A stretch of DNA of 64,000 nt from assembly GCA_949358305.1 (NCBI GenBank), contig OX442314.1, positions 32,240,001 to 32,304,000 on the forward strand, in the 5' to 3' direction. Shown piece after piece: positions 1 to 64,000 of the stretch. Positions within the stretch are counted from its first letter, which is position 1. Each line of letters opens with the position of its first letter. The translations under genes and the position numbers were made by a program. The notes beneath the pieces are model-generated. The model saw only the letters and a list, made by a program, of their open reading frames with translations. It searched no databases and was not told where the DNA came from. The stretch is from Strigamia acuminata (lineage: Eukaryota).

Positions 1-1363
1 AATGTCTTTTGGGCGGCGTCGACTCGCGTCGGTGATGTGAGCGATGACGAGCCTTCTGGAGTGGAGGTAACCCTCCAATGGCGCCTTCCCCCGACGACTG
101 TGTTGGGGAGGAGCGACGGCCACTGTAGGGCGACCTCGATGATCGTGACCTCGACGTGGAGCGCGGCGGCACCACATGGATGGTGGAAGCGACCTGTACC
201 CGGGGCTCAGGCTCTGGATACGGGTTTGGCACGAAATCAGCATGGAAACATCCGCCCATGGCTAGTTGATGCATCTCCGATTGGCATGTCGGCACCTAAC
301 GTTTCTTTCCGTCCGTTGTTACACGGAAAGATTCGTTGTAGAGGCGTACAACCTCGGCTTTGGTTTGATCCAAGCGTTGGAAAACGTCCTCCAAAATCTG
401 TCGACGCTCCCACGCAGGAGCGTTGAAGTAACGGCGATGGTCTCGCGTTTCTTGAGCGATCACTGTGAAGGCGAAGTCGAGCAACACGTTTCGCAGTGGT
501 CCGAAGGTGTCGCGCTTCATTGCCCACTCGAGGGCGTTGCAATGACCGAATCCATCGATTAAATAGGCGATCCGAAACTTCGTTCCCCATCGCTTGTTTA
601 AGGCTTTTGAGAACTTGTGTCGGGCCGCCCAAAACGTCAGTCTTCCTTTAGACTTTATGATCTCCGGTGGCAAAGCGTGTCGCCAGACACCGGGAGCTGT
701 TGGAACATCGGGGTGCAGTTTGAGATGCGTCTCCCGAAGCTGGATGATCTGTAAAATATTCGAAGAAATAATTAAAATCCATTTTTTCGTGTAAAATAAT
801 TATTTCCGAATTTTCAGTGAATAAAATCACGGGTGAGATTTCATTCGACAGTTTAGATTCATTAAATTTTTCAAAATATTTGAAAAATCGTAAGAAACGT
901 TGTTGCCGACGGCTATGTTTCAATGTTGGAGCGTTACCGTAGCAACGCCTCAAAAATGAGACACAGCGCCATCTGATGATAATAATGGCGGCGCCTTCTT
1001 GCGAAGGCGTTACCAACGAACTTTTCGCTTTTTCTGAGTGAAAATGCACTTTTAATTACTTTTCATGACTGAAAGGTAATTTTATTTTAAATTATTTACC
1101 CGGTCGTGTCTCTGTGCACGAGTTTCGCCGTTTGGATCGGCGAATAGGCCTCCTCGAAGTTGTGGTCGGGGCGGCGTGACTGGCAAACGGGCAGCAGCGT
1201 CGGCCAGAGCGGCTTGAGCTTCGGCGGACGCTTCGGCGGACTCTTCGGTGACATCCACGGATGTATTCGAAGTATTTGCGGAACCGAGCAGCGTCGAATT
1301 TGTTTCTAATTCGAGGCTGTTGGCGCCGGCTTCGCTTCCTTCTTTCGGTTCCTCTCCTTCCAT
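1..1363 (-). CDS. Putative spliced accessory (non-Env) gene of element A: coding exon 1363-1100, intron 1099-749, exon 748 to window edge with one in-frame TAG at 298-296
   Basis: CGG|GTAAAT donor and TTTTACAG|ATC acceptor join in phase 0 (RHDR|IIQLRETH) to the 673-296 ORF frame; the frame stays open for ~98 codons after the TAG; upstream 5'UTR intron 1449-1372 (GTAAGT..TTAG). Confidence 0.7.
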
Positions 1364-1572
1364 TTGAACGACTAATCCAAATGGAAAAGAAAAACGAAAA
1401 TTAATTTATTAGTTTTTCCTTGGAAAATTCCAAAGAAAAAGCTACTTACAATTGAAGATTCGGGAGAATTTATCCAACGGTTTCTCTTTTGGTTTTTTGG
1501 CGATGAGCACTTAGCACACGTGTGAGATCGAAGTGAACTCAGACGCGAAGTGATCAGTTCAAATACCGGAAG

Positions 1573-4500
1573 TTACGTTTGGGTAACGTCGCGGTTAGTG
1601 ACGTCATCCAATCTTATTGTTTGATTGGTTTGCGTATGGCTTGGGGAATTGCTCCTTACGTCATACGGCTGATCCCTGGATCTCGAGGTTATCGAGGGGA
1701 GAAGACACATGTTGTTTTTTCCTCTCGGTTTACGAGTCCGAAGATTATATCTCTTTGTCGGCGAGGGATTTATTGTATTTAAATCGCCGTCTTCATTGTC
1801 ATCGGAGACTGAGTCAGATGAGTCTTTTATTTCAGATGTTTTTTGTTTCTTTTCTAAAAACACCTTTTTATTTAATTTTTTAGCAATTTCAAGTTTTTTG
1901 AAACTGTCACGAAGCTCAACGTCGTTATTCACGAGGTCTGACTCCATTTGTGGTTTGGATAAATTATCGACAGGTATTTTCTTTAATTCATCGTCATCTA
2001 ACGTATTAATTATATTTTCAGTCTTTTGACCGACTTCTTCGCCTTCTAACCATACTTCCTGATCGAAACTCGGGAAATACGGAGTTAATTCAGACGAATG
2101 GACAGCTGGAAATATTTCGTTATTTTCTAGCTTTCTCAATTCTACGGATCCTCCCTGTAATACTTTGGTTATTACATATGGTCCTGTTCTTTTATCAGCG
2201 ATGCCAGCTGCAATGCCGCGGGCAGCGCTTGACAAAACATGAGAATCTCTCCAAACTAAATCGTTTAATTTAAAATTGGAGAACTTCTCACCTTCTTTTT
2301 TAAGATTTACTCGTCTGCGCAAATCTAACACGTGTGACATCATGTGTTGATATGTTTCGGCGATAACGGCTTTTAATTTTTGCACGTATAAATGTGGGTT
2401 TTTTGGATCTACGACCAAAATTCCTTCAGGTATTCTTGGATCCCAAGGTACTCTGAGTTCGCGAAAAAAGTTAAGAAATGCGGGAGAGAAGTCTCTTCCT
2501 CTCGTCACCGTAGTTCTCAAACTAAATGCAAATTCACGCAAATATTCGTCCCATTTGGAATGAACAGATGAATAAATTGCAACCAAATATTTGATGTCAC
2601 GGTTAACCCTTTCAACCGGGTTAGCTTGTGGGTGATATGTTGAAGTTGGTGTTGGAACCATCTTGAACTTTTCACAAAATTTTTTAAAGACTTGGGCACG
2701 AAATTGCGGGCCGTTGTCAGAAATAATTTTACGAGGGAATCCCATGCTCATGGAAAGGTGATAAATGCAATTTGCCACTTTTCCTGCAGTAGGGTTACAC
2801 ATTGGATATAATTCTGGCCAATGAGTTGCCACGTCAAGTATGACTAAAATGTGTGTGTTGTTTTTTCGAGTCCGAGGTTTCGGGCCGGTCAAATCAACAC
2901 TTAGGCAGTCAAATGGGCTGTAAGGACCCATTTGCGCTGCTTCAATTTGTCCTTTCGTTCGAGGCTTGCAAGCTTGACAACGCTCGCAATGTCGAATGAA
3001 TCTTGTAATGTCCGATTTCATGCCTTTCCAGGTATAAATTCGGCGTGCTCGATAAAGAGTCCTTGCAATTCCTGAGTGGCCAGAAAGTGGGTGGCCATGC
3101 ATTAGCCAAATAATTTTATACTTCAATGTCTGAGGTACAAAAACTTTGAGTGCTCTCCCATCCTCCCCCAATTCATCAGACATTGTGGGATGAAATTGCA
3201 TTAATAAGTCATCTTCAATTAAGAAGGTGGTTGCGTGTTTTCTGTATTGTTTCCTCTGGAGTCGCGTTGTGACGTCAGGCAGAAATTGATTACAATTTAA
3301 AAAATTACGCATCAATTGGCAAACTTTATCTTCTTTTTGGGCCTTGATTATGTCTTCCCTTGTAGGGGGTTCACAATCAAGACGCTCTACAATTTTGGCG
3401 ACAAATGCTTTTATTAAAACATTTGACGAAGGAATTTGAAATTTCTTTGAAATTTGCGCTCTTATGACGTCATCTGATTCCTCAGAGGGGTCATAAATTT
3501 TAGTCCAATAATTGACGAATTCGTGATCTTCCTTTTCCTCCAGCGTGGAGACAGGAAGTTCATGAAATTTTCCCATTTTCCAATTTCGTTGAGGTGATGG
3601 ACAGTAAGATAATAATTCGTCATTATCTCCATCATCTTCAGGATTTTCCGGTTTGTCAATCGGTGATCTGGATAAAGCATCCGCTAAAACATTTAGTGGA
3701 CCTTTAATATATTGTATTTCGAAAGAGTAGCGCATCAGCTCCATTTGCCAACGCGCTAATCTTCCGGCAGGTTCGTCTAACTGCATCAACCATTTTAGTG
3801 CTTGATGGTCAGTCCTAACTATGAATGTGGTAAATTCCAAATAATGTCGAAATTTACGTAATGCCCAGATTACCGCAAGGCATTCTAATTCTGTGGCGCT
3901 GTAATTTATCTCAGCAGGTTGCAAACTTCTGCTGGCATAAACACAAGGCACTTCGATATTTTGATCATCGATTTCCCTCATTTGCATAAGCGCGGCGCCC
4001 AGTCCTTTTCTGCTGGCGTCGGTATGCACAATAAATGGTTCTGTCAAATCAGGCATGGCCATTGTTTCTGCATTCGTTAAAGCATCTTTTATTTGATCAA
4101 AAGCTTCTTGATGAATTCCTGACCAAATAAATTCCACATCCTTTTTGAGTAAAGGACGTAGAGGTTCCGTCATGACTGCTAGATTCTTGAGTAATCTGTG
4201 AAAAAAGTTCACCATTCCCAAAAATCTTTGCAACTCTTTCAAATTTGAAGGAGCTGGCATTTCTTTAATGGCGGCGACTTTTTTAGGGTCGACACTGACT
4301 CCTTGAACACTTAACTTGTAGCCAAGAAAAGTTAATTCTTTTCTGCCAAATTTTGATTTTCCTGGATGAACATGAAGATTTGCATTTTCAAGTTTACTCA
4401 GAATTTCTTCCAGATGAATCATGTGTTCTTCAAAATTTTTAGATATAATAATTATATCATCGAGGTATGCCCATGCGAATTTTCGATAGGCGTCCCCCAA

Positions 4501-6021
4501 AATTTTTTCTATCAACTTTTGGAAAGTTGACGGCGCATTTACGAGGCCAAAGGGCATGACTCGAAATTGTAGTCGACCCAAAGGGCTCCAAAACGCAGTT
4601 TTAGCACGGTCGTTCGGATGAACCTCTATTTGCCAATAGCCTTTTGACAAATCTATCGTTGTGACCCATTCAAATCTTCCGAGTTCTCGCAAGATTTCCT
4701 CAATGCTCGGCATTTGAGGAGGATCGTATAATGTATGTGCATTGAGTGGTCTAAAATCAATGCAGAGTCTCGGATCACAATCCGGACGCATCACTAGAAC
4801 TATTCGCATTCCATAGTCTCCAGTGGCTTGTTCAACGTACCCATTATCCAACATATCTTGACAGATCTGACGGATAATTTCACGTTTCTGTGGATTTACG
4901 CTTTTAAACGGAACTCTAATTGGAACTTTAGTGTCCAGTTTAATTTCATGCCTAACGAGGTGTGTTCTACCTGGTCGGCGTGATAAAATCTTTTCATGTT
5001 TCTTTAATACTTTTTCAAGCATTAAATTATTTTCCATTGACAAATTAGCGTCGCTAACAAGTCTTTGTACTATATTTTCTTCATTTGCAACTTTAGCTTG
5101 ACACGCAGTGGCAGAGCCAGCTTTCATGTAATTTGCTTTAATAAAGTCGCGTCTCATGATTTCTTCGGGTGGATCAAGGAACTCTTGATAACGATCAAGA
5201 ATCGCTTGAGGAACAAAAGGTAAATCTTCTTTCAAAGACTTGACAAAATTCCAAGACATGGTCTTAGGATTTGGTTGAATATTGAGTCGATTCATGAAAT
5301 CACATCCTAATAAAATAATAGGATATTTATTTCTTAAAATTATGAATGGATGACTTAACATCCCGTGTGTCCACGCAAAAGAAAGTAGGAGAGTTCCTTC
5401 AGGGACTACATCTTCTGAAGCAGTCGTAACTCTCACATCCGGTCCAATTGGTCGAATTTCATCTTCCAGTTTCAACGAAATTACTACGGAGTAGGCCATG
5501 AAGCTTCGATTAGCTCCAGAGTCTAACATCCCTGTTATCATACCGTTTGCCGTCTGCAATCGAATCGTCGGCAAATCATTGCTGTTTGGTATGTCCGCGT
5601 ACTTGCACTTAAAACGTCGCGGTGGCTTAATTTCTATCGGCGGATCTAATGGTAATTCGTCCAATAAATCATTAGTGACTAGCGTTGCAGCCATTAATTT
5701 TTCAATACATTCATCAAGACCAGGTAAATCAATTTTATCTGACCTTTCAATGATTTCAGGTGTTGGCCTAGTTTTTTCATCAATTAAAGTAACAGCATCT
5801 TTTATTTTAGATTCCCAATCAATTTTTATTTGTTGAACTTTTTCTTTAAAAAATTCTTCAGTGATGTTCTCATTTTGCAGCACAAGCCTTAAATTGGAAA
5901 CATCAATTTTTGGAAATATTAAATTATTTTCTAATTCTAATTTAATCTGAGTATTTAAAAAATCATCTAAAATTTGAGATGGTGTTAGTTCATTTTCCGA
6001 GGCGGTAGGCGTTGCATCCAC
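1573..6021 (-). CDS. pol: Pol polyprotein of element A (protease, RT, RNase H, integrase), -1 frame relative to gag
   Basis: LDSGA protease, YLDD RT, TDAS RNase H, HGHPLSGH..CERC zinc finger, D-D(SDNG)-E integrase; uninterrupted 1482 codons. Confidence 0.97.
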   Translation of the reverse strand: MDATPTASENELTPSQILDDFLNTQIKLELENNLIFPKIDVSNLRLVLQNENITEEFFKEKVQQIKIDWESKIKDAVTLIDEKTRPTPEIIERSDKIDLPGLDECIEKLMAATLVTNDLLDELPLDPPIEIKPPRRFKCKYADIPNSNDLPTIRLQTANGMITGMLDSGANRSFMAYSVVISLKLEDEIRPIGPDVRVTTASEDVVPEGTLLLSFAWTHGMLSHPFIILRNKYPIILLGCDFMNRLNIQPNPKTMSWNFVKSLKEDLPFVPQAILDRYQEFLDPPEEIMRRDFIKANYMKAGSATACQAKVANEENIVQRLVSDANLSMENNLMLEKVLKKHEKILSRRPGRTHLVRHEIKLDTKVPIRVPFKSVNPQKREIIRQICQDMLDNGYVEQATGDYGMRIVLVMRPDCDPRLCIDFRPLNAHTLYDPPQMPSIEEILRELGRFEWVTTIDLSKGYWQIEVHPNDRAKTAFWSPLGRLQFRVMPFGLVNAPSTFQKLIEKILGDAYRKFAWAYLDDIIIISKNFEEHMIHLEEILSKLENANLHVHPGKSKFGRKELTFLGYKLSVQGVSVDPKKVAAIKEMPAPSNLKELQRFLGMVNFFHRLLKNLAVMTEPLRPLLKKDVEFIWSGIHQEAFDQIKDALTNAETMAMPDLTEPFIVHTDASRKGLGAALMQMREIDDQNIEVPCVYASRSLQPAEINYSATELECLAVIWALRKFRHYLEFTTFIVRTDHQALKWLMQLDEPAGRLARWQMELMRYSFEIQYIKGPLNVLADALSRSPIDKPENPEDDGDNDELLSYCPSPQRNWKMGKFHELPVSTLEEKEDHEFVNYWTKIYDPSEESDDVIRAQISKKFQIPSSNVLIKAFVAKIVERLDCEPPTREDIIKAQKEDKVCQLMRNFLNCNQFLPDVTTRLQRKQYRKHATTFLIEDDLLMQFHPTMSDELGEDGRALKVFVPQTLKYKIIWLMHGHPLSGHSGIARTLYRARRIYTWKGMKSDITRFIRHCERCQACKPRTKGQIEAAQMGPYSPFDCLSVDLTGPKPRTRKNNTHILVILDVATHWPELYPMCNPTAGKVANCIYHLSMSMGFPRKIISDNGPQFRAQVFKKFCEKFKMVPTPTSTYHPQANPVERVNRDIKYLVAIYSSVHSKWDEYLREFAFSLRTTVTRGRDFSPAFLNFFRELRVPWDPRIPEGILVVDPKNPHLYVQKLKAVIAETYQHMMSHVLDLRRRVNLKKEGEKFSNFKLNDLVWRDSHVLSSAARGIAAGIADKRTGPYVITKVLQGGSVELRKLENNEIFPAVHSSELTPYFPSFDQEVWLEGEEVGQKTENIINTLDDDELKKIPVDNLSKPQMESDLVNNDVELRDSFKKLEIAKKLNKKVFLEKKQKTSEIKDSSDSVSDDNEDGDLNTINPSPTKRYNLRTRKPRGKNNMCLLPSITSRSRDQPYDVRSNSPSHTQTNQTIRLDDVTNRDVTQT

Positions 6022-6054
6022 TAGACCGTCGGGATGCGCGCTTACAAGTTTTTT
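6010..6054 (-). promoter_or_regulatory. -1 ribosomal frameshift signal (A AAA AAC plus GCATCC/GGATGC stem)
   Basis: Heptamer at 6054-6048 is in the gag frame two codons before its stop; the -1 frame runs open into pol. Confidence 0.8.
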
Positions 6055-8936
6055 AGAAGTTCGCCGATTGATTTCATCGATTTTTCGAACTCCTCAATAA
6101 TCTTGTCTTTGCTCGTTTTCCTATCAGGACATTCTTTAGCCCAATGTCCTAATTTTTTGCAAATGTTACACGGGTCAGTAGCAGGTGATTTTGCGACTTT
6201 TGGCGAAGGCGAACTTGAGCGTTTGGCTTCGTCCTTTTTCGGGGTCGGCGACTTCGATCTACTGAGCGCGTCTGTCTTTGGTAAACCAAAAGTAACGTTT
6301 TTAGGCGCCATCTTTGGTCCAAATTTTCGAGCTACTGCGTTATTACGGGCTAATAAAGCAGCTGCAGCCTCGCTTTCTGGTTCCGAGTCAGATTTCTCTG
6401 GTTCAGAAGCAGCTTCCATATCTGTCACTTCGGCTAAGTGAGCTTTAGGGGTTGGATGTGGATTTTTCCCATCCGATCCCTTTCTAGATTCCTTAGCAGT
6501 CTCTGCCAAAAAATCTCCTCGTTTTGGGGGTTGCAAAAGAGGGGTGTTAGCAAAACGTGTGTCTTTTGCCAACTCCTTTCTCCGTTGCTGTCGCTTAGCG
6601 TACGCAACTTTTTCATCAGCTGGTAGATAAGCTTTATAATTTTCGTCAATCCTTATCTGATTAGCTCGCATAAATTTGGCTAATTCAGCGAAACCACCCG
6701 GATAAGGTGCTCGTACAGAAAGTAGAACATTTTTTGAGTAATCTGTCAATCCACGACGGAATTGACGATCAATGGCTGCGTCTCCCATCGTATAAGGGAG
6801 AGTGACCAATAAATCCTCAGTCCTTCTTAAATAAGAGCGAAGACTTTCGCCTTTATTTTGAGAAAGATTATCCCACATTTGTAATAAGTCTTCACTTGAC
6901 TCTCCATACTCAGTCATGAATTCTTCTACAAAGTGGTTCCAGTTTTGAAATTGTTTAGAATAAAACCATTTCTCAGCTCGATCTATAAGAGCTTTTGGTA
7001 CTACTCTTTTCAAAGCAGTGTGACATGCAATGCCATTCAACCTTGAAATTCGTAAAACTTCATCTAAAAGAGTGGATCCAGCTTCCCATTCTCCATCGAA
7101 TAAAGCGGGTTTGATGTGATCCCATCTAATAGTTCTTTCATCAACTAGATCGTGCGTCCAGTTGTTGGCAGTGTATTGAGCAATTTTCTGTCGTAGTGCA
7201 ATGTCAGCATTATCGGCAGTAGCGTCAGATCGATCGGAAGATCGACGATCAGCTAATAATCGATCAATTTCTTCAGCGGTGTAATAATGAGTATTACGCC
7301 GAGAAGAATGGCCTCGATGTCGACGTCGATGAGATCGATGTCGATTATCGCGTTCTTGTTGCGCATTCACATCAGAATCCGACCTTGAATCAGATTGTGA
7401 ATTTGAAGGCGTGTTAAAATGTGGTGTTTCAGGTGGGTCGGGTGGGTCGCCGTCATCGTCTGGCGGTCGACGTCCACCTCCAGGTGGTCCATCTCCGTGT
7501 CCATCTGGATTTCCTCCATTTGGTGGATTTCTTCTATACTGACCCCCACCTGGCGGGCTTTCATGTCCGTCGGGTGGTTCGCGTGCTGGATTCGTGTCTC
7601 GTCGACTTCTTTTCGACGAGTCTTGCTGTTGAGCCAGTGGTATCGTTCGAGTAACATGAATACCAGTTTCATGCCGTCTATTTTGATCATCTACCATTCC
7701 CAACAGTCGGTCACTGTTATGAAAAATAGGATTTCGATTTCCAGGGAGCGGATTGCGATCAGCTCTCCGTTCCTCGGAATCTGAAGGACGTTTTCTTTTT
7801 GAGCGATGGCGGCGACGCGAACGTTGGTCGTCATCACTCGATAATCCAGATTGGCTACTTAACTCTGAAACAACAGAAATTGTTATTGTTTCGGGAGTCA
7901 AAATAGGAACAGTTGGCGCAGCCATTTCTGGTTGTACCAATTGGTCAGTATAATTTCTTGCTTGCAAACGATCTTTCATTTCTGCAAGCTCCTCTTGAGC
8001 GCGCAACAAATCAGCTCGGAGAATTTCATTCTCATTTATTTCATTTTGCGATTTTTCTGGTTGTAATCGCTTAGCAGGGTCGCTAGACTTGACTTGTCCG
8101 CTCGTACTGGGTTGATCCAGCGAGTGGAAAATCTCGTCTTCACGCTTAGCTATTTTGCTTTCGCGAGTACGCTGTGTTTTAGCACGTGTGTCTAATTCAG
8201 CAGCATATCTCACTAGTTGATTATGATTGCGTTGGTAGTGATCTGCCAAATCAATCAACTCTTTATTTTTCTGCTCTAACTTACTTTTGGTAAGTTCGAG
8301 CTGTCTTCGCGCCTCTTGGTGTGAGCGAATTGAAAGTTCATTTCTAGTATTCATTTTAGAAAGATCTTCCACTTCACCTTTTAATCTGTATTCTCTAGCT
8401 TTTTGGGCTAGAAATTCCTCATTTTGTCGATTGAGTTCCATATGTTGGAGCTCAACCTCCGCTTTTTGTTGTTGAAGCTCAGCTTGTTTTCGCTCCATTT
8501 CAAATTGTAAATTTGAAACGGCGCGGTCAGTGTGAAGTCGTATCATGGCGCGATGAATCTCTTCCACCGTCATGTCGTCCGTTATTTGGGCGCCATCTTG
8601 GCGTGCTTGATTTCTCAAAGCATCCAACATGGTCATGCGAGGAGGTGATTCGTGAGACGATTCACTTTCCATTTCACGTAACGTATTTTCCACTTCCTCC
8701 AGTGGAAGTGGCGGGAGTTCTTGTTCGTTAGAACTCGCACTTGATGCGCTCAGGGCTCGAGCAACCTCATTTTCAGCATCCTTAAGTTGTTTCGGATCTG
8801 GAACTGGTGTTATTTCTTCAGAAATAACTTTTTCCATAAGCATTTCAGGCTCGAGAGCCGGCAAAACCGTCGCTGCTCGTTTCTGAGTGCTTGGTCGACC
8901 TCGCTGTCGTTTTACAATTTGCATTGGCGTCGCCAT
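6042..8936 (-). CDS. gag: Gag of element A (964 aa: N-terminal coiled coil, capsid-like region, CCHC knuckle)
   Basis: CNICKKLGHWAKEC knuckle; LSQNKGESLRSYLRR major-homology-like motif; ATG directly downstream of the PBS. Confidence 0.93.
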   Translation of the reverse strand: MATPMQIVKRQRGRPSTQKRAATVLPALEPEMLMEKVISEEITPVPDPKQLKDAENEVARALSASSASSNEQELPPLPLEEVENTLREMESESSHESPPRMTMLDALRNQARQDGAQITDDMTVEEIHRAMIRLHTDRAVSNLQFEMERKQAELQQQKAEVELQHMELNRQNEEFLAQKAREYRLKGEVEDLSKMNTRNELSIRSHQEARRQLELTKSKLEQKNKELIDLADHYQRNHNQLVRYAAELDTRAKTQRTRESKIAKREDEIFHSLDQPSTSGQVKSSDPAKRLQPEKSQNEINENEILRADLLRAQEELAEMKDRLQARNYTDQLVQPEMAAPTVPILTPETITISVVSELSSQSGLSSDDDQRSRRRHRSKRKRPSDSEERRADRNPLPGNRNPIFHNSDRLLGMVDDQNRRHETGIHVTRTIPLAQQQDSSKRSRRDTNPAREPPDGHESPPGGGQYRRNPPNGGNPDGHGDGPPGGGRRPPDDDGDPPDPPETPHFNTPSNSQSDSRSDSDVNAQQERDNRHRSHRRRHRGHSSRRNTHYYTAEEIDRLLADRRSSDRSDATADNADIALRQKIAQYTANNWTHDLVDERTIRWDHIKPALFDGEWEAGSTLLDEVLRISRLNGIACHTALKRVVPKALIDRAEKWFYSKQFQNWNHFVEEFMTEYGESSEDLLQMWDNLSQNKGESLRSYLRRTEDLLVTLPYTMGDAAIDRQFRRGLTDYSKNVLLSVRAPYPGGFAELAKFMRANQIRIDENYKAYLPADEKVAYAKRQQRRKELAKDTRFANTPLLQPPKRGDFLAETAKESRKGSDGKNPHPTPKAHLAEVTDMEAASEPEKSDSEPESEAAAALLARNNAVARKFGPKMAPKNVTFGLPKTDALSRSKSPTPKKDEAKRSSSPSPKVAKSPATDPCNICKKLGHWAKECPDRKTSKDKIIEEFEKSMKSIGELLKNL

Positions 8937-9008
8937 TTTGTCAAATTGAAAAAGAACAATGGAAATAAAGGATCTTTTTGCAAAAATCGGATTTTAACAA
9001 TCAAAACT

Positions 9009-9026
9009 ATCCCGGACGGGCCCCCA
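9009..9026 (-). promoter_or_regulatory. Primer-binding site, tRNA-Pro type
   Basis: TGGGGGCCCGTCCGGGAT, 2 nt after the LTR end; 17/18 to the MLV-type tRNA-Pro PBS TGGGGGCTCGTCCGGGAT. Confidence 0.9.
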
Positions 9027-9028
9027 AG

Positions 9029-10092
9029 TGCGGCGATCCGGGTTTTTACTTATTAAATTATATAAATTCAATAAGCAATCGTCGTAGAGATGCCGTACAG
9101 GACTTCTACTCTGTGGCCAAATGTTTGTCTAGGGGAATGATTTTACACAGAGTAAAGGAAAAATTAGATAGTTTTAATCGTTCAAAATACAAAGGAGGTA
9201 TTATTTAAAATGTTTGGGGTCGATCTGGCTTCTTCTTCAAATGTACACTCACAGTTGACCGTTGACTCCAAGATGGCGTCGATGGCGTCGTGTGAGCGCG
9301 GGATTTTAGCGGAGTAAACTCGACGCTAAAATACGTTGCTAAAATATACTAAAATCCTCGTGGAGCACGCTCGACACGAGAATACGTCTTGCACACAGCG
9401 GTTCGATTATTACGGAGCAAGCTCGACGTAACAATCGGTCTTTACACAAATCGCTTTGTGGAGTTAAACTCGACACAAAGCCTCCAAACTAACAGAGTAA
9501 ACTCGATGTTAGTTTCACACAGAAATGGCTTAAATTACACGTAGTAATTCAAGCTAGAAAGTTGCTATTCCGTACAGTGGGTACAGACCAGCGATGAAAC
9601 TCAATTCGTCCAAGAATCACAGATCACACTTTGCAGTTTTGGCAGAAGTTTGACACGGTTGTGAACAGTTTGGAGGTGGAATCAAGAGTGCGGGAAGAGT
9701 GGGCCAAAACCGTTTGGCTCACTCCTAAATCTGCTCAGAAAAGCTGCGCAGATGACGAGTTGCACAAAGATCACACACGGCCGCCCTCGGGTCGTGTGCA
9801 ACAACTGAGCCGGGCACGCGCGAGGGGAAGGGATGCTCCGCCCAGGCACACGCCTAGCAGCATCATCAAAGCAATGCACGCTGCAGCGCGATTGGTTGAC
9901 GCTGTTGCTGGGCCAAAACTTGCTGCAAAACACAATATTATTTGGGTAATATTGTGTCTTGTTTTATATTTTATTAATGTATGTTTTATTTCAATTTACA
10001 TTGAAACAAAACATATAAGCTTGTTGAATATGTTTATAAGACAATTTGGAAATATGGTGCGCACTCAAATAGGAATATTTGAGGTCACCACA
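9029..10092 (-). repeat. 5' LTR of element A (1064 bp)
   Basis: TGTGGTGAC...CGCCGCA termini; colinear with the solo LTR at 43492-44565. Confidence 0.95.
9303..9515 (-). ncRNA. Array of five TAR-like bulged RNA hairpins within the LTR (cis element)
   Basis: Five different stems (6-10 bp), each capped by UC bulge-GAG-loop-CUC; pairing preserved in the diverged solo LTR. Confidence 0.8.
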
Positions 10093-10764
10093 GCTTTGAT
10101 GAAGACGTCCGGCTCGCATTCTGTCGGTAGTTTTGCTTGCACGTCCTTGATGGTCGATAGGATTTGTTTTTGTAGCGCGAGGTAGATCGGTTCTTTTTGA
10201 TTTTCGTCCCATATCGTAAGGGAATACACGGTGGAAAATAGACCGTTCCATTCGTTAATGGTAACTCGTTAGTTCCATTTCGAATGCTAATGTCTCTATT
10301 CGATAATCCATTTCATCGACAAATTGTTCGCTTTCAAAATTGATCGTGGCTAGGCGAATTTTCTCGGCCGCGTCTGGATCTACGAGGAGAACTTCGGCAA
10401 CGAGCGCTTCAAACTCTGGTGACCGCTGAGGAAATTCATATCTTTGTCTTGGAGTCGAGGTGCGTGGTTGAGTACGATCATTTACTTTGTCAATACTCCT
10501 TTTTGTTTCAGCATCCATTTCACGATCCGTTGAAACATTTTTGAATTTTTGAAATGAACGTTTTTTCGCATCAAGTGAAATTTCAGCCGATATCTCGGCT
10601 TCGGCGATTTCCAATCGAGTTTCGGCTGAGCGTTTAGCCGTTACTTCCTTTGGAAAACTAGTGCGCCGAGTTTGGGCACCTTGTGGGCAGTTAGACCCGA
10701 CTATTGGACGACTATACGTCCTTCCCTCAATTGGCGAAGGGACTTCATCATGTAACTTAGGCAT
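10093..10764 (-). pseudogene. Second, rearranged copy of the element-B ORF (first ~166 codons identical, then a different open frame cut by the element A LTR)
   Basis: Identity to 16662-16166 stops at 10268; the sequence beyond reads VTINEWNGLF...DVFIKA in another frame. Confidence 0.75.
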
Positions 10765-10905
10765 GATGGCAAGAATGTTACAAAAAGAGAAGAAAGATGA
10801 TAGGAAAGTTAGAAAAATAGGTAAAAAATACTAAAATGGGGAAAAACAAGATTTTTTAATTTTTTAATCTTACTTTAAATTCTAAAAATTCTAAAAATTG
10901 GGATA

Positions 10906-10923
10906 ATCCCGGCCGGGCCCCCA
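10906..10923 (-). promoter_or_regulatory. PBS, tRNA-Pro type (second copy at 16804-16821)
   Basis: TGGGGGCCCGGCCGGGAT, 2 nt after the LTR end. Confidence 0.8.
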
Positions 10924-10925
10924 AG

Positions 10926-12411
10926 TGTTGCGTTCCTGGATGTTCCCAAAATATATGATAATAATAATTGCACAGAATATTAATCTAATTCAATGCAAAA
11001 GGTCCCGGTATTCAACCTGTGGAAAGCAGTTGAATGCCGTAAAAGGTCTTCTATCGGGTTTGGCAGTTAAGTTGGTGTCTAGGGGTTTTTTGGCTGTTGG
11101 TTTTGTGTCTAGGGGTTCTTTTGGTAGCAAATGCAATAATAACAAGTAATTTAAAAAAGGATAAACAGTTTTATTAATGTTAAAATTAAGGAGTAATATG
11201 AATACAAGGGATAAATAAATAATTAAGTGAATATTGCTAAAGTTAAACAAAGAAATAAGAGAAAGGCGCGAGAACAATGGAATTGTTCGCGCGCGCGGAA
11301 ACAATAAGTTTGGAAAATGGCGGCAACGGATCGCCGTGAAAATTGGTGCAAATGCACACAAACGGGCGCGGAATCGTGAGATTTCGCGATGTGATTCGGC
11401 TGTGGAGCCAGAATCGTGGCCAGCTAGATAGCCAGGCCAAAGTGGAGAATACGAGGTGTGAACCCTCGAGTTGAAACGGGAAATTCTCCGTTGAAAACTC
11501 ACGAGTCCAACTGGCGTGGTTCGCACTGTCGAATCCGGTTTTCAGGTCCGTTTCTTCTCGGTAAATTACCGTCGTCAGTAGGTCGAGCGTCGAGGTTTCG
11601 TCGGCTTTCGCGCGTCGTCCCTCGTCAACTCGGCGGCTGGCTGGCGTCGGTCTTCAACGTATATCACTCGAATTACCGTCGTCGGTGGCTAGCGTCGAGG
11701 TTTCGTCGGCTTGGCGCGCGTCGTCCCTCGTCGGCTTGGCGTGATCCGGGCGTCGGTCTACGATGGTGCGTATACGTTTATCTTCGGGCGGCGGCGGAAA
11801 CAACGGTTGCTCGGTCCGTTGCACGTCGACTTCGTCGTCCGGGAAGGAGTCACTTGATGCGTATTGGCATCAAGCAAATCAGTTGAAACTTTGCAATATC
11901 TCACGGATCACGGACAAAACAGTGTTTTTGGTTTGAACAAAGCTGTGTCGGTGTGAACGGTGTGAGGAGGAGGCAAAGAGTGAGTAATAAACGAATTTAT
12001 TACCCAAACTTTGGCCGGAAAATCGGCCGAGTGCGCATGCGTGGCATGCACCTGGCACACTTCGTGCCCAGCAACGGTGCAAATTAGGAGCTGGCCATAG
12101 CAACCCCCCAATTTGGCAGTTAGGTTGCCATGGCAGTCCTAACGGCTTCTGTTTAACAGCCGAAAGCACTTGGCAATTGCAAATAAAATGAGTATTTTAT
12201 TTGCACAAGCAAGCAAAAAATATGTAATTATTTTAACAAATAATTCATTAAAAACACTAAAATAAATTGATTCCTTAAATTACCAATTTCTACTATTTCT
12301 AAATAATTAAAGGGACTGTAAAACAATTTATTTAACACATTAAATAGATTAAATTATTAATTTCTTATACTCCAAATATTCCAAATAAAAGGAACATTTG
12401 AGATCACAACA
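10926..12411 (-). repeat. Element B internal (shared) LTR, 1486 bp
   Basis: TGTTGTGATC...GCAACA; preceded by PPT GGGGGGAAG (12420-12412) and followed by a PBS. Confidence 0.93.
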
Positions 12412-12747
12412 CTTCCCCCCAATTAAAATCAAACATTTTTAATTTAAAAGGATGGAATATAGTGGGTCCTGATCACAAATTGTTCAAATAATTAAATTAT
12501 TAACAAATTTGATAATAATAGGATTTACAAATTTGCAAATAGAGGTTAAAACACGGAATAAAATAATTTAGTAGTGAAGAATTAGTTATTTTCTAGGCTA
12601 AAACTGAATTTCAACTAAAATTATTGGTAGTCACTACAGTAGTGCATTAAATAATTCGAATAACAATTTGATTTTCAAGAAAAAGTTATGCAAACGATTA
12701 AATACGTAAAAAACAATGATATTAAAAATTTTAACATAAAAAGTTAT

Positions 12748-15700
12748 TTAGTGGCATTGAATCCAATAAATGATGCCGATTGGTAACTCTGGGGCTAAAG
12801 GAGTCGGCAATCGAGGTAAGCTCATGTCTGTTGTCTTGTCTCGAAGGTTTTCCCTCTCGAGGACAAGTTCAAACGGACGGCCGGTATACGGCCCAAAAAT
12901 TAAATCTGTGTTGTCGTGCAACCACTCACTTCTAATTGAGCAAAAGTTGACGTTATCTTCAAACGTTATTTCGTTATTTTCTCGGGGCATTTTCGGCTTT
13001 TTTCTAACTTTTGTTAGCCGCTGATAATGAATCCACGGCTGCTTTGCCTCGATGTGGCGTTCTGAGCGCTCTTGATCTTCGTACCCGAGATTAACTGAAT
13101 TTTCTTGCAGCATCCTCATGTGTGGTTGCAGCCTTGAGTAGGTTTTTCGTAATTGGCGGTAAATTGTCAATTCTTCTTGATCTTCCAACTGTTTCGAGGG
13201 AATTGAACAAGGTTTCGCCGGTGACGGCGGTTTTGTCCGTGATGGACGTCTCTTTTTTGTAGACTGTCGAGTCACGGGAGGTGCGAAGGCACATGTTTCA
13301 CTGATTGGTCTTGTCGCCAATGCGCCTTGTGCATCATGCACTAGTCGGGTGACCAAGCGATTTTTCCGCTGAAGAAATGTTTTTGGCCTGGCGCCTGAGC
13401 TGGCATAATCGACAGTCCGTAGGATGGGCCCGCTGGAATTGGGTCTTGACGTTGAAATCGACGAGTTGACGGGCTGTATTGTCGTAAATTGTCCTGAGGT
13501 CTTTATAGCCTTTTTGGTCGCTTTTACAGCAACACCAGCAGCAGGATTCAATGTTGATGAAGATCTCGTTTTCTTCTTGACCAGGGAGACCGGCATTTCT
13601 TCTGGTTGAACTGATTCGAGCTCCGTTTGGTAGGTATCTCCTCGTTCATCTCGTTCATTCAGCAGTTTGACCAACTCGGCCGAATGTTTGGAAATCGAAG
13701 CTGGTGGAGACTTCTTTTTTAGCGTTGGCGAAACTGGTGTCTCTACTGATTGAATCGCTGGGAGTACATGCTTGTGAGCGATCTTCCGTGGCTTCCGCTT
13801 CTTGTGAAGTTGGATGGCCGATTCGGCCAAGTGTTTGTTACTAACAAGTACAAGTTCTTGCTGTATGGTCGACGAATCTAGGAGAATGGACCTCCAGTAG
13901 TCTAAAAAATTATCTTGGTTACCAGTATTCATCGGGGGTGTCCAGAGACATATTGCGTCTGCGAGGGCAATTCGATTGCTTGTGGCGGTGCTCCGAGTTA
14001 AAATGCTGCAAAGTCCTGCGACCAATAATTGTTGTAAAGCGGAGAGTTGAATGTCCAGGGCATTGGTTGGCTCCATGTCGCGCAGATGATTGATTATACG
14101 CTGCCAATTTTGAATGGTTTTGCTAATTTGAGTCCTTTGATACTCATTCAGGTCTTCCATCAAAATATCTTGTGTGTCACGAGGCAATACTTCAACACTG
14201 GACTTCGTCATGTCATAATTTTGGTCAAACGATCGGCTTTGAGTCAAAGAAACTGTTTCGAATTTCTCAGCCGGAAATTGGGATTTTGTGGTGCTTGTTT
14301 TTGGATACACAGAGGTCGTGATGGAGTTTCTAACAATAGATACTTCTTGTGCATTCGGATGTGTTAACACTGGGGTCAAATGGGTAATTGGTTTCTCCAA
14401 ATTTTCAATTTGCATTAACACTGGAGTCGAATTGATAATTGACTTTTCCCAATTTTCAACTTGCGTTGCCCAATCCATAGCCGTTTGGTCGGCTGTCTGT
14501 GACAATTCCAAGGGATAATCTTTTTTAATTTTTTCCGCTGTTGGCACAGAATTAATATTTTTCAACAAGGCGATTGATGTTGGAGTGGCGGAGATCGGCG
14601 CATCACTGGTTGAGACATAAATTTCCGTCGGCTGCGATGTGTCGGTCTCTGCGTCCCATCGTTTCTCTGCTTTGCTGAGAGGCTTTTCCCCTGCAATTGT
14701 TCCATGTGGCTCACACACTTCCACGTCTTCATCCCGTTCATCGGAATTTTCATCAGGCTGTGGAACTTGGTGATATGACGTTTCGTATCGTTGTTGTTTA
14801 GTGAGCTCACCGAATTCACAAATTTTCCTTTCAGATTGACACTTGGGATGGTCTTTTTTATCAAGAAAGGTAAATTTTGGTTGCGCACCCTTATTTATTT
14901 TAGATGTATCAAATGATCTTTTTGTAAAAAGCTTTTTAGGCTTACATTTATCTTCAGCCACGTGTTTAGCTAACACTACACTGGTATTACCAATTGTTGA
15001 GCCGGTTTCTTTTTCGGCTTTCACTTTAGCTTTGAGATCGACTTCATTCATCGAGTCAACAATGGTAAGTCGAGTATGAGAATGAGAAGTTTTTGTAGAA
15101 CAATGAGGATTCTGCACTTGATTAATGTTTTTTGCCGGTTTCTCGGCAAATGTAGCTGCACTTGATCTCTCGAAAGTTTGTTCTCGGTATTCAAATGTTT
15201 TTTCAATCTCTTCAGTTGCATTGTAAATTGGGGTCCAATCTGAGAGCGAAGATGCACATGTTTGAGGACGACTTTGTTGTCCCCCCACCTTAGGTGAACG
15301 CGTTGACTGTTCACTGCTGAAAGCGGAATTTTCACGTCTTGATTGATATGGCGGAGAACAATCACTACTTTTTTCGCATTCCCTCTTTGGTGGATTAATA
15401 TATGTTGGTGAACCGTAATGTGATTGAGAGTCATTGAAATTATTTTCGATATCTGAATTTTTGCAGAAGTTGCTGGATAATTTCGCACTTTGTTCACAAT
15501 TTTTTGAGTCTATTATATTCAATAATGCATGGCTATTATTAAATATTTCATCACTTGAAGTGTTCCATTTTTTACAGTCAGAAGCTTCCATCGTTGAACT
15601 TCTTTTCGTTTGAAATTTTCGTTTGTCATTACTGGACGCACAGAACGAACGATTATTGTCAGTAGTTGCAAGATTAACCATTTTAGGTTTGAACGCCGTG

Positions 15701-16662
15701 ACATCCGGCGGATTCGGTTGTTGAGTTGTAAACTCGGCTGATCGAATCTTCTTCAAGAGTTCGTCTATCTCTTCCTGAGATTTTTGTATTTCCGCAAATT
15801 TTGCCGTCCATTCGGTTTTGTGAAATTGTCGGCATGGTGATGATGGTGTTTCACGAATTTCATGCGACTTTTTCCATTTTCGATCCGCATCTAACCGTTG
15901 TTGTGGTTGTAAGGTGAAGGATTCGTCCTCACGGTGGGATAAATTCTTTGTACGCACTTGTCGCAGATTGGCTATTTCTTGAAGTTCCAATTCGCGGGCT
16001 TTAGTTCTATTACAAATTTCTTCGTCTAGAGCTTGTTTAGTTTCGTCAAGCTCTCTGCTTGTTCTTTCCAATTCTTCAATTTCGGCACTTTCATTTGCAT
16101 TTTCCTCGGCCGCACAATGTTTATTTAAAACGAGTTTGGCTTGTGATAAATTCAATCGGTCACGAGTTAGTTCCATTTCGAATGCTAATGTCTCTATTCG
16201 ATAATCCATTTCATCGACAAATTGTTCGCTTTCAAAATTGATCGTGGCTAGGCGAATTTTCTCGGCCGCGTCTGGATCTACGAGGAGAACTTCGGCAACG
16301 AGCGCTTCAAACTCTGGTGACCGCTGAGGAAATTCATATCTTTGTCTTGGAGTCGAGGTGCGTGGTTGAGTACGATCATTTACTTTGTCAATACTCCTTT
16401 TTGTTTCAGCATCCATTTCACGATCCGTTGAAACATTTTTGAATTTTTGAAATGAACGTTTTTTCGCATCAAGTGAAATTTCAGCCGATATCTCGGCTTC
16501 GGCGATTTCCAATCGAGTTTCGGCTGAGCGTTTAGCCGTTACTTCCTTTGGAAAACTAGTGCGCCGAGTTTGGGCACCTTGTGGGCAGTTAGACCCGACT
16601 ATTGGACGACTATACGTCCTTCCCTCAATTGGCGAAGGGACTTCATCATGTAACTTAGGCAT
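12748..16662 (-). CDS. 1304-aa orphan ORF of element B (coiled-coil N terminus, S/T/K-rich low complexity, helical C-terminal part)
   Basis: Single long ORF between PBS and PPT; no CCHC, protease, YxDD or DDE motif seen. Confidence 0.8.
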   Translation of the reverse strand: MPKLHDEVPSPIEGRTYSRPIVGSNCPQGAQTRRTSFPKEVTAKRSAETRLEIAEAEISAEISLDAKKRSFQKFKNVSTDREMDAETKRSIDKVNDRTQPRTSTPRQRYEFPQRSPEFEALVAEVLLVDPDAAEKIRLATINFESEQFVDEMDYRIETLAFEMELTRDRLNLSQAKLVLNKHCAAEENANESAEIEELERTSRELDETKQALDEEICNRTKARELELQEIANLRQVRTKNLSHREDESFTLQPQQRLDADRKWKKSHEIRETPSSPCRQFHKTEWTAKFAEIQKSQEEIDELLKKIRSAEFTTQQPNPPDVTAFKPKMVNLATTDNNRSFCASSNDKRKFQTKRSSTMEASDCKKWNTSSDEIFNNSHALLNIIDSKNCEQSAKLSSNFCKNSDIENNFNDSQSHYGSPTYINPPKRECEKSSDCSPPYQSRRENSAFSSEQSTRSPKVGGQQSRPQTCASSLSDWTPIYNATEEIEKTFEYREQTFERSSAATFAEKPAKNINQVQNPHCSTKTSHSHTRLTIVDSMNEVDLKAKVKAEKETGSTIGNTSVVLAKHVAEDKCKPKKLFTKRSFDTSKINKGAQPKFTFLDKKDHPKCQSERKICEFGELTKQQRYETSYHQVPQPDENSDERDEDVEVCEPHGTIAGEKPLSKAEKRWDAETDTSQPTEIYVSTSDAPISATPTSIALLKNINSVPTAEKIKKDYPLELSQTADQTAMDWATQVENWEKSIINSTPVLMQIENLEKPITHLTPVLTHPNAQEVSIVRNSITTSVYPKTSTTKSQFPAEKFETVSLTQSRSFDQNYDMTKSSVEVLPRDTQDILMEDLNEYQRTQISKTIQNWQRIINHLRDMEPTNALDIQLSALQQLLVAGLCSILTRSTATSNRIALADAICLWTPPMNTGNQDNFLDYWRSILLDSSTIQQELVLVSNKHLAESAIQLHKKRKPRKIAHKHVLPAIQSVETPVSPTLKKKSPPASISKHSAELVKLLNERDERGDTYQTELESVQPEEMPVSLVKKKTRSSSTLNPAAGVAVKATKKAIKTSGQFTTIQPVNSSISTSRPNSSGPILRTVDYASSGARPKTFLQRKNRLVTRLVHDAQGALATRPISETCAFAPPVTRQSTKKRRPSRTKPPSPAKPCSIPSKQLEDQEELTIYRQLRKTYSRLQPHMRMLQENSVNLGYEDQERSERHIEAKQPWIHYQRLTKVRKKPKMPRENNEITFEDNVNFCSIRSEWLHDNTDLIFGPYTGRPFELVLERENLRDKTTDMSLPRLPTPLAPELPIGIIYWIQCH

Positions 16663-16823
16663 GATGGCAAGAATGTTACAAAAAGAGAAGAAAGATGATA
16701 GGAAAGTTAGAAAAATAGGTAAAAAATACTAAAATGGGGAAAAACAAGATTTTTTAATTTTTTAATCTTACTTTAAATTCTAAAAATTCTAAAAATTGGG
16801 ATAATCCCGGCCGGGCCCCCAAG

Positions 16824-18309
16824 TGTTGCGTTCCTGGATGTTCCCAAAATATATGATAATAATAATTGCACAGAATATTAATCTAATTCAATGCAAAAGG
16901 TCCCGGTATTCAACCTGTGGAAAGCAGTTGAATGCCGTAAAAGGTCTTCTATCGGGTTTGGCAGTTAAGTTGGTGTCTAGGGGTTTTTTGGCTGTTGGTT
17001 TTGTGTCTAGGGGTTCTTTTGGTAGCAAATGCAATAATAACAAGTAATTTAAAAAAGGATAAACAGTTTTATTAATGTTAAAATTAAGGAGTAATATGAA
17101 TACAAGGGATAAATAAATAATTAAGTGAATATTGCTAAAGTTAAACAAAGAAATAAGAGAAAGGCGCGAGAACAATGGAATTGTTCGCGCGCGCGGAAAC
17201 AATAAGTTTGGAAAATGGCGGCAACGGATCGCCGTGAAAATTGGTGCAAATGCACACAAACGGGCGCGGAATCGTGAGATTTCGCGATGTGATTCGGCTG
17301 TGGAGCCAGAATCGTGGCCAGCTAGATAGCCAGGCCAAAGTGGAGAATACGAGGTGTGAACCCTCGAGTTGAAACGGGAAATTCTCCGTTGAAAACTCAC
17401 GAGTCCAACTGGCGTGGTTCGCACTGTCGAATCCGGTTTTCAGGTCCGTTTCTTCTCGGTAAATTACCGTCGTCAGTAGGTCGAGCGTCGAGGTTTCGTC
17501 GGCTTTCGCGCGTCGTCCCTCGTCAACTCGGCGGCTGGCTGGCGTCGGTCTTCAACGTATATCACTCGAATTACCGTCGTCGGTGGCTAGCGTCGAGGTT
17601 TCGTCGGCTTGGCGCGCGTCGTCCCTCGTCGGCTTGGCGTGATCCGGGCGTCGGTCTACGATGGTGCGTATACGTTTATCTTCGGGCGGCGGCGGAAACA
17701 ACGGTTGCTCGGTCCGTTGCACGTCGACTTCGTCGTCCGGGAAGGAGTCACTTGATGCGTATTGGCATCAAGCAAATCAGTTGAAACTTTGCAATATCTC
17801 ACGGATCACGGACAAAACAGTGTTTTTGGTTTGAACAAAGCTGTGTCGGTGTGAACGGTGTGAGGAGGAGGCAAAGAGTGAGTAATAAACGAATTTATTA
17901 CCCAAACTTTGGCCGGAAAATCGGCCGAGTGCGCATGCGTGGCATGCACCTGGCACACTTCGTGCCCAGCAACGGTGCAAATTAGGAGCTGGCCATAGCA
18001 ACCCCCCAATTTGGCAGTTAGGTTGCCATGGCAGTCCTAACGGCTTCTGTTTAACAGCCGAAAGCACTTGGCAATTGCAAATAAAATGAGTATTTTATTT
18101 GCACAAGCAAGCAAAAAATATGTAATTATTTTAACAAATAATTCATTAAAAACACTAAAATAAATTGATTCCTTAAATTACCAATTTCTACTATTTCTAA
18201 ATAATTAAAGGGACTGTAAAACAATTTATTTAACACATTAAATAGATTAAATTATTAATTTCTTATACTCCAAATATTCCAAATAAAAGGAACATTTGAG
18301 ATCACAACA
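16824..18309 (-). repeat. Element B 5' LTR, 1486 bp
   Basis: No difference from 10926-12411 seen by eye; identical ORF-track translations. Confidence 0.93.
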
Positions 18310-18689
18310 ATCATGAATTTATGCTTATTCAGAAACGAAGTAAATGTAAAAGGCATTAAAAATAAAAATTTTGTTTGATTTTGTTTTGGTACGGTACCGT
18401 ACTGTACTGTGCGTTTTGTTATGTTCTAGTTCAAAATTCCATTAAAATTTAGCTTGTTTTATTTATCTGTGTGGTTTATTTTGTTTACGTTCTGTTCCGT
18501 ACTTAAGTGAGGAATTTTGTTCCGTACGTACGTGAGAATAGCCCATTGGTTATTCTTACGTACGTACGTAAAAATATACACTTTTTCAGGGGCCAATCCT
18601 GGGCTTTCCTGCGTGAAAGCCTAAACGTATGTCCGTATTCCGTACGTACGTAAGAATAGCCACGGCGTAATTTAATTCTTTTAATTTTT

Positions 18690-18855
18690 GGTCCAATAAT
18701 AGACATTTTAGACCAAAAATCGACAATTTCAGCCTATAAAAAGCCTAATATCGGGCTAAAAAGTTTATTATCGGGCCATAAACATCGATTTTCGGTCTAT
18801 AAACATCAATTTTTAAGCTAAAAACATCAATTTTTGAGCTGAAAAGGTTCATTGT
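18690..18855. repeat. Degenerate ~21-bp tandem repeat, inverted homologue of 49925-50200
   Basis: AAACATC(G/A)ATTTTT(G)AGCT units with matching flanks; the 49.9-kb copy abuts a FLYWCH remnant. Confidence 0.7.
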
Positions 18856-18969
18856 AGTCCTAAAATAGTCAACTTCAGTTGTTCAAATCACTGATGATTC
18901 ATACATTTGGTGATACTAAAAAAAAATTAGGTTTTTAAATTCAAGTCACTTAATCTATAGGTTCAAATT

Positions 18970-19388
18970 GGTAGCGCCGATGTCTCCAATTGTGTAAAAC
19001 CAAAATCTCATAAGCTACACATTTTTATCAAAAAACCGTGAAAGCAACACATTTTTAATCAAAAAAGCATAAATTTAATACATTTTATCAAAAAAGCATA
19101 AATTTTCCATATTTCTTATAAAAAAAAAACATAAATTTTACATATTTAGGATCAAAACTGAACGGTTCAAACAATATTAAAATTTTTCGATGAAATTCCA
19201 CCATTTAAACACAAAAATAAAAGCCCAAAACCCATTTATTTTCAAAATAAAATACCAAAATCCAACCAACACTTGATCGAAACGTTTTCCTGGATTTCCC
19301 ATAATGCTTCAGCGGCAATTCAAAATGGAGGTGATCATCTGTGCAAAATATTCATCAGCAGAATATTCGTCCGCGATAATCCCTCATT
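18970..19388 (+). repeat. Dispersed duplicate of 50626-50817 joined to 51612-51841
   Basis: Colinear similarity (e.g. CCTGGATTTCCCA.AATGCTTCAGCGGCAA.TCAAAATGGAGGTGATCATC), lacking the ELP2-bearing middle. Confidence 0.8.
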
Positions 19389-22300
19389 CGTTCGTGTAAA
19401 TTTTCCAAATTTTGGAAAAAAATACGATGGCCCTTCTGGGTCGTTCGCCGCCACAAAATCGAATTTTGCGCCATCTGTTGTCAAAACAGTGGCGCGACGA
19501 GATTGGCCGAATGGAAGAAAAGCGGCAAATGGTGACGTGTCTCTTCCACGGATACAACTCATTTTTAGTCGTCGATTCGGGCGAGTTTTCTAATTGATTT
19601 TGCAATTTGGATGAAATGACGGTGCAAAAATGTGAGAATAGACGCTAATTTAACTCGGGAATCGCGTGAGAGTATGAAACGTCGTATATCCGTACGTTTT
19701 AGTGGTTTTCGTACGGGATTATTTTCTTCAGGGATTCATCCGCGTGGCGAGTGGCGATCGGTTCTTATCGAGGCTTTTTGTCACAAGATCGGATCATCGT
19801 GCTTACGCAAGCCTACTTGAATACTATGCTTTATGGACGACGTCGTCGGTGGATACGTGTTCGGCTGCGATTTCGACTACACATCAACTGGAAATTGGGT
19901 AATTTAATGAGAAATTTGATTTTTAAGGGATACCGGTAATGAAAAATGTTTACCAATTCAAGTACACTTGTGAATTCAAAACTACATTTGAATATAGAAT
20001 ATTTTTACATTTTTGTCCAGCTTTAATCAAATTGGCGAATAAAATATCAAATATGGATACTTTTTTCAGCTACTCCCTATTTTAAAATAATGGGAGAAAT
20101 ATTTTTGAATAATTTGAATTTTTTTATTTTATTTTAGAGCTAATTCGAGTTTCATTGTGCGCCGCCATTTTATATTTGCACTGCGTGATATTTTTGTAGC
20201 ATAAAGATGCGCCATTTTTCTCGTGCTTTGCGATTTCGTTTGTGGGGACAGCAAATCCAACTCTCTACCTCCTCGTGGTTGTCCCTGGCCCACTGGTCGT
20301 TTGATCTGTGGTACCGAATGAGAGCTCTGGTTTATACTTGTTTTTGAATCGTCTTTTGAATTTTCAACACATTTTTTCAACATATTTTGGTATTGTAAGA
20401 CTGCATTCACCAAAATGAGTGCAGCATTTATCTAGTGCAATATTCTGCAGACAATATTTGTACTTTAAGACTGCATTCCAAAGTACGATTGCAGCATTTA
20501 CAAATTGTGCATTTTAAATCTAAAAATTAGAAGATTCACTATTTCATTTCTTCTGGGTGGTATCTTGTTGAATAACTAGAATAACTTGAAATTCAGGGTG
20601 TCCAACCTGCGCCCCAACTTGGCTGGATGTCCGGCTCTGGTATCCACATCCAGTCGGCTACAAATAGTGGTCCTTCGTAATGACTAAACGAAAAAAATAT
20701 AATTTTAAAAAAATTGTTCATGTTTGATAGTTCTAACATATTTAGGATATAGAGTTGTTGGCTTTTATTTGCTCTGCAACTGTCGCACCTAAAACGGTTG
20801 TATTTTATAAAAATATAAAAATATAAAAAAAATTAAAAAAATAAAATAGTTGAATTATTAGAACTTACTGTATTGTTTCTGGTAATGGAAATGCTCCTAA
20901 GATGTAGATCTGCATTGTTCATCTTTTCGTGGGAAATACAGTTGCCACTAATAGATAGATGCCCATCTAAAACATAAAATTAAACGCCCGGGCGTTTAAA
21001 CGGGGCGGTACGGTAAGTTAGTAGTTAACACCATTAAATCCGTATGAAATCTTGATTTCCTGACTGCTTAACTTTCTACATGAACTATGGTTGCGCTGAA
21101 TAAATGTACCATATTATCGTTTTCTAACTAAAAAGAAAAAAAATTAAAAATAATGTACACTGTACATACCTGAAATACGTACATTTTATAAAATGATTTT
21201 ATAAAAAATGAAATACCTCAAACCTAATTAATTTACGGCATTTTTTTGAGCTGCAATTAACTACGAACGTTCCCGATATAAAAACACAGTGCTCAAAGGT
21301 GTAGCCTTTTGGAACTGCGACATTGCACAAATTACATACGATTAACTTGCCAGGTGGAATGGCCATTTTATAGGTGGTTTCTGTTGTTTTATCCGAAACT
21401 GCGTCTGAATAAACGATTCCAAATAACTTGTTCTCGGAGGTGTTTTCCTCTAGTTTTTTTATGGCCATAGCTGCCAACGAAAATGCATTCGCGGCATCGG
21501 CTGAAGTGGTTGATGCCTCGTAAGCTGCATCCCATGCTGCCGAAGCGGAGTTGTATAATTCACTCCTGGTGTTTATTTTTTCAATTTTTCACTTTCTGTT
21601 GAAATCACTTTTGAAATGGGCACTAAACTTGGTGGACGAGAATATTTATACGTCATATTGATTTGCATAAAATATAAAATAAAATTTTCACATAAGTAAT
21701 TAAACTAGTTGTCAACCGTCAATATTGCGTCTAAATATTTTGCAAACAACTTATCCTTTTGCCACCTCACAACGTGCTAAAAGGTTATGATTAAACAACT
21801 ATAAATGAAGGGAGTTCTTATTGCTGTGAGGTCAGTGGGAGTGGTCATGACCGGCTCAAATTTAAATTTAGGTGTAAAAATGTTGACTAACAGAATGGGA
21901 AAAAAACTACACAATAATGCAAAAACAGCACTAAATAAATAAAAACAGGTTCCTGATTTGCTTGATCAGCATTTCCAGTTCACTTTGCTGATTTTTAAAT
22001 CAAAATATCACACTTTAGGTGTTGGTGTTATTTTATAAGTAAATATTGTAAGTAAACTTTAGTAAATACTGAAACAATGAAAATAAATGTAGAAAAATAG
22101 TAGTAAATATTAGCTAAATTTTGCAGTAAGCCTACATTTGTAAAACGAGACATTGCAGGAAAAATAGCAATGCAGTAAAGTAATTTACAAAAATCAACAT
22201 AAAACTTTACAGTAAAAATTAAAATCGACACATTTAATTCAGGCAATATGGAATTGCACAAAATGTAATACTGGCATGTATAGCATTTATTATTTCAAAA

Positions 22301-22779
22301 ATGCAACACTTTTAAATTGTAAATTAAACGGTACAAATTATGTATAATACGTGTAATTACTGTCAATTAGCTTAAAGTTTTAAAGACGTATTGGAAATGT
22401 TACAAAGACTTGTAAGCAGACAACCTGAAGGCACACAGGGATCTCAACGCAGAAAGAGGAAGGAACTCTTGTTTGTGGATCTTTGTTATAATTGTTGTGA
22501 CAACATTCCATTTAATGGCAGCCTTTCTATCTGTAGTAAACTAGTCTATAACTGTCTGAAAAGAAGAAAAATGCAGTGGCAAAATTAAAAAATTAAAAAT
22601 TCTAAGAAAATACTTAAAAAAGGTGATTTTTAACTTGATTAAATTTGATTAACAAATAAATTTTCTAACGAATGATAAATTGGAATTACACGGTCTGATC
22701 AAGAACTAATTTAGCGACTTTAGCGTAATCCAAATCCTTCGCAAGTAGGTTCATTGTCTCTTGCGGTGAGATTTAGAAT

Positions 22780-23409
22780 ACTGTCGTCTATCTTGGCCGG
22801 CCCATACTGAAATGCGTTCATCTGGACTATCTTCTAATCTACACTATTGTCGTCGATAGCAGCATCAGGAATCGGTCGCATTGGTACACTTGATGCATGC
22901 ACTAACATTCGCAAATTCTTTAGTAATTGCACTATAGGACTCTATCTAAATATCCCGGTTTGTTTTTATTCTTCGTGACGGGGTCACGAGGGATGTAAAG
23001 TTTGGAGTTGGGACCGTAATACTCCATGAATTGATTCGATGGCAATTCATCTGCTAAATCTATTCAAAGGGCGATTCCTGTTTCATAGGCCTAACAGCGA
23101 GCAACTTTGCTCGTGTTATAGCCTCCACCAACCAACACTAACAAAGGCAAATTATACATCTTAACAAACTCCAGACATTTAACATTTACCATGGCCATTA
23201 ATCGTCAGATTAAAGCAACCAAGTCAATCTTTGGTTAACGAATCGGCGCCACCTTGCAAAACAATTACGTTAGGCTGGTAATGTTCCATAACTTTCAATT
23301 TGACTGATTTAAATATTCGTTCAAATGAATCGTCATCAATGTCCTTCGGTAAAGGGAAATTTACAGAATAATGTTTGCCAGTTCCGGGGAAAAAAAATTA
23401 CAGTCGTGT
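22780..23409 (-). pseudogene. HDAC1: Class I histone deacetylase (HDAC1/2/Rpd3-like) C-terminal exon fragment, copy 1
   Basis: Decayed [43 protein letters not shown] and [11 protein letters not shown] with frameshifts and stops. Confidence 0.85.
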
Positions 23410-24419
23410 CTGTGAAATTTAGGTGTAAATATGTTGACTAATAGAATGGGAAAAAAACTACACAATAATGCAAAAACAGCACTAAATAAATAAAAACAGG
23501 TGACTAAAATTTGCTTGATCAGCATTTACAGTTCGTTTTGCTGATTTTTAAATCAATTTTTAAATTATGGTGTTATTTTATAAGTAAATATTGAAAAGTT
23601 TTAGTAAATACTGAAACAATAAAAATAAATGTAGCAAAAATAGTAGTAAATATTATTCCAAAAAAAGAAAGATAGTTATTAAATTATAATTTCGTTTTCT
23701 TTCTTTCTTTCGCGATATGTGTATAGCGAGATGTTCATTATTTGGATCCCAACGCGAGTCGCTGCTTGTATGTCGTAAGTAATGACGACCAGCTGATTCG
23801 GTTTGTTGTCGTCTTCGGTGGCTGCAAATCCACTTCCATAAACGCTGTAATGTAAAAGACTAAAAAATTGGTTTATTAAATTAATTAAAAATGCCAAAAT
23901 TAAAAATGCTGAAAACAAAATTTAAAAGTACAAAAACGTTGAAACTGAAAACGTCAGAAATATAAAATCGCTGCTATTACTGCGCACCGTAAATATTAGC
24001 TATATATATTAGTAAATTTTGCAGTAGGCCTAGATTTGTAAAACGAGACATTGCAGGAAAAATAGCAATGCAGTGAGGTCATTTACAAAACTCAACATAC
24101 ATTAGCTGGTTTCATTTTATGTCATATCTATCAATATCCATACAGCTTCTTCTTGAATAAATGCACAGGAATTGAAGTTTGGATTAAATTTAATGTGATC
24201 GGCGAGCATTTGTTGTGATCTTAAAGTTAAAAGAAAAGAAAATGAAGATAATAAAGATTAGTTAGTTATACAAATACTTTAACCTTACAAGTTAGATTAA
24301 CAAATAAATCTTCTATGAAATGATAAATTGGAATTACACGGTCTGATCAAGAACTAATTTAGCGTAATCCTTCTCCTAGTCTCAGGTTCATTGGGTCTTG
24401 CGGCGAGATTTAGAATCCT

Positions 24420-25087
24420 GTCGTCTATCTCCATCTCCACTGTCTCTATCACATGCGATTCTCTTATCCCCATCCCGTACCGAAACGTGTTCATCTAGAC
24501 TACGTTCTGGGCTATCTTCGTCGCTATTATCGTCGATAACAGCATCGGGAATCGGTCAGATGTGTACACTTGGTGCACGTGCTACCATTTGCAAAGTCTT
24601 AAATAATTGCACTTGGACTACCTAAATATCCCAGCTTGTTTTTATCCCTCATTCCGGGGTTACGAGGGATGTGAAGTTTATAGTTGGGACCGTAATAAAT
24701 CCATAAATTCATTCGATGGCAATTTATCCACTAAATCGACACTGAGGACAACTCCCGTTTCATAGGCCCAACAGCGAGCAACGTTGCTCGTGTTAAATAG
24801 CCTCCACCAACCAACACTATAAAAGGCAAATTTTAAGTCTTAACAAACTCCAGACATTTACCATGGCCTTTAAACTTTAGTCGTGAGATTAAAGCAGCCA
24901 AGTCGATCTCTGGTTAACGAATCAGCGCCACTGTGCAAAACAATTACGTTCGGCTGGTAATGTTCCATAACTTTCGATATGACCGATTTAAATATTCGTT
25001 CGAATGAATGGGCATCAATTCCCTCCTGTAAAGGGAAATTTACAAAATAATGTTTGCCAGTTCCAGGAAAAAAAATCATCGTTGTGT
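24420..25087 (-). pseudogene. HDAC1: HDAC1/2-like exon fragment, copy 2 (tandem duplicate; units start ~21867 and ~23417)
   Basis: [45 protein letters not shown]; frameshifted; retains TTTTACAG acceptor. Confidence 0.88.
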
Positions 25088-25832
25088 CTGTAAAACAAAA
25101 AAGTCATTACTCTGACTGGTATGGTCTTACCCACGGTAGTCTGGAGATTGACTTTCATGGGAGGGATGCATACTCACGTAAAGGATTGAGACAGGGACTC
25201 CGGATTGTTAGGTTTTGGCCTTTAATCGTTGACTAGATGTCTGAGTCTCCCATCTACCCATCTGTGGCAGTGCTGTTGGGCACGCTCCACCAGCAACCTT
25301 CCCGTCGCACACAGGGCTATAACCCCATGGGTGACGTGGTCGGTTACTTCGGACAAACATTCTGCCGTACTTACCCCGTACGACCCATGTAGCCGCTTAT
25401 GGAGGCAGCAACGGGCACATCGCCATGTCACTGAGCGTCACAGTGGTGAATGCAGAGAGACGCTGAGTCAGCAACAGGCATGGTTGCCTTTGCTGGCGTT
25501 GGGACCTTAGCAGCACACACTTCTCCCTCTTTACTGCACGTACTTCCTCTCTGCTCTCTCAGCAACGTCTCTCTCAAGGTTGAACGAGTTATTAGGTTTG
25601 GCCACTTGGCCAAAATGACGTCACTTCCTTAAATCAAAAAGGCGGAGCTGTTGGTGCTCTGACGTCAGTGGGCGCCCATTCAAAGTGTAAAAATGCCATA
25701 GTGTGCTTATTGGGCAAAATCATAAAGCAAGAATATACATATATTGACATGTTTTTTATTAAAGATTGTTTTATATGGATTGCATCATATTTATTGTTGC
25801 AAATTGTTTTTGGTTCTAATTGTTTTACACAC

Positions 25833-26842
25833 TGTCACGGCCCGGCATTAACGCGTAATGTAACTTTAACCCATTGTTGTGTTTGTTCGCGTTTTCCGTG
25901 AGTTCCTAGCTATGATTTGTTATCATTGTTTTGTTAAAACTCCCAATAAATCCTAAACCTAATATAATTTGAGTTTTGTCCTACCTTTATTTCCTATTCA
26001 TGTTTATCCTTTGATTTGGTCTGGTGTGGCTCAATTCTGCCACATCAGACTAGTCTAAGTCGTGTATTTCCTACTGTTACCCCTCCTAATTTCGTTTAGT
26101 TCATCCTATCTAATTTAAATGTTTAGTCACTCGCGACTGACTCATCGCGATGATTATTCACGAGCGCGCCTGATTGGCTTACGCGTGCTTGACTCATGGT
26201 TCTCCCCTCGTTTTCTGTGATGGACTTGGCCCAAGTTCACTTCTGAGCTGTTTCAGCCAAGTCTGATCAGAAGGCGTAAGACCATGAGCTATCGTAAGTG
26301 CCTTAACTGGCCGTTGTGCATTTGGCGACTTTTCCTGTGTTAATTCGCAGTAACTCCATGCCACGTAATTGTGCATGTTTGAGTATATCCATTATCATAT
26401 CGCGTGTCTAAATTCCGCGTGTCATCTTTGATTCCTTTCCTTTCGATGTTCTTTTGTGTTTACACGAAGTTTTATGCCGCTGACGTGCCTCTGGACTAGA
26501 AATTAGATTCAAGTAGCTAATGAGTTGTTTATTTCGTCTTTTGCGCGCGATTAGTGCGCGCTTGCTCGGTCTGGCCGCTCCGCCATTAGGGGTCCCTGCC
26601 AGATTAGCTTAAGCCACGTTAGCGTTGTTAAGTCCGCACGTGAGCATTACTTCTTCCACTTTTAAGGCTCCAACAAACTCGGTAATAATTCGTAACATGA
26701 TCGAATAGGGGGTTAAGCTTGCCGCCACCCTTCAGGCTGCTTAACGTTGCCGGGCCCTTATTCGGGACCAGGCTCTCTTGTATCGTAACTGGCGCGTCTT
26801 TCAAACGCGGTTTCAAAGACCAGAAACAACCGGTTCATGACA
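25833..26842 (+). repeat. Element C 5' LTR
   Basis: TGTCACG...CATGACA; repeated at 37261-38270. Confidence 0.97.
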
Positions 26843-26844
26843 CG

Positions 26845-26862
26845 TGGTGCCGAAACCCGGGA
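26845..26862 (+). promoter_or_regulatory. PBS, tRNA-Phe
   Basis: TGGTGCCGAAACCCGGGA, complementary to the 3' 18 nt of animal tRNA-Phe. Confidence 0.92.
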
Positions 26863-27055
26863 CCTTGTTGGAGTTTATTCAGTCTAGCGCATATAAACTA
26901 GTTGCTATCTAACAAGCATTAGTGGCGTTTTTTAGAGACTATTTTGCCGAAAGGAAGGTTTCAGAGTAACTAACTCTTCATAGTACTTGCGTATCGTTTA
27001 ATTACGGTGCGCATCATTTGCAGTGAGCTGTTATTACCCTTATTGTCTCACTAAT

Positions 27056-29044
27056 ATGGCGAATAAGGAAGAAACTCCCGAGAAAAAGAGAGGGATGTTT
27101 GCCGACCTCATAGATCGTTGGGATCCTGTGCGTTTACGCGAGGAGAGACAGCGACGCGAGGGAGCAGAGCGAATGCGCGGTCTGAGACCGGGCGCTCTTC
27201 GTGGGATGCTGGAGGAAATACCAACAGATTCCACTGACCAGCCTAGCTCTATGGAAGGAGATATAAACCCCATTTTGGAGGGGCCGATAAGCGTGCATAC
27301 AGTGACTCCGGCCAGCGCTATTGCTGAGTTGGAAGAACCAGCGCGTTTGCAAAACATTGCTTCGGCTCCAACAAGAAATGAATCAGGAGCGCCACCAGAG
27401 GTGCCTGGTTTGGGGGCTTATCTCCATGATATGGAGGTGGCAATTTCCGCAAGACTGGATCGGGCCATAAATGCACAATTGCATGGTTGGGCCGAGGATA
27501 CGGTCGAACGTGTAAGGAAAGTGGTGGAGGACTGTGCTGCTCAACGACCGCCGTTGGTGGGTGGAATTCCATTAATTCCGCCGCCACAGGAACCTCATAT
27601 CCTCCTGGGCGTGTCGGGGCAGACGGTTCCCCAAATTGTACCTCGCTCCACTGTAGACGCGTCTGTAATCCTGACGCCAAGTGAGATAATATTGGGTGGG
27701 GCCCGTGCAGCACCCAGTATGCAGGGGAGAATCTATGTGCAGTCTCGTGAAGTGGATCCAGCCGTTATCCAAATTAACAGCGAAATAATGCGATCAATAA
27801 TTCGCAGTAAGGCATCGGTAGTGGGTGCACCGTCATCCATACCGTTGAGCCAGCTGGAGAGAGAGAGAAATTCTCAAAGTGGGCAGCGTCCAAGGCCTAA
27901 TGTTCCGCTTCAAACTGGTGCTGTTCCACAAATACCTGTATTTCAACAGACAGGACAATTATCGCAACAGCAATGGCGGCAGCAACCACAACAGTTTGCT
28001 CGAACTTCCGGTATGAGGATGGGGAAGTTACCGGAGTTCGATGTGAGCAAGGGCGCCTATAACGCAGTGGATTTGTTTCTCACTCAACTGCGAGCCCATT
28101 TCTTTACTTCGGGAATGGCGGAGTCGGTGTATCTTGAGTATTATGTGCCTCAAGCTTTAAAAGGCGAGGCTCTGGACTGGTACATTGATTTGCTTCCGAA
28201 GCCTGAGTTTTGGGATGAGTTCGCGCATCTGTTTAAAGACGCGTTCTCTCTCACCGTTGCTGAGACTACTGTCAATTTGGCGGAAAAGCGACAGGCGATG
28301 GGGGAGCCAACTGCAAAATTTTTGCGCGAGACTAACCGATTCCTACAAAAAACAGGGATAGTTGGGGACAGCCAAAAATGGGATATAGCCCAACGACGAC
28401 TGCAACCTGACGTTGCGGAAGTCATGCGTCAAATGGGCGTATTAACCTTGTCGCAAGCCATTGTTAGGGGACAGCAAGCAGATAGCGAGCTGCAACTACG
28501 ATCTCTCCATAAAAAAGATTTCGACCTGCACGGGGTTAAGCGAGGCCAAATGCCGGTTCCCCAGCATACAGCTCAGACTAAGCAAGAAGCCGCCGTGAAG
28601 AAACCGGTTGAGGTGGTTAAGAACTCGACTCGACATTTTTTCACGCGCAATAAGGTTGCGGCCGTGATGGAAGTCTTGGGTGAATTAGAGGAAGGTGGCA
28701 TGTTTGATGATGACAATCAAAGCGTAATGGCACAGACAGTCCGTAGTATCATGGCTACGAAAACTGTGCCTATTGTTGGAACAGAGCCACCGGTAGAGAC
28801 TGGAGAACCCCATGTCTGCAGTCAAAACAACTCCTTCGCTCAGGGCTCCGGCCCACCTAAGGACATTAAATTGCCACCCGGAGCGGAGTGGGCCAAAAAC
28901 AGGCGCGATCGGTGGTATATGCGTGACATTAAATTGAACGCTCCGCTATGCCCGCACTGTTACAAACCCTGGGTCGTTCCGGGAAACGAGAGAGGGCCCC
29001 CACTGAAGTCCGACGCCAAAGTGGTGGACCCAAAGAAGAAGTAG
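27056..29044 (+). CDS. gag: Gag of element C
   Basis: Retrotransposon capsid-like LKGEALDWY..WDEFAHLFKDAF..KRQAMGEPTAKF; only a partial CPHC knuckle. Confidence 0.9.
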   Translation: MANKEETPEKKRGMFADLIDRWDPVRLREERQRREGAERMRGLRPGALRGMLEEIPTDSTDQPSSMEGDINPILEGPISVHTVTPASAIAELEEPARLQNIASAPTRNESGAPPEVPGLGAYLHDMEVAISARLDRAINAQLHGWAEDTVERVRKVVEDCAAQRPPLVGGIPLIPPPQEPHILLGVSGQTVPQIVPRSTVDASVILTPSEIILGGARAAPSMQGRIYVQSREVDPAVIQINSEIMRSIIRSKASVVGAPSSIPLSQLERERNSQSGQRPRPNVPLQTGAVPQIPVFQQTGQLSQQQWRQQPQQFARTSGMRMGKLPEFDVSKGAYNAVDLFLTQLRAHFFTSGMAESVYLEYYVPQALKGEALDWYIDLLPKPEFWDEFAHLFKDAFSLTVAETTVNLAEKRQAMGEPTAKFLRETNRFLQKTGIVGDSQKWDIAQRRLQPDVAEVMRQMGVLTLSQAIVRGQQADSELQLRSLHKKDFDLHGVKRGQMPVPQHTAQTKQEAAVKKPVEVVKNSTRHFFTRNKVAAVMEVLGELEEGGMFDDDNQSVMAQTVRSIMATKTVPIVGTEPPVETGEPHVCSQNNSFAQGSGPPKDIKLPPGAEWAKNRRDRWYMRDIKLNAPLCPHCYKPWVVPGNERGPPLKSDAKVVDPKKK

Positions 29045-32000
29045 GTTTAACACCTAAAGCTGTGTCGGAACCACCGGAAGTGAAGCGCGTGTTGCCACCA
29101 AAATCTGTGTTGACCGCGCCTAATACTGACCCAATACTTCCGAAGTTGACTTCGTTCGTGATGATTTCTCCTAAAGAGAAAGATGTGTCCGAGGAGCCAA
29201 AAATTGAAATCGGGATTGGAGAGAGAGTACGACGAGATTCCCAATACGTGAAGATCGTCTGGAATGACATCCAATTTATTGCGCAATTTGACTCTGGTGC
29301 TCAGACCTGCATCATGGCGCAAGATCTGTATGAGAAGCTGCATGAGAAGATGGGGGTGGAGATGGTTGTGTTGCACGAGACCATTCGCGTTGCCAATAAT
29401 CAGTTAGTTGAGGTTTTGGGTAGCGTGGAAATAACCGTGCGTGCACCTCAAACTCTGATCTCTTTTGTGTGCTTGGTAATAGAGGACTCATCAGCGGACT
29501 TGCTGCTCGGACGAGATTTCTGTCGAGCGGTTGGGTTATGTACGGACCATGGACTTAATTGCTGGTTCATAAGAGGTTCGGAGGAACGGCATAGTTTCAT
29601 GACTATGAGACAGGCGCTGGCCTCCGATCCGGTACTTTTGTTGCCACTAATCCCCGCCGCCCCTAAGATGGCAGTTCCTGCCCCGATTAGTGATGTAAAT
29701 TGTGTTTTGTTGAATCATCGCACATTGCCCGCCGAAACTTTTGAGTTACCGCATGACGATGCGCCATTCAGAGTTAAGGTGGTGGTTTCGCGCAAGACCG
29801 CGGAAGATAGGAGTTGGACATTTCTTTGGTCACCTCCGCGACGCGAAAAGTCGCGCAGAATTCCGCGATACACACGTGTCTACCGGAGGCCCATGTGTTT
29901 TAGCCAGCTCCGACGTTCTAAACGGGTGCGCAGGGCTCGGAAGAGATTGTCGCAGTCTGCAGAGTCGTCCGTTCCGTCAGTTCCTCCCGATTCAGTTATT
30001 TCGGATGTGGAAGGGAAAGTTGGTTCCACTGGTGGACAGTTTTCTCCTACGACCAATTTTGTTGAATATCTGCCTTGTCCTGATCCGACTAAGTTGGACT
30101 GGATTTATGGGCAGTTATCAAATCAACTATCACCAAAACGCATCACTCATTTGATTGACGCGTTAAAACCCGTTTCGAACATCTTCAGAGAAGAAGTGGG
30201 GTTGTGCAATAACACTCTTTTTGAGGTTGATCTCAAACCTGACTTTAGGCCAATACACGTGCCTGTTAGGCCGGTGAACCCAGCCAAGAAAGCTATAATT
30301 GATCAGTACATCGATCAAAAGCTGGCGCAGGGTATTATTCGTCGCTCGAAGAGTGATTGTGCCGTGGCCCCTGTTGTCGTGCCTAAGAAAGATGGCAGAT
30401 GGAGGTGCGCCATGGACTTTCGCCCTATTAATGCGCAGACGATGCCCGACGTGTATCCCCTCCCAGATATTGATAACATCTTTTCATATTTGGGCGGGGC
30501 TAAGTGGTTCACTATAATAGATGGACGTGAAGCGTTTCATCAGATCGGCGTTAGGCCAGGAGATGAACGTTTTCTCGCTTTTATCACGCATCGCGGACTC
30601 TACGAGTATGTCCGCATGCCTTTTGGACCAATAAATGGCCCCGCGACACTGCAACGCGCTATGAATCTTACGCTTGCGGAGTTTCTTTACAAATGCGTCT
30701 TTGTTTACATCGACGACATTATTGTCTTTAGTAAAACATTTGAAGAACATGTTGAACATCTGAAGCAAGTTTTGACACTTCTTGACGCGGCAGGATTCAC
30801 GATGAATGCCGGCAAGACCGAGTTGTGTAAGCGTAGCCTTGAAGTGTTGGGTCATATTGTTGAAGAAGGAAAGATTCGTCCTAATCCGAAAAAGACCAGC
30901 GCGATCCAGTTATTTCCCGCGCCAACTAACGTAAAAGAGTTGCAGCGCTTTAAGGGCATGATTGGTTACTATTCTTCGTTTTTTCCGGGGTACTCGAAGA
31001 CTTGTGAAGTTTTCAGGCCCTTGATGAAGAAGAACGCGCCATGGAATTGGACGGATGGCTGTCAAGCAACGTTCGAGTATCTGCGGGACCAAGTTGCAAC
31101 ATCAACTTTGCAGCGGAGGTTTCCTGACTGGTCGAAGCCGTATATTCTGCAGACAGACGCGAGCTACTCAGGCTTGGGTGCTGCGTTGATGCAGTTGGAT
31201 AATAACGGCATTCGTGTGCCAATTGCATTTGCTTCGCGCGCTTTAAATAGTGCGGAAAAGAATTATAACGTTACGGAGATCGAGTGTCTAGCTGCTGTTT
31301 GGGCAGTTAAGCGTTTCCGCAGTTACTTAGAACTTATGGATTTTTACCTTGAGAGCGATCACAAGTGTTTAAAATGGCTTTTTGCTCAGCGCGAACCAAA
31401 GGGCAGATTGGCTCGATGGATTCTGTCAATGTCAGACTTTCGATTTACATTTCTGCATTGCAGTGGCACAAGTAATCGTGTCGCTGATGCGTTGAGCAGA
31501 GCTCCTGTAGATCCGGCCATTGAAATTGGCGATGATGATTGTCCGCTCGTAGATGATGCGACATATTGTGCGTTCTTTGACGATTTCGCAAGTTGGCCGA
31601 CCATTGAAATGGTGGAGCTCGACGAGCATTTCGTGCCAAAACCATCTGGCTCAAAGATCGTTAATGCGGCTAAACTTCGTAAGAAATCGCGTATTCTTCA
31701 AAAGAAACGTGAATTTGAGGAGTTGGAACCACTTGAGTTGTTTGGGGATTTAAACACCCGACCCCCCAAACCCCCCGGCCCCTCAAGGGGGGGTAGTGTG
31801 CCGGCCGACATGGAAAATGTCGTGTTCGATGCACACCAGCTCTCCGGTGTAACTACGCCTCCAGCTGCCTTGCCACCAAAGAGGTGTGTTGGGAGGCCGC
31901 GTAAGGTAATAGCGCCGCCGACTGACTTACCATTGAAGAGGCATGTTGGAAGGCCAAGAAAGGTCATTGTGGCTCCTACTGATCCTGTACCAAAAAGGAA

Positions 32001-32412
32001 AAGAGGGAGACCACCAAAACCCAAACGTAAAGTGGGAAGACCTAAAAAGGTTGTATCACCTGCAAGAAGTGAGCATTCGTCTTCACCAGCGTCACCAGTT
32101 TCGAATGGAGGAAAATCTGGTAGCGAGCGATTTTTGAGTGACCATAGTTCCGACGAATATCGGACTACGGTGCCACCTTTGCCGACGCAACCAAATACGC
32201 GTTTGAGGCAGACTCAACAACCTTTGGTGGACGGCCAAGTCTCGCCATACGAATCCGAGGATTTGGATGAGGATCGACCGGCTGAGCATCCGGCTTACGA
32301 GCTTTTGCCAACTCAGAAAAGAATGAGGGAAGTTCAGTTGGCTGACGCTTGGTCAAAAGGCATTATGCTGTATTTAGAATCATTTACGTCGACTACTTTG
32401 GAAAAAAGTTGA
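28948..32412 (+). CDS. pol: Pol of element C (PR, RT, RNase H, AT-hook insert), broken before integrase
   Basis: FDSGA, YIDD and TDAS motifs; four GRP AT-hook cores; frame ends at 32412. Confidence 0.93.
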   Translation: MPALLQTLGRSGKRERAPTEVRRQSGGPKEEVGLTPKAVSEPPEVKRVLPPKSVLTAPNTDPILPKLTSFVMISPKEKDVSEEPKIEIGIGERVRRDSQYVKIVWNDIQFIAQFDSGAQTCIMAQDLYEKLHEKMGVEMVVLHETIRVANNQLVEVLGSVEITVRAPQTLISFVCLVIEDSSADLLLGRDFCRAVGLCTDHGLNCWFIRGSEERHSFMTMRQALASDPVLLLPLIPAAPKMAVPAPISDVNCVLLNHRTLPAETFELPHDDAPFRVKVVVSRKTAEDRSWTFLWSPPRREKSRRIPRYTRVYRRPMCFSQLRRSKRVRRARKRLSQSAESSVPSVPPDSVISDVEGKVGSTGGQFSPTTNFVEYLPCPDPTKLDWIYGQLSNQLSPKRITHLIDALKPVSNIFREEVGLCNNTLFEVDLKPDFRPIHVPVRPVNPAKKAIIDQYIDQKLAQGIIRRSKSDCAVAPVVVPKKDGRWRCAMDFRPINAQTMPDVYPLPDIDNIFSYLGGAKWFTIIDGREAFHQIGVRPGDERFLAFITHRGLYEYVRMPFGPINGPATLQRAMNLTLAEFLYKCVFVYIDDIIVFSKTFEEHVEHLKQVLTLLDAAGFTMNAGKTELCKRSLEVLGHIVEEGKIRPNPKKTSAIQLFPAPTNVKELQRFKGMIGYYSSFFPGYSKTCEVFRPLMKKNAPWNWTDGCQATFEYLRDQVATSTLQRRFPDWSKPYILQTDASYSGLGAALMQLDNNGIRVPIAFASRALNSAEKNYNVTEIECLAAVWAVKRFRSYLELMDFYLESDHKCLKWLFAQREPKGRLARWILSMSDFRFTFLHCSGTSNRVADALSRAPVDPAIEIGDDDCPLVDDATYCAFFDDFASWPTIEMVELDEHFVPKPSGSKIVNAAKLRKKSRILQKKREFEELEPLELFGDLNTRPPKPPGPSRGGSVPADMENVVFDAHQLSGVTTPPAALPPKRCVGRPRKVIAPPTDLPLKRHVGRPRKVIVAPTDPVPKRKRGRPPKPKRKVGRPKKVVSPARSEHSSSPASPVSNGGKSGSERFLSDHSSDEYRTTVPPLPTQPNTRLRQTQQPLVDGQVSPYESEDLDEDRPAEHPAYELLPTQKRMREVQLADAWSKGIMLYLESFTSTTLEKS
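28981..29031 (+). promoter_or_regulatory. -1 frameshift signal G GGA AAC plus downstream stem
   Basis: Heptamer in the gag frame within the gag/pol overlap; GGGCCCCCACT..AGTGGTGGACCC hairpin 6 nt downstream. Confidence 0.8.
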
Positions 32413-33434
32413 AGTCTAGCCAGGGTAATTGCTACGCGTTCGTAATGGTTGACGCAGCTAGCAGATGGGTTGACGTTCGGCTTACTGAAAATGCGGATGT
32501 GCCAACTACCATCAGGCAAATTGAGAAATTTGTGCAACGATGGGCCTTTCCAAGGACTTTGATTAGTGACAATGCACCTACTTTTCGTTCTGCGCGTTTT
32601 CAAGCGCACTGTGCGGGAATGGGCATTGTGAACAAGTACATATCTGTATATCATCCGCAAGGGAACTTGGCGGAGCGCCTAAACCAGTCGCTGAAGACCT
32701 GCATTCTCGCGTACATCGACGAACACGTGAACTGGGACCGTCATATCGGCTACTTCATTTTGGCCATTAACGCCAGCTATCAAACATCTTTGAAGTTTTC
32801 GCCGTATATGATGATCGTTGGACAGGAAGCGCGTTACCCAGGCGACCTCGACAGTGATACCGACGACGGAGATCCTCTCCCGCCGGATGAGGCGAGGTAT
32901 TTACATCGTTACATGCTACGCGTCGGAGCCGAGGCACGAAAGAACCTGGAGATCGCAAACCTGCGACACAAGCGATGGTACGACCGGAAGCGACGGCCCC
33001 ACGACTTCAAACCTGGCGACTGGGTGACACTGAAAAGCAGAATCTTGTCGTCAGCGGACAAGCAGGTCTCGGCAGGGTTTCAGCAGCGGACGGAGGGTAT
33101 TTATATAATACACCGGATCATCGAGCCGAACACCGTGCTGTTAATGAAGGAAGATGGCAGCGTAACGCAGCCATATCACATCGTCGACTTACGACATTGG
33201 TACAGCGAGCCTGATGACAGCGCGAAGACACCAGCGGATGTTTTGGATCCTCCGGAAGTGCTGACCGCCGCTGGAAGTGAGCGCGTCCCCAGTTTCATCT
33301 CTAAAGCGGACATGGATGACATTTATCACCGAGTTGACAAATTTAGCGCGGAATCACGTGAGATTTGCATGAATTTTTATGCCGAGAACAGAGTTCGGCT
33401 GGATGATTGCGAACACGGGGAAAGTTCGTCATGA
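32369..33434 (+). pseudogene. Integrase core and C terminus of element C, out of frame and lacking the HHCC domain
   Basis: YVD..SDNA..HPQGNLAE DDE core; no H-H-C-C between the RNase H linker and the core. Confidence 0.88.
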
Positions 33435-34805
33435 ACACCTTCTTTTTCTGCTTTTAAAGTGTTTTTTGTGATTATTAATTTATTTCTTAGCATTGGTTGC
33501 ATTTTTAGCTGAGTTTTGGTGTTTGTAGAATTTGTTTACATTGGAATGAGTGTGTTGTTGTGTTTTTTCGTGTATTTTTACTAATCTCTAGTTTTTGACT
33601 ATTTATTACTAATTGCGGTTTTTTCGTCGACATTTCGGAGGGAGATGCGGAGTTAAAACTCTTTTCTTTTCCGTTCGAGATGGAGACGCGACCTGTTGTC
33701 GATTTATTTTGATTTTTGTGAGCGTTTGGTGTTGGTTTTCATGCTCGTTGTTGGTTGCGCGTGTGTGGTCTAGTTTACGACAGATGGCGCCGGAGTGTCT
33801 GGTGTCATCTGACCGATGACCTCACTTTTCAATCAGTGTCTGGCGGCCATATTGTATTCGCGGCTTAACACAGTGCGCCTCGTGTCTTCGCGTCTCTGAC
33901 ATTTTCAACGCGAGCCAAGCCACAACTGAGCGTGGAAGTCCGCCAAAGCGCGTTTAATACGTTTGTAACATTAACTGTGAGTATTATTGTGGTTTTCACT
34001 GAAAAATTGTAAATTTTGACCTACTCGAGCAACATGTGTTTTTTCATAAGTGCAAAGTTTTAGGGTTAAATTTTCCCCGAACGCGTACTGAAGTGTTAGA
34101 GCTGCTTTTTTGTTAATCTCTTGTCGGTATATCGCGTTAGTATTGTTTAGAATGCTTCGCTATTAATTGTCAAGGCGTATCTAATTGTTAGGAAAATTTA
34201 GTATTTTTGTTTAGTTTCACTTTTCAAAATGCAAGATGGCGACGCATCGCTTTGAAAATTTTCCATCAGGTCATGTGATGTCCGCCATCTTTGGTGGAGT
34301 ACCCGTATGCGTGTAGATGGACTTAGCCAATTTTTTGAGCTCATGTATTTTGTAGTGATAAGTCTGCACGCGACCGCTATTTCCTGTTCGCGTTTGCTTC
34401 CTAATTTGATACGATAGTTACGATGAATTTTGTACATCTTTGTGAGGATTTTGTGCTGTTGTTAGATGCATTAATTAATATTTTTTCCCCAATATTATAT
34501 TTTTGTTTTGGGCTATTACGCGTTTGTATCTCGTTGATTCTCATCGTGATTCCATTTCACGTGATTTGCTTTGCAATCTTTATTACTGCTGTTATTTTTA
34601 ATTGCGAATACCTTTTTTGGTTAAGCTATGAATTGTTATGTGAACTTTATCGAGTAATTTTTTATAATCCGCGTTATTAGCCCATGTTTTTATTGTTGTA
34701 TTTATTTGCTCTTGCTCGAGTGGTGTATTTTTTGTTGTTTGATTCTTTTATTGATTTTTTGATTTCTGCTTTTGTGACTGAATTTAGAAGTGATTTTCAA
34801 TCGTC

Positions 34806-36680
34806 ATGACTGGACGAGGCAACGGAGTACGACCGCCGTGGCGAGGAGGGAAAAACGGAAAGAATAAGACAAATGTTGAGACGCGCCGCCAGCGACAGGC
34901 GCGTGAGCGCTATGTTTGTCCCTACCCTGTGCCGCGATTGTTTGAGACGGGGCCCATCTTGATGCCAAACTATCATCCTGACCACCCTATGTGTCGCGCC
35001 TTCCCGAATCGCGAGCTTTGCCCTGTGTGTTCGGGGTGGGGTCATCTCCATCGAGGCGTGGACGAGTGCTTCGCGTGCGAGGGATTTGGAAATTTGCGTC
35101 GAGCTCAATTTAAAATATGGATGCGACGTATGCAGGCCCTTTGTTTAGGAGAAACGATGGCGGATGGGAGAGACATTTCGTTTTATGTCCTGCCCGATAC
35201 TTTCCAGCCGCTTTTGGGTGCCGCGTCTGACTGCAATCGCTTCATTATCCAACACGAGGCCCATTGGCGCAATACTATCCAGAGAGCCGCCACCATGGGA
35301 GTGCGTCCGCACAATTGGCAATATCCTCCTTTGGGGTGTTTAGTCATGGCACCAGGCACGGTGACCCCCGAGTTGCCTTCCTATTTTCGTCAGTGGGCCC
35401 CTATGGTCCGAGGGCAGTCCAATCGTGTGCCGCCGATAACATCGCGTCTCCATTCTCAGGCGCATCAGCGGCGGGATAACCCACGAGCTCCTGTTGTGGT
35501 TGGGCGTGCGCGTTTGGCTGCTGAGGACGAACGTTTGCGACGAATTGGCGAGCGAAACGCCCATTTACTGGAGGACATCGTCCAGCTGCAGGGGCTCCAG
35601 CGTCAGGTCCGGGATGGATTTGTAGCCGCAAGAGCGGCGCCTGATTTGCCTGCTGCCGTTGCTGTGTTGTCGGAGCGATTGGCGCCGAGTTCGTCTCAGT
35701 TTTTCAACGTCGCTTCTGGTGTAATGGTCCCCCAATGTCGACCAGTGCCTACGTTACAACGTGTGCTGGAGGTTCCACCGGCCCAGGTGAGCGAGATAGT
35801 GGATGATTTGCCAGAGGTTTGCGTAGTTCCACCGCCAATTGATGAAGCGGCCCTATCAACCGCGCTACTGCCGGTTGGGCGACCTACCTGTGACATGGAC
35901 GAAATAGCGACCCCTTTTGGTGTGAACTTGCGACGGGATTGGGCTGAGACCGACATGGAGTGGCTAATTCGATGCCACGACGAGGCGACGCGCCGTCGCG
36001 AAGCCGCTTTTCCAGGAGGAATGGTTCCTCGTTCTTCGTCCTCCCAATTGGAGCAGTCGTTGGATTATGTTGGGGAGTTGCCCAATTTGCGCGTTTGCTT
36101 GACTGACGCCGGACGGGATGTTGAGTGTTTACCGGAGTCGTCGGATGATGAGGAGGACGATAATGCGCGTCCGCGACGACAGCTTCTGCCTGTTTTCACT
36201 GGTCGTCCAGTCCAGCATGACCTGCCGTTTCCAACTCAACCCGAGGACTTGACGGCCGCAATCAAGAAGGTGATTGATTTGCAGCATCGGAAGCGAGATT
36301 TTGTTACGGTTCGTGAGCTCGAGCTGTATTTTGAAACGATTATGGCGCGTGCGACCTTCGACTCGCTTTTCCCCATGGGTGCCCTTGAATGGGAAGGTCC
36401 ATCGCGATGGCGCACGGACACTTATTTGGAGGCCGATGCTTCGCGTTGGAGAGAGTTTTTCTATTTGGTGGTGAAGAAAGAGCTTGGATTGCCGGAGAAC
36501 GTCGCGGCAATAGTTCATTTGCTCGGGGAAGGCCATATTCGCGTGTTGCAGCAATTAATCGCGGACACTTTGACTGAATTCCGCCCGCGTTCCGAGCAGC
36601 AGCTGGGCGATGTTATTACCTACCGCGTTCTTACACTCATGAAGGAGCTTGTGACAGCTGTCACCGGCTATGAGTTTTAA
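34806..36680 (+). CDS. ORF3 of element C: 624-aa non-Env accessory protein with two CxxCxGxG motifs
   Basis: Intact ORF inside the LTRs; CPVCSGWG and CFACEGFG; no signal peptide or TM segment evident; putative Inr at 33833 and 5'UTR intron 33977-34787. Confidence 0.85.
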   Translation: MTGRGNGVRPPWRGGKNGKNKTNVETRRQRQARERYVCPYPVPRLFETGPILMPNYHPDHPMCRAFPNRELCPVCSGWGHLHRGVDECFACEGFGNLRRAQFKIWMRRMQALCLGETMADGRDISFYVLPDTFQPLLGAASDCNRFIIQHEAHWRNTIQRAATMGVRPHNWQYPPLGCLVMAPGTVTPELPSYFRQWAPMVRGQSNRVPPITSRLHSQAHQRRDNPRAPVVVGRARLAAEDERLRRIGERNAHLLEDIVQLQGLQRQVRDGFVAARAAPDLPAAVAVLSERLAPSSSQFFNVASGVMVPQCRPVPTLQRVLEVPPAQVSEIVDDLPEVCVVPPPIDEAALSTALLPVGRPTCDMDEIATPFGVNLRRDWAETDMEWLIRCHDEATRRREAAFPGGMVPRSSSSQLEQSLDYVGELPNLRVCLTDAGRDVECLPESSDDEEDDNARPRRQLLPVFTGRPVQHDLPFPTQPEDLTAAIKKVIDLQHRKRDFVTVRELELYFETIMARATFDSLFPMGALEWEGPSRWRTDTYLEADASRWREFFYLVVKKELGLPENVAAIVHLLGEGHIRVLQQLIADTLTEFRPRSEQQLGDVITYRVLTLMKELVTAVTGYEF

Positions 36681-37260
36681 GGCGCGTCCCGTTAAGTGAA
36701 AGTGACTTTTTTCCGGAATTGACTTTTCTGTGTGATTAACGTGACTTTTTTCCGCGTAATCGAACGCGAAGTTTAGTGCTTTTGATGCGGACATTTTGTT
36801 TGAACTTTTTGCCTGATTGTGAAATTTTTATTTGTGCCTTTTGATCGCGTGTAAATTTTTGAAGTGTGAGATTTGATTCGCTTGTGTTGTTGAGTCCACG
36901 CGAAGTTTCGCGCCTCACCCTTGCGTTTTTGATTTTTGTTTTCCTTCCGCGATCTTAAGATTTTCTTATTATAGTGTATATTTTCTTTTTTGTAGTGTTC
37001 CCGAGCGTCGCGATCTTAGTTAAGTGATTTATGCACCATGTGCATCTGTGCCTGGCGCTTAGGCTAGTAATGTTTTATTTTGTGTTTTCGGCGCTTAACG
37101 CCTGTGTGTATTGTTGAGTCTACGCGACAATCCTCGCGCCTCATAATGTTTGTTTAATTTGATTGATCATTCCAATTGATATTTTGTTTTTGTATCGCTT
37201 TTTATTTTCTTTACTTTTCAGATTTGTTTCGAGAATAAAAACACTCTCGTCCGAGGGGCG

Positions 37261-38270
37261 TGTCACGGCCCGGCATTAACGCGTAATGTAACTTTAACCC
37301 ATTGTTGTGTTTGTTCGCGTTTTCCGTGAGTTCCTAGCTATGATTTGTTATCATTGTTTTGTTAAAACTCCCAATAAATCCTAAACCTAATATAATTTGA
37401 GTTTTGTCCTACCTTTATTTCCTATTCATGTTTATCCTTTGATTTGGTCTGGTGTGGCTCAATTCTGCCACATCAGACTAGTCTAAGTCGTGTATTTCCT
37501 ACTGTTACCCCTCCTAATTTCGTTTAGTTCATCCTATCTAATTTAAATGTTTAGTCACTCGCGACTGACTCATCGCGATGATTATTCACGAGCGCGCCTG
37601 ATTGGCTTACGCGTGCTTGACTCATGGTTCTCCCCTCGTTTTCTGTGATGGACTTGGCCCAAGTTCACTTCTGAGCTGTTTCAGCCAAGTCTGATCAGAA
37701 GGCGTAAGACCATGAGCTATCGTAAGTGCCTTAACTGGCCGTTGTGCATTTGGCGACTTTTCCTGTGTTAATTCGCAGTAACTCCATGCCACGTAATTGT
37801 GCATGTTTGAGTATATCCATTATCATATCGCGTGTCTAAATTCCGCGTGTCATCTTTGATTCCTTTCCTTTCGATGTTCTTTTGTGTTTACACGACGTTT
37901 TATGCCGCTGACGTGCCTCTGGACTAGAAATTAGATTCAAGTAGCTAATGAGTTGTTTATTTCGTCTTTTGCGCGCGATTAGTGCGCGCTTGCTCGGTCT
38001 GGCCGCTCCGCCATTAGGGGTCCCTGCCAGATTAGCTTAAGCCACGTTAGCGTTGTTAAGTCCGCACGTGAGCATTACTTCTTCCACTTTTAAGGCTCCA
38101 ACAAACTCGGTAATAATTCGTAACATGATCGAATAGGGGGTTAAGCTTGCCGCCACCCTTCAGGCTGCTTAACGTTGCCGGGCCCTTATTCGGGACCAGG
38201 CTCTCTTGTATCGTAACTGGCGCGTCTTTCAAACGCGGTTTCAAAGACCAGAAACAACCGGTTCATGACA
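37261..38270 (+). repeat. Element C 3' LTR
   Basis: Near-identical to 25833-26842; followed by ACAC TSD. Confidence 0.97.
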
Positions 38271-38599
38271 ACACATATCTTACAAATGATGCACAAATAT
38301 CTTTAAAATTTTGTAATAATTTCACATCTTTGGTTATAATGGATCAGAAATCATTGAAATCACTAGTCTCCAGCCAAAAATCATAAAATCAATAAAAAAA
38401 AAACTTTAAAAAAATTAAAAAATATTGATTAATTTTTTTTTATTCAATTTAGCCAAGAGAAAAAAATCTTGGATTGGGATGCCTTGACAATCAACCATTA
38501 TTCCAAAAAGCAATACGTTTTTTAGACGTACCGCGAAAGAGGGGTATGTTTTTGAGAAGTACCGCAATCTTGTGACTGGTCGCTCTTGTGATCAGTCGA

Positions 38600-39400
38600 T
38601 CTTATGATGTCCCATCTTCAGACCAGTCGCTTTTATAATAAACGCTAATTTGGACCGAAAAAAGAGTGTCGCTAATCTGACATTTTCCGTCTGTGCAAGC
38701 TCCATAGTCTAGGGTTTGTTCCATAGGATTTACACTGCCTAGAATGTAATTATTCTCCTACCATGCAAGGAGTGGTTTGGCGTCCACATTGAACTACGCA
38801 GCAAGCAGGAGATAGGCATGTGGAATTTGTCCTGCCAGCAAGAAGGAAAGGGCCGACAACTGTCTTACCTGCATGCGAAAGTCTTCATTGTCCAAGTACT
38901 TTGCAGCCAAACGGTCGTGTTGCACTCTGCGGTAAACGGATTGCGTAAGATGGAAGTAGCAGCCATGCAATTGGGCTTCGGGGAATACTTCTTTTGCTGC
39001 GCTCAATGTTGTCATTTCGAAATCGCTAATAAAGTATTCGGGATCCCAACAAAACTATTAAAGAACTCCGCTACCAGACTCTTTACTTTATTGAACAGCA
39101 TCACATAGGCAGCCTTAGTCTTATGCTCCATTAGCTAGTAGACCACGAACAGAATGCGCTGCGATGCTGCTGATGTACCCACAGTGCAATGGATAGAATA
39201 CAACTGCTTGCACAACTTGGGTACAACTTGAAAAGTCCCATTTCCAAGGATGCTCCCTGATTCACTCAAATACCACAAGTTCTGTTCTGTTGTAGGCAGC
39301 AGCATTCTTGAACCGCATTCTGTTGCCAATATATACATGAAGCGGTGACCACTGACCAGACAACGTGTTGCTGAATAGCTCAAGTGACTCCCACTTCAAT
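38600..39400 (-). pseudogene. Mutator/MULE transposase remnant
   Basis: NGTFQVVP..QLYSIH, DFE..AAKEVFPEAQLHGCYFHLTQSVYRRVQ motifs with stops and frameshifts. Confidence 0.9.
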
Positions 39401-39750
39401 TTCAAGTTTTAGGTTCTTTGGGCAATTCTCTGGAATTCTCCGGAAACGACACTACAGTTTACCACATTTCAGCAAGACGTCCATATAGTTGACAGCACAT
39501 TGTTTCAGAATTGGCTGCAACGTTTGTAGTTTGTTAGTCATGGTTTGTATTGTTTGTATGCCAAGTTTGGCAATTTGTATTCTGATAGAACTAGAATAAA
39601 CAATGGTTTTCCAATGTGCTGTCAACTATATGCCTACAGCACACTTTTCCAAATTTGAACTTTTTTCTGCAGATTCTGTTAGTATTCCGTTAGTATTCAT
39701 TTGTAATGTATAAATTTTCGTTTGTATTGGTTTACAACAAATTCTATGCA

Positions 39751-41165
39751 GTGTGCTGCCAAATTGATGCTGGAATACACACACCCAATTTGACTTTTCT
39801 TTACAGATTCCTTTAGTATTTAGTTAGTATTGATTTGTAATGTACAAATTGTCGTTTGTATTGGTCTCTACAAGCCGCAAAATCGATTTGACCGTTTTTG
39901 GGCACTCAGGGAAAAGCGTGTGCTGCCAAATTGATGCTGGAATACACACACCCAATTCCACTTTTCTTTACAGATTCCTTTAGTATTTAGTTAGTATTGA
40001 TTTGTAATGTACAAATTGTCGTTTGTATTGGTCTCTACAAGCCGCAAAATCGATTTGACCGTTTTTGGGCACTCAGGGAAAAGCGTGTGCTGCCAAATTG
40101 ATGCTGGAATACACACACCCAATTCCACTTTTCTTCACAGATTCTATTAGTACTCAGTCAGTATAGATTTGTAATGTACAAATTGGCGTTTGTATTGGTC
40201 TCTACAAGCCGCAAAATCGATTTGACCGGTTTCGGGCACTTGGGGTAAAGCGTGTGCTGCCAACTTAATGCTGGAATACACACACCCAATTTCACTTTTC
40301 TTTACAGATTCCGTTAGTATTTGGTTAGTATTGATTTGTAATGTACAAATTGTCGTTTGTATTGGTCTCTACAAGCCGCAAAATCGATTTGACCGTTTTT
40401 GGGCACTCGGGGAAAAGCGTGTGCTGCCAAATTGATGCTGGAATACACACACCCAATTCCACTTTTCTTCACAGATTCTATTAGTACTCAGTCAGTATAG
40501 ATTTGTAATGTACAAATTGGCGTTTGTATTGGCCTCTACAAGCCGCAAAATCGATTTGACCGGTTTCGGGCACTTGGGGTAAAGCGTGTGCTGCCAACTT
40601 AATGCTGGAATACACACACCCAATTTCACTTTTCTTTACAGATTCCGTTAGTATTTGGTTAGTATTGATTTGTAATGTACAAATTGTCGTTTGTATTGGT
40701 CTCTACAAGCCGCAAAATCGATTTGACCGTTTTTGGGCACTCAGGGAAAAGCGTGTGCTGCCAAATTGATGCTGGAATACACACACCCAATTCCACTTTT
40801 CTTAACAGATTCTATTAGTACTCAGTCAGTATAGATTTGTAATGTACAAATTGGCGTTTGTATTGGTCTCTACAAGCCGCAAAATCGATTTGACCGGTTT
40901 CGGGCACTTGGGGTAAAGCGTGTGCTGCCAACTTAATGCTGGAATACACACACCCAATTTCACTTTTCTTTACAGATTCCGTTAGTATTTGGTTAGTATT
41001 GATTTGTAATGTACAAATTGTCGTTTGTATTGGTCTCTACAAGCCGCAAAATCGATTTGACCGTTTTTGGGCACTCGGGGAAAAGCGTGTGCTGCCAAAT
41101 TGATGCTGGAATACACACACCCAATTCCACTTTTCTTCACAGATTCTATTAGTACTCAGTCAGTA
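39751..41165. repeat. 167-bp satellite, ~8.5 copies, with 334-bp A/B higher-order repeat
   Basis: GTGTGCTGCC recurs at 39751, 39918, 40085, 40252, 40419, 40586, 40753, 40920, 41087. Confidence 0.95.
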
Positions 41166-41431
41166 TTTGGCTTGGCACACGTCAAATCAGATCATGTGAC
41201 CAAGGGGAGTAAACTTCCCTAGGCACATCTCACCCCAGGTTGTCCAGGGTGAAACGGTAATTAACCGTTGTGGTGCAATAATTCCTTTGTTGCACCATAT
41301 TGAGCTAATTGCGCAGATTATCTGCGCAATTTCGGAGCTTGCCAGGCTCGCGCCCGCGCTTCGAACAGGACTCTTGATTTTACCACCAACAACACAACAT
41401 CACTGCTTTTTCCTCAGCGTAAAGTATTGAT

Positions 41432-41604
41432 TAAGCTTGTAATCGGATCGGATCGGATCGGATTTCTGGCCAATCCGCATCCGATCCGAAAATAGTGCGG
41501 ATCGAAAAATGCGGATCCGCATCCGATCCGCATGCCCAGATCGGCCTATGCGATCCGATCCGATCCGATCCGCAATCAATCCGCGGATTGCGGATCAATT
41601 GCGG

Positions 41605-41672
<68 letters not shown>

Positions 41673-42423
41673 TTTTTTTTGGCGCAAACAACACACAGCC
41701 ATGTTAGCCACTACTCCCTGCTTGAACAATTAAATTCCCCATTCAAAATTACTTAAAATCGAGAAAATAAACAAAAAAAAGCCCAACCGGCGCACGCAGC
41801 CAGCGATGAATAAACGTTTATTAAACGATAAAAAAAAGACCGAAACCGAACCGGCGACTAAGCACTCGCCTTTTTCTCGTTCTCCCGTCAACATTACAAA
41901 CCTGTATGTCTTCGCCAGTGCCGTTGGGTGGGGAGAGACGGAGAAACAGGTCGGGCGACGATCGGCGGCGTCGGGCGACGATCGGCGGCGTCGGGCGACG
42001 ATCGGCGGCGTCGGGCGACGATCGGCGGCGTCGGGCGACGATCGACGGCGTCGGGCGACGATCGGCGGCGTCGGGCGTCAGGCGAAGGGCGTTGGGCCCT
42101 ACGCTTATGAATTAATCATGACCGGTGAACGAGAAAAAGGCAGGTGTTTAGTCGCCCGGTTCGGTTTTAGGCCTTTTTGATTGTTTGTTAGTCGCTGCGT
42201 GCGCCGGTTGGCTTTTTTTTGTTTATTTTCTCGTTTTTAACAAAGTGAAAAAAATTTGCGGATTGTTCGGATCAATCCGCGGATTGGTTGCGCGGATTAG
42301 CCACCCGTCCGATCCGCAAGCGAATCCGCAGGCGGATCATTTAAAAGAATCCGCATCCGCATCCGATCCGATCCGATCCGATCCGCGGATTTGCGGATCC
42401 AATCCGATCCGATTACAAGCTTA
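41432..42423. mobile_element. hAT-type foldback MITE
   Basis: TIR TAAGCTTGTAATCGGATCGGAT, 8-bp TSD GTATTGAT, (GGATC)n subterminal repeats, central 20-bp tandem 41951-42078. Confidence 0.9.
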
Positions 42424-42433
42424 GTATTGATAG

Positions 42434-42964
42434 TGTTAGCGTCGGTAAATTGAGACATCCTGCTTGCTTTGTGCTCGTTGCACAAAGACAGCATCCTTGC
42501 GTGAATTAGCCGCTGCTAATTTACGCCTTCCGAGTACCGTGTGGAGAAGTTCCCGCCGACGTGAACCACCGCCATCGCCGTCATACGCCGAGCAGGAGGA
42601 GACTCACGTGAACCATCGTCCCGCCCGCGAGGACCATTGTACGTGAGTGTGGAAGAAGACGTCGCCGTTTTATTAACAACATTCTGTTGTTAAGCACGCC
42701 ACTGCCGTGCTTTTCGCGTGCAACACTCGTTGCACGCTCTTCCATTGTTTCCCTTCCCATTACATCCAGTATTATTCGCCTATCAATGTAGAATTCATTT
42801 AATAAAAGATTGTGCTTTGTTTTATTGATAAAAACTGTGTTTTTATTTCCTAACTTTACCCTAGACATTTCAGGCCGCATTGATTGTAAGTCTCTCGTAG
42901 CTTTCACCTGTGGTAACTTGGTCTCTTTATTAGAAAGTAACCAAGTAAAACCCGGATCGCAGCA
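42434..42964 (+). repeat. Partial LTR of a family related to element A (left boundary uncertain)
   Basis: Ends AGTAAAACCCGGATCGCAGCA like LTR A (AGTAAAAACCCGGATCGCCGCA); AATAAA and CCTAGACA motif; no TSD found. Confidence 0.55.
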
Positions 42965-43491
42965 ACCTCGCGCAATAAGGCAAAAGAAATATAGAAACTT
43001 AAATTTGTTTTTGTGTGTTTTCAACTAATGTGTAAATTTACGATAATCGAAATGATTCATTGTAAAAGCAATAAAGCATAGGTGGCGCTGCTAAACGACA
43101 AATTAGCATATTGTGAAATGCAGGGAAGTGAACATACAAGTATAAGTAATAGTTTATGACATTTTATTTATTTAAGCAACATACAGTTCATGAATTTTCT
43201 TTTTCTTGCAGATTTAATTAGGACAAATCTGAAACGGAATTATAAAAATTGAATAAATAAAATAGAACAGAATAAAGTAAAATAGAATGAAATAAAAATA
43301 ATTTTCTCAAGCAATTCGGCGTTGTCAAGACAGTAGAAAATCCCGCACACTACGATACCTGGCAATTTCGTTTCACTTTTCGAAACATTTATTGAAACCC
43401 CACTTCCGCCCGGTCGGAATCGCTCCGACTCCCGCCTATATCAAGTCACATTTCCAAAACATTTGCTTGGCGATATTTTTACTTACTTCCT

Positions 43492-44565
43492 TGTGGTGAC
43501 CTCAAATATTCCTATTTGAGTGCGCACCATATTTCCAGATTGTCTTATAAACATATTCAACAAGCTTATATGTTTTGTTTCAATGTAAATTGAAATAAAA
43601 TATATATTAATTAAATATAAAACAAGACACAATATTACCCAAATAATATTGCGTTTTGCAGCAAGTTTTGGCCCAGCAACAGCGTCAACCAATCACGTTG
43701 CAGCATGCATTGCTTTGATGATGCTGCTAGGCGTGTGCCTGGGCGGAGCATCCCTTCCCCTCGCGCGTGCCCGGCTCAATTGTTGCACACGACCCGAAGG
43801 CGGCCGTGTGTGATCTTTGTGCAACTCGTCATCTGCGCAGCTTTTCTGAGCAGATTTAGGAGTGAGCCAAACGGTTTTGGCCCACTCTTCCCGCATTCTT
43901 GATCCTGCTTCCAAACCTTTCACAACCGTGTCAAACTTATGCCCAAACTCGCTAAGTGTGATCTGTGATATTGGAAGAATCGAGATTCATTGCTGGTCCG
44001 TGCCAACTGTACGGAATAGCGCCTTTCTAGCTTGAATTACTACGCGTAATTTAAGCAATTTCTGTGTGTAAATTGACATTGAGCTTGCTCTGTCAATTTG
44101 AAGGCTTTGTGTTGAGTTTAACTCCACAAGGCGAACTGTGTTAAGACGGATTGTTACGTCGAGCTTGCTCCGTAATAATCAAACCGCTGTGTGCCAGACG
44201 TATTCTCGTGTTGAGCTTGCTCCGCGAGGATTTTAGAATATTTAGAGGCGTATTTTAGCGTTGAGTTTACTCCGCTAAAATCCCGCGCTCATACGACGCC
44301 GTCGACGCCATCTTGGAGCCAACGGTCAACTGTGAGTGTAGGTTTGAAGAAGAAGCCAGATCGACCCCAAACATTATCTTTTTGAATAATACCTCCTTTG
44401 TATTTTGAACAATTAAAGCTATCTAATTTTTCCTTTTACTCTCTGTGTAAAAATCATTCCCCTAGACAACCATTTGGTCACAGAGTAGAAGTCCTGTACG
44501 GCATCTCACCGACGATTGCTTGTTAAATTTGTATAATTTAATAAGTAAAAACCCGGATCGCCGCA
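43492..44565 (+). mobile_element. Solo LTR of family A (1074 bp)
   Basis: TG..CA ends, TCCT 4-bp TSD, diverged colinear match to 9029-10092. Confidence 0.95.
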
Positions 44566-46499
44566 TCCTTTGCAACGCACTCGAGGAAAGCATTTTCATT
44601 TTGTGTCACCTATTTAAAAAGTATAACATAATTAGTATTTTGAAGAATGTATAATTATTGAAGAGAATAAACCACGTACACTATGTTTTGGAAATTAAAT
44701 AACAACTACATTTTATATTGTTTTATATCGATTGTATAGTTTAAATGCATTTTCGAGTAATATCGCTAGCAATATCAATTAATATCACCTCAATGTTTAT
44801 AATATCGAAAAACGAATTCCTGTACTCAGAAATAAACTCATTAGTTGTTTCATCCTCATAAGTCTCAGTGCTCGCACCGCGCAGTCGACGCAGCAGTGGA
44901 AGAAATGAACGTTTAATTTAACCTTCTCACAGCCATGGTGGGGTCAGAAAAATAACAAAAGTAGCAAAATAACTCTAACTCTTTTATTCCTAAAAATTAA
45001 TTTAGGGGACCAGCTTTAATTCCTCCAACTGTGAGCGAAAATCGTGAGTACACGTTGTTGTGTTTTTTTTGGACTGAAATTTTAACTCAACGAGGTACGA
45101 CGACGACTATTTGTACAGATTATTTGTAAAGTTGGTTACGCTCTCACCACAGAAAAAAAATGTATTAAAGTAAAAATATAATACATAATAGGAACAGTTC
45201 TAACTTATGACCGCCAGACAGCACTACTATGTTATTAGGCAGGAGACCACATCTACAGTACCTCTTAACTGAACGCTATTTCAACCAAGACACATTACTC
45301 GCTCAAATATTGGAGGTGTTAAAAGATCAACATTCCAAAAATTTCATTGACTTTGGTGTATACATCATGTAAATATTGGGAGTTATATTGTAAACTGGTT
45401 CATTCTCTCCAATTACTCATTTTTCATAATGTGCGGATAACGCAGACAAAGATATAATTAAAATTTTTATGAAATTAGAGATTCAATCGACAGGGTATTT
45501 GAGAATTGGCTACATTGACATTCTTTGGTTGTTTTTTGCCATGCACTGAATATTCTCTAACATAGTCACAATCAGATTGGCCAAAAAATTGACTGCTCAA
45601 GTCTCAATAAGACATCTTCACAGGAGGCAGCAGAAATTATTACATGCAAAAAAAAATAAAGAATCTCAATTTTTTTTTTCTTCTGAGACATGTTTAAAAA
45701 TTCTGTTGGCAGATTGCACCATTCTGGGAAAATTTTTCAAGTAATATCTGCACATTGTTTCATGTTACTGCTTTTATAATGCTATTGAACTAACAAATGT
45801 TGCCACAACATTACAATTATTAGTGCTTTAACACCGTTTTACACGTCTTATTTTTAGCACTGTAGATCTTGTACTACAATTTTGAATACTGAATCGGATG
45901 ATTTCGTAAAAATCTTAATAGTGATATCTTTGTATGCCTGGTCCTGTAAAACGTATTAATAAAACTAAAAACTCTATACCAAATATGCACATGCTGTTAA
46001 AGCAGCTACAACCGGAATTTTATCCTGAAAAACAGAGTTTATTTTGAAACACATGAAGATACTTTTGAATAGTCTACAGGTATAAACGAGTATTTAATTT
46101 GCGAGACCCACTTTGTTTTCACTAAAGAACATCTCAACCTGGAGTAGATTTCTAGGTTCTCGTAGTTCTCGACATATGACAACGGGGCCCTCCCAATGCC
46201 GAGAGTTAGAATTTCGATAAAAAATAAAAATTTGAAAAAAATAATTTAGAATTATATTTTTAAATAGGACCCTTAACCTAAGGCGTCTATAAAAGGGCCA
46301 CACAAACCATAAATCTGCAACTAGAGTCAACTCCTAAATGAAATTAATTGAGGCATCACCAGCTCACTGTAGGAGGAATCAGACATTTAAGTAAGCAAAG
46401 ACGGAGTCTTTTGATGTTGTTGCGACCCCGGACAAGTCAACGGTACTTGCAAAGGTCGGCAGTGAGCGGGCGTAGCACGACACCACCGCCAATGCACTA

Positions 46500-46795
46500 C
46501 TGCCAAGGCTTTAACCGCCAAGTCAAAACCGCCAAAACAATACCGCCAAACAATTACCGCCAAAACAATACCGCCAAACCCATTACCGCCAAACCATTAC
46601 CGCCAAAACAAAAAGAGGGTAAAGTGTGCCTGGACACACTTCGGTTCTGCGCACCAAATGTGCGCCGTCAGCTTAATTCGGTGCAAAAGTGGGGCAATCC
46701 TGCACACTTCAGATAGGCGCAGTAAATCTGCGCAATTAGCTTGTTTTGGTGCAACAAAGGATTTGTTGCACCAACAAAGAACGGCTTCACCCTGG
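46500..46795. repeat. ACCGCCAAA ~14-bp tandem plus a hairpin-rich end related (inverted) to 41244-41330
   Basis: CCAGGGTGAA..GGTGCAA..TTGCACC..GCTAATTGCGCAG shared in opposite orientation. Confidence 0.6.
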
Positions 46796-47039
46796 GTGGA
46801 TATAAAAGGATACCGGGTCTTTAGCTTAGTTTGAGTTAATTAAATGAGGGCGCGAGATAATCGTTTATACACTGTGAGTAAGAAAAAAGTTACTTCTTTT
46901 GGTAACAGCTTAATCATAGTGGCGACAGCAGGTGAGCTTAATGTTTTAGTACGTAAAACCCCATCAACAATTTTCTAAAAAGTAGCAAACAATTATTTCA
47001 CTGTAACTATAAATCAATAGCTTAAAATCTTACAAGTAC

Positions 47040-47141
47040 GTTTTCCATTGCCGTACAAACAGGTGTAGGTTCCTCCTCCTCCTCTTCCTGTGCAACAACC
47101 ATGACAACAAACGACACCAAAATAATGGCAATAATCTTCAT
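47040..47141 (-). CDS. Possible first exon of a secreted protein (signal peptide)
   Basis: MKIIAIILVSFVVMVVAQEEEEEPTPVCTAMEN followed by GT; downstream exons not resolved. Confidence 0.45.
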
Positions 47142-48343
47142 AGTGATGACTTCAATTCTTTTCAAACTCTATGGAATCTCTAACACAATTTGACATGATT
47201 GAATCTTTACATTATTTTGATCATCGTGTATTATTTTCGCACACAGATGGCGGGTCAAGGTTGGGGGCGGGGGTGTCATGTGATTTGTGAACCATATGGC
47301 CGTCACCTTGAGTGATGGACGAACTAAAAAAATATTGGTGAAACATAAAACCAAAAAACGGCTTTTCCGTGAAAAGAAAAATTATTCTCGGCGCCAAGCA
47401 TTCATTTTTGGCTAAAAAAAAATTTATTTTATTGACACCATCAAAGAGTTTCAATAATCTTCCTGGTTACTCTATTCTTATTATTTCAATGGATGGGGAT
47501 TGTAAATGGAAGATATAACGCTCGATTATAATTATCTCGTTCATTTTGTCTATAGAACGTCTCTTCACCACTCCACTTTTTGCATTCATTTAGGAAAACC
47601 CCCAAAACAAAAATTCGCATATTTAGATTTAAAAATTAAGTCGGTTAGGAAATACTTGCCTGGAATTGTAGATTCAATGCTGACACGAGAATGGCATGTG
47701 GAAATCCAATGCTTGAGCAGAGCATTTATATACACAAATTTTTAATAGAAATTTTTTTATTACGGACCCATTCGACTGATAAGAATAATTGACATCTGGT
47801 TTCAGAAAGAACGACCTTTTGTGTTTTACGATTTTGCTGCATCGACGGCTGTAGTAAAACGTAAAACGTTCTTTGTTAAACCAAAAGTTTATTCGCATGA
47901 ATTTTAAACTACGTAAAAACATATAAATATAAAAATATAAATATAAAAGAAAATATAAAAATAAAAAAATATATATAAAAAATACTGTGTTGGCTTCCGT
48001 ATACCTAACACGACCTTGATCATTCTCAAAACAGTCTTAAGTTACGGTACATCGAGAGTAATCGGCCATATTGACGATCTCAGATTTGTCAGCGAACTTC
48101 AAACCTTTTCTTGTCTGTGATAACGTCGTCCATGATTGGTACAAGTGGAATTGTAAGCTTGTACTTCTGCTCAACTTTAAATTTTAAAACTTTTAATTTA
48201 ATTTTAAAACTTGTTGAAGAAGTGTTCGTAAAAAAGTGCCCCAAAATGAAATTTCCATGATGTTTTACGCATTTCATCAAAATATTAAATTAAAATGTCA
48301 AATTGTCAAATAATTAATGAGTTTTACATTTTCGTGAATTTAA

Positions 48344-49086
48344 AGGAGTTGCGACATGAAAATTTTTTTTGTAATAATTGTAAAAAATGATTAAGTATTT
48401 GTTAAACGAAATGTTTCTCAATTTTTCATAATTTTAAGTGTTATAGTTGAACTACAAAACTAGAATTAAAAATGCTAAGCCCCGACCCCTCTGAAAAACT
48501 CCAAGAAACCGGAAATGACGTCACAGGCAGAACAAATTTCAATAGCTGCATACAGAAAAAACCAAAACAATCGATATTGCGGCTAAAAAATGGAAAGGAA
48601 TCGTATAATTTTTTGTGTGATTGATGAAGTGGGGCTTCTGTAATCTTCAGAAAATTTTATACTCTATAATAGATGATTTTATATTTTTTAAATAGACTTT
48701 TTTTAAAAAAAAATTGACTTTTTTTTTTTCAATTTGTTGGTTTTATATACGGAGTATTTAATTTTCTTCAAATTAATCACAAAATGTACTTCCAAGTTTT
48801 AGGTTTTATGTACATTTTTTCAACAATTGTGTGTTTTTATTTCTGTGTGACATCATACTGATGTCGTTCCAAACACTGTCATTGGTGGATACACCTTAAA
48901 TGACGTCATCTGCAGAATTTTGTTGTTTCCCTAATTTTGAATCAAGGCAGTGAAGCGCAAAGGGCAATCCCTTAAAATCAGCGAAATTGTTATACGTAGT
49001 TATCAAATTTTTGACCGAAAATTTGATAACTACGTATAAAAATACATCATATAAAGTCCTGTTGTATTTTTCATGTCGCAACTCCT
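48344..49086. mobile_element. Non-autonomous DNA transposon with TTAA TSD (Kolobok-like AGG..CCT ends)
   Basis: TIR AGGAGTTGCGACATGAAAA at both ends, flanked by TTAA. Confidence 0.85.
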
Positions 49087-49646
49087 TTAAATATTTTCCT
49101 TAGCACGTTTTGCTCGTTTTATTGTGTAAAAATAATCAATGAAAAGTCTTTTATTCCATGTATGATTTCAGACACCTTTTTTAAACATGGTGGAAGCGTG
49201 TTGAGTTGGGCCCATAACCTGTCAACTATATGCACGTTTCAGCAAGAGCACCATTTACCTCACCTTTCAGGCCGTTTTACGGATTGATCGAGGACCGGTG
49301 CCCGCTGATTATTCAACCGTACAACAAGCCACATTTGTTTAACGTAGTCAATCTACGTTAGAACGAATATTCAAACGATCTATCGTTTAATTCGCACGAA
49401 GCGAATTCCCACGTGCTTAGCGAAGCACGCGTTACCCTAGACAACGAGACAACAGACCACGCGTAGGCCTAAATCGATTTAGGCATAATCGTTTTAGCAG
49501 CGAATCGTGTTCGCACAGGAACCCGAAGACCATTACTTTTACAATTGTATTTTAATCGTAAGTGTTAATAAATAAAGGAATTATTTCCATCTAAACTTGT
49601 GTCCCGAATCAATTGTATTATTCTACCGCAAAGTCGAATCACGACA

Positions 49647-49830
49647 GTTGTTTCTGGAAGATGGTTGTGCATTGTAGGTTCAATCAGTATTCTCGGCAGT
49701 CGTAGTTAGTCTGCCTCCACACTTCTTGATCCATTGGTCCAGTAAATCTGGTCTAGCCGCTTCTTCTCAATCACATATGCGTAGCCCTTTAAATAAAGCT
49801 TGGGTTTTCTCCTAATCGTTTGAGTCATTT
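49647..49830 (-). pseudogene. FLYWCH zinc-finger remnant (MULE transposase N terminus)
   Basis: KPKLYLKGYAYV..QIYW..HNHLP with lesions. Confidence 0.7.
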
Positions 49831-49935
49831 CGATGGTCATGTGTGTCATTGATGTTACAACTAACACGAGAATGATTGTTGTGAGCAAACAAGTTCGTCA
49901 ACAAAATGTTCACACATACCGATACAATGAACCAT

Positions 49936-50150
49936 TTCAGCTCAAAAATCGATGTTTTTAGCTCAAAAATCGATGTTTTTTGCTCAAAAATCAATGTTTT
50001 TAGTTCAAAAATCAATGTTTTTAGCTCAAAAATCGATGTGTTTAGCTCAAAAATCGATGTTTTTAGCCTGAAAATTGATGTTTATAGCCCGAAAATCGAT
50101 GTTTACAGCCGATAATAGACTTTTTAGCCCGATATTAGACTTTTTACAGG
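49936..50150. repeat. 21-bp minisatellite (AGCTCAAAAATCGATGTTTTT)
   Basis: About 10 degenerate copies. Confidence 0.9.
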
Positions 50151-50977
50151 CCAAAAATGCCAATTTTTGGTCTAAAATCTAAAATGTCTCTTTATTGGGT
50201 CAAAAAGACGATTTTTAAGCGAAAAACATCTATTTTCAGCGAAATAAAGTTTATTTTGTTTTTCATAGTAGTCAACAAAAAATGTTTATTCTACAGAATG
50301 CACATAGGTACACATCTCGAACGTTAATTCGACGTTCAAAAAAAGAAAAAAAGTTTATATTGTTTTAAAATGTGCTGTATTTTTATTTCTCGATAAAATT
50401 AGCAATCAAATTTGATCAAATTTCGATAAAAGTTGAGTTTTTTTAAAAAAAAGTTCATGATCCAACCTTGAATAGTCTATTATAGTTCTATTTCAATCAC
50501 TAGCTCAGCGATAAAAAACATGCAGAAAAAACAAATAACAAAATTGAATTTCGCGCCATCTAATGGTCGGGTGTAAAAATAGATGGAGCGGCAGGATTGG
50601 CTGAATGGGAGGAGAGCGGTGATCGGTGGCGCCGATGTCTCCCATTGCGTAGAACTAAAATCGCATCAGCTATACACATTTTTTATCAAAAAACCGTAAA
50701 ACCAACACATTTTTAATCTAAAACCATAAACTGTATACATTTTTATCAAAAAGCATAAATTTTACATATTTCTTACCAAAAAAAACAAAAATTTTACATA
50801 TTTTGGATCAAAAACTATAAAATTAAAGTCCAAAACAAACCGACTTTTTAACTATTTGAATTCGGTGTAACACAAAATTTCGCAGTCCCGCAGCTGATCG
50901 TCTGCGTGCTCGAAATTTTTTAAATAAAATTAATAACTGTCCAAAAATATTTTTTTTAATAACTCCAATAACCAAAT

Positions 50978-51529
50978 TCATTTATTCTTTTGAATATTGC
51001 TATCCATCCTCGCCGAAGCCACCAGCAAATCGCCATTTTCCACATAAATCGCGTCGGCTGTCGTCACCGAAGCGAATGCCCACTTAACACGTGACCAACT
51101 CCAAACTCGTGTCGTTTCCCGGCGCAATCTCGCCACACGATCGCCGTCTCGTCCGCACACGCCAAAACTTATTCATTTTCCAGCACTAAAAACAAAAGGA
51201 AACGTTAATTTATATATTTTTAAACAATCAAGTCGATTTATCGCCACTTATTACATCCATGCTTTGGTATCCACCTGACACAAGTAACCGCAAGGTTGAA
51301 CGATGTTCAGCCTTGAGTCCTAAACACGCGACCAACAGCGCACGAAAACTGCAATTTAATGCGATTAAAGCCTTTTCTACCGTACAAACACCCATATTTT
51401 TACCTTTGGATCGTGCAACGCTATTGAATTACACGTTGCGTAGCAAATCAAGTCGTTAAAGCCCCAATCGAGCACGTGCGGGCCTTTATTGCACCCCGAG
51501 CTCAGGTAAACCAGACCTACGTCGTCCAT
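50978..51529 (-). pseudogene. ELP2: Elongator complex protein 2 (WD40) 5' fragment, three decayed exons
   Basis: MDDVGLVYLSSGCNKGPHVLDWGFNDLICYATCNSIALHDP; AVTCVRWI; ENE*VLACADETAIVW; LSGH..LLVASARMDS; in-frame stops and frameshifts. Confidence 0.75.
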
Positions 51530-52437
51530 GTTGGAAAATGGCGTCGTACAAACTGTCACCAGAACAACACACTCTTAATATTCAATTGTTAATAAAAATC
51601 GATCTACAAATTGAACGGTTCAACCGATGTTGAAATTTTTAAAATAAATCCGACCGTTTTAACCCAAAAATAAACGCCCTAAACCCATTCATTTTAAAAA
51701 TAAAAAAACAAAATCCACCAACACTCGATCGAAACTTCCTCCTGGATTTCCCACAATGCTTCAGCGGCAACTCAAAATGGAGGTGATCATCGGTGCGGAA
51801 TATTGATCAGCAGAATATTCGTCCGCGATATTCCCTCATTCACCCCAAGCAGCCACCGGTCGTAATAACGAGCCGACGAGCATCGAACCCACCCGTCACC
51901 ACCGAAAATGACCTAACCAAACGCCGTATGACCAACCACTAATCCACCTCGGTGCACTTTGTTCGAGTCATCAGATGCGAGGTATTCACTCTAAGCCTAA
52001 AAAAAACCCACAAATCACACTCGCACCTTTCCAAAAACCCATCAAATATGCACAACCAACTCCCACACCTTAATCCCTCCTAAAACCACCCACCCAGCAC
52101 CCAAATACATAGAAAAAACCAAAAAAATCGTCCAATAATCACGAAAAATGACGAAAAAACACCAAAAAACGTAAAAAAATGTGTCAAAAATATCAAAAAT
52201 TTGTCAAAATCATCAAAAATTTGTCAAAAACATCAAACACACGTCAAAAAATGGAAAAATAACGTCGGAAACGGCAAAAAATAACGAAAAATGACGTAAA
52301 ATGACAAAAAAACGACTAAAAAACATCGAAAAACGACGAAAATAGTGAAAATAATATTTAAATGTTTATTTCAGGGCCTTAAAGCATGGATTCCATGAAA
52401 CTACGAGGTGTCGGCTTGAAGATCACCGCCAGGTGTC

Positions 52438-55400
52438 ATGTTGGCTGAGCGGCGTGCTCTGCCTCGACGGGACCCGAGTCTGAGGTCGAGCGCCGGCCCC
52501 GATCTGAGCACGCCATGCGCCGCAGCGGCGAACGACGGCAACACCAACAACTTAGCCGTCGCGCGTGCTCCAGGTTCGACGTCTTTCGTCCATTAAATCC
52601 AATTTCTAATATTTTTTTCCAGACTCGCCGAGTGTTCGTCACCGCCTGCTGTCGCCGCGGCTGGGCCCGACTCGCACCGGAAGCGACCCGGCGCTCGTGG
52701 CGCACGATTCGCGGCACTCGGTGTCGGTTCTGTCCGCGAGTTGCAACTCGCACGTTTTGCCGAGTTCGACGCCTCTGGTCGTCACGTGGGACATCGTGGA
52801 GGATGTCAGCACGAGCGATTGGATAGGGCTGTATAAATTAGGTGATTATCACGTGGTTGGTTGGGTGCGGATATCCTGTTGGAGGCCGAAAACGGTTGAT
52901 TTCCTTCGCGAACCCGGAACCGGTCACGATGATCGTTTGCGCCCTCGGGCTGGAGGATGTGGAGAAGTGGTCTTGAGTGATGTGGAGACGTCGGTGGAGT
53001 TTTGCGCGTCGAAATGCATTTAATTGTCGATGTTTTCGGCGGTTTGGAGCGAGATGGAACGTGTTTTTGTTGTTGTTTGTGTAAATTTTGTCTAAAAAAA
53101 ATTTTTTTTTTTATAATTTTTTTTTATAATTTTTTTTTATAATTTTTTTTTTTTGTTTTTTTAGATGAGACGAATCCGTTTCACTATTTGGAGTATAAAA
53201 ACCAAGGTGTTGGAGGGTTCCATAAGGGGCAGATTATGTGGATGATCGACTGCGATTATCATTTTACTGAAGGTTTTGATTTTGTGGATTTTTTGAATAA
53301 ATTTTGATTTTTTTGGTTAATTTTTTGTTTTTTTTGTTTTTTTGTTTTAGATATCACGAATATTTGTTTCAAATATTATCACGGAACAAGTGGTGCCTTG
53401 CGAGCTGTTACACCGCCCATTCGAGTGCTGAAAAGCACGGTGGAGTCGCCCGAGCAGGCCGAAAGCCAAAGTGTGATTGACACGTCGCTGATGGGATATT
53501 CAGCATGGCCGGATCTTGCAGAAATCCTGAAATTCAAAGTTTTTGGTAAAAAATAAGAAAAATAGAAAAATATAACAAACTCTAGTGAAAAACTAGTAAA
53601 AAACATCATTTAAAACAAGAAATTATTAAGGAATGTCATAGATATCGACATAAAGTGAAAGGAAATTGTTAAAATCATCAAAAAATTGAAAGGAGATCGT
53701 AAAAATCAAGAAAGAATGAAAGGAAATCGTAAAACCAACCGAGAAAAATGTTTTAAAAGAATGAAAAAGCGAAGCAATAATTAAAGAATTTGATTTTGAC
53801 AGGTTTACACGCATGGTCGTTGAAGAAAGGCATGTTTTTTAACCCCGATCCGTACGTAAAAATGAGCATTCAGCCCGGCAAAGCACCCAACTCGCTGCCA
53901 ATGCCGCACCACGGCCAGGAAGTGCGCACGCGCATCGCCGAAAACACTATCAACCCCAGCTGGAAACACCAAGTAACAAAACAATCCACAAAACACAAAA
54001 ATAAAAAAAATAAAAAAAATTTCAGGAATTTTCGTTCATCGCTTACTCATCGGACGCCATTGAATTCGAGGTCAAGGATAAATTTGCCAAGAGCCGTCCA
54101 ATCATCAGTAGGTTTCTTGGCAAACTCACTGTATCTGTCCACACATTATTTAACCAAGCTAATAGGTAACAAAATTCAAAAATAATTCAAAAATAATTCA
54201 AAATAAATTCAAAAAAACCTTTTTTAGAGGAACCACCGAGTTCCAGTTTAGTTTATCGAGTAAAACGCCTTCAGATCACGTGACGGGTCAACTCAGCTTC
54301 TGCATAACCATTTTAAAACGCCCAGGTACCGAAAAAAAACCAAAAAACCCAAAAAAACTAACAAAAACCTCAATTCCAGACGCGTGGCCCACGAACCAGA
54401 CGCACCCGATGCCTTATCTGCACGACATCGACGACGGCGGCCAAGCAAGCTCGAACCCCAGCACCCCCCGACGCCACAAGTCGGCCCTCCGCGCCGCCTC
54501 GCTCCCCAACGGCTCCACCAACGGCTCCGCCAACCCCGACGCGCCGACCCCGGACGACCAAACCCCGTGCTGCAGCAACTCCATCTCCCTCTCGGAGCCC
54601 ATCGGCGGCCCCGACTGCGAAAACCTGCGCAACGGCTGCTGCTTCGACCACGACGACTCCCCGATCTGGAAAAGACGCACCCCGGAAGTGATGAACCCGA
54701 CGTACTTCGAGCTGAGCGCCACGCCGAACGGTCGCTGCCCGTCGGACGACGACCTCCCGCCGCCGCTGCCGCCGAAAACGAAGAAGAAAGCCGTGCACAA
54801 GCCCCTCGAACGGACCAAGGGGCTCTACTACAACAACCCGGGCCCGTTCGGGGCCCCCAAGGGCGGCGCGGCCAAGCCGGAAGACAGTTTCATCCTCGAG
54901 ATAGTGGACACGGACGAGCTGGAGCGCGGACGGCACCGCAGGGTGCATCGTGAAGTGGGCAAATGTGCTGCCACGGCGTTTCCCGAATTCACGGACGAGC
55001 AGAACAAATCCATCCAGGCGCGCGCGACCGACGGCGACCCGTGCCCCGCCAGCCCCGCCAGCCCCGCGCCCCTCATCGACAACCGCGACTTGAATCGCGT
55101 TCACGTGGCACCGCTAGCAACGCCCGAACACGATTCATTGCAGGAGGGGTGTCCGTCCATCGAGAATCTGACCGACCCCGAACCCGAACCCGACGAGGTG
55201 GTCGAAATCGAGGAAATTCGGACCGAAAACGAAGAAATTCGGACGGAAAGCGACGAAATTCGGACCGAAAACGACGAAATTCCGTCGGAAAACGTTGAAA
55301 TTCCGTCGGAAAACGTTGAAATTCCGTCGGAAAACGCGGAAAACGATGAAATTCGGACCGAAAACGAGGAAATTCGGGCGGAAAACGCGGAAAACGATGA

Positions 55401-58400
55401 AATTCGGGCGGAAAACGTTGAAATTCGGACGGAAAACGTTGAAATTCGGACGGAAAACGTTGAAATTCGGACGGAAAACGTGGAGATAGCGCAGGAGGGC
55501 GACGCGTACCTTCTTAACGAGGAGACGATTCCGGCCATCATGACGGAATCGAGCAGCACATCGTCGCTGGGGTCGCAAGCGGCGCACGCGGTGGATCTGA
55601 ACTCGCTTTCGTGCACCCCCAGCCCGAGTTCTTCGCTCGTGGTGCCGTCGCTGGACACGCCGACGTGCACGCCGTCGCCGACGACGCCGGACTCGAGCCG
55701 GGCGATGGGTTCGACGAGCAATCGGAGCAGCGCCATCACGATGTCGAGCTCGGGCAGCTCGGGGTCGACGAGTCCGACCGAGTCGGTGCATCGCGACGAC
55801 TCGTCGCTCGCGTTGGGCGAGGAGACGGTGCAGGAGGCGCTGCCCGAGTGTCCGCCGACGCCGACGCACCGCGCGCGGCCGCACACGAACCAGGCGCTGC
55901 TGGCGGACTCGGTTTGGGAGGCGCGGGCGTTCGGGGCGGGCGGCGGCGGGGGCGAGGAGTGGTTCGAGAGGCCGGGGCACGCGCACACGACGCGCTTGCC
56001 GTCCATTCCCGAGCGGACGATGAAGTTTCAGAGGGTGGAGGTGCCGCCGGGGGAGGAGCCGCTGCCGACGCGTGAGTTTTGTACGCGATTTGAGGTCGGA
56101 TGGGGGTTTTTTGATGGTCTGTTGGTTTTGGTTTTGTTAGATTGGGAGGCGAGGATTGATAGTCATGGGAGGATTTTCTATATTGATCATTTGAATCGGA
56201 CGACGACGTGGCAGAGGCCGACGTTGCACGGAGGAGCGCAGAGGCAGCCGGCGAGTAATGAGTTGCAGCGCCAGCAGTTGGATCGCAGGTTCGTTGGGGG
56301 CGGGGGCGGGCATGGGGGTTTTGGGGGGGGGTATTTCGTGGTTTTTTTTTTTTTTTTTGAGGGTTTTTTGTGATTTTTGAGAATTTTTTGGGATTTTTGA
56401 GATTAATTATGAATTTTTTGAGATTTTTGAGAATTTTTTAGTATTTTTGAGATTTATTTTGAATATTTTGCAATTTCTGAGAATTTTTTGGGATTTTTGA
56501 GAATTTTTTGGGATTTTTGAGAATTTTTTGGGATTTTTGAGATTAATTTTGAATATTTTGGGATTTTTGAGAATTTTTTGAGATTTTTGAGATTTATTTT
56601 GAATATTTTGGGATTTTTGAGAATTTTTTGAGATTTTTGAGATTTATTTTGAATATTTTGGGATTTTTGAGAATTTTTTAGTATTTTTGAGATTTATTTT
56701 GAATATTTTGGGATTTTTGAGAATTTTTTGGGATTTTTGAGAATTTTTTGGGATTTTTGAGAATTTTTTGGGATTTTTGAGAATTTTTTGGGATTTTTGA
56801 GAATTTTTTGGGATTTTTTGATAATTTTTTGGGATTTTTGAGAATTTTTTGGTATTTTTGAGATTTATTTTGATGTTTTTGATGTTTTGTAGGTATCAGA
56901 GTATTCGGAGGACTATTACGTCGCGGCCGAGTAAGCCGGAGGATGGCGGTGCGACGGCGAGTGTTTCGGCGATTCCGTCGACGAGTCAGGAACAGCAGAG
57001 GGAGATTTTGAATCGGTCGCCGGCGGTTCGGTTTATCACGAGATCGGATTTTTTTTCGACGCTTCATCTCAACGAGGTGAAAATTTTGTTTTTTTGGATT
57101 TTTTCGAAAATTTGATTTTTGTTTCTAAAATCCGATTTTTGTTTCTAAAATCCGATTTTTGTTTCTAAAATCCGATTTTTGTTGATAAAATAAAACCTGC
57201 CCGACAATGCAATGAGGGTTATTATTGTAGTTGGGCCGATTTTATTTGGGCCACCTGGTATAATATAGATTTCTTTTAGGAAATATGATTTTTTTTCTAT
57301 CTAAATTTTAATCTCATTTCAATTCTGTATGTGCATTCAATCTTAAATGGATTTCCGAAATGTTTTTGATTTTCAGAAATCAAGGAAATCTGATTTCAGC
57401 TTTGAACGGCCTTAAAATTTCCTAAAATCCAACTGTTGCACATGCGCAATTTCAACCGTTATATCAACTTCCTCTTTTGACATTTAAATATGATCGGCCG
57501 CATTCGAGATCTCAAACGCGACTGAAATGTGACGATTTTTGCATAAAATACTACGGCAGGATATTTAAACACAGCCGGCCGCATTTGAGAGCTATAACGC
57601 GATTCAAGAGAGCTGAAATCAACTTTGAAATCCACTTTTAAATCAAGAAAAGCGACCCTAGACGTGGATTTTCTAAAATCTGATTTTCTGAAATCTGATT
57701 TTGTTTTTATGACATAAAAATCGTCACTTCCGGTCTCCCGAAATCAAGAAATCAAAGAAATCCATTTAAGATTGAACGCACCTAATGAGTTTATACTCGG
57801 TTTATTACATCCGATATTTTTATTGAAATCAGATTTCTTTATCAGTAAAATCCAATTTTTTTATACGAAAATCCGATTTTTCAAGTATATAAAAATCCGA
57901 TTTTTCAAGTACTGGTATATAAAAATCCGATTTTTCAAGTATATAAAAATCCGATTTTTCAAATATCCAACTTTTCAAAATATACAAAAATCCGATTTTT
58001 AATCATTAAAATCCGATTTTTCATCATCAAAATACGATTTTTCATCATCAAAATACGATTTTTCACCATTAAAATCCGATTTTTCACCATTAAAATCCGA
58101 TTTTTCACCATTAAAATCCGATTTTTCACCATTAAAATCCGATTTTTCACCATTAAAATCCGATTTTTCACCATTAAAATCCGATTTTTCACCATTAAAA
58201 TCCGATTTTTTATCACTAAAATCCGATATTGCAGGATGCTGTGATAATGTACAATAGTAATTCCTCACTAAAACACATGATCACCAAGATCCGACGCGAC
58301 TCGCACGCATTCGAGAGGTACAAAAACAAAAAAATAAAAACCAGCAAATAAGCCTAACCACAATTTCCCTTCGCCAGATACCAACACAACCGTGATCTCG

Positions 58401-59105
58401 TTGCAATGCTCAACTTGTTCGCAGACACGGGCAGAGACCTGCCCAGGGGCTGGGAGACTAAATACGACCGGTCGGGGAAGGTGAGTCATTCCAGACCCAC
58501 GTGAGTTAGATCGTTACGCTTTTTTAATTGCTTTCATTTCACTCGTATCTCATTCGCCGAACCCGATTTGCTTACAAACAACCGAATTAACATCAAATCT
58601 CGCCTTTTTTCTCCGCTTTTCAGCAATTCTTCATCGACCACACGTCGCGCAGCACGACTTTTATCGATCCCCGACTTCCGGTCGAAGCGCCTTATATCAA
58701 TTTGAACCGGCTGGTCGTGCCCGGCGCGCGCCGGCGCAGTCGCAGCACCGGAGAGGAAAGTATTCGCGCCGAAATCGCGCGGGTAAAGCGATTGTTCGCG
58801 GAAATGGTCGTAAAAAATGGGAATTTGTTTTAATTTTTTTGTTTTTAGGGTCCGATTCCACCGCCGCGACCCCCGGCGAGCAACTCTTCGGTCGTGCCGC
58901 ACATCGTTCCAAACGTACCGACCGCGTATAACGATAAAGTGGTCGCTTTCCTGCGCCAACCGAACATCATGGATATTCTACGCGAACGACACGCGGGCGT
59001 CAGCTCGAATTCGGGCCTCAAGGAGACGATTGGCGCCATCAGGAACGAGGGATCGGCCGCACTCGAACGATTGTCGGACGACATCGATCTCATTATCTTG
59101 TTAAG
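52438..59105 (+). CDS. HECW2: HECW1/2 (NEDL)-type HECT E3 ubiquitin ligase, 5' part. Predicted exons: 52438-52573, 52623-52841, 53165-53272, 53351-53545, 53803-53972, 54026-54165, 54228-54325, 54380-56071, 56141-56288, 56893-57076, 58235-58317, 58378-58480, 58624-58782, 58849-59105; HECT domain not in the window
   Basis: HECW_N ([30 protein letters not shown]), C2 ([32 protein letters not shown]), two WW domains, [19 protein letters not shown] introns with consistent phases; HECW1 versus HECW2 not distinguishable. Confidence 0.93.
55207..55487 (+). repeat. 21-bp coding minisatellite (EIRTENV/E/D)n in HECW exon 8
   Basis: GAAATTCGGACGGAAAACGTT units, stop-free in the HECW frame. Confidence 0.85.
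56370..56880. repeat. 20-bp intronic minisatellite (GAGAATTTTTTGGGATTTTT)
   Basis: Direct tandem copies. Confidence 0.9.
57330..57782. mobile_element. Intronic MITE
   Basis: ~25-bp TIR GTGC(A/G)TTCAATCTTAAATGGATTTC flanked by TA. Confidence 0.8.
57850..58230. repeat. 21-24-bp minisatellite (AAAATCCGATTTTTCACCATT)
   Basis: Tandem copies running up to the splice acceptor at 58234. Confidence 0.9.
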
Positions 59106-59189
59106 GTCAGTTTGACCGTCGGAGGTTTGGTTATCAAAATTTGACGTTTTTCGTTGATTTTTTGGTGATTAAATGATGGAAAATCGTGA

Positions 59190-59900
59190 AGTATCGATAA
59201 AATCGTTTAAAATTCATGAAATATCGATAAAATTGTTTAAAATTTATGAAATATCGTTTAAAATTCATGAAATATCGATAAAATCGTTTAAAATTCATGA
59301 AATATCGATAAAATCGTTAAAAATTCATGAAATATCGATAAAATCGTTAAAAATTCATGAAATATCGATAAAATCGTTAAAATTTCATGAAATATCGATA
59401 AAATCGTTTAAAATTTATGAAATATCGATAAAATCGTTTAAAATTCATGAAATATCGATAAAATCGTTTAAAATTCATGAAATATCGATAAAATCGTTAA
59501 AAATTCATGAAATATCGATAAAATCGTTTAGGAAAATGTGAAATATCTTTGTAAATTGTTACGAAAGTTATGAAATAGCGATTAAATCGTGAAATATCGA
59601 TATAATTGTTTCAAAAATCCATAAAATCGTGAAATATCGATATAATTGTTTCAAAAATCCATAAAAACGTGAAATATCGATATAATTGTTTCAAAAATCC
59701 ATAAAAACGTAAAATATCGATATAATTGTTTCAAAAATCCATAAAAACGTGAAATATCGATATAATTGTTTCAAAAATCCATAAAAACGTAAAATATCGA
59801 TATAATTGTTTCAAAAATCCATAAAAACGTGAAATATCGATATAATTGTTTCAAAAATCCATAAAAACGTGAAATAGCGATATAATTGTTTCAAAAATCT
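59190..59900. repeat. 30-bp then 49-bp minisatellites containing TATCGATA
   Basis: GAAATATCGATAAAATCGTTTAAAATTCAT units, then GTGAAATATCGATATAATTGTTTCAAAAATCCATAAAAAC-type units. Confidence 0.9.
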
Positions 59901-61304
59901 ATAAAATTTCAAATTATCGATAAAATCGTTTTAAAAATCATAAATATCGGTAGAAAAGTTCTAAAAAATCACGATAATGTCGATAAAATCGTGAAATGTA
60001 GTTTAAAGTTGTGAAATATCGTTAAACTCGTTTAAAATTTTGTTAAAATCGTAAAATATCGATAAAATCGTTTAAAAAAACATGATAATATCAATAAAAT
60101 TGTGAAATTTAGTCAAAAATCTTAAAAAATATCGTCACAATCATGAAATCTCGATAAATTTGCTTCAAAATCATGAAATGTCGAAAAAATCGTTTTAAAA
60201 ATCACGAAATATTGATTTTTAAAAAAATGCAGTCTTGTAAAAATTGTGAAAAATCAATTTTAAACAAAGAAAAAATCTCCAAAATCATCCAAATCCTTGA
60301 AATCGGTTTTAAAAAAAAACTTAAAAAAAATCGTCACAATCATTTAACAAATCATGCCAAAAAGCGATAATTCTGCATTAGACTTGGTAGTGATGACAAG
60401 GACGATTTTTTCAGTCCTTGGACTCATCTTACGTCAGCCCCACATGTTGCCCACTCGTTTGCCCTACTAAAACCACCCGTTCGCGCCATGACCCGCCATC
60501 TGGCGGTCATTTGCACCTTTTGGTGATAATAACTCGCAGTCGCGACTCGCGATACCCTTATCAGAAAATCCCCGGCCCAAAAAAAATAAATATCTCGTAA
60601 AAATAACAAGATTAAACCGATCCAAACACCATAAACAAACAACCAACTTCCGTATTGATAAAACTTATTTTTACGAATTTTATTTCGGACAACAAATAGG
60701 CCTTGATTCGTATCGATGATAAATCGCCTTTTAGTCTTACCCGTTTTGTGTTAATTGGGAAATTGTACCTTTCTGCCCACTGATCACAGTAATTAGGACA
60801 ACCAATTATTTTTCCACTAATAATTTTCACCCTGTGGTTTGTGGCAAATGACCTGATTCGAAAACACCGAGATAAAAATAAAAGTGGGCAAACAAACAAA
60901 CTGATACGGCGCTACGGCGCTCGCGCTCTTCAAGGGGAAAACGGAAATTAAATAGAGAGAGAGAGAGAGAGAGAGAAACCGTTACTTTATGGGTTAGTTT
61001 TATCCTCCGGTTGAATGTAAGGGTGTGGCGTGAAACGTGTTGGATCGAATCGGCATATTCGGTAGTTTTTACAGTGTCAAGGAGGAGAAAGTTTTGAGGG
61101 ATTTGTTGCGCAAGAAGGACGACGCCATTTTTTCACCCCTGAACTGGCCAACTTTGTCCTCAATTCGAATCGTGTTGGTGATGGGTGCATGGGGGCTTTG
61201 AAGGGGACCCAACAAGAAATTATTTGCTCATTAAGGATTAAAAATAATTGGAGAAATGAATGTATGATGAAATGTTGTTTTGAAATTCATGGAATATTGA
61301 TCAA

Positions 61305-61862
61305 TTCGTGAAATATCGATAAAATTAGTTAAAAAATCGTGACATGTCGATCAAGTTGGTTCAAAAATCGTGAATTATCGAACAAATTGGTTCAAAAATT
61401 GTGAAATATCGGACAAATTAGTTCAAAAATCGTGAAATATCGATCAAATTTGTTCAAAAATCGTGAAATGTTGATCAAATTTGTTCAAAAATCGTGAAAT
61501 ATTGATCAAATTTGTTCAAAAATCGTGAAATATCGATCAAATTGATTCAAAAATCGTGAAATATCGATCAAATTGATTCAAAAATCGTAAAATATTGATC
61601 AAATTTGTTCAAAAATCTGAAATATTGATCAAATTTGTTCAAAAATCGTGAAATATCGATCAAATTGGTTCAAAAATCGTAAAATATTGATCAAATTGGT
61701 TTAAAAATCGTGAAATATCGTCAAATTTGTTCAAAAATCGTGAAATATCGATCAAATTTGTTCAAAAATCGTGAAATATCGATCAAATTGGTTCAAAAAT
61801 CGTGAAATATCGATTAAATTTGTTCAAAAATCGTGAAATATCGATCAAATTTGTTCAAAAAT
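61305..61862. repeat. 31-bp minisatellite (GTGAAATATCGATCAAATTTGTTCAAAAATC)
   Basis: About 18 tandem copies. Confidence 0.9.
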
Positions 61863-62729
61863 TGTTTAAATTGTTTAAAATGTCGTTTAAATCGTGGTAT
61901 ATCGGTAAATTTGCTTGAAAATCGTGAAATATGAAAAATGGTGAAAAATTAATTTTTTTCTCATAAAATTCAAATTTCAAATAAAACAACACACCCATTT
62001 TATTTCAAAATTCAAAATTTTACAAATTAAAAAAAAAATCTATGTACACGTATAACCAAAGTCCACACATCTGACTCAGATCTAAAATTTCAAATCCCAT
62101 CGTTACTTTCATTTGAATTTTAATACTTTTCCACATTCTTATCGCCAGCCAATGGGCGCAAACGGCGGCAATCCAAACCAAAACCCCTTTCGGTAAAATT
62201 TAAAACTCTCGCATTTCCATCCCTTTCGAGGCCGTTGCTGCGTTACCTCGACCTCACCCGTACAAACCGAGCGGCGAAATATGATTTGCGGTTGGCCAAA
62301 CCATTCGCATTGAGACTCGTCCGGGCTCGACGAAATAAACAAAAAAAGAAGAAATTCCCCGACTTCATTCCACAGTGTCTCGACCGGCTGGGAAAGAAGG
62401 GGAATTTGTGAAGAGTGGGTTCCCGAATGGACGATGGTCACCGAGCACAATAGATGGGGTAATTGAACGTTTTAAACGCCTCCCAGAGTGCCAGTCGAAC
62501 CCGTTTGGACTCGTCGTGTTTGTTTGCACGGCGCGCGCAGTGCCGCAACGTGGCGGTGTTTGGCATTAAGGCGGGCGACTTCAACGGTTGTAACGTTTGC
62601 CACTTCGCAGTAAACACGCGTGGTCGTTAATATAAAACCGTTAAATCGATCGAGGTGGAGTTTTTTCTTTGGTTTTTTTTAATTTTTAACCGAATTGTGT
62701 GATATGCGGGACTTGTGCGCTCATTTAAC

Positions 62730-62773
62730 ATGGGTATCTTGGCAACAATCAAAAGACGGACACTCGAGTTCTT
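62730..62773 (+). CDS. Putative alternative first coding exon of HECW (MGILATIKRRTLEF)
   Basis: AACATGG start, GTAAGT donor in phase 2 matching the phase-2 donor at 59105; GC-richer upstream region with CCAAT and TATAAAA. Confidence 0.5.
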
Positions 62774-64000
62774 GTAAGTGAAAAACGGAAATTTATTATT
62801 ATTTTTATATAAAAATTGGAAATTTTTAATTTTAATTAAAAAATTAATTTTTTCGGTGTTGTTTGGTGTTGGGTTTTTGTTTGCATCCTTTGTTTTGTTG
62901 GTTGTTATTATTTAATAGGAAATTGGTTTGAGGGAGGAAGTGGTGTCTTTGTTTACGGGGAAGGCGACGGGCGACGGAAACATCTGCTCTTTTCCCCCGA
63001 GGTTGAGTCATTGTGGGCGGCATGGGTGATGCACAGATGCGTGCTCGTTTGGAATTTTTAAAAATTACACGTTTTTTGTGTTTTGTAATTTTTTTTAAAA
63101 AGGTTTTATCTCGTTAATGAAATAACTGGATGGTTTGGCGATAAAAATACATTATTTGCGTACTTTTTTGTACGTTTAAAAAAAGAAATTTATCAATTTT
63201 TGTTTGTTCATCTCGCTTTATCTGTCTGTGTTTGCAAAATTGCGCCATTTCAAACAATGTCATTATCGTTTTTACAATTCCTACCGAATTTTGCATTACG
63301 TGGTTCAATAAATCACGTAAATTTTTATTTATTTACTTTTTTTGTAATGGTCAAAACGGGAGATGAGAAAAAAGGGAATTTAGCGCGCTGTAGTGCGGGG
63401 CAGCACCGCGCGCTTTTACAACATTTCATTAGTTTCAATTAAATTTCATTATATCTCAAGGGATACGTTATATTACTCTGTACTGTTGACAATTAGGCAC
63501 GAGTCATGGAGTCCTTCACGCCGAATGAATTTCTGCCATTGGATTTGGATTTTCTTTTTTGTTTTTCCGGTTTTTTTTCTCAAAACCATTTCTCCTTTTT
63601 CATGGTCAAAAAGCGTTTAGAAATCGCACAAATCCGTGCGCTTATGGCAACATCATTATTTTAATTTTTTTAAAAAAGAAACTTCGGGGTGAATTAATTC
63701 GCAGCCGTTGACGAAATGTAGAGTGCGCATTGGCGTAACTTGGGCAAATCTGCTGGATCAAGGTTAGAAACCAATAGAGCCGCTAAAACAAAGTGGGTCA
63801 CTGCCACAAATTTCACTACTGGTCGTTTGCAATGGCGCACAAAGTGTTATTAGAAGTTATTACATAAAATAAATCGTTCCGAGCGATTTATTTCGACCCA
63901 AGATCGGAATTACCAGCCATCCGTGCCGTATCATTTCGGCTCTCGAAGTATCGAAGCATCGAAGGCCGAAAGTTAAGCCTACCGTCTTCACCCGAAAAAT

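Follow-up and report, generated by a model that had tools for sequence, protein, structure and literature searches.

Third genes downstream of pol are already known from gypsy elements, and none of those searched by sequence is alike to the gene described here. Several systems come closest. In Cer1, a Ty3/gypsy element of C. elegans, the env slot encodes CERV, a spliced non-Env product that is needed for export of the genomic RNA (PMC10309623). The env genes of the Oikopleura elements Tor3b and Tor4b have an internal promoter, Penv, whose start was located by 5′ RACE within pol or just after it (PMC4402516). LTR elements of bdelloid rotifers carry non-Env ORF3s of GDSL, DEDDy, coiled-coil, and TM types (PMC5408684), and among insect LTR elements, 7 of 22 lepidopteran consensus sequences have a sORF2/FAST-like fusogen gene behind pol (bioRxiv 10.1101/2025.03.14.642691). 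Foamy viruses possess the accessory genes Tas/Bet beside an internal promoter (PMC7828637).

Here, we analyzed a stretch of 64,000 nucleotides from Strigamia acuminata (contig OX442314.1, positions 32,240,001 to 32,304,000), hereafter the window, which contains a gypsy element with a spliced accessory gene after pol (element A). Its likeness to CERV lies in the non-Env ORF after pol and in an intron-2 junction present in DNA-like contigs. However, cerv comprises five exons, with exons 1–3 in the gag frame (PMC10309623), whereas the ATG and both introns of the element A gene lie after pol. CERV also possesses a G-like domain and a loop rich in Cys (PMC10309623); the element A product has three Cys, shows neither feature in its visible part, and carries an RS tail. 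The two products were compared by description and general searches rather than by direct sequence alignment. Tor3b and Tor4b encode a membrane Env on an unspliced mRNA (PMC4402516), in contrast to the non-Env product, the introns, and the predicted promoter of element A. The rotifer ORF3s are likewise lineage-specific, follow pol, and have non-envelope roles, but they are recognizable enzymes or membrane proteins, and their description makes no mention of introns (PMC5408684). Foamy viruses are true retroviruses with env and without a sequence link to element A (PMC7828637). They offer a loose analogy, and CERV and the internal promoter of Tor stand closer. The literature searched, mostly openly accessible texts, contained no element in which an RS-tailed non-Env protein goes together with self-contained introns and a predicted internal promoter.

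Results

Element A and its family

Element A, which lies on the minus strand, belongs to the Ty3/gypsy LTR retrotransposons and exists in multiple copies; all of its features given below are read on that strand. It carries gag followed by pol in the order protease, RT, RNase H, integrase. The gag frame (6042..8936) is open and matches Retrotrans_gag (PF03732, E 2.9e-9), with one CCHC knuckle (PF00098). In the −1 frame relative to gag follows pol (1573..6093), which is open throughout and stops at 1575-1573. The 5′ LTR (9029..10092, 1064 bp) has TG...CA ends and is 92% identical to a solo LTR at 43492-44565, which is flanked by the short target duplication TCCT; the 3′ LTR lies beyond the window. 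The primer binding site (9009..9026), situated 2 nt beyond the LTR, is presumably of the tRNA-Pro type. The closest relatives of the element A Pol share 43–46% identity with it; those of them that bear a name come from insects.

Three public sequencing runs cover the accessory region, X1 and X2 from one study and X3 from another. None of them is recorded as RNA, a blank that carries no information on expression. At the LTR start (10092), X1 shows 15 different flanks, with an agreement of 0.43 among the loose ends. In X3, the main contigs have depths of 2000–3400 compared with 14–51 for rare ones, which suggests a family of tens of copies, although depth is not copy number.

A third gene downstream of pol

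The original prediction had placed a spliced, non-Env accessory gene within 1..1660, and its motifs, introns, and exons all lie where it had put them. The first coding exon (1100..1363) comprises 88 codons from the ATG at 1363; it is of low complexity and, as claimed, acidic, with 16 D/E versus 7 K/R. Intron 2 (749..1099; 351 nt, GTAAAT..TTACAG) folds strongly, is in phase 0, and joins the two coding exons in frame, as had been foreseen. It contains a CTCF-like motif at 975 and, if retained, would bring in seven in-frame stops. The following coding exon, exon 3 (299..748), encodes a basic core of 150 codons that is predicted to be helical at low confidence. This core had been called Trp/Arg-rich, and we counted 5 W and 28 K/R. 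Behind a single TAG stop (296..298), the frame continues for 98 codons up to the window edge (1..295) as a Ser/Pro/Arg/His-rich RS tail, whose nine RS/SR dipeptides and seven His match the RS/His-Arg-rich character first noted. A cluster of basic residues is located at residue 236 of the product.

Signal peptide and TM segment had been reported as absent, and this holds for the 337 visible residues, the C-terminus lying beyond the window. The maximum 11-residue hydropathy over the first 35 residues was 0.25 on a simple hydropathy scale, revealing no signal peptide, and the maximum 19-residue hydropathy across the 337 visible residues was 0.94, revealing no membrane helix. These residues also contain no furin-type site. 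On this basis, which is limited to 337 residues with the C-terminus off the window, the accessory protein is very likely no Env. The gene does occupy the env position, and an unusual Env or fusogen could carry its membrane anchor in the part of the protein that is out of view; the env of Tor also uses an internal promoter (PMC4402516). Such an identity is nevertheless highly improbable, given that the 337 visible residues lack a signal peptide, membrane helix, and furin site and contain only 3 Cys, and given an RS/Arg-rich stretch unsuited to an ectodomain, and a Pfam search that matched the protein to no Env family. The sORF2 proteins are short single-pass membrane proteins that usually begin with MG and have no promoter of their own (bioRxiv 10.1101/2025.03.14.642691). 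The element A product, in contrast, begins with ME rather than MG, exceeds 337 residues, and has no membrane helix in its visible part.

Conservation among sibling copies

Variant counts for the accessory exons rest on 40 of the 99 variants. Accessory exons hold 21 of these 40, or 20 when the stop-codon variant is excluded, and 14 of the 20 listed variants fall on third codon positions (P 0.0009). Without a patch of seven sites at 1157-1171, the ratio is 10/13 (P 0.002). In the acidic exon (1100..1363), third positions account for 7 of the 10 listed variants, and gag plus pol gave 21 of 33. All six listed indels lie outside the coding exons, in introns or the 5′ UTR; this placement has a P of about 0.002 if indels are uniform across 1-1572, a value inflated by homopolymers. 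The diverged contigs listed cross tail and core at 8–15% difference and free of gaps (15-341 included), and two pieces spanning intron 2 carry three gaps each. The third-position bias and the exons free of listed indels reveal a conservation of the frame among sibling elements.

Codon bias and exon composition also bear on whether the gene is a captured host gene fragment, carried along with promoter and introns as cargo that does nothing for the element. The exons are richer in G+C than pol (0.53–0.61 vs. 0.39), and the housekeeping-type motifs and the host-sized intron 1 described below would suit such an origin. The codon-position bias, however, equals that of gag and pol in strength, no host-like homolog was found among 1.84 billion protein representatives, and related elements bear their own, different third ORFs. 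We therefore consider host cargo quite improbable.

For the TAG at 296..298, both a lesion and read-through had been proposed. The depth differing from the window at this codon amounts to 62957 of 63059, 29138 of 29138, and 6631 of 6631 in the three runs. The stop is private to the window copy and is therefore a lesion, which rules out programmed read-through. The window's own copy would yield a product truncated at residue 238, and the full protein would come from siblings.

Intron 2 in public sequencing runs

An X1 contig with a depth of 506 links 748 to 1100, skipping exactly 749-1099 with CT..AC ends; the shorter side measures 27 letters, and the junction is flagged "between: not known". 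In X2, a contig departs from the window sequence at 1100 and continues for 78 loose letters; of the 30 listed, 25 match 719-748 in register when compared by eye. Judged by these letters, it is a direct exon–exon join in a diverged copy. The 748/1100 join is absent from the X3 listing. Because intron 2 had been predicted blind and was then matched by the join in the X1 contig, we regard the agreement as more than chance.

A second joint with CT..AC ends, 1230-1539 in X2, resembles an unaligned patch, and chance alone can therefore produce ends of this kind. We read this joint, as well as 718-863 and 1025-1197, as unaligned patches in diverged copies and not as introns. The joint 1241-3414 (X1 only, depth 1825) was likewise rejected as an intron, being not shiftable to GT-AG ends.

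The runs behave like DNA, with no depth drop across the introns. Rare rearranged joints recur in them at proportional depths (2981-4192 at 252, 110, and 42; 6054-7240 at 319, 82, and 27), and the 15 flanks at the LTR start point the same way. Since the runs look like DNA, the junction contigs are likely to represent one or two intron-less genomic copies and not transcripts. Reverse transcription of spliced RNA would explain such copies most simply, the alternative being an intron gain in the main family; whether the intron was lost in some copies or gained in the main family, the 351 bases are intronic. Depth marks the intron-less form as rare: it reaches 506 in X1, versus about 220–380 for single rearranged copies and a family total of tens of thousands. 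The junction belongs to diverged copies from one study and could reflect an older intron-less state. Based on the junction and the conserved frame, we conclude with high confidence that the accessory gene is a real coding gene with intron 2.

A candidate internal promoter and intron 1

As the original prediction had claimed, CCAAT/ATTGG, TGACGTCA, and CTTCCGG motifs are present at the end of pol. On the minus strand, CCAAT is located at 1628 (within AACCAATCA at 1630), ATTGG at 1612, TGACGTCA at 1606, and CTTCCGG at 1572, while ACTTCCGGT at 1573 overlaps the pol stop. The final 20 pol codons and the stop thus contain AACCAATCA, ATTGG, TGACGTCA, and ACTTCCGGT inside 66 bases. We take these motifs to be CCAAT boxes, a CRE palindrome, and an ETS-type site, and the region (1565..1630) to be a candidate internal promoter. 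Initiator-like TCACTT sequences follow directly downstream at 1553 and 1536. None of 2000 local resamples contained the motif trio, nor did any of 200 drawn element-wide, the motifs having been chosen after they were seen. By itself, TGACGTCA occurs three times in pol; of its seven sites in the window, only one has both partner motifs at most 50 bases away. The candidate promoter motifs are free of listed variants. One of the diverged contigs of X1 shows a gap-free alignment across 1708-1539 and is then unaligned for 283 letters, the gap-free stretch being a weak hint of constraint.

A start below 1566 would leave a clean leader, as the sole ATG between 1660 and 1364 is that at 1607. The predicted non-coding first exon (1450..1553, with a putative start) holds three of the six listed indels. 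It would be followed by intron 1 in the 5′ UTR (1372..1449), which is predicted to comprise 78 nt with GTAAGT..TAG ends and 74% A+T. This intron has a perfect donor, a CTAAT at 1412, 40 bases upstream of the acceptor, and a size that by eye is host-intron-like; introns of a host gene near 52.6–56.3 kb, presumably HECW-like, are short and A+T-rich when read by eye. The public-run contigs contained no intron 1 junction.

Alternatively, the mRNA might start in the 5′ LTR and, like that of env, be spliced with a donor in the leader, which would be combinable with any function of the product. A strong GTGAGT donor is located at 9252 inside the LTR, and near 1676 a pyrimidine run with CAG behind it, found by eye, is a possible acceptor. 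The env of Tor3a and CERV are made in this way (PMC10309623, PMC4402516). An acceptor near 1676, however, would include the upstream ATG at 1607, and a direct join to 1371 would make the perfect donor at 1449 needless. This local donor requires an upstream exon, which we count in favor of an internal promoter, and the promoter motif trio is improbable by chance. Neither a leader-to-accessory nor a gag-to-accessory joint was found among the 15 of 40 joints listed, and the gene has its own ATG at 1363. We consider it somewhat probable that transcription would start from an internal promoter near 1553-1536 with removal of the predicted intron 1, and assign a clearly smaller, though appreciable, likelihood to a start in the LTR.

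Third genes of related elements

A second gypsy-lineage element in the window, element B (25833-38270, plus strand), also carries an ORF after pol (34806-36680, plus strand). Its 624 codons gave a weak DnaJ-type CxxCxGxG match (E 0.044; E 0.005 to TIGR02642), and no homolog was found for it. A primer-site scan matched G001, a bacterial bin rich in animal gypsy contigs. Twelve of the 20 contigs fetched from this bin were included in an RT tree, and nine of them clustered with elements A and B and seven unnamed proteins with a support of 0.996; the tree was built with FastTree from sequences other than named reference elements, and long branches are possible. Four of the nine contigs (L060, L066, L071, and L075) have a sense ORF of at least 120 codons after the integrase. 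None of these four ORFs resembles the element A exons or the element B ORF, and in L071 a TGACGTCA motif lies about 100 bases upstream of the ORF. Third ORFs look common and fast-changing in the lineage of elements A and B. Scanning viral and metagenome contigs for the integrase yielded no relative.

Homology and fold searches

Exon 3 had no homolog among the 1.84 billion protein representatives or longer proteins, none in metagenome and viral contigs, phages, or the G001 bin, and no family match in Pfam, PHROGs, or NCBIfam. The best hit of a PDB sequence search, ribosomal protein L13 (E 0.056), was dismissed as chance. ESM Atlas clusters at 0.88 and 0.86 gave a lead to the ERCC4/XPF nuclease domain, the ERCC4 annotation being present in 25% of the members of the 0.88 cluster. 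A profile test rejected this lead: an ERCC4 HMM built from 29 actinobacterial domains (30 bacterial loci fetched) scored exon 3 at −2.1 bits, 319 of 500 shuffles were as good, and the hhalign probability was 0.24. Single-sequence structure models were poor (pLDDT 43 and 45), and fold searches with these low-pLDDT models (best E 0.69; best Z 5.0, generic helices) were uninformative on novelty. As far as sequence, family, and fold searches reach, the protein family is new.

RNA folding

Intron 2 forms a row of hairpins with a z of −7.7 (0 of 100 shuffles), and its middle part reaches −4.6. The original prediction had named the accessory gene as a candidate partner for the LTR hairpins; the LTR stretch tested folds more weakly than intron 2, at −3.0. 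Among 100-base windows, z values of −3 or below were obtained for 10 of 33 in 1-1700, versus 5 of 29 in pol, 7 of 21 in the LTR, 0 of 26 behind the element B pol, and, for an A+T-rich control, 1 of 24. Folding also occurs on the strand opposite to intron 2. Since pol, the LTR, and the opposite strand fold as well, intron 2 is a candidate response element only. No Rfam match was found across 1-10300.

Discussion

Since the searches by sequence, family, and fold gave no relative of the product, its function can be derived from the layout of the gene alone. Introns persist in the family although it is copied through RNA, and copies lacking them are rare, from which we infer that the genomic RNA mostly escapes splicing while a subgenomic RNA is spliced. 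If genomes are mostly copied from unspliced RNA, some control of splicing or export would be needed. Against the need for a dedicated regulator, simple elements export unspliced RNA through host factors alone.

In the proposed mechanism, the internal promoter at the end of pol likely drives the third gene, and the spliced mRNA likely encodes a nuclear RNA-binding regulator. This regulator would enable genomic RNA that still holds the introns to evade splicing or to exit the nucleus, in the manner of CERV and Rev. We tentatively favor, at somewhat less than even chances, such a Rev/CERV-like action through the basic core and the RS tail; the folded intron 2 may be its target.

The 88-residue acidic exon joined to a basic core would also be compatible with a Tas-like transactivator or anti-silencing factor. 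The acidic exon would then serve as activation domain, and the helical core, being basic, would contact DNA or chromatin, either at the LTR or at the internal promoter. The internal-promoter layout is foamy-virus-like (PMC7828637), and an early, LTR-independent promoter would suit a feed-forward activator. No DNA-binding family was found for the protein, however, the RS tail points toward RNA processing, and the acidic exon is Ala/Ser/Thr-rich and linker-like. We consider this function rather unlikely.

The regulator of RNA export can be extended to a complete scheme: an internal promoter would give rise to a doubly spliced mRNA for an SR-like protein, which would bind the folded 351-nt intron and license the unspliced genome for both export and packaging, and in relatives this slot would be filled by other promoter-driven third genes. 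That all these steps apply together is doubtful.

Env-slot ORFs of LTR retrotransposons are mostly without known function, CERV being among the few with a demonstrated regulatory role. If spliceosomal introns are to survive in an element that copies itself through RNA, the element has to regulate how its own RNA is spliced or exported. The element A family is suited to testing this, as it is multi-copy, has open gag and pol frames, and offers rare intron-less copies as a built-in comparison. The unrelated third ORFs in element B and in relatives from another animal point to an under-annotated pool of accessory proteins.

Folding, a probable frameshift site and a deletion joint in element A

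Element A, a minus-strand Ty3/gypsy retrotransposon occupying positions 1–10092 of the window, folds more strongly than its shuffled counterparts over its full length, with mean z values of −1.6 to −1.8. The non-coding parts of element B, the second retroelement (25833–38270, plus strand), did not fold more strongly than shuffles, and CpG depletion was found in none of the regions tested. In the gag/pol overlap of element A (6042–6093, minus strand), an AAAAAAC run lies immediately 5' of the gag stop and is likely a −1 frameshift site. Among the joints listed, the one skipping positions 1241–3414 was observed exclusively in the DNA-like sequencing run X1, at a depth of 1825. It takes out the end of the integrase, the putative promoter and the first part of the accessory gene, and possibly represents a deleted subfamily.

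Other features of the window

A 1326-codon ORF on the minus strand (12748–16728), for which a Pfam search returned no match, is located inside a 2.15-kb direct repeat (10260–12411 and 16158–18309) whose copies are 99.9% identical. Together they constitute an unclassified element. The host gene at 52600–56300 (plus strand) contains short A+T-rich introns as well as C2 and WW motifs, based on which we take it to encode a HECW/NEDD4-like ubiquitin ligase.

Third genes and the region behind pol

Behind pol, and preceded by 1.4 kb of A+T-rich DNA, element B carries a non-Env ORF of 624 codons (34806–36680, plus strand), whose predicted product is basic at its N-terminus and has two CxxCxGxG repeats. 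Sequence and family searches with this ORF revealed no homolog. Bin G001 (contigs L060–L079), filed as a bacterial genome, contains 159 gypsy pol matches; it is contaminated with animal repeats. Its contigs L069 and L078 have related third ORFs, each lying downstream of a GC box as well as a TATA box.

Behind pol we also observed the motif AGATGGCGC, which we presume to be CTCF-like, in element A (975, minus strand), in element B (33781, plus strand) and in the G001 contig L060 (828 and 1488 bases 3' of the integrase). Across 11 clade members, four matches occurred after the integrase versus none in the corresponding pol stretches, although these numbers are small. The motif may serve as an insulator that separates pol from the third gene.

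What the first reader, a model, noticed from the sequence alone, without database searches (positions are those of the whole stretch)
9303..9515. Five tandem TAR-like RNA hairpins in a Ty3/Gypsy LTR
Seen: on the element's sense strand the LTR reads AAACTAACA-TC-GAG-TTTA-CTC-TGTTAGTTT; GCTTTGTG-TC-GAG-TTTAA-CTC-CACAAAGC; GATTGTTACG-TC-GAG-CTTG-CTC-CGTAATAATC; CTCGTG-TC-GAG-CGTG-CTC-CACGAG; ATTTTAGCG-TC-GAG-TTTA-CTC-CGCTAAAAT. The five stems differ in sequence but all pair, and the apex is invariant. Established: a pyrimidine bulge starting with U followed by G-C, A-U, G-C pairs is the arginine-binding core of lentiviral TAR. Inference: a multivalent binding platform for an Arg-rich protein acting in transactivation, export or packaging. 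I know of no such array described for Metaviridae. It lies upstream of a conserved ATTAAA, but whether it is in R or U3 cannot be determined here.
Basis: partly seen in the sequence, partly recalled or inferred. Interest (0 to 1): 0.92.

Follow-up and report, generated by a model that had tools for sequence, protein, structure and literature searches.

The report
TAR-like hairpin array in Gypsy leader
A Gypsy-type jumping gene carries five copies of a small bulged hairpin whose fixed core matches the protein-gripping core of HIV's TAR RNA; the copies are kept paired as their stems change and likely sit in the untranslated front end of its RNA, where they probably act as a row of docking sites for one of the element's own proteins.

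Summary
A 1,064-bp LTR of a Ty3/Gypsy element has five hairpins of the form stem, purine, U-Y bulge, GAG, 4-5-nt loop, CUC. A 92%-identical solo LTR in the same window has all five. Shuffles give 0.014 such hairpins on average. Stems covary. Across copies, 0 of 35 core positions vary, against 21 of 62 spacer positions. G-U wobbles favour the sense strand. New here: the 752 nt from LTR position 405 to the gag AUG hold no sense AUG (10.8 expected), so the array is likely in the 5' leader (R/U5), not U3. It precedes a GTGAGT donor and ATTAAA. The constraint pattern (first U fixed, second bulge base and loop free) mirrors TAR's arginine pocket. But the G-rich cyclin-T1 loop is absent, the array may lie far from the cap, and Rfam finds no TAR. 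Best reading: a convergent, multivalent docking platform for an element-encoded basic protein that handles the RNA after transcription. The predicted spliced accessory protein (Rev/Rex/CERV-like) is first candidate, Gag second. Tat-like transactivation is possible but less likely. No binding, TSS or expression data exist. Not found in print in my searches.

The parts
9486..9515 (-). Hairpin 1 (9-bp stem, A-UC-GAG-UUUA-CUC)
   Evidence: two compensatory pairs and a loop switch against the solo LTR
9453..9481 (-). Hairpin 2 (8-bp stem, G-UC-GAG-UUUAA-CUC)
   Evidence: U-A versus U-G wobble between copies
9405..9436 (-). Hairpin 3 (10-11-bp stem, G-UC-GAG-CUUG-CUC)
   Evidence: G-U versus A-U variant in contigs
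9354..9383 (-). Hairpin 4 (9-bp stem, G-UC-GAG-CGUG-CUC)
   Evidence: U-A versus U-G between copies
9303..9332 (-). Hairpin 5 (9-bp stem, G-UC-GAG-UUUA-CUC)
   Evidence: both partners of one pair vary in contigs, unphased
9029..10092 (-). 5' LTR of the Ty3/Gypsy element, 1,064 bp, TG...CA
8937..9860 (-). Sense-AUG-free stretch, LTR position 233 to the gag AUG: inferred long 5' leader that contains the array
9247..9252 (-). GTGAGT splice-donor consensus 50 nt downstream of the array (predicted), same in both copies
9129..9178 (-). ATTAAA (9178-9173; candidate poly(A) signal), CTAAT branch-like site (9167-9163), pyrimidine tract and CCCCTAG acceptor-like site (9135-9129); predicted
9528..9592 (-). 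Two further hairpins just upstream of the array, shared by both copies, with G-U changes on the sense strand
9009..9026 (-). Primer-binding site, tRNA-Pro type (assignment recalled, not tested; no tRNA gene in the window)
6042..8936 (-). gag: Retrotrans_gag and one CCHC knuckle; two Arg-rich patches upstream of the capsid domain
1573..6093 (-). pol (RT, RNase H, integrase in Gypsy order), overlapping the gag end in another frame
1100..1363 (-). Predicted accessory exon 1 (ATG, acidic and Ser-rich, ends at a phase-0 GT)
1..748 (-). Predicted accessory exon 2 (phase-0 AG): 150-aa basic helical region of no known family, an in-frame stop at 298-296 in this copy, then an RS/Arg-rich frame open to the window edge
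43492..44565 (+). Solo LTR of the same family (92% identity, TCCT target duplication) with all five hairpins at 44069-44282

Best explanation
[quoted passage not shown] Shown here: five copies per LTR in two copies; covarying stems; a fixed U/GAG/CUC core; a free second bulge base and loop; sense-strand G-U polarity; an AUG-free leader; a downstream donor consensus; an extra ORF region after pol. Inferred: the bulged U forms a U-A-U triple on the second pair, and arginines read the two G's from the major groove, as in TAR and 7SK; the binder is the spliced accessory protein (Rev/Rex/CERV-like), with Gag's Arg-rich patches as second candidate; the five sites at 33-52-nt spacing seed cooperative assembly. 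Odds by layer: selected RNA structure about 0.93; protein docking array about 0.8; this binder and this job about 0.35-0.4.
For: Array beyond chance. Covariation score 0.688 against 0.274 in column shuffles, 0 of 500; slid controls 0.08-0.17. Variable sites: core 0 of 35, stems 10 of 90, loops 5 of 21, second bulge base 4 of 5, spacers 21 of 62; core against spacer Fisher p=2e-5. Nine of the 10 stem variants fit pairing (one needs its unphased partner); one breaks a terminal pair. Sense folding of the two LTRs shares 225 pairs with 17 broken, antisense 169 with 37 broken. No sense AUG in 752 nt against 10.8 expected, 0 of 2,000 shuffles; AUG is the only one of 64 trinucleotides absent; the antisense strand has 11. 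TAR determinants for a Tat-mimic peptide: U23C abolishes binding, G28 changes cut it by orders of magnitude, U25C is mild, and loop changes range from mild (A35, G32/G36) to large (G33A/G34A/G21A, 70 nM) (PMC6379670, passages). Arginine-sandwich definition (PMC6189040, passages). Precedent in Gypsy elements for an export protein from a spliced mRNA: Cer1 CERV (PMC10309623, passages). Phase-matched exon borders and an RS/Arg-rich frame in the accessory region.
Against: No binding, probing, TSS or expression data. The accessory splice is predicted from sequence only. Its Arg-rich part lies behind an in-frame stop in this copy, and no 12-residue window of either exon has 5 arginines, whereas Gag has two such patches. 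Exon 2 has no homologue and no usable model (pLDDT 43). The array lies upstream of the donor, so it would also be on spliced RNAs and cannot by itself single out genomic RNA. The TAR match is only U plus three pairs: about 1 in 256 per motif, 13% somewhere among 36 arrays. The covariation test uses a structure read from these same sequences and only about five independent hairpins. Contig tables drop strongly diverged copies, and 6 rows were not shown.
Confidence: 0.4

Rival explanations
1. The array is a packaging signal read by Gag: its Arg-rich patches bind the five pockets and nucleate particle assembly on the leader.
For: Leader position near the PBS. Gag has two Arg-rich patches and only one zinc knuckle. 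HIV-2 packaging determinants lie upstream of the major donor (PMC9142903, passages). Earlier notes of this scan report covarying hairpin arrays in protein-less LTR elements (unchecked).
Against: The fixed letters are paired G's and a bulged U, not exposed loop G's as zinc knuckles usually read (own knowledge). The motif occurs nowhere else in the element or in the neighbouring PBS-sharing element 2. The array would be on spliced RNAs too.
Confidence: 0.27
2. A true Tat/TAR-like switch: the accessory protein binds nascent leader RNA and, through its acidic N-terminal part or P-TEFb, boosts transcription from the LTR.
For: The core matches TAR's U23, G26, A27-U38, G28-C37. HIV-2 TAR has two tandem hairpins with 2-nt bulges (PMC1474061, passages). 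The array is in R/U5 and on all transcripts. Accessory exon 1 is acidic.
Against: No G-rich hexaloop, which cyclin T1 reads and which supplies most of the affinity. The AUG-free stretch begins about 345 nt upstream of hairpin 1, so the array may be far from the cap. No Cys-rich Tat-like region. Rfam lists no TAR family at E<=10.
Confidence: 0.12
3. The array acts through host factors or RNA processing: it mimics 7SK arginine sandwiches and binds HEXIM-like or SR proteins, or it controls U1 access to the donor and use of the ATTAAA at the 5' versus the 3' LTR.
For: 7SK carries four arginine-sandwich bulges. A donor upstream of the poly(A) signal is the foamy-virus layout, where U1 suppresses 5'-LTR polyadenylation and RNA structure releases it at the 3' LTR (PMC3694450, abstract); the same order is seen here.
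Against: The third pair is G-C as in TAR, not U-A as in 7SK's pseudo-ASM3. The hairpins are self-contained and do not pair with the donor region in either copy. A GTRAGT is expected 0.48 times per LTR by chance.
Confidence: 0.13
4. The hairpins are a neutral relic of local duplication, or act as DNA (cDNA hairpins or spaced GAG/CTC protein sites).
For: Both strands fold equally well as RNA and as DNA (z about -3.9 each). The bulge C/U change is a CpG transition, and 16 of 65 CpG sites differ between the copies.
Against: Stems differ in sequence yet stay paired. Wobbles favour the sense strand. At the five bulge CpGs the change is C to T four times and G to A never, against 5 and 7 elsewhere (p=0.09). 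The core is frozen while spacers drift.
Confidence: 0.06

Closest known systems
Lentiviral TAR (HIV-1 TAR; HIV-2 TAR hairpins I and II)
   Same: Purine before a pyrimidine bulge that starts with U, then G-C, A-U, G-C; U fixed, later bulge base free; tandem hairpins with 2-nt bulges as in HIV-2; located in the LTR-derived leader.
   Different: Five copies; short YNUR-type loops in place of the G-rich hexaloop; probably not cap-proximal; no Tat homologue; host element is Metaviridae; no Rfam match.
7SK stem-loop 1 arginine sandwich motifs (HEXIM/Tat sites)
   Same: Several pyrimidine bulges able to form base triples and arginine pockets.
   Different: In 7SK four motifs lie within one helical turn of one stem; here each sits on its own hairpin, and the third pair is G-C.
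Rev/RRE, Rex/RxRE and Cer1 CERV export systems
   Same: Predicted spliced accessory gene after pol, basic and RS-rich; structured multivalent RNA element; CERV shows that a Gypsy element can use such a protein.
   Different: No sequence similarity detected for the accessory exon. RRE and RxRE are branched structures, not arrays of equal hairpins. No RNA target of CERV appeared in the passages read.
Multi-hairpin retroviral packaging signals (HIV SL1-4; HIV-2 signal upstream of the donor)
   Same: Several leader stem-loops that could each bind Gag.
   Different: The fixed feature here is a bulge and stem, not a loop, and all five units share one core.
Foamy-virus LTR layout (major donor upstream of the poly(A) signal)
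   Same: GTGAGT about 70 nt upstream of ATTAAA inside the LTR.
   Different: Only predicted here; the abstract read describes no hairpin array.

Membership tests
Ty3/Gypsy (Metaviridae) LTR retrotransposon | LTR with TG...CA ends, PBS, target-site duplication | tested here: met
   TG...CA, PBS 2 nt after the LTR, 4-bp TCCT duplication at the solo copy; the 3' LTR of the full element is outside the window
Ty3/Gypsy (Metaviridae) LTR retrotransposon | gag, then pol with RT, RNase H, integrase in that order | tested here: met
   nearest single-domain RT-RH relatives about 43-45% identical, the named ones mostly animal Gypsy proteins; lineage not determined
Lentiviral TAR | Purine, bulge starting with U, then G-C, A-U, G-C | tested here: met
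   10 of 10 hairpins against residues named in PMC6189040
Lentiviral TAR | G-rich apical hexaloop read by cyclin T1 | tested here: not met
   loops are UUUA, UUUAA, CUUG, CGUG; role of the loop from PMC6379670
Lentiviral TAR | At the capped 5' end of the transcript | tested here: inconclusive
   AUG depletion puts the array in the leader and the TSS somewhere between LTR about 233 and 570; hairpin 1 starts at 578; no 5'-end data
Lentiviral TAR | Cognate Tat (Cys-rich domain plus Arg-rich motif) | tested here: not met
   accessory frames hold no Cys-rich region and have no homologue
Lentiviral TAR | Match to a curated TAR model | tested here: not met
   Rfam 15 at E<=10: 7 weak matches, none over the array, none TAR
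Arginine sandwich motif (TAR/7SK type) | Bulged pyrimidine able to form a triple with the second pair; paired base just before the bulge | tested here: met
   secondary-structure geometry met in 10 of 10
Arginine sandwich motif (TAR/7SK type) | Triple formed and arginine bound | not testable with these tools
   needs NMR, ITC or EMSA
Rev/Rex/CERV-type export system | Accessory protein from a spliced mRNA | tested here: inconclusive
   phase-matched GT/AG borders predicted; no transcript data
Rev/Rex/CERV-type export system | Arg-rich RNA-binding motif and export signal in that protein | tested here: inconclusive
   a basic helix in exon 2 and an RS/Arg-rich frame behind a stop; no window with 5 Arg in 12 residues; export signal not tested
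Rev/Rex/CERV-type export system | Element needed for export of unspliced RNA | not testable with these tools
   needs a reporter assay

The most novel reading that the evidence does not exclude
This Gypsy lineage has independently evolved a complex-retrovirus control circuit: a spliced accessory protein that binds a five-fold array of TAR-type arginine pockets in the LTR leader and switches on the element's own expression, by transactivation or by export. It would be the first RNA response element with its cognate regulator defined in Metaviridae, and a natural case of convergence on the HIV TAR fold.
Probability: 0.35. Interest if true: 0.9.

Novelty: new variant of a known kind. Interest (0 to 1): 0.72.

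Why it matters
RNA response elements with an arginine pocket are a hallmark of lentiviruses and of 7SK. A selected five-copy version in a Gypsy element would show that this fold arose again outside Retroviridae, and would give the first defined RNA target for the many unexplained extra ORFs of LTR retrotransposons. The natural variation already separates fixed from free positions, so the binding and reporter tests are sharp and cheap. The AUG-depletion test also gives a general, sequence-only way to place the U3/R border in LTRs that lack transcript data.

Tried and rejected
No whole genome is held, so only two genomic LTR copies were compared. Of these 143 loci, 5 had two or more motifs with stems of 5 bp or more; all looked like tandem repeats or satellites with near-identical stems, and none matched the LTR by BLAST. 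The patterns required a first bulge of TC, so all-UU arrays would be missed. Sequencing runs: 3 of 6 listed hold the LTR; no RNA holder listed. No contig or read evidence was obtained for the accessory region, so its splicing and the state of its stop in other copies stay open. Accessory exon 2: 0 hits among 16 candidates, 0 in 1.84 billion representatives, no Pfam family, Atlas best 0.88 to unnamed or ERCC4-minority clusters, below the reliable range, AlphaFold pLDDT 43, so no fold search was run. Gag capsid region: 0 of 1,271 candidates. A covariance model of the ten hairpins finds only those ten in the window; the next hit has 18.6 bits against 38.7 or more. LTRs of the two other elements have no such array. 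Rejected: a simple tandem repeat; strand choice by folding energy; U3 location. [quoted passage not shown] An Arg-rich alternative frame over accessory exon 1 has no ATG and was set aside.

Full report
Setting. The finding lies in the 5' LTR (window 9029-10092, minus strand, 1,064 bp) of a Ty3/Gypsy element. A PBS follows after 2 nt (tRNA-Pro type; this assignment is recalled), then gag (Retrotrans_gag, one CCHC knuckle), an overlapping pol with RT, RNase H and integrase, and 1.6 kb of extra sequence that runs off the window before any 3' LTR. The RT-RNase H region is about 43-45% identical to its nearest single-domain relatives, the named ones mostly animal Gypsy proteins, so the host is probably an animal; neither host nor lineage was determined. 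A second copy of the LTR, 92% identical, is a solo LTR at 43492-44565 with a TCCT target duplication. No whole genome is held.

The observation. All five hairpins are as quoted. They are in the MFE and centroid folds (z -3.9). A scan that ignores sequence and asks only for a 2-nt 5' bulge, three pairs, a 4-5-nt loop and a lower stem of 8 bp or more finds five in each LTR, all with GAG; 2,000 shuffles give a mean of 0.014 and a maximum of 2. Across the 64 kb, 10 of the 18 such hairpins are these. TRF reports no array over the region, and the 5' stem arms share only 1-6 of 9 bases.

Selection on structure. Over the nine distinct hairpins, 92.9% of cells pair, 9 of 14 pairs show double changes, and the covariation score is 0.688 against 0.274 in column shuffles (0 of 500) and 0.08-0.17 when slid. 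The first and fourth loop bases also covary (U-A in 5, C-G in 4), giving a fourth upper pair. Caveat: the structure was read from these sequences, and the A and B copies are related, so about five units are independent; two of the five measures were not beyond the shuffles (40 and 336 of 500). An independent angle is variation between orthologous positions. Hairpin 1 has two compensatory pairs between the copies. Pooling the A/B differences with variant tables from contigs of three public runs of two studies, variable sites are 0 of 35 in the core, 10 of 90 in stems, 5 of 21 in loops, 4 of 5 at the second bulge base and 21 of 62 in spacers (core against spacer p=2e-5; stem against spacer p=9e-4). 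Nine of the ten stem variants are compensatory or wobble changes (one depends on an unphased partner); one rare one breaks a terminal pair. Six rows were not shown, and contigs with many differences fall out of such tables. The bulge C/U change is a CpG transition in a region where 16 of 65 CpGs differ, but the mirror change that would destroy the G was never seen (4 and 0, against 5 and 7 elsewhere; p=0.09).

Strand and position. Folding energy does not pick a strand (z -3.9 for both, as RNA and as DNA). Wobbles do: sense folds of the two LTRs share 225 pairs, with 8 one-sided changes kept and 17 broken, against 169, 4 and 37 for antisense. The sense strand has no AUG from LTR position 233 to the gag AUG. 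For the 752 nt from position 405 (a border set by the divergence changepoint, not by AUGs) 10.8 are expected, none of 2,000 shuffles has zero, AUG is the only absent trinucleotide of 64, and the antisense strand has 11. The solo copy has one AUG in its 670 nt, at 448. This is the mark of a scanned 5' UTR, so the array (LTR 578-790) is likely in R or U5. AUGs are also somewhat scarce in 1-404 (4 against 9.9), and 405-577 alone is only p=0.02, so the TSS can be placed only between about 233 and 570. The neighbouring element 2 shows the same trait (no AUG over 1.1 kb). Downstream of the array both copies have GTGAGT (9252), ATTAAA (9178), CTAAT, a pyrimidine tract and CCCCTAG (9129). A donor upstream of the poly(A) signal is the foamy-virus layout (PMC3694450, abstract). 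If ATTAAA is the signal, the array is in a long R and present at both ends of the RNA. A GTRAGT is expected 0.48 times per LTR by chance, so this remains a prediction.

Comparison with TAR. In TAR, U23 forms a triple with A27-U38 over the base A22, and arginines contact G26 and G28 (PMC6189040, passages). All ten hairpins have purine, U, then G-C, A-U, G-C. For a Tat-mimic peptide, U23C or deletion abolishes binding, G28 changes cut it by orders of magnitude, U25C is mild, and loop changes range from mild to large (PMC6379670, passages). The natural pattern here is similar: U and GAG fixed, second bulge base and loop free. HIV-2 TAR has two tandem hairpins with 2-nt bulges (PMC1474061, passages). 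Against membership: the G-rich loop that cyclin T1 reads, said there to supply most of the affinity, is absent; the array may be 170-350 nt from the cap; there is no Cys-rich Tat-like frame; Rfam lists no TAR match. The likeness covers only U plus three pairs, about 1 in 256 per motif and 13% among 36 arrays, the number of LTR hairpin-array notes that this scan holds. So it works like an arginine-sandwich site by geometry, but it is not a TAR.

Candidate binders. After pol, an ATG at 1363 opens an acidic 88-codon exon that ends at a phase-0 GT; a phase-0 AG at 749 opens a 150-codon basic, helical region; after an in-frame stop at 298-296 the same frame goes on into an RS/Arg-rich stretch up to the window edge. 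Whether that stop is read through, spliced round or peculiar to this copy is open. The 150-aa region has no homologue and no confident model. The Gypsy element Cer1 needs such a spliced extra protein, CERV, to export its genomic RNA (PMC10309623, abstract and passages). Gag has two Arg-rich patches, near residues 386-402 and 546-566 of the frame, and HIV-2 keeps packaging determinants upstream of its donor (PMC9142903, passages).

Mechanism. I commit to a post-transcriptional docking array. Each unit likely forms an arginine pocket; five units at 33-52-nt spacing would let a basic, self-associating element protein assemble on the leader; the accessory protein acting in export is my first candidate (about 0.4 with the layers multiplied), Gag acting in packaging the second (0.27). 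Tat-like transactivation (0.12), host-factor or processing control (0.13) and a neutral or DNA role (0.06) follow. Shown: array, selection, strand, leader position by AUG depletion. Inferred: triple, binder, job.

Range and novelty. Pattern scans of viral and metagenome contigs found no true array in 143 loci; these collections hold little animal DNA, so this says little about related animals. A model of the hairpins finds only the ten known copies in the window. Seven literature searches aimed at such an element (listings and abstract starts only) showed no TAR-like array in an LTR retrotransposon; one search returned one paper, a HERV review, not read. The library lacks most subscription journals, and no supplements were read. 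PMC3601003 (passages) notes stem-loop conservation in long R regions and has no whole-word 'TAR'. Earlier notes of this scan describe other covarying hairpin arrays in LTR elements of other genomes, with different motifs (unchecked); they suggest a recurring class and raised my odds for Gag. Verdict: real, selected, probably undescribed; a new variant of a known kind of RNA site; function untested. Interest 0.72.

Noticed in passing
window 10926-18309 (-): A second LTR element: near-identical LTRs of about 1.49 kb (about 10926-12411 and 16824-18309), the same PBS type and first 25 bp similar to the finding's LTR, one 1,326-aa ORF with no Pfam family and no pol. A second PBS and ORF start follow its 3' LTR (tandem arrangement). 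Its leader is AUG-free over 1.1 kb and has GTGAGT. Possibly a non-autonomous partner; no hairpin array.
   Followed up: partly
window 25833-38270 (+): A third, young Gypsy element: 1,010-bp LTRs 99.9% identical, gag, pol in two frames, and an extra 628-aa ORF (34794-36680) with no Pfam family, Arg-rich N-terminus and Cys/His clusters.
   Followed up: partly
window 9029-10092 versus 43492-44565: Divergence between the two LTR copies jumps at alignment column 404 (10 of 404 against 76 of 672; likelihood ratio 31, permutation maximum 15.7). This may be a strand-transfer recombination point near the U3/R border, or stronger constraint on U3.
   Followed up: partly
window 44098-44202 and 9448-9523: Single contigs skip about two hairpins (103 nt in all three runs, short side 22 nt; 74 nt in one run), hinting at family members with three hairpins. 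Weak evidence.
   Followed up: no
window 9925-10092 (-): Three long AT-rich hairpins at the 5' end of the LTR (window z -5 to -8 on both strands) surround AATAAA and TATAAAA.
   Followed up: no
window 9270-9277 (-): GCCATCTT, a YY1/Pho-like site (motif recalled), lies between the array and the donor in both copies.
   Followed up: no
window 8900-8936 (-): Gag begins with KRQRGRP, an AT-hook-like motif (recalled), and has an unusually long low-complexity region before the capsid domain.
   Followed up: no
window 9029-10092 versus 43492-44565: 16 of 65 CpG sites differ by transition between the copies, suggesting a host that methylates these elements.
   Followed up: partly
window 39584-41219, 49884-50135, 55183-61952: Several satellite arrays with 10-, 21-, 30-, 31-, 40- and 167-bp units.
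   Followed up: no

Follow-up and report, generated by a model that had tools for sequence, protein, structure and literature searches.

An intact orphan third gene with a predicted upstream intron in a young Ty3/gypsy retrotransposon of Strigamia acuminata

Third genes described in other elements

Descriptions of animal Ty3/gypsy elements usually list gag-pol and, in some cases, env. Foamy virus Tas activates the LTR, and VANC relieves its own family of silencing by the host. Here we report the analysis of a third gene, ORF3, in a window of 64,000 nucleotides of Strigamia acuminata (contig OX442314.1, positions 32,240,001 to 32,304,000; positions below are those of the window), and compare it with the described systems. 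On the whole, ORF3 is an intact accessory gene, distinct from env and predicted to bear an intron, in a Ty3/gypsy family that is young.

In C. elegans, the element Cer1 encodes CERV, a nuclear orphan of 517 aa made from a spliced mRNA, whose role in export requires an arginine and the cysteines of a possible C4 finger (PMC10309623). ORF3 is like CERV in being a large Ty3/gypsy orphan with a predicted spliced message and a possible C4 zinc finger, and in having a coiled helix and structured domains with flexible linkers between them (PMC10309623). Unlike ORF3, CERV has an N-terminal part common to Gag and a G-protein-like domain (PMC10309623), while ORF3 follows the integrase and has a leader exon of its own; no homology is detected between the two, and export has been demonstrated for CERV only. 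The third ORFs of the bdelloid elements Juno and Vesta, with GDSL, DEDDy, coiled-coil and TM types, are family-specific and non-Env (PMC5408684). ORF3 is likewise a family-specific, non-Env third ORF after pol, theirs being typically a separate spliced unit; however, it is without an enzyme or membrane domain or a traceable source, and has instead a cluster of Cys and His residues, a basic tail and a predicted helical domain that is itself an orphan.

Tas and Bet of foamy viruses are products of an internal promoter (PMC13220597). Their genes are regulatory and, like ORF3, near the 3' LTR, and the LTR of the carrier of ORF3, element C, resembles foamy viruses in having a donor-like site (25898) upstream of AATAAA (25945) (PMC13220597, PMC3694450). 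However, foamy viruses belong to Retroviridae, while element C is a Ty3/gypsy element with no Env, no sequence link to them and a promoter that is only a candidate. The maize Grande gene23 is nuclear and has its own promoter (PMC7264820). Like ORF3, gene23 and the additional 3' ORFs of plants lie between pol and the 3' LTR and are orphans conserved in most copies; they belong to plant elements and run antisense, while ORF3 has the sense orientation and an animal host (PMC7264820). In Tor elements, the third gene is driven by internal promoters (PMC4402516). Our literature searches listed no paper on the ORF3 protein or on CxxCxGxG third ORFs.

A young carrier and a maintained reading frame

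Element C is a young, recently inserted Ty3/gypsy LTR retrotransposon on the plus strand, whose paired 1010-bp LTRs (5' LTR 25833..26842, with TG..CA ends; 3' LTR 37261..38270) differ at 1 of 1010 bases, with a 4-bp target-site duplication, ACAC, present on both flanks. Donor-like GTGAGT/GTAAGT sequences are located within the 5' LTR at 25898 and 26294. Directly after this LTR comes the primer-binding site (26845..26862), which we take to be a match to tRNA-Phe. The gag gene (27056..29044) encodes 662 aa without a complete CCHC knuckle, weakly matching the gag of element A (E 0.004), and is followed by the pol frame, where Pfam identifies protease, RT and RNase H (28933..32412), and by the integrase core (32346..33434), the gene order being gag and then protease-RT-RNase H-integrase. 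Since the integrase core lies in a frame different from the pol frame, and the integrase zinc-binding (H2C2) domain, present in element A and most listed relatives, is not detected by Pfam in this copy of element C, pol is broken in this copy. The RT clusters with sequences from a tick, a springtail and element A (support 0.93), and its nearest database relative has 46% identity. In the 3' UTR (36681..37260, 580 nt), a pyrimidine tract resembling an acceptor ends at 37222, AATAAA lies at 37234, and a motif of 21 nt is duplicated; its RNA folding is no better than that of shuffles (z 0.37), and two hairpins reach z of only -0.65 and -1.84 against shuffles.

ORF3 (34806..36680, plus strand) is an intact frame of 624 aa located after the integrase and before the 3' LTR. 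The preliminary description placed an intact ORF about 1.4 kb past the integrase, and 1,372 nt indeed separate the stop at 33434 from the start of ORF3. Such a frame might be non-functional cargo, open by chance or through recent neutral capture, as the broken pol of this copy would allow. However, 500 shuffles of the region gave no open frame longer than 292 codons, against the 624 of ORF3, and of the 33 differences listed for other copies 29 are synonymous, where neutrality predicts a share of 0.33 (binomial p 7e-11), these 33 being the best-supported entries from two runs of one study, with 341 and 495 further entries beyond them. None of them makes a stop codon, 27 are third-position changes, and reading them in either of the remaining forward frames would leave no more than 4 and 5 silent. 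In addition, three pieces of diverged copies, spanning 951 nt of ORF3, are gap-free with 84-93% identity; as this is no higher than in non-coding pieces (81-91%), identity alone is no sign of constraint. Because the differences among copies are mostly silent, ORF3 is kept under selection and is a real, selectively maintained gene; the conservation across copies, whose absence would have spoken against the earlier proposal, is there. The cargo explanation is already largely refuted by the silent share, and we give it hardly any credence. Contigs cover gag-pol several times more deeply than ORF3 (this being depth, not copy number), which suggests that many element copies do without ORF3.

Predicted leader exon and intron, and a candidate promoter

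The leader exon is preceded by a non-coding block (33619..33844, plus strand) that is a candidate internal promoter. The identity of this block in a diverged copy is 91%, compared with 81-87% for four neighbouring non-coding pieces, and it carries a YY1-like motif at 33782, a branch-point-like CTGAC at 33809 and TCAGT at 33833. The predicted non-coding leader exon (33833..33976, plus strand) has no ATG and holds the YY1-like motif noticed earlier, GCCATATT, at 33846. In the spacer of element C, GCCATNT is seen 4 times against 0.53 expected (1 of 1000 shuffles) and CGCCATNT 3 times against 0.14, the YY1-like motif having been counted only after it had been noticed. TCAGT is present at 33833 as reported and may be an Inr; TCA[GT]T is unenriched, with 6 occurrences in the spacer and 6.8 expected. 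The site may equally be a 3' splice site, with the branch-like CTGAC 24 nt upstream and a pyrimidine count equal to that of the acceptor at 34787. In that case, 33837-33976 would be a non-coding exon internal to an RNA driven by the LTR.

The splice signals of the preliminary description, a GTGAGT donor at 33977 and an AG ending at 34787, 18 nt before the ORF3 ATG, are both found and delimit a predicted GT..AG intron (33977..34787, plus strand; 811 nt, 34% GC) with two more YY1-like sites at 34234 and 34284. The 811-nt intron upstream of the ATG is supported by one contig (run X1, kind of run unrecorded, no RNA run being among those listed), in which 33974 is followed after 3 letters by 34789, a net loss of 811 nt; this joint comes from 1 contig in 1 of 2 runs, has a short side of 27 nt, and 2 of its 3 junction letters are unlike those expected. 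Of the 12 indels listed, 10 fall within the intron, and so does every one of the 12 loose ends.

Element A had been described as having the same layout. Read by eye on the minus strand, it does have a GT..AG intron just before the ATG (donor 1449, acceptor 1372, ATG 1363), but the layout is shared only partially: the coding part of its extra gene is further interrupted, unlike ORF3, and GCCATNT is unenriched (1 seen, 0.64 expected). The by-eye likeness between ORF3 and the element A exon was dropped, as BLASTP gives no alignment and the score of the C-terminal domain is equalled by 279-532 of 3000 shuffles. By sequence comparison, the extra protein of element A appears unrelated to ORF3 and is not a detectable homolog.

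One explanation built on this region is that an internal promoter of its own drives ORF3, whose protein would target DNA or chromatin, as an LTR activator like Tas or an anti-silencer of its own family like VANC, which we regard as somewhat unlikely. Its location between pol and the 3' LTR with a non-coding first exon, the YY1-like enrichment, the identity of the upstream block and the acidic, Pro-rich middle of the protein all suit this explanation, with Tas/Bet, Grande gene23 and the Tor third gene as precedents; C2H2-like fingers are also shown to begin the post-integrase ORFs of another, unrelated Ty3/gypsy clade (loci L008-L063). However, TCAGT serves equally well as an acceptor, the YY1-like count was chosen post hoc, SIM and PxVxL-like motifs in ORF3 are at chance level, and no DNA-binding fold is found by Foldseek or VIA for the C-terminal model. 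Kinship of ORF3 with the helical domain of the C2H2-finger group was tried and rejected, the profile score being at shuffle level and the hhalign probability 0.1%. That ORF3 is a family-specific counter-silencer with its own YY1-type promoter, freeing the family from piRNA/heterochromatin control in trans, is improbable.

The ORF3 protein and its possible function

The N terminus had been called basic, and residues 1-36 (34806..34913) are indeed Arg/Lys- and Gly-rich with a net charge of +9. This tail adjoins a Cys/His cluster (residues 57-95, 34974..35090; 5 Cys, 4 His), in which both zinc motifs claimed earlier are found, CPVCSGWG (72-79) and CFACEGFG (88-95). Two CxxCxGxG motifs arose in none of 20,000 shuffles, and the cluster is likely a zinc site. 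The DnaJ_CXXCXGXG family (PF00684) is the sole family match (E 0.0013-0.044, 14.5-19.4 bits). Like the DnaJ finger, ORF3 has exact CxxCxGxG repeats, which could form one C4 site; unlike DnaJ, it has two repeats where four are required, stays below the cut-off (best 19.4 against 32.7 bits) and is without a J-domain or a DnaJ C-terminal domain.

The same match is the starting point for regarding ORF3 as a host-directed adaptor, whose CxxCxGxG site would bind proteins, like DnaJ-type fingers, and which would alter chaperone recruitment, cell survival or immunity for the element, and whose source may be a lineage-specific host gene; we consider this rather unlikely. It is in accordance with weak matches (E 0.16-5.7) to the fingers of DNAJA2 and Ydj1/Mas5 and to the ZZ domain of p62, with an HPD triplet at residues 57-59, 15 residues ahead of the finger (noticed afterwards; when the first 71 residues were shuffled, 95 of 20,000 trials gave it), and with a gene layout resembling cellular genes, and a captured host gene might escape detection because host relatives are poorly sampled, as the 46% RT identity shows. 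Besides the shortfall in bits and repeats, what speaks against it is that Pfam gives no DnaJ match and 2 prolines lie in the 13 residues preceding HPD, at the would-be helix, for which the J-domain reading was rejected, and that cellular homologs number zero among 1.84 billion representatives. The p62 ZZ match (E 0.16) was not accepted, two ligand positions being unmatched.

A particle-associated RNA chaperone, replacing the nucleocapsid knuckle missing from Gag, would make use of the basic tail and of CPVCSGWGH, which fits the first half of a CCHC knuckle (1 of 2000 shuffles). However, for the retroviral knuckle (C-x2-C-x4-H-x4-C) only the first three ligands fit, the fourth being off-spacing, and the His is missing from the second motif; moreover, many copies apparently manage without ORF3, judging from the contig depth, and Ty3/gypsy Gags lacking a knuckle are already known (PMC2774666). 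This role is decidedly improbable.

Further along the protein, a long helix is predicted at residues 234-276 (35505..35633), a possible coiled coil in line with the earlier claim (pLDDT about 54-73 over 241-290). Residues 306-477 (35721..36236), an acidic, Pro-rich region of low confidence with net charge -15, are probably disordered. A helical C-terminal domain, also claimed before, is predicted as compact at residues 478-624 (36237..36677; single-sequence prediction, pLDDT 70.5, pTM 0.61) and is possibly a new domain. Its model matches nothing in PDB or BFVD by Foldseek; the best VIA match is OPA1 (Z 6.6, rmsd 4.1, 111 aligned), none reaches 8, and the matches are unrelated helical chains. 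The speculated LOTUS/winged-helix start of this domain gained no support: slices 478-624 and 478-545 give no Pfam family and the listed fold matches do not include it, but residues 480-530, where it would lie, are poorly modelled (pLDDT about 50-65). For the full-length AlphaFold model (pLDDT 39.9), the Foldseek search was empty.

A divergent envelope or fusogen would account for the Env slot, the Env-like length and two RxxR-type sites. However, the highest 19-residue hydropathy is 1.22 in a simple window test, as expected from the reported lack of Env features; by this test ORF3 is without a membrane segment and therefore hardly an Env. The N terminus is basic rather than hydrophobic, with no sign of a signal peptide, a single N-glycosylation sequon lies at residue 20, and neither Pfam nor the fold searches, the full-length model being poor, give a fusion-protein match. 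An Env identity is thus extremely improbable.

Overall, phmmer finds no ORF3 homolog over 1.84 billion representatives, and neither do word-indexed searches at near and shorter lengths or a search of metagenome contigs; close relatives of the element's own RT are likewise missing from the databases (best 46% identity). The tBLASTn search, proposed for other invertebrate Gypsy elements and made here over 80 RT-related loci, gave no homolog (best E 3.7), and the ESM Atlas leads are all below 0.9 (0.79 and 0.77). Neither a known Env nor a captured host gene, either of which would have told against the earlier proposal, was matched in the homology and Pfam searches. By these searches ORF3 is an orphan without a detected homolog or fold, while non-Env third ORFs themselves are a known class.

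The reading we tentatively favour, as a real possibility short of probable, is that ORF3 is a nuclear RNA-binding regulator exporting the element's own RNA, like CERV of Cer1 or Rev. The full-length element RNA contains the LTR's donor-like sites, the intron of 811 nt and the acceptor-like site at 37222; given these splice signals along the element and the one intron-less contig, splicing is a threat to the genomic RNA. ORF3 would be expressed from the spliced message and located in the nucleus, where its Arg-rich tail and predicted zinc site may bind the unspliced RNA; Rev and Tat carry Arg-rich RNA-binding motifs. The protein might oligomerise via the long helix or the C-terminal domain, and its acidic middle might recruit an export factor, so that unspliced RNA would leave the nucleus, as with CERV for Cer1, and ORF3 could work in trans on element copies without the gene. 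This exporter reading fits either message origin, internal promoter or LTR-driven splicing. Against it, the YY1-like enrichment and the acidic middle suit a promoter-driven transcription activator equally, and Pfam, phmmer, Foldseek and VIA connect ORF3 neither by sequence nor by fold with CERV, Rev or any family of RNA-binding proteins. NES-like and RGG patterns are no commoner in ORF3 than in shuffles, and a pattern search finds no classical monopartite NLS. The folding of the 3' UTR, at shuffle level, gave no response element either.

Among animal Ty3/gypsy accessory regulators, we found one with tested function in the literature, CERV, and ORF3, a large orphan under strong constraint, is a candidate second exporter, or else a candidate transcription activator or counter-silencing factor. 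If counter-silencing were true, animal Ty3/gypsy lineages would have gained zinc-finger third genes independently several times, ORF3 being one such case. Together with the unrelated C2H2-finger third ORFs, ORF3 suggests that regulatory third genes are commoner in animal retrotransposons than annotated.

ORF3 and its constraint among copies

ORF3, the third open reading frame of the Ty3/gypsy element C, lies between integrase and the 3' LTR (34806-36680) and encodes 624 aa, compared with a maximum of 292 open codons in 500 shuffles of the region. Every motif that the preliminary description had placed in the ORF3 unit was found at its position. None of 20,000 shuffles produced as many as two CxxCxGxG motifs. 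Residues 57-91 hold five Cys and four His, and the charge is +9 at residues 1-36 and -15 at residues 306-477. No membrane-length hydrophobic stretch is present in the protein, and that it is an Env is extremely improbable.

The region is covered by contigs of two public runs of one study, X1 and X2. Their kind is unrecorded; we infer that they are DNA, because the intron and flanks are covered in addition to the exons and contigs reach 29 and 37 kb. Among the best-supported differences in these runs (341 and 495 further ones exist), 29 of the 33 distinct ones in ORF3 are synonymous, four are non-synonymous and none makes a stop, while neutrality, with transitions weighted, predicts a synonymous share of 0.33 (p = 7e-11). 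Read in either of the two remaining forward frames, only four or five of these differences would be silent. Few are listed elsewhere, with 4 of 9 silent in gag, 3 of 4 in pol and 1 of 2 in integrase. The 12 indels listed, with nine further ones besides, comprise ten in the 811-nt intron and two near the end of the 1875-nt ORF3 (Fisher p = 2e-4). In diverged copies, three pieces over 951 nt of ORF3 show 84-93% identity without gaps; non-coding pieces show a similar 81-91% but are usually gapped, so the signal of constraint is the kind of change and not its amount. The conservation across copies that had been named as a check is thus borne out by mostly silent changes. ORF3 is a maintained gene, and that it is neutral cargo is hardly credible.

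In both runs, summed contig depth over gag-pol is several-fold that over ORF3, with a two-step fall past the integrase core and at about 33800 (32929-33802 versus 33803-36861). Depth here is not a copy number, and it hints at many copies without ORF3 or with a diverged 3' region; the steps likewise hint at subfamilies with common gag-pol and different 3' regions.

Element C and its surroundings

Element C (25833-38270) has LTRs of 1010 bp each, starting with TG, ending with CA and differing by one base, with ACAC duplicated on both flanks. Directly 3' of the 5' LTR is a primer-binding site, which we take to match tRNA-Phe. The gag (27056-29044) is without a complete CCHC knuckle, which would leave room for a substitute. 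That ORF3 substitutes for nucleocapsid is nevertheless very unlikely. Protease, RT and RNase H share the pol frame; the integrase core sits in a different one, and pol has no detectable H2C2 domain, showing that pol is broken in this copy. At 32346-32412 the integrase zinc-binding domain is missing and the core frame shifted, despite near-identical LTRs, and loose contig ends at 32376 in X2 show that other copies differ there. The copy was probably mobilised in trans, or broken after insertion. Among its best RT-RNase H relatives, identity does not exceed 46%, and in a FastTree of 100 sequences it groups with element A (a second Ty3/gypsy element of the window), Orchesella (springtail), tick and other sequences (support 0.93). 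This placement points to a likely arthropod host whose near relatives are missing from the databases.

Between the primer-binding site and gag (26892-26924), TATAAA is followed 27 nt on by TTAGT, possibly a second internal promoter, for the gag-pol message; the LTR has no TATA box. The RNase H-integrase interval (31500-32300) has an Arg/Lys-rich tract with repeated GRP-containing motifs reminiscent of AT-hooks. A 3' UTR motif is duplicated (36883-36920 and 37107-37143) with the same interrupted hairpin, z-scores being weak, and a strong acceptor-like tract with AATAAA (37200-37239) immediately precedes the 3' LTR.

Past pol, element A (1-1572, minus strand) has an extra gene. It contains a 5' intron, one or more further intron-like gaps, an exon of 150 aa (748-299) that matches no Pfam family, and an Arg/Ser-rich open frame past a stop, continuing beyond the window edge. 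The parallel drawn earlier with element C stands for the 5' intron and fails for the extra exon, which has no detectable homology to ORF3. The 1.06 kb immediately upstream of element A gag (9029-10092) recurs inverted 33 kb off (43492-44565, 92% identical), starts like the 2152-bp repeats described next, and the pair is possibly an LTR of element A and a solo LTR. On the minus strand, the 10260-18309 interval has a 1304-aa ORF (16662-12748) between a pair of direct repeats of 2152 bp (99.9% identical); the ORF starts within the repeat and has neither RT nor a significant Pfam match. Tandem arrays occupy 39584-41219, 55183-56900 and 57800-62000 (units of 167, 21, 10, 30, 40 and 31 nt), and long ORFs at 54166-56437 overlap tandem repeats.

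The putative ORF3 message

A GT..AG intron is predicted at 33977-34787 (811 nt). In one X1 contig (depth 127, short side 27 nt; none in X2), three letters separate 33974 from 34789; the net loss of 811 nt equals the intron length. Two of the three letters are unlike those expected, and could come from a diverged copy. A copy derived from spliced RNA would explain the joint most simply, with a deletion and a small indel as the alternative.

The YY1 core GCCATNT is seen four times in the element C spacer versus 0.53 expected (1 of 1000 shuffles), and 33619-33844 is the best-preserved non-coding piece in a diverged copy; both favour an internal promoter. TCA[GT]T is not enriched in the spacer. 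At TCAGT a 3' splice site is also plausible: CTGAC lies 24 nt upstream, and the pyrimidine count equals that of the 34787 acceptor; 11 of the 54 spacer AG sites outscore both, and donor-like sites are present in the 5' LTR. From these signals, the message may arise from an internal promoter or from LTR-driven splicing, and both readings stand. The YY1-like sites would fit an activator like foamy virus Tas or an anti-silencer like VANC, as would the 3' place and acidic middle of ORF3, a rather unlikely role that draws on PMC13220597, PMC3694450, PMC7264820, PMC4402516 and PMC6719617.

Search for relatives and proposed role of ORF3

Word-indexed search over near and shorter lengths gave no relative of ORF3, nor did phmmer among 1.84 billion representatives, metagenome contigs or 80 RT-related loci. 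Its sole Pfam match is DnaJ_CXXCXGXG (14.5-19.4 bits versus a cut-off of 32.7). An HPD triplet precedes the CxxCxGxG finger, but a J-domain was rejected, with no J-domain match and the flanking helices missing. The C-terminal 147 residues have a pLDDT of 70.5 in single-sequence prediction; Foldseek gave no match for this model, and the top VIA fold-search Z of 6.6 fell among unrelated helical chains. The suggested LOTUS resemblance found no support in this model; as residues 478-530 are its weakest part, the resemblance may still hold. The literature searched, mostly open-access main texts, gave no described relative of ORF3 or its architecture, and the modelled C-terminal fold is possibly new to description too.

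Of 25 related loci whose post-integrase stretch is at least 1500 nt, 13 carry a sense ORF there that opens with a C2H2-like finger; three more on shorter contigs make 16, near-duplicates included, with 21 of 56 downstream ORFs inspected, chosen by eye. They are L008:6708-8015, L014:6802-8472, L015:3787-5625, L016:6034-7818, L017:7032-8801, L019:7772-8530, L028:3795-5573, L033:3415-4320, L036:6284-7195, L038:4305-5216, L041:2198-3118, L043:5040-5921, L047:5365-6420, L049:5006-6172, L060:7798-9267 and L063:6315-6995. L010 was dropped as a loose pattern match resembling the gag of an adjacent element. In these ORFs (227-613 aa) the finger is followed either by another Cys cluster or by a helical domain that is conserved; no Pfam family exceeds its cut-off, one literature search found no description of them, and homology to ORF3 is not detectable. 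All 16 loci belong to a single RT clade (35 rows, support 0.997) separate from element C, which suggests repeated gain of zinc-finger third genes.

Third ORFs other than Env form a class already described in PMC5408684 (further background in PMC13524379, PMC8220671 and PMC2774666), and ORF3 is very probably a functional non-Env accessory gene. The leading, though tentative, reading is that it acts as an RNA-level regulator. Full-length element C RNA would carry several splice signals and an evidently losable intron, so it would have to leave the nucleus unspliced, and the Arg/Gly-rich tail of ORF3 adjoins a likely zinc site. CERV, the Cer1 accessory regulator, is according to PMC10309623 an orphan protein of the nucleus translated from a spliced message; its Cys loop and one arginine are required for export. 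As a tested export regulator in Ty3/gypsy it is a precedent for the proposed role. Against that role, no homology between CERV and ORF3 was detected, export-signal patterns in ORF3 are at chance level, and no significant RNA structure was seen in the element C 3' UTR. A host-directed adaptor is an unlikely reading of the same orphan protein. On the whole, ORF3 is a well-supported orphan gene with a putative role, and it would be of greater value if it truly is an exporter or a counter-silencing factor.

Follow-up and report, generated by a model that had tools for sequence, protein, structure and literature searches.

The long terminal repeats (LTRs) of a Ty3/gypsy retrotransposon in the Strigamia acuminata genome contain an array of five predicted RNA hairpins, whose RNA structure is very probably maintained by selection and which, by analogy with known arginine-binding RNAs, is likely to act as an arginine-pocket protein-binding array. 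The window (the whole 64,000-nt stretch of DNA analysed) is repeat-rich animal DNA, with one host gene of short introns and a WW-like segment, read from its translation, at ~52600-56400. The array occurs in it twice, in a solo LTR and in the 5' LTR of a full-length element (Table 1). Assignment of the element to Ty3/gypsy is based on its TG...CA LTR, target-site duplication and primer-binding site, and on gag followed by a pol with the order RT-RNaseH-integrase; the relatives of single Pol domains are gypsy-type, with an identity of at most ~42-45%. The primer-binding site is presumably of the tRNA-Pro type. Global alignment of the two LTR copies (9029-10092, reverse complement, against 43492-44565) yielded 72 substitutions in 1062 aligned columns. 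These are unevenly spread, since 10 of the first 400 columns differ versus 62 of the 662 later ones (43492-43891 vs 43892-44565; p = 7e-6), which suggests either a mosaic LTR (one U3 combined with different R-U5 subfamilies) or a promoter half under stronger constraint. At 43479-44569, contigs of three sequencing runs (X1, X2 and X3) span the site of the solo LTR without the LTR and with other letters between, and an insertion-free form of this site therefore exists, which means either that the insertion is polymorphic or that the empty site is paralogous.

Two further repeat structures are present in the window. A second young gypsy element (25833-38270, forward strand) has LTRs that are 99.9% identical and lack the hairpin array, a pol that is divided between two frames, and an additional open reading frame of 628 codons (ORF; 34794-36680) with no Pfam match. 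Direct repeats of 2152 nt (10260-12411 and 16158-18309; 99.9% identical) flank a 1326-codon ORF (16728-12748, reverse strand), which begins inside one of the repeats and likewise has no Pfam match; the repeats contain an internal duplicated GC-rich structure (11564-11759), and the 5' LTR of the array-bearing element lies just beyond them.

Table 1. Positions in the window of the element, its LTR hairpins and its predicted signals and exons
Feature	Position	Strand	Description
Solo LTR	43492..44565	+	TG...CA ends, 1074 nt, 4-bp target-site duplication (TCCT)
5' LTR of full-length element	9029..10092	-	3' LTR of the element lies beyond the window start
Primer-binding site	9009..9026	-	directly 3' of 5' LTR
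gag	6042..8936	-	Retrotrans_gag, CCHC knuckle, two Arg-rich stretches
pol	1573..6093	-	domain order RT-RNaseH-integrase
Hairpin array, solo LTR	44070-44281	+	five predicted RNA hairpins
Hairpin array, 5' LTR	9303..9515	-	bulges UC in 5/5 hairpins
Hairpin 1	44070..44099	+	9-bp stem, UU bulge, GAG/CUC, CUUG loop; three double-compensatory pairs vs 5' LTR
Hairpin 2	44104..44132	+	8-bp stem including one U-G, UU bulge, 5-nt loop
Hairpin 3	44149..44180	+	10-bp stem, UC bulge, CUUG loop; outer pair of 5' LTR version broken
Hairpin 4	44202..44231	+	9-bp stem including two U-G, UU bulge, CUUG loop
Hairpin 5	44252..44281	+	9-bp stem, UU bulge, UUUA loop
CCAAT and GC box	LTR positions 198 and 250		upstream of candidate initiator
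Candidate initiator TCAGTT	9803..9808 (LTR position 285)	-	one base different in solo copy; fits AUG depletion
Predicted major splice donor GTGAGT	44332..44337 (LTR position 841)	+	located 3' of array; no other consensus donor in the two LTR copies; motif scan
Candidate poly(A) signal ATTAAA	44412..44417 (LTR position ~915)	+	kept in both copies
Predicted accessory exon A	1100..1363	-	AUG at 1363, acidic and Ala-rich, donor at 1099
Predicted cassette exon B	938..1033	-	96 nt, splice consensus
Predicted accessory exon C	296..748	-	open for 150 codons, same phase as exon A
Open Ser/Arg-rich frame	1..295	-	continues past window end

All five hairpins in each LTR copy have the same plan, namely a lower stem of 8-11 bp, a U(C/U) bulge, an upper GAG/CUC helix and a loop of 4-5 nt. 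The core pattern RTYGAGYNNRCTCY has eight matches in the window, where 0.09 would be expected, and all of them are inside the two LTRs; hairpin 2, with its 5-nt loop, falls outside this count. Units 3-5 of the array are duplicates. The stems of sibling hairpins vary in sequence while the core of GAG/CUC and bulge U stays fixed, which argues for a protein-read site on a variable scaffold. Additional LTR hairpins were found at 43567-43658, 43860-43887, 44030-44056 and 44433-44548; one extra hairpin directly precedes the array, and a pair of AT-rich hairpins near the 5' end of the LTR has a z-score of ~-5.7 on the sense strand versus -2.8 on the antisense strand.

The arrays of the two LTR copies (9515-9303 vs 44070-44281) differ by 24 substitutions in 213 positions, the direction of which is unpolarised. 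Changes affect 9 of 60 linker, 8 of 92 lower-stem, 2 of 10 loop-closing-pair, 1 of 11 loop and 4 of 5 second-bulge positions, but none of the 35 core positions (0/5 bulge U and 0/30 GAG/CUC), in agreement with the original prediction that GAG/CUC is invariant. The individual changes that it had listed are likewise present: two double-compensatory pairs in stem 1 (44073/44096 and 44075/44094), one A/G difference in each of stems 2 and 4 (44130 and 44224) that results in U-G on the sense strand, the switch of bulges 1, 2, 4 and 5 from UC in the 5' LTR to UU in the solo LTR, and CUUG in loops 1 and 4 of the solo copy. Two differences had been missed. The UUUA/CUUG difference at loop 1 represents a third double-compensatory pair (U-A to C-G, 44084/44087), which can lengthen the upper stem to 4 bp, and in the solo copy the terminal bases of stem 3 (44148/44181) fail to pair. 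The comparison of pairing-preserving with disruptive changes, which had been proposed as a check, thus yields three double pairs and two G-U wobbles against one broken terminal pair. When all 24 changes were shuffled over the array, the probability of at least three double pairs was 0.006 and that of at most one broken pair 0.0003; the corresponding values were 0.001 and 0.0006 when the 10 paired-site changes were shuffled over paired non-core sites, all four assuming independent changes and thus being optimistic if template switching or conversion linked them, as the compensatory pairs could have arisen jointly by such events. The joint switch of four of the five bulges (p ~3e-5) points to conversion between sibling hairpins or to selection at the subfamily level.

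Further copies of the array were obtained from contigs of three sequencing runs (two studies) that contain the element. The solo LTR region is covered by 1717, 597 and 417 contigs in these runs, at a depth far above that of the junction contigs (depth is not copy number), which shows that the element belongs to a multi-copy family; run X6 contributes a single contig, which covers just the end of the LTR. For the array, 34 variant rows are listed, and all of them were mapped onto the structure. As proposed in the original prediction, extension to other copies revealed less variation in stems (9 of 92 positions) than in linkers (17 of 60; Fisher p = 0.004), a single variable core position out of 35 (p = 0.002), which comes from one low-depth contig, and three variable second-bulge positions out of five. 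Among the nine variable stem positions, two belong to stem 3, where they make up the loose outer pair. Another three are single pairing-compatible changes (two to G-U and one from G-U to A-U), two are partners in one stem-5 pair that changes from A-U to G-C if both occur in the same molecule, and the last two correspond to the 3' side of the double changes in stem 1, for which the rows list no 5' partner. All eight indel rows are in linkers or at stem edges. The variant table drops differences near contig ends, and may therefore under-count dense stem changes; its incompleteness is evident from the fact that it lists no loop change, yet the two window copies differ in their loops. Letters of the solo type (bulges, stem-2 wobble and 3' arm of stem 1) recur in other contigs and hence look like subfamily variants rather than decay of the solo copy. 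By eye, contigs of more diverged subfamilies near 9522 and 9362 include a copy that resembles hairpin 2 but has a loop of 4 nt; in one, the second bulge base is A, and the core is intact.

Covariation among siblings follows the same structure. Among 14 pairs compared across nine distinct hairpins, 9 vary in both partners, and 92.9% of cells are paired; the covariation score is reached by 0 of 500 shuffles, and slid controls pair at 38-46%. The structure was itself derived from these sequences, whose rows form related pairs. The original prediction had taken the sense-strand wobbles as an argument for selection on RNA structure rather than on DNA palindromes. Selection on the sense-strand RNA is backed by the permutations, the sibling covariation, the variants of other copies and a depletion of AUG, but the wobble argument itself is weak: two single transitions yielding G-U have p ~0.25, and the distinct wobbles (four in the two copies, with no A-C, plus one in other copies) have p ~0.03-0.06. 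Whole-array z-scores of the solo copy do not separate the strands (antisense -3.58 vs -3.46). Taken singly, its hairpins 2-4 are 4-6 kcal/mol more stable as RNA on the sense strand, and hairpins 1 and 5 have DNA folding energies that are alike on both strands. The suggestion that some UC to UU changes reflect CpG decay is not supported, as the window has a CpG observed/expected ratio of 1.29, CpG-linked transitions number 16 versus ~12 expected, and the G of the same CpG is changed in none of the five hairpins.

Independent support for the RNA level is provided by a strand-specific depletion of AUG triplets. From LTR position 285 to the start of gag (866 nt before the gag AUG), the sense strand contains no AUG where 12 are expected, a result seen in 0 of 2000 shuffles, and no other of the 64 triplets is as strongly depleted in this stretch; the antisense strand has 12. 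The sense strand is in fact AUG-free from position 231, the first AUG after position 230 being that of gag, and the solo copy contains one AUG versus 12.7 expected. The LTR and leader of the other full gypsy element in the window contain 15. The ~345 nt upstream of the array are AUG-free as well (0 vs 4.5, p = 0.002, with a boundary chosen post hoc); LTR positions 1-284 are mildly AUG-poor (4 vs 8.7), and the border of the depletion is not sharp. This depletion implies that the array is likely to lie within a long mRNA leader. Transcription probably starts near LTR position 285, with an AUG-based estimate of 290-350 nt upstream of the array, which would place the array at roughly +290 to +500 of the predicted transcript, in a long R region upstream of the donor and the poly(A) signal; an array within R would occur at both ends of the RNA. 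The leader is ~870 nt long and hairpin-rich, and the array precedes the primer-binding site by ~275 nt.

The fixed core has the arrangement of the arginine sandwich of HIV-1 TAR. According to the accessible text on TAR, bulge U23 caps the A27-U38 pair, the base of the sandwich is A22, and the arginines make contacts to G26 and G28 (PMC6189040). All 10 hairpins have U, G, A and G with paired C, U and C at the equivalents of U23, G26-C39, A27-U38 and G28-C37, and the base preceding the bulge, equivalent to A22, is always a purine (A for hairpin 1, G for hairpins 2-5), although this core comprises only ~8 nt and the likeness to TAR was drawn post hoc. By analogy, we infer that the bulge U forms a U.A-U triple and thereby an arginine pocket; the hairpins would then resemble the TAR pocket in their working without being a TAR element. 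The possible fourth upper pair and the location in an LTR are further similarities to TAR. In contrast to TAR, the array has five copies instead of one, a 2-nt bulge, and loops of 4-5 nt instead of a hexaloop, and it is probably located ~290-500 nt from the start site; moreover, the translated accessory frames of the element contain no Cys-rich Tat-like segment. An Rfam scan returned six weak matches at E up to 10, with no TAR family among them. The match to the 23S-methyl motif (RF01065) was rejected, with 18.8 bits and an E-value of 5.2 against a gathering score of 50 bits; the stretch 44144-44235 weakly resembles this bacterial motif, in whose second hairpin consensus a bulge likewise precedes GAG, a CUUG loop and CUC. 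Stem-loop 1 (SL1) of 7SK, which is bound by HEXIM, similarly clusters several bulges of the arginine-sandwich type in one RNA (PMC6189040 and PMC10083321, accessible text), but does so in one stem rather than in separate hairpins, and with GAUC/GAUC rather than GAG/CUC.

Consensus splice sites between pol and the end of the window, with predicted acceptors at 1371, 1033 and 748, define three predicted accessory exons (A, B and C). By a codon score trained on gag and pol, exon A appears coding, with the same value as in-frame pol (0.24 per codon), and the result for exon C is ambiguous. Exon B scores as coding in the frame of exon A, where it starts with a basic KKRKV-like stretch and contains two stops, whereas its open frame, in which a hydrophobic stretch comes after an Arg run, scores as non-coding. 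The exon C protein has no Pfam match and no homologue (its best match among PDB sequences has an E-value of 0.056, and its Atlas matches are all <0.9), and its AlphaFold model has a pLDDT of 43 and no fold match; sequence searches revealed no recognisable similarity of the predicted accessory protein to Rex, Rev or Tat, and none of any ORF to Rex or Rec. Just past the pol stop (1560-1500, reverse strand), a repeated TCACTT and a CACGTG box precede a donor at 1449, and this stretch may be an internal promoter that serves the accessory ORFs.

The reading that we favor, tentatively and with slightly less than even confidence, is that the array is a multivalent dock for an Arg-rich protein from the predicted spliced 3' ORFs, which would promote unspliced RNA in the manner of Rex on its response element (RxRE). 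The accessory protein, presumably spliced from the ORFs 3' of pol, would dock on the five hairpins via their arginine pockets and thereby favor unspliced genomic RNA. Its output would be export or protection from splicing rather than elongation; this is speculative, as is the identity of the bound protein. A need for such an export system follows from the predicted leader donor and spliced 3' ORFs, since unspliced RNA must nevertheless leave the nucleus. Baskerville et al. (1995) reportedly described the Rex-binding element as two TAR-like half-sites. The word TAR does not occur in the accessible text of PMC3601003, and a hairpin aptamer for Rex has a 4-nt loop and two bulges (PMC4615301, PMC4053799). 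RxRE and the HERV-K Rec-response element (RcRE) are located in U3/R or R/U5 of the LTR, and Rex must multimerise and acts via an arginine-rich domain (PMC3434621, PMC3185809, PMC2577329; accessible parts). The array shares with HTLV-1/2 Rex-RxRE and HERV-K Rec-RcRE a structured LTR RNA near the splice donor and poly(A) region (both predicted here), plausible multivalent binding and predicted spliced 3' accessory ORFs. It differs in belonging to an env-less-looking Ty3/gypsy retrotransposon rather than a retrovirus, and in consisting of plain tandem hairpins instead of the branched fold of 255-428 nt given in the accessible descriptions. A further parallel is the C. elegans LTR retrotransposon Cer1, whose own CERV protein, neither Gag nor Pol, is required for export of unspliced genomic RNA (PMC10309623); here such a protein is predicted only. 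A leucine zipper and a Cys-rich loop characterise CERV, and the accessible main text of that paper (PMC10309623) does not contain the terms 'response element', 'stem-loop' or 'cis-acting', whereas here it is the RNA element that is evident.

Several observations count against this Rex-like dock. The array is upstream of the predicted donor, so that spliced RNAs would carry it too; the basic stretch of exon B is short and, in the frame with the coding score, runs into stops; Gag has Arg-rich stretches of its own; the antisense fold has a similar z-score; and the second gypsy element has an extra ORF but no array. A Tat/TAR-like role, in which the pockets recruit a basic protein of the element to nascent RNA for Pol II elongation or for read-through of the poly(A) signal in the 5' LTR, is unlikely but merits consideration. 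The core is closer to TAR than to the arginine sandwich ASM3 of 7SK, including an equivalent of G28-C37, which is touched by the second Tat arginine (PMC6189040, accessible text), the array is 5' of a poly(A) signal that the 5' LTR must ignore, and the 5' LTR has an initiator-like CCATTTC ~12 nt upstream of hairpin 1. However, the hairpins lack the apical hexaloop that CycT1 and Tat bind in TAR (PMC10083321, accessible text), the AUG-free ~345 nt upstream of the array suggest a start far upstream, and the accessory frames are devoid of the Cys-rich domain of Tat. Docking of the Arg-rich segments of Gag, serving RNA selection for particles or a switch from translation to packaging, would make use of a protein that is intact, certainly needed, and equipped with two Arg-rich 12-mers and a CCHC knuckle, at a position in the 5' leader before the primer-binding site. 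We consider it quite unlikely, because an array that precedes the predicted donor and is probably part of R would not tell genomic from spliced RNA, and because it lies 5' of the primer-binding site, whereas retroviral packaging signals are usually 3' of it.

Binding of a host factor would make an accessory protein unnecessary: the array may mimic 7SK as an arginine-sandwich bait for HEXIM or another Arg-rich regulator, or may act in translation through the ~870-nt structured leader. This is an improbable reading, even though the leader is long and rich in hairpins and the accessible text reports a common secondary structure for TAR and 7SK ASM3 (PMC6189040), since the hairpins resemble TAR in having G-C as their third upper pair, in place of the GAUC palindrome described as the hallmark of 7SK (PMC10083321, accessible text), and the avoidance of AUG suggests ordinary scanning. 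A neutral or DNA-level origin, namely that tandem duplication, palindrome correction by template switching and conversion between siblings produced the paired changes at the DNA level without RNA selection, appears very improbable. It would account for the duplicated units 3-5, for the parallel switch of four bulges, for both stem-1 pairs, which one repair event could fix, and for the strand symmetry of hairpins 1 and 5. Palindrome correction, however, should remove the bulge and the G-U pairs, and both remain in all 10 hairpins; in addition, the contrast in variability between core and linker, the absence of A-C mismatches from 80 stem pairs and the strand-specific depletion of AUG argue against it.

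Relatives of the array were sought with a DNA pattern of three cores in a row, which occurs at 5 loci in viral contigs and 69 distinct loci in metagenome contigs. These 74 loci were rejected as relatives, given that only two (L021 and L041) have at least two cores with a lower stem of at least 5 bp, and both are tandem repeats with near-identical stems; no pol-like match was found near any of the 74. The repeat of L021, a metagenome contig locus (778-1492, reverse strand), consists of seven units that fold as bulged GAG/CUC hairpins with stems of 7-9 bp. A pol search in viral contigs and a blastn search against phages gave no match, Gag had no homologue at E 1e-5, and the matching titles and abstract openings in the literature, a scope that leaves out most subscription papers, describe no such array.

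Protein-binding RNAs of the TAR and RxRE types are known from complex vertebrate retroviruses, and export of unspliced RNA aided by an element's own protein is known mainly from complex retroviruses. It is possible, although we regard it as doubtful, that an invertebrate Ty3/gypsy element independently evolved the switch of complex retroviruses, with a five-site array of the TAR type, a small spliced regulator of its own, and subfamilies that retune the bulge (UC/UU) in concert. If the Rex-like dock is correct, the array copies would provide a natural library of compensatory variants for studies of arginine-RNA recognition, and the array would supply a cis element of a kind that is unnamed in the accessible main text of the CERV paper (PMC10309623), and would represent convergent evolution of an arginine-pocket switch outside Retroviridae, in an invertebrate LTR retrotransposon.
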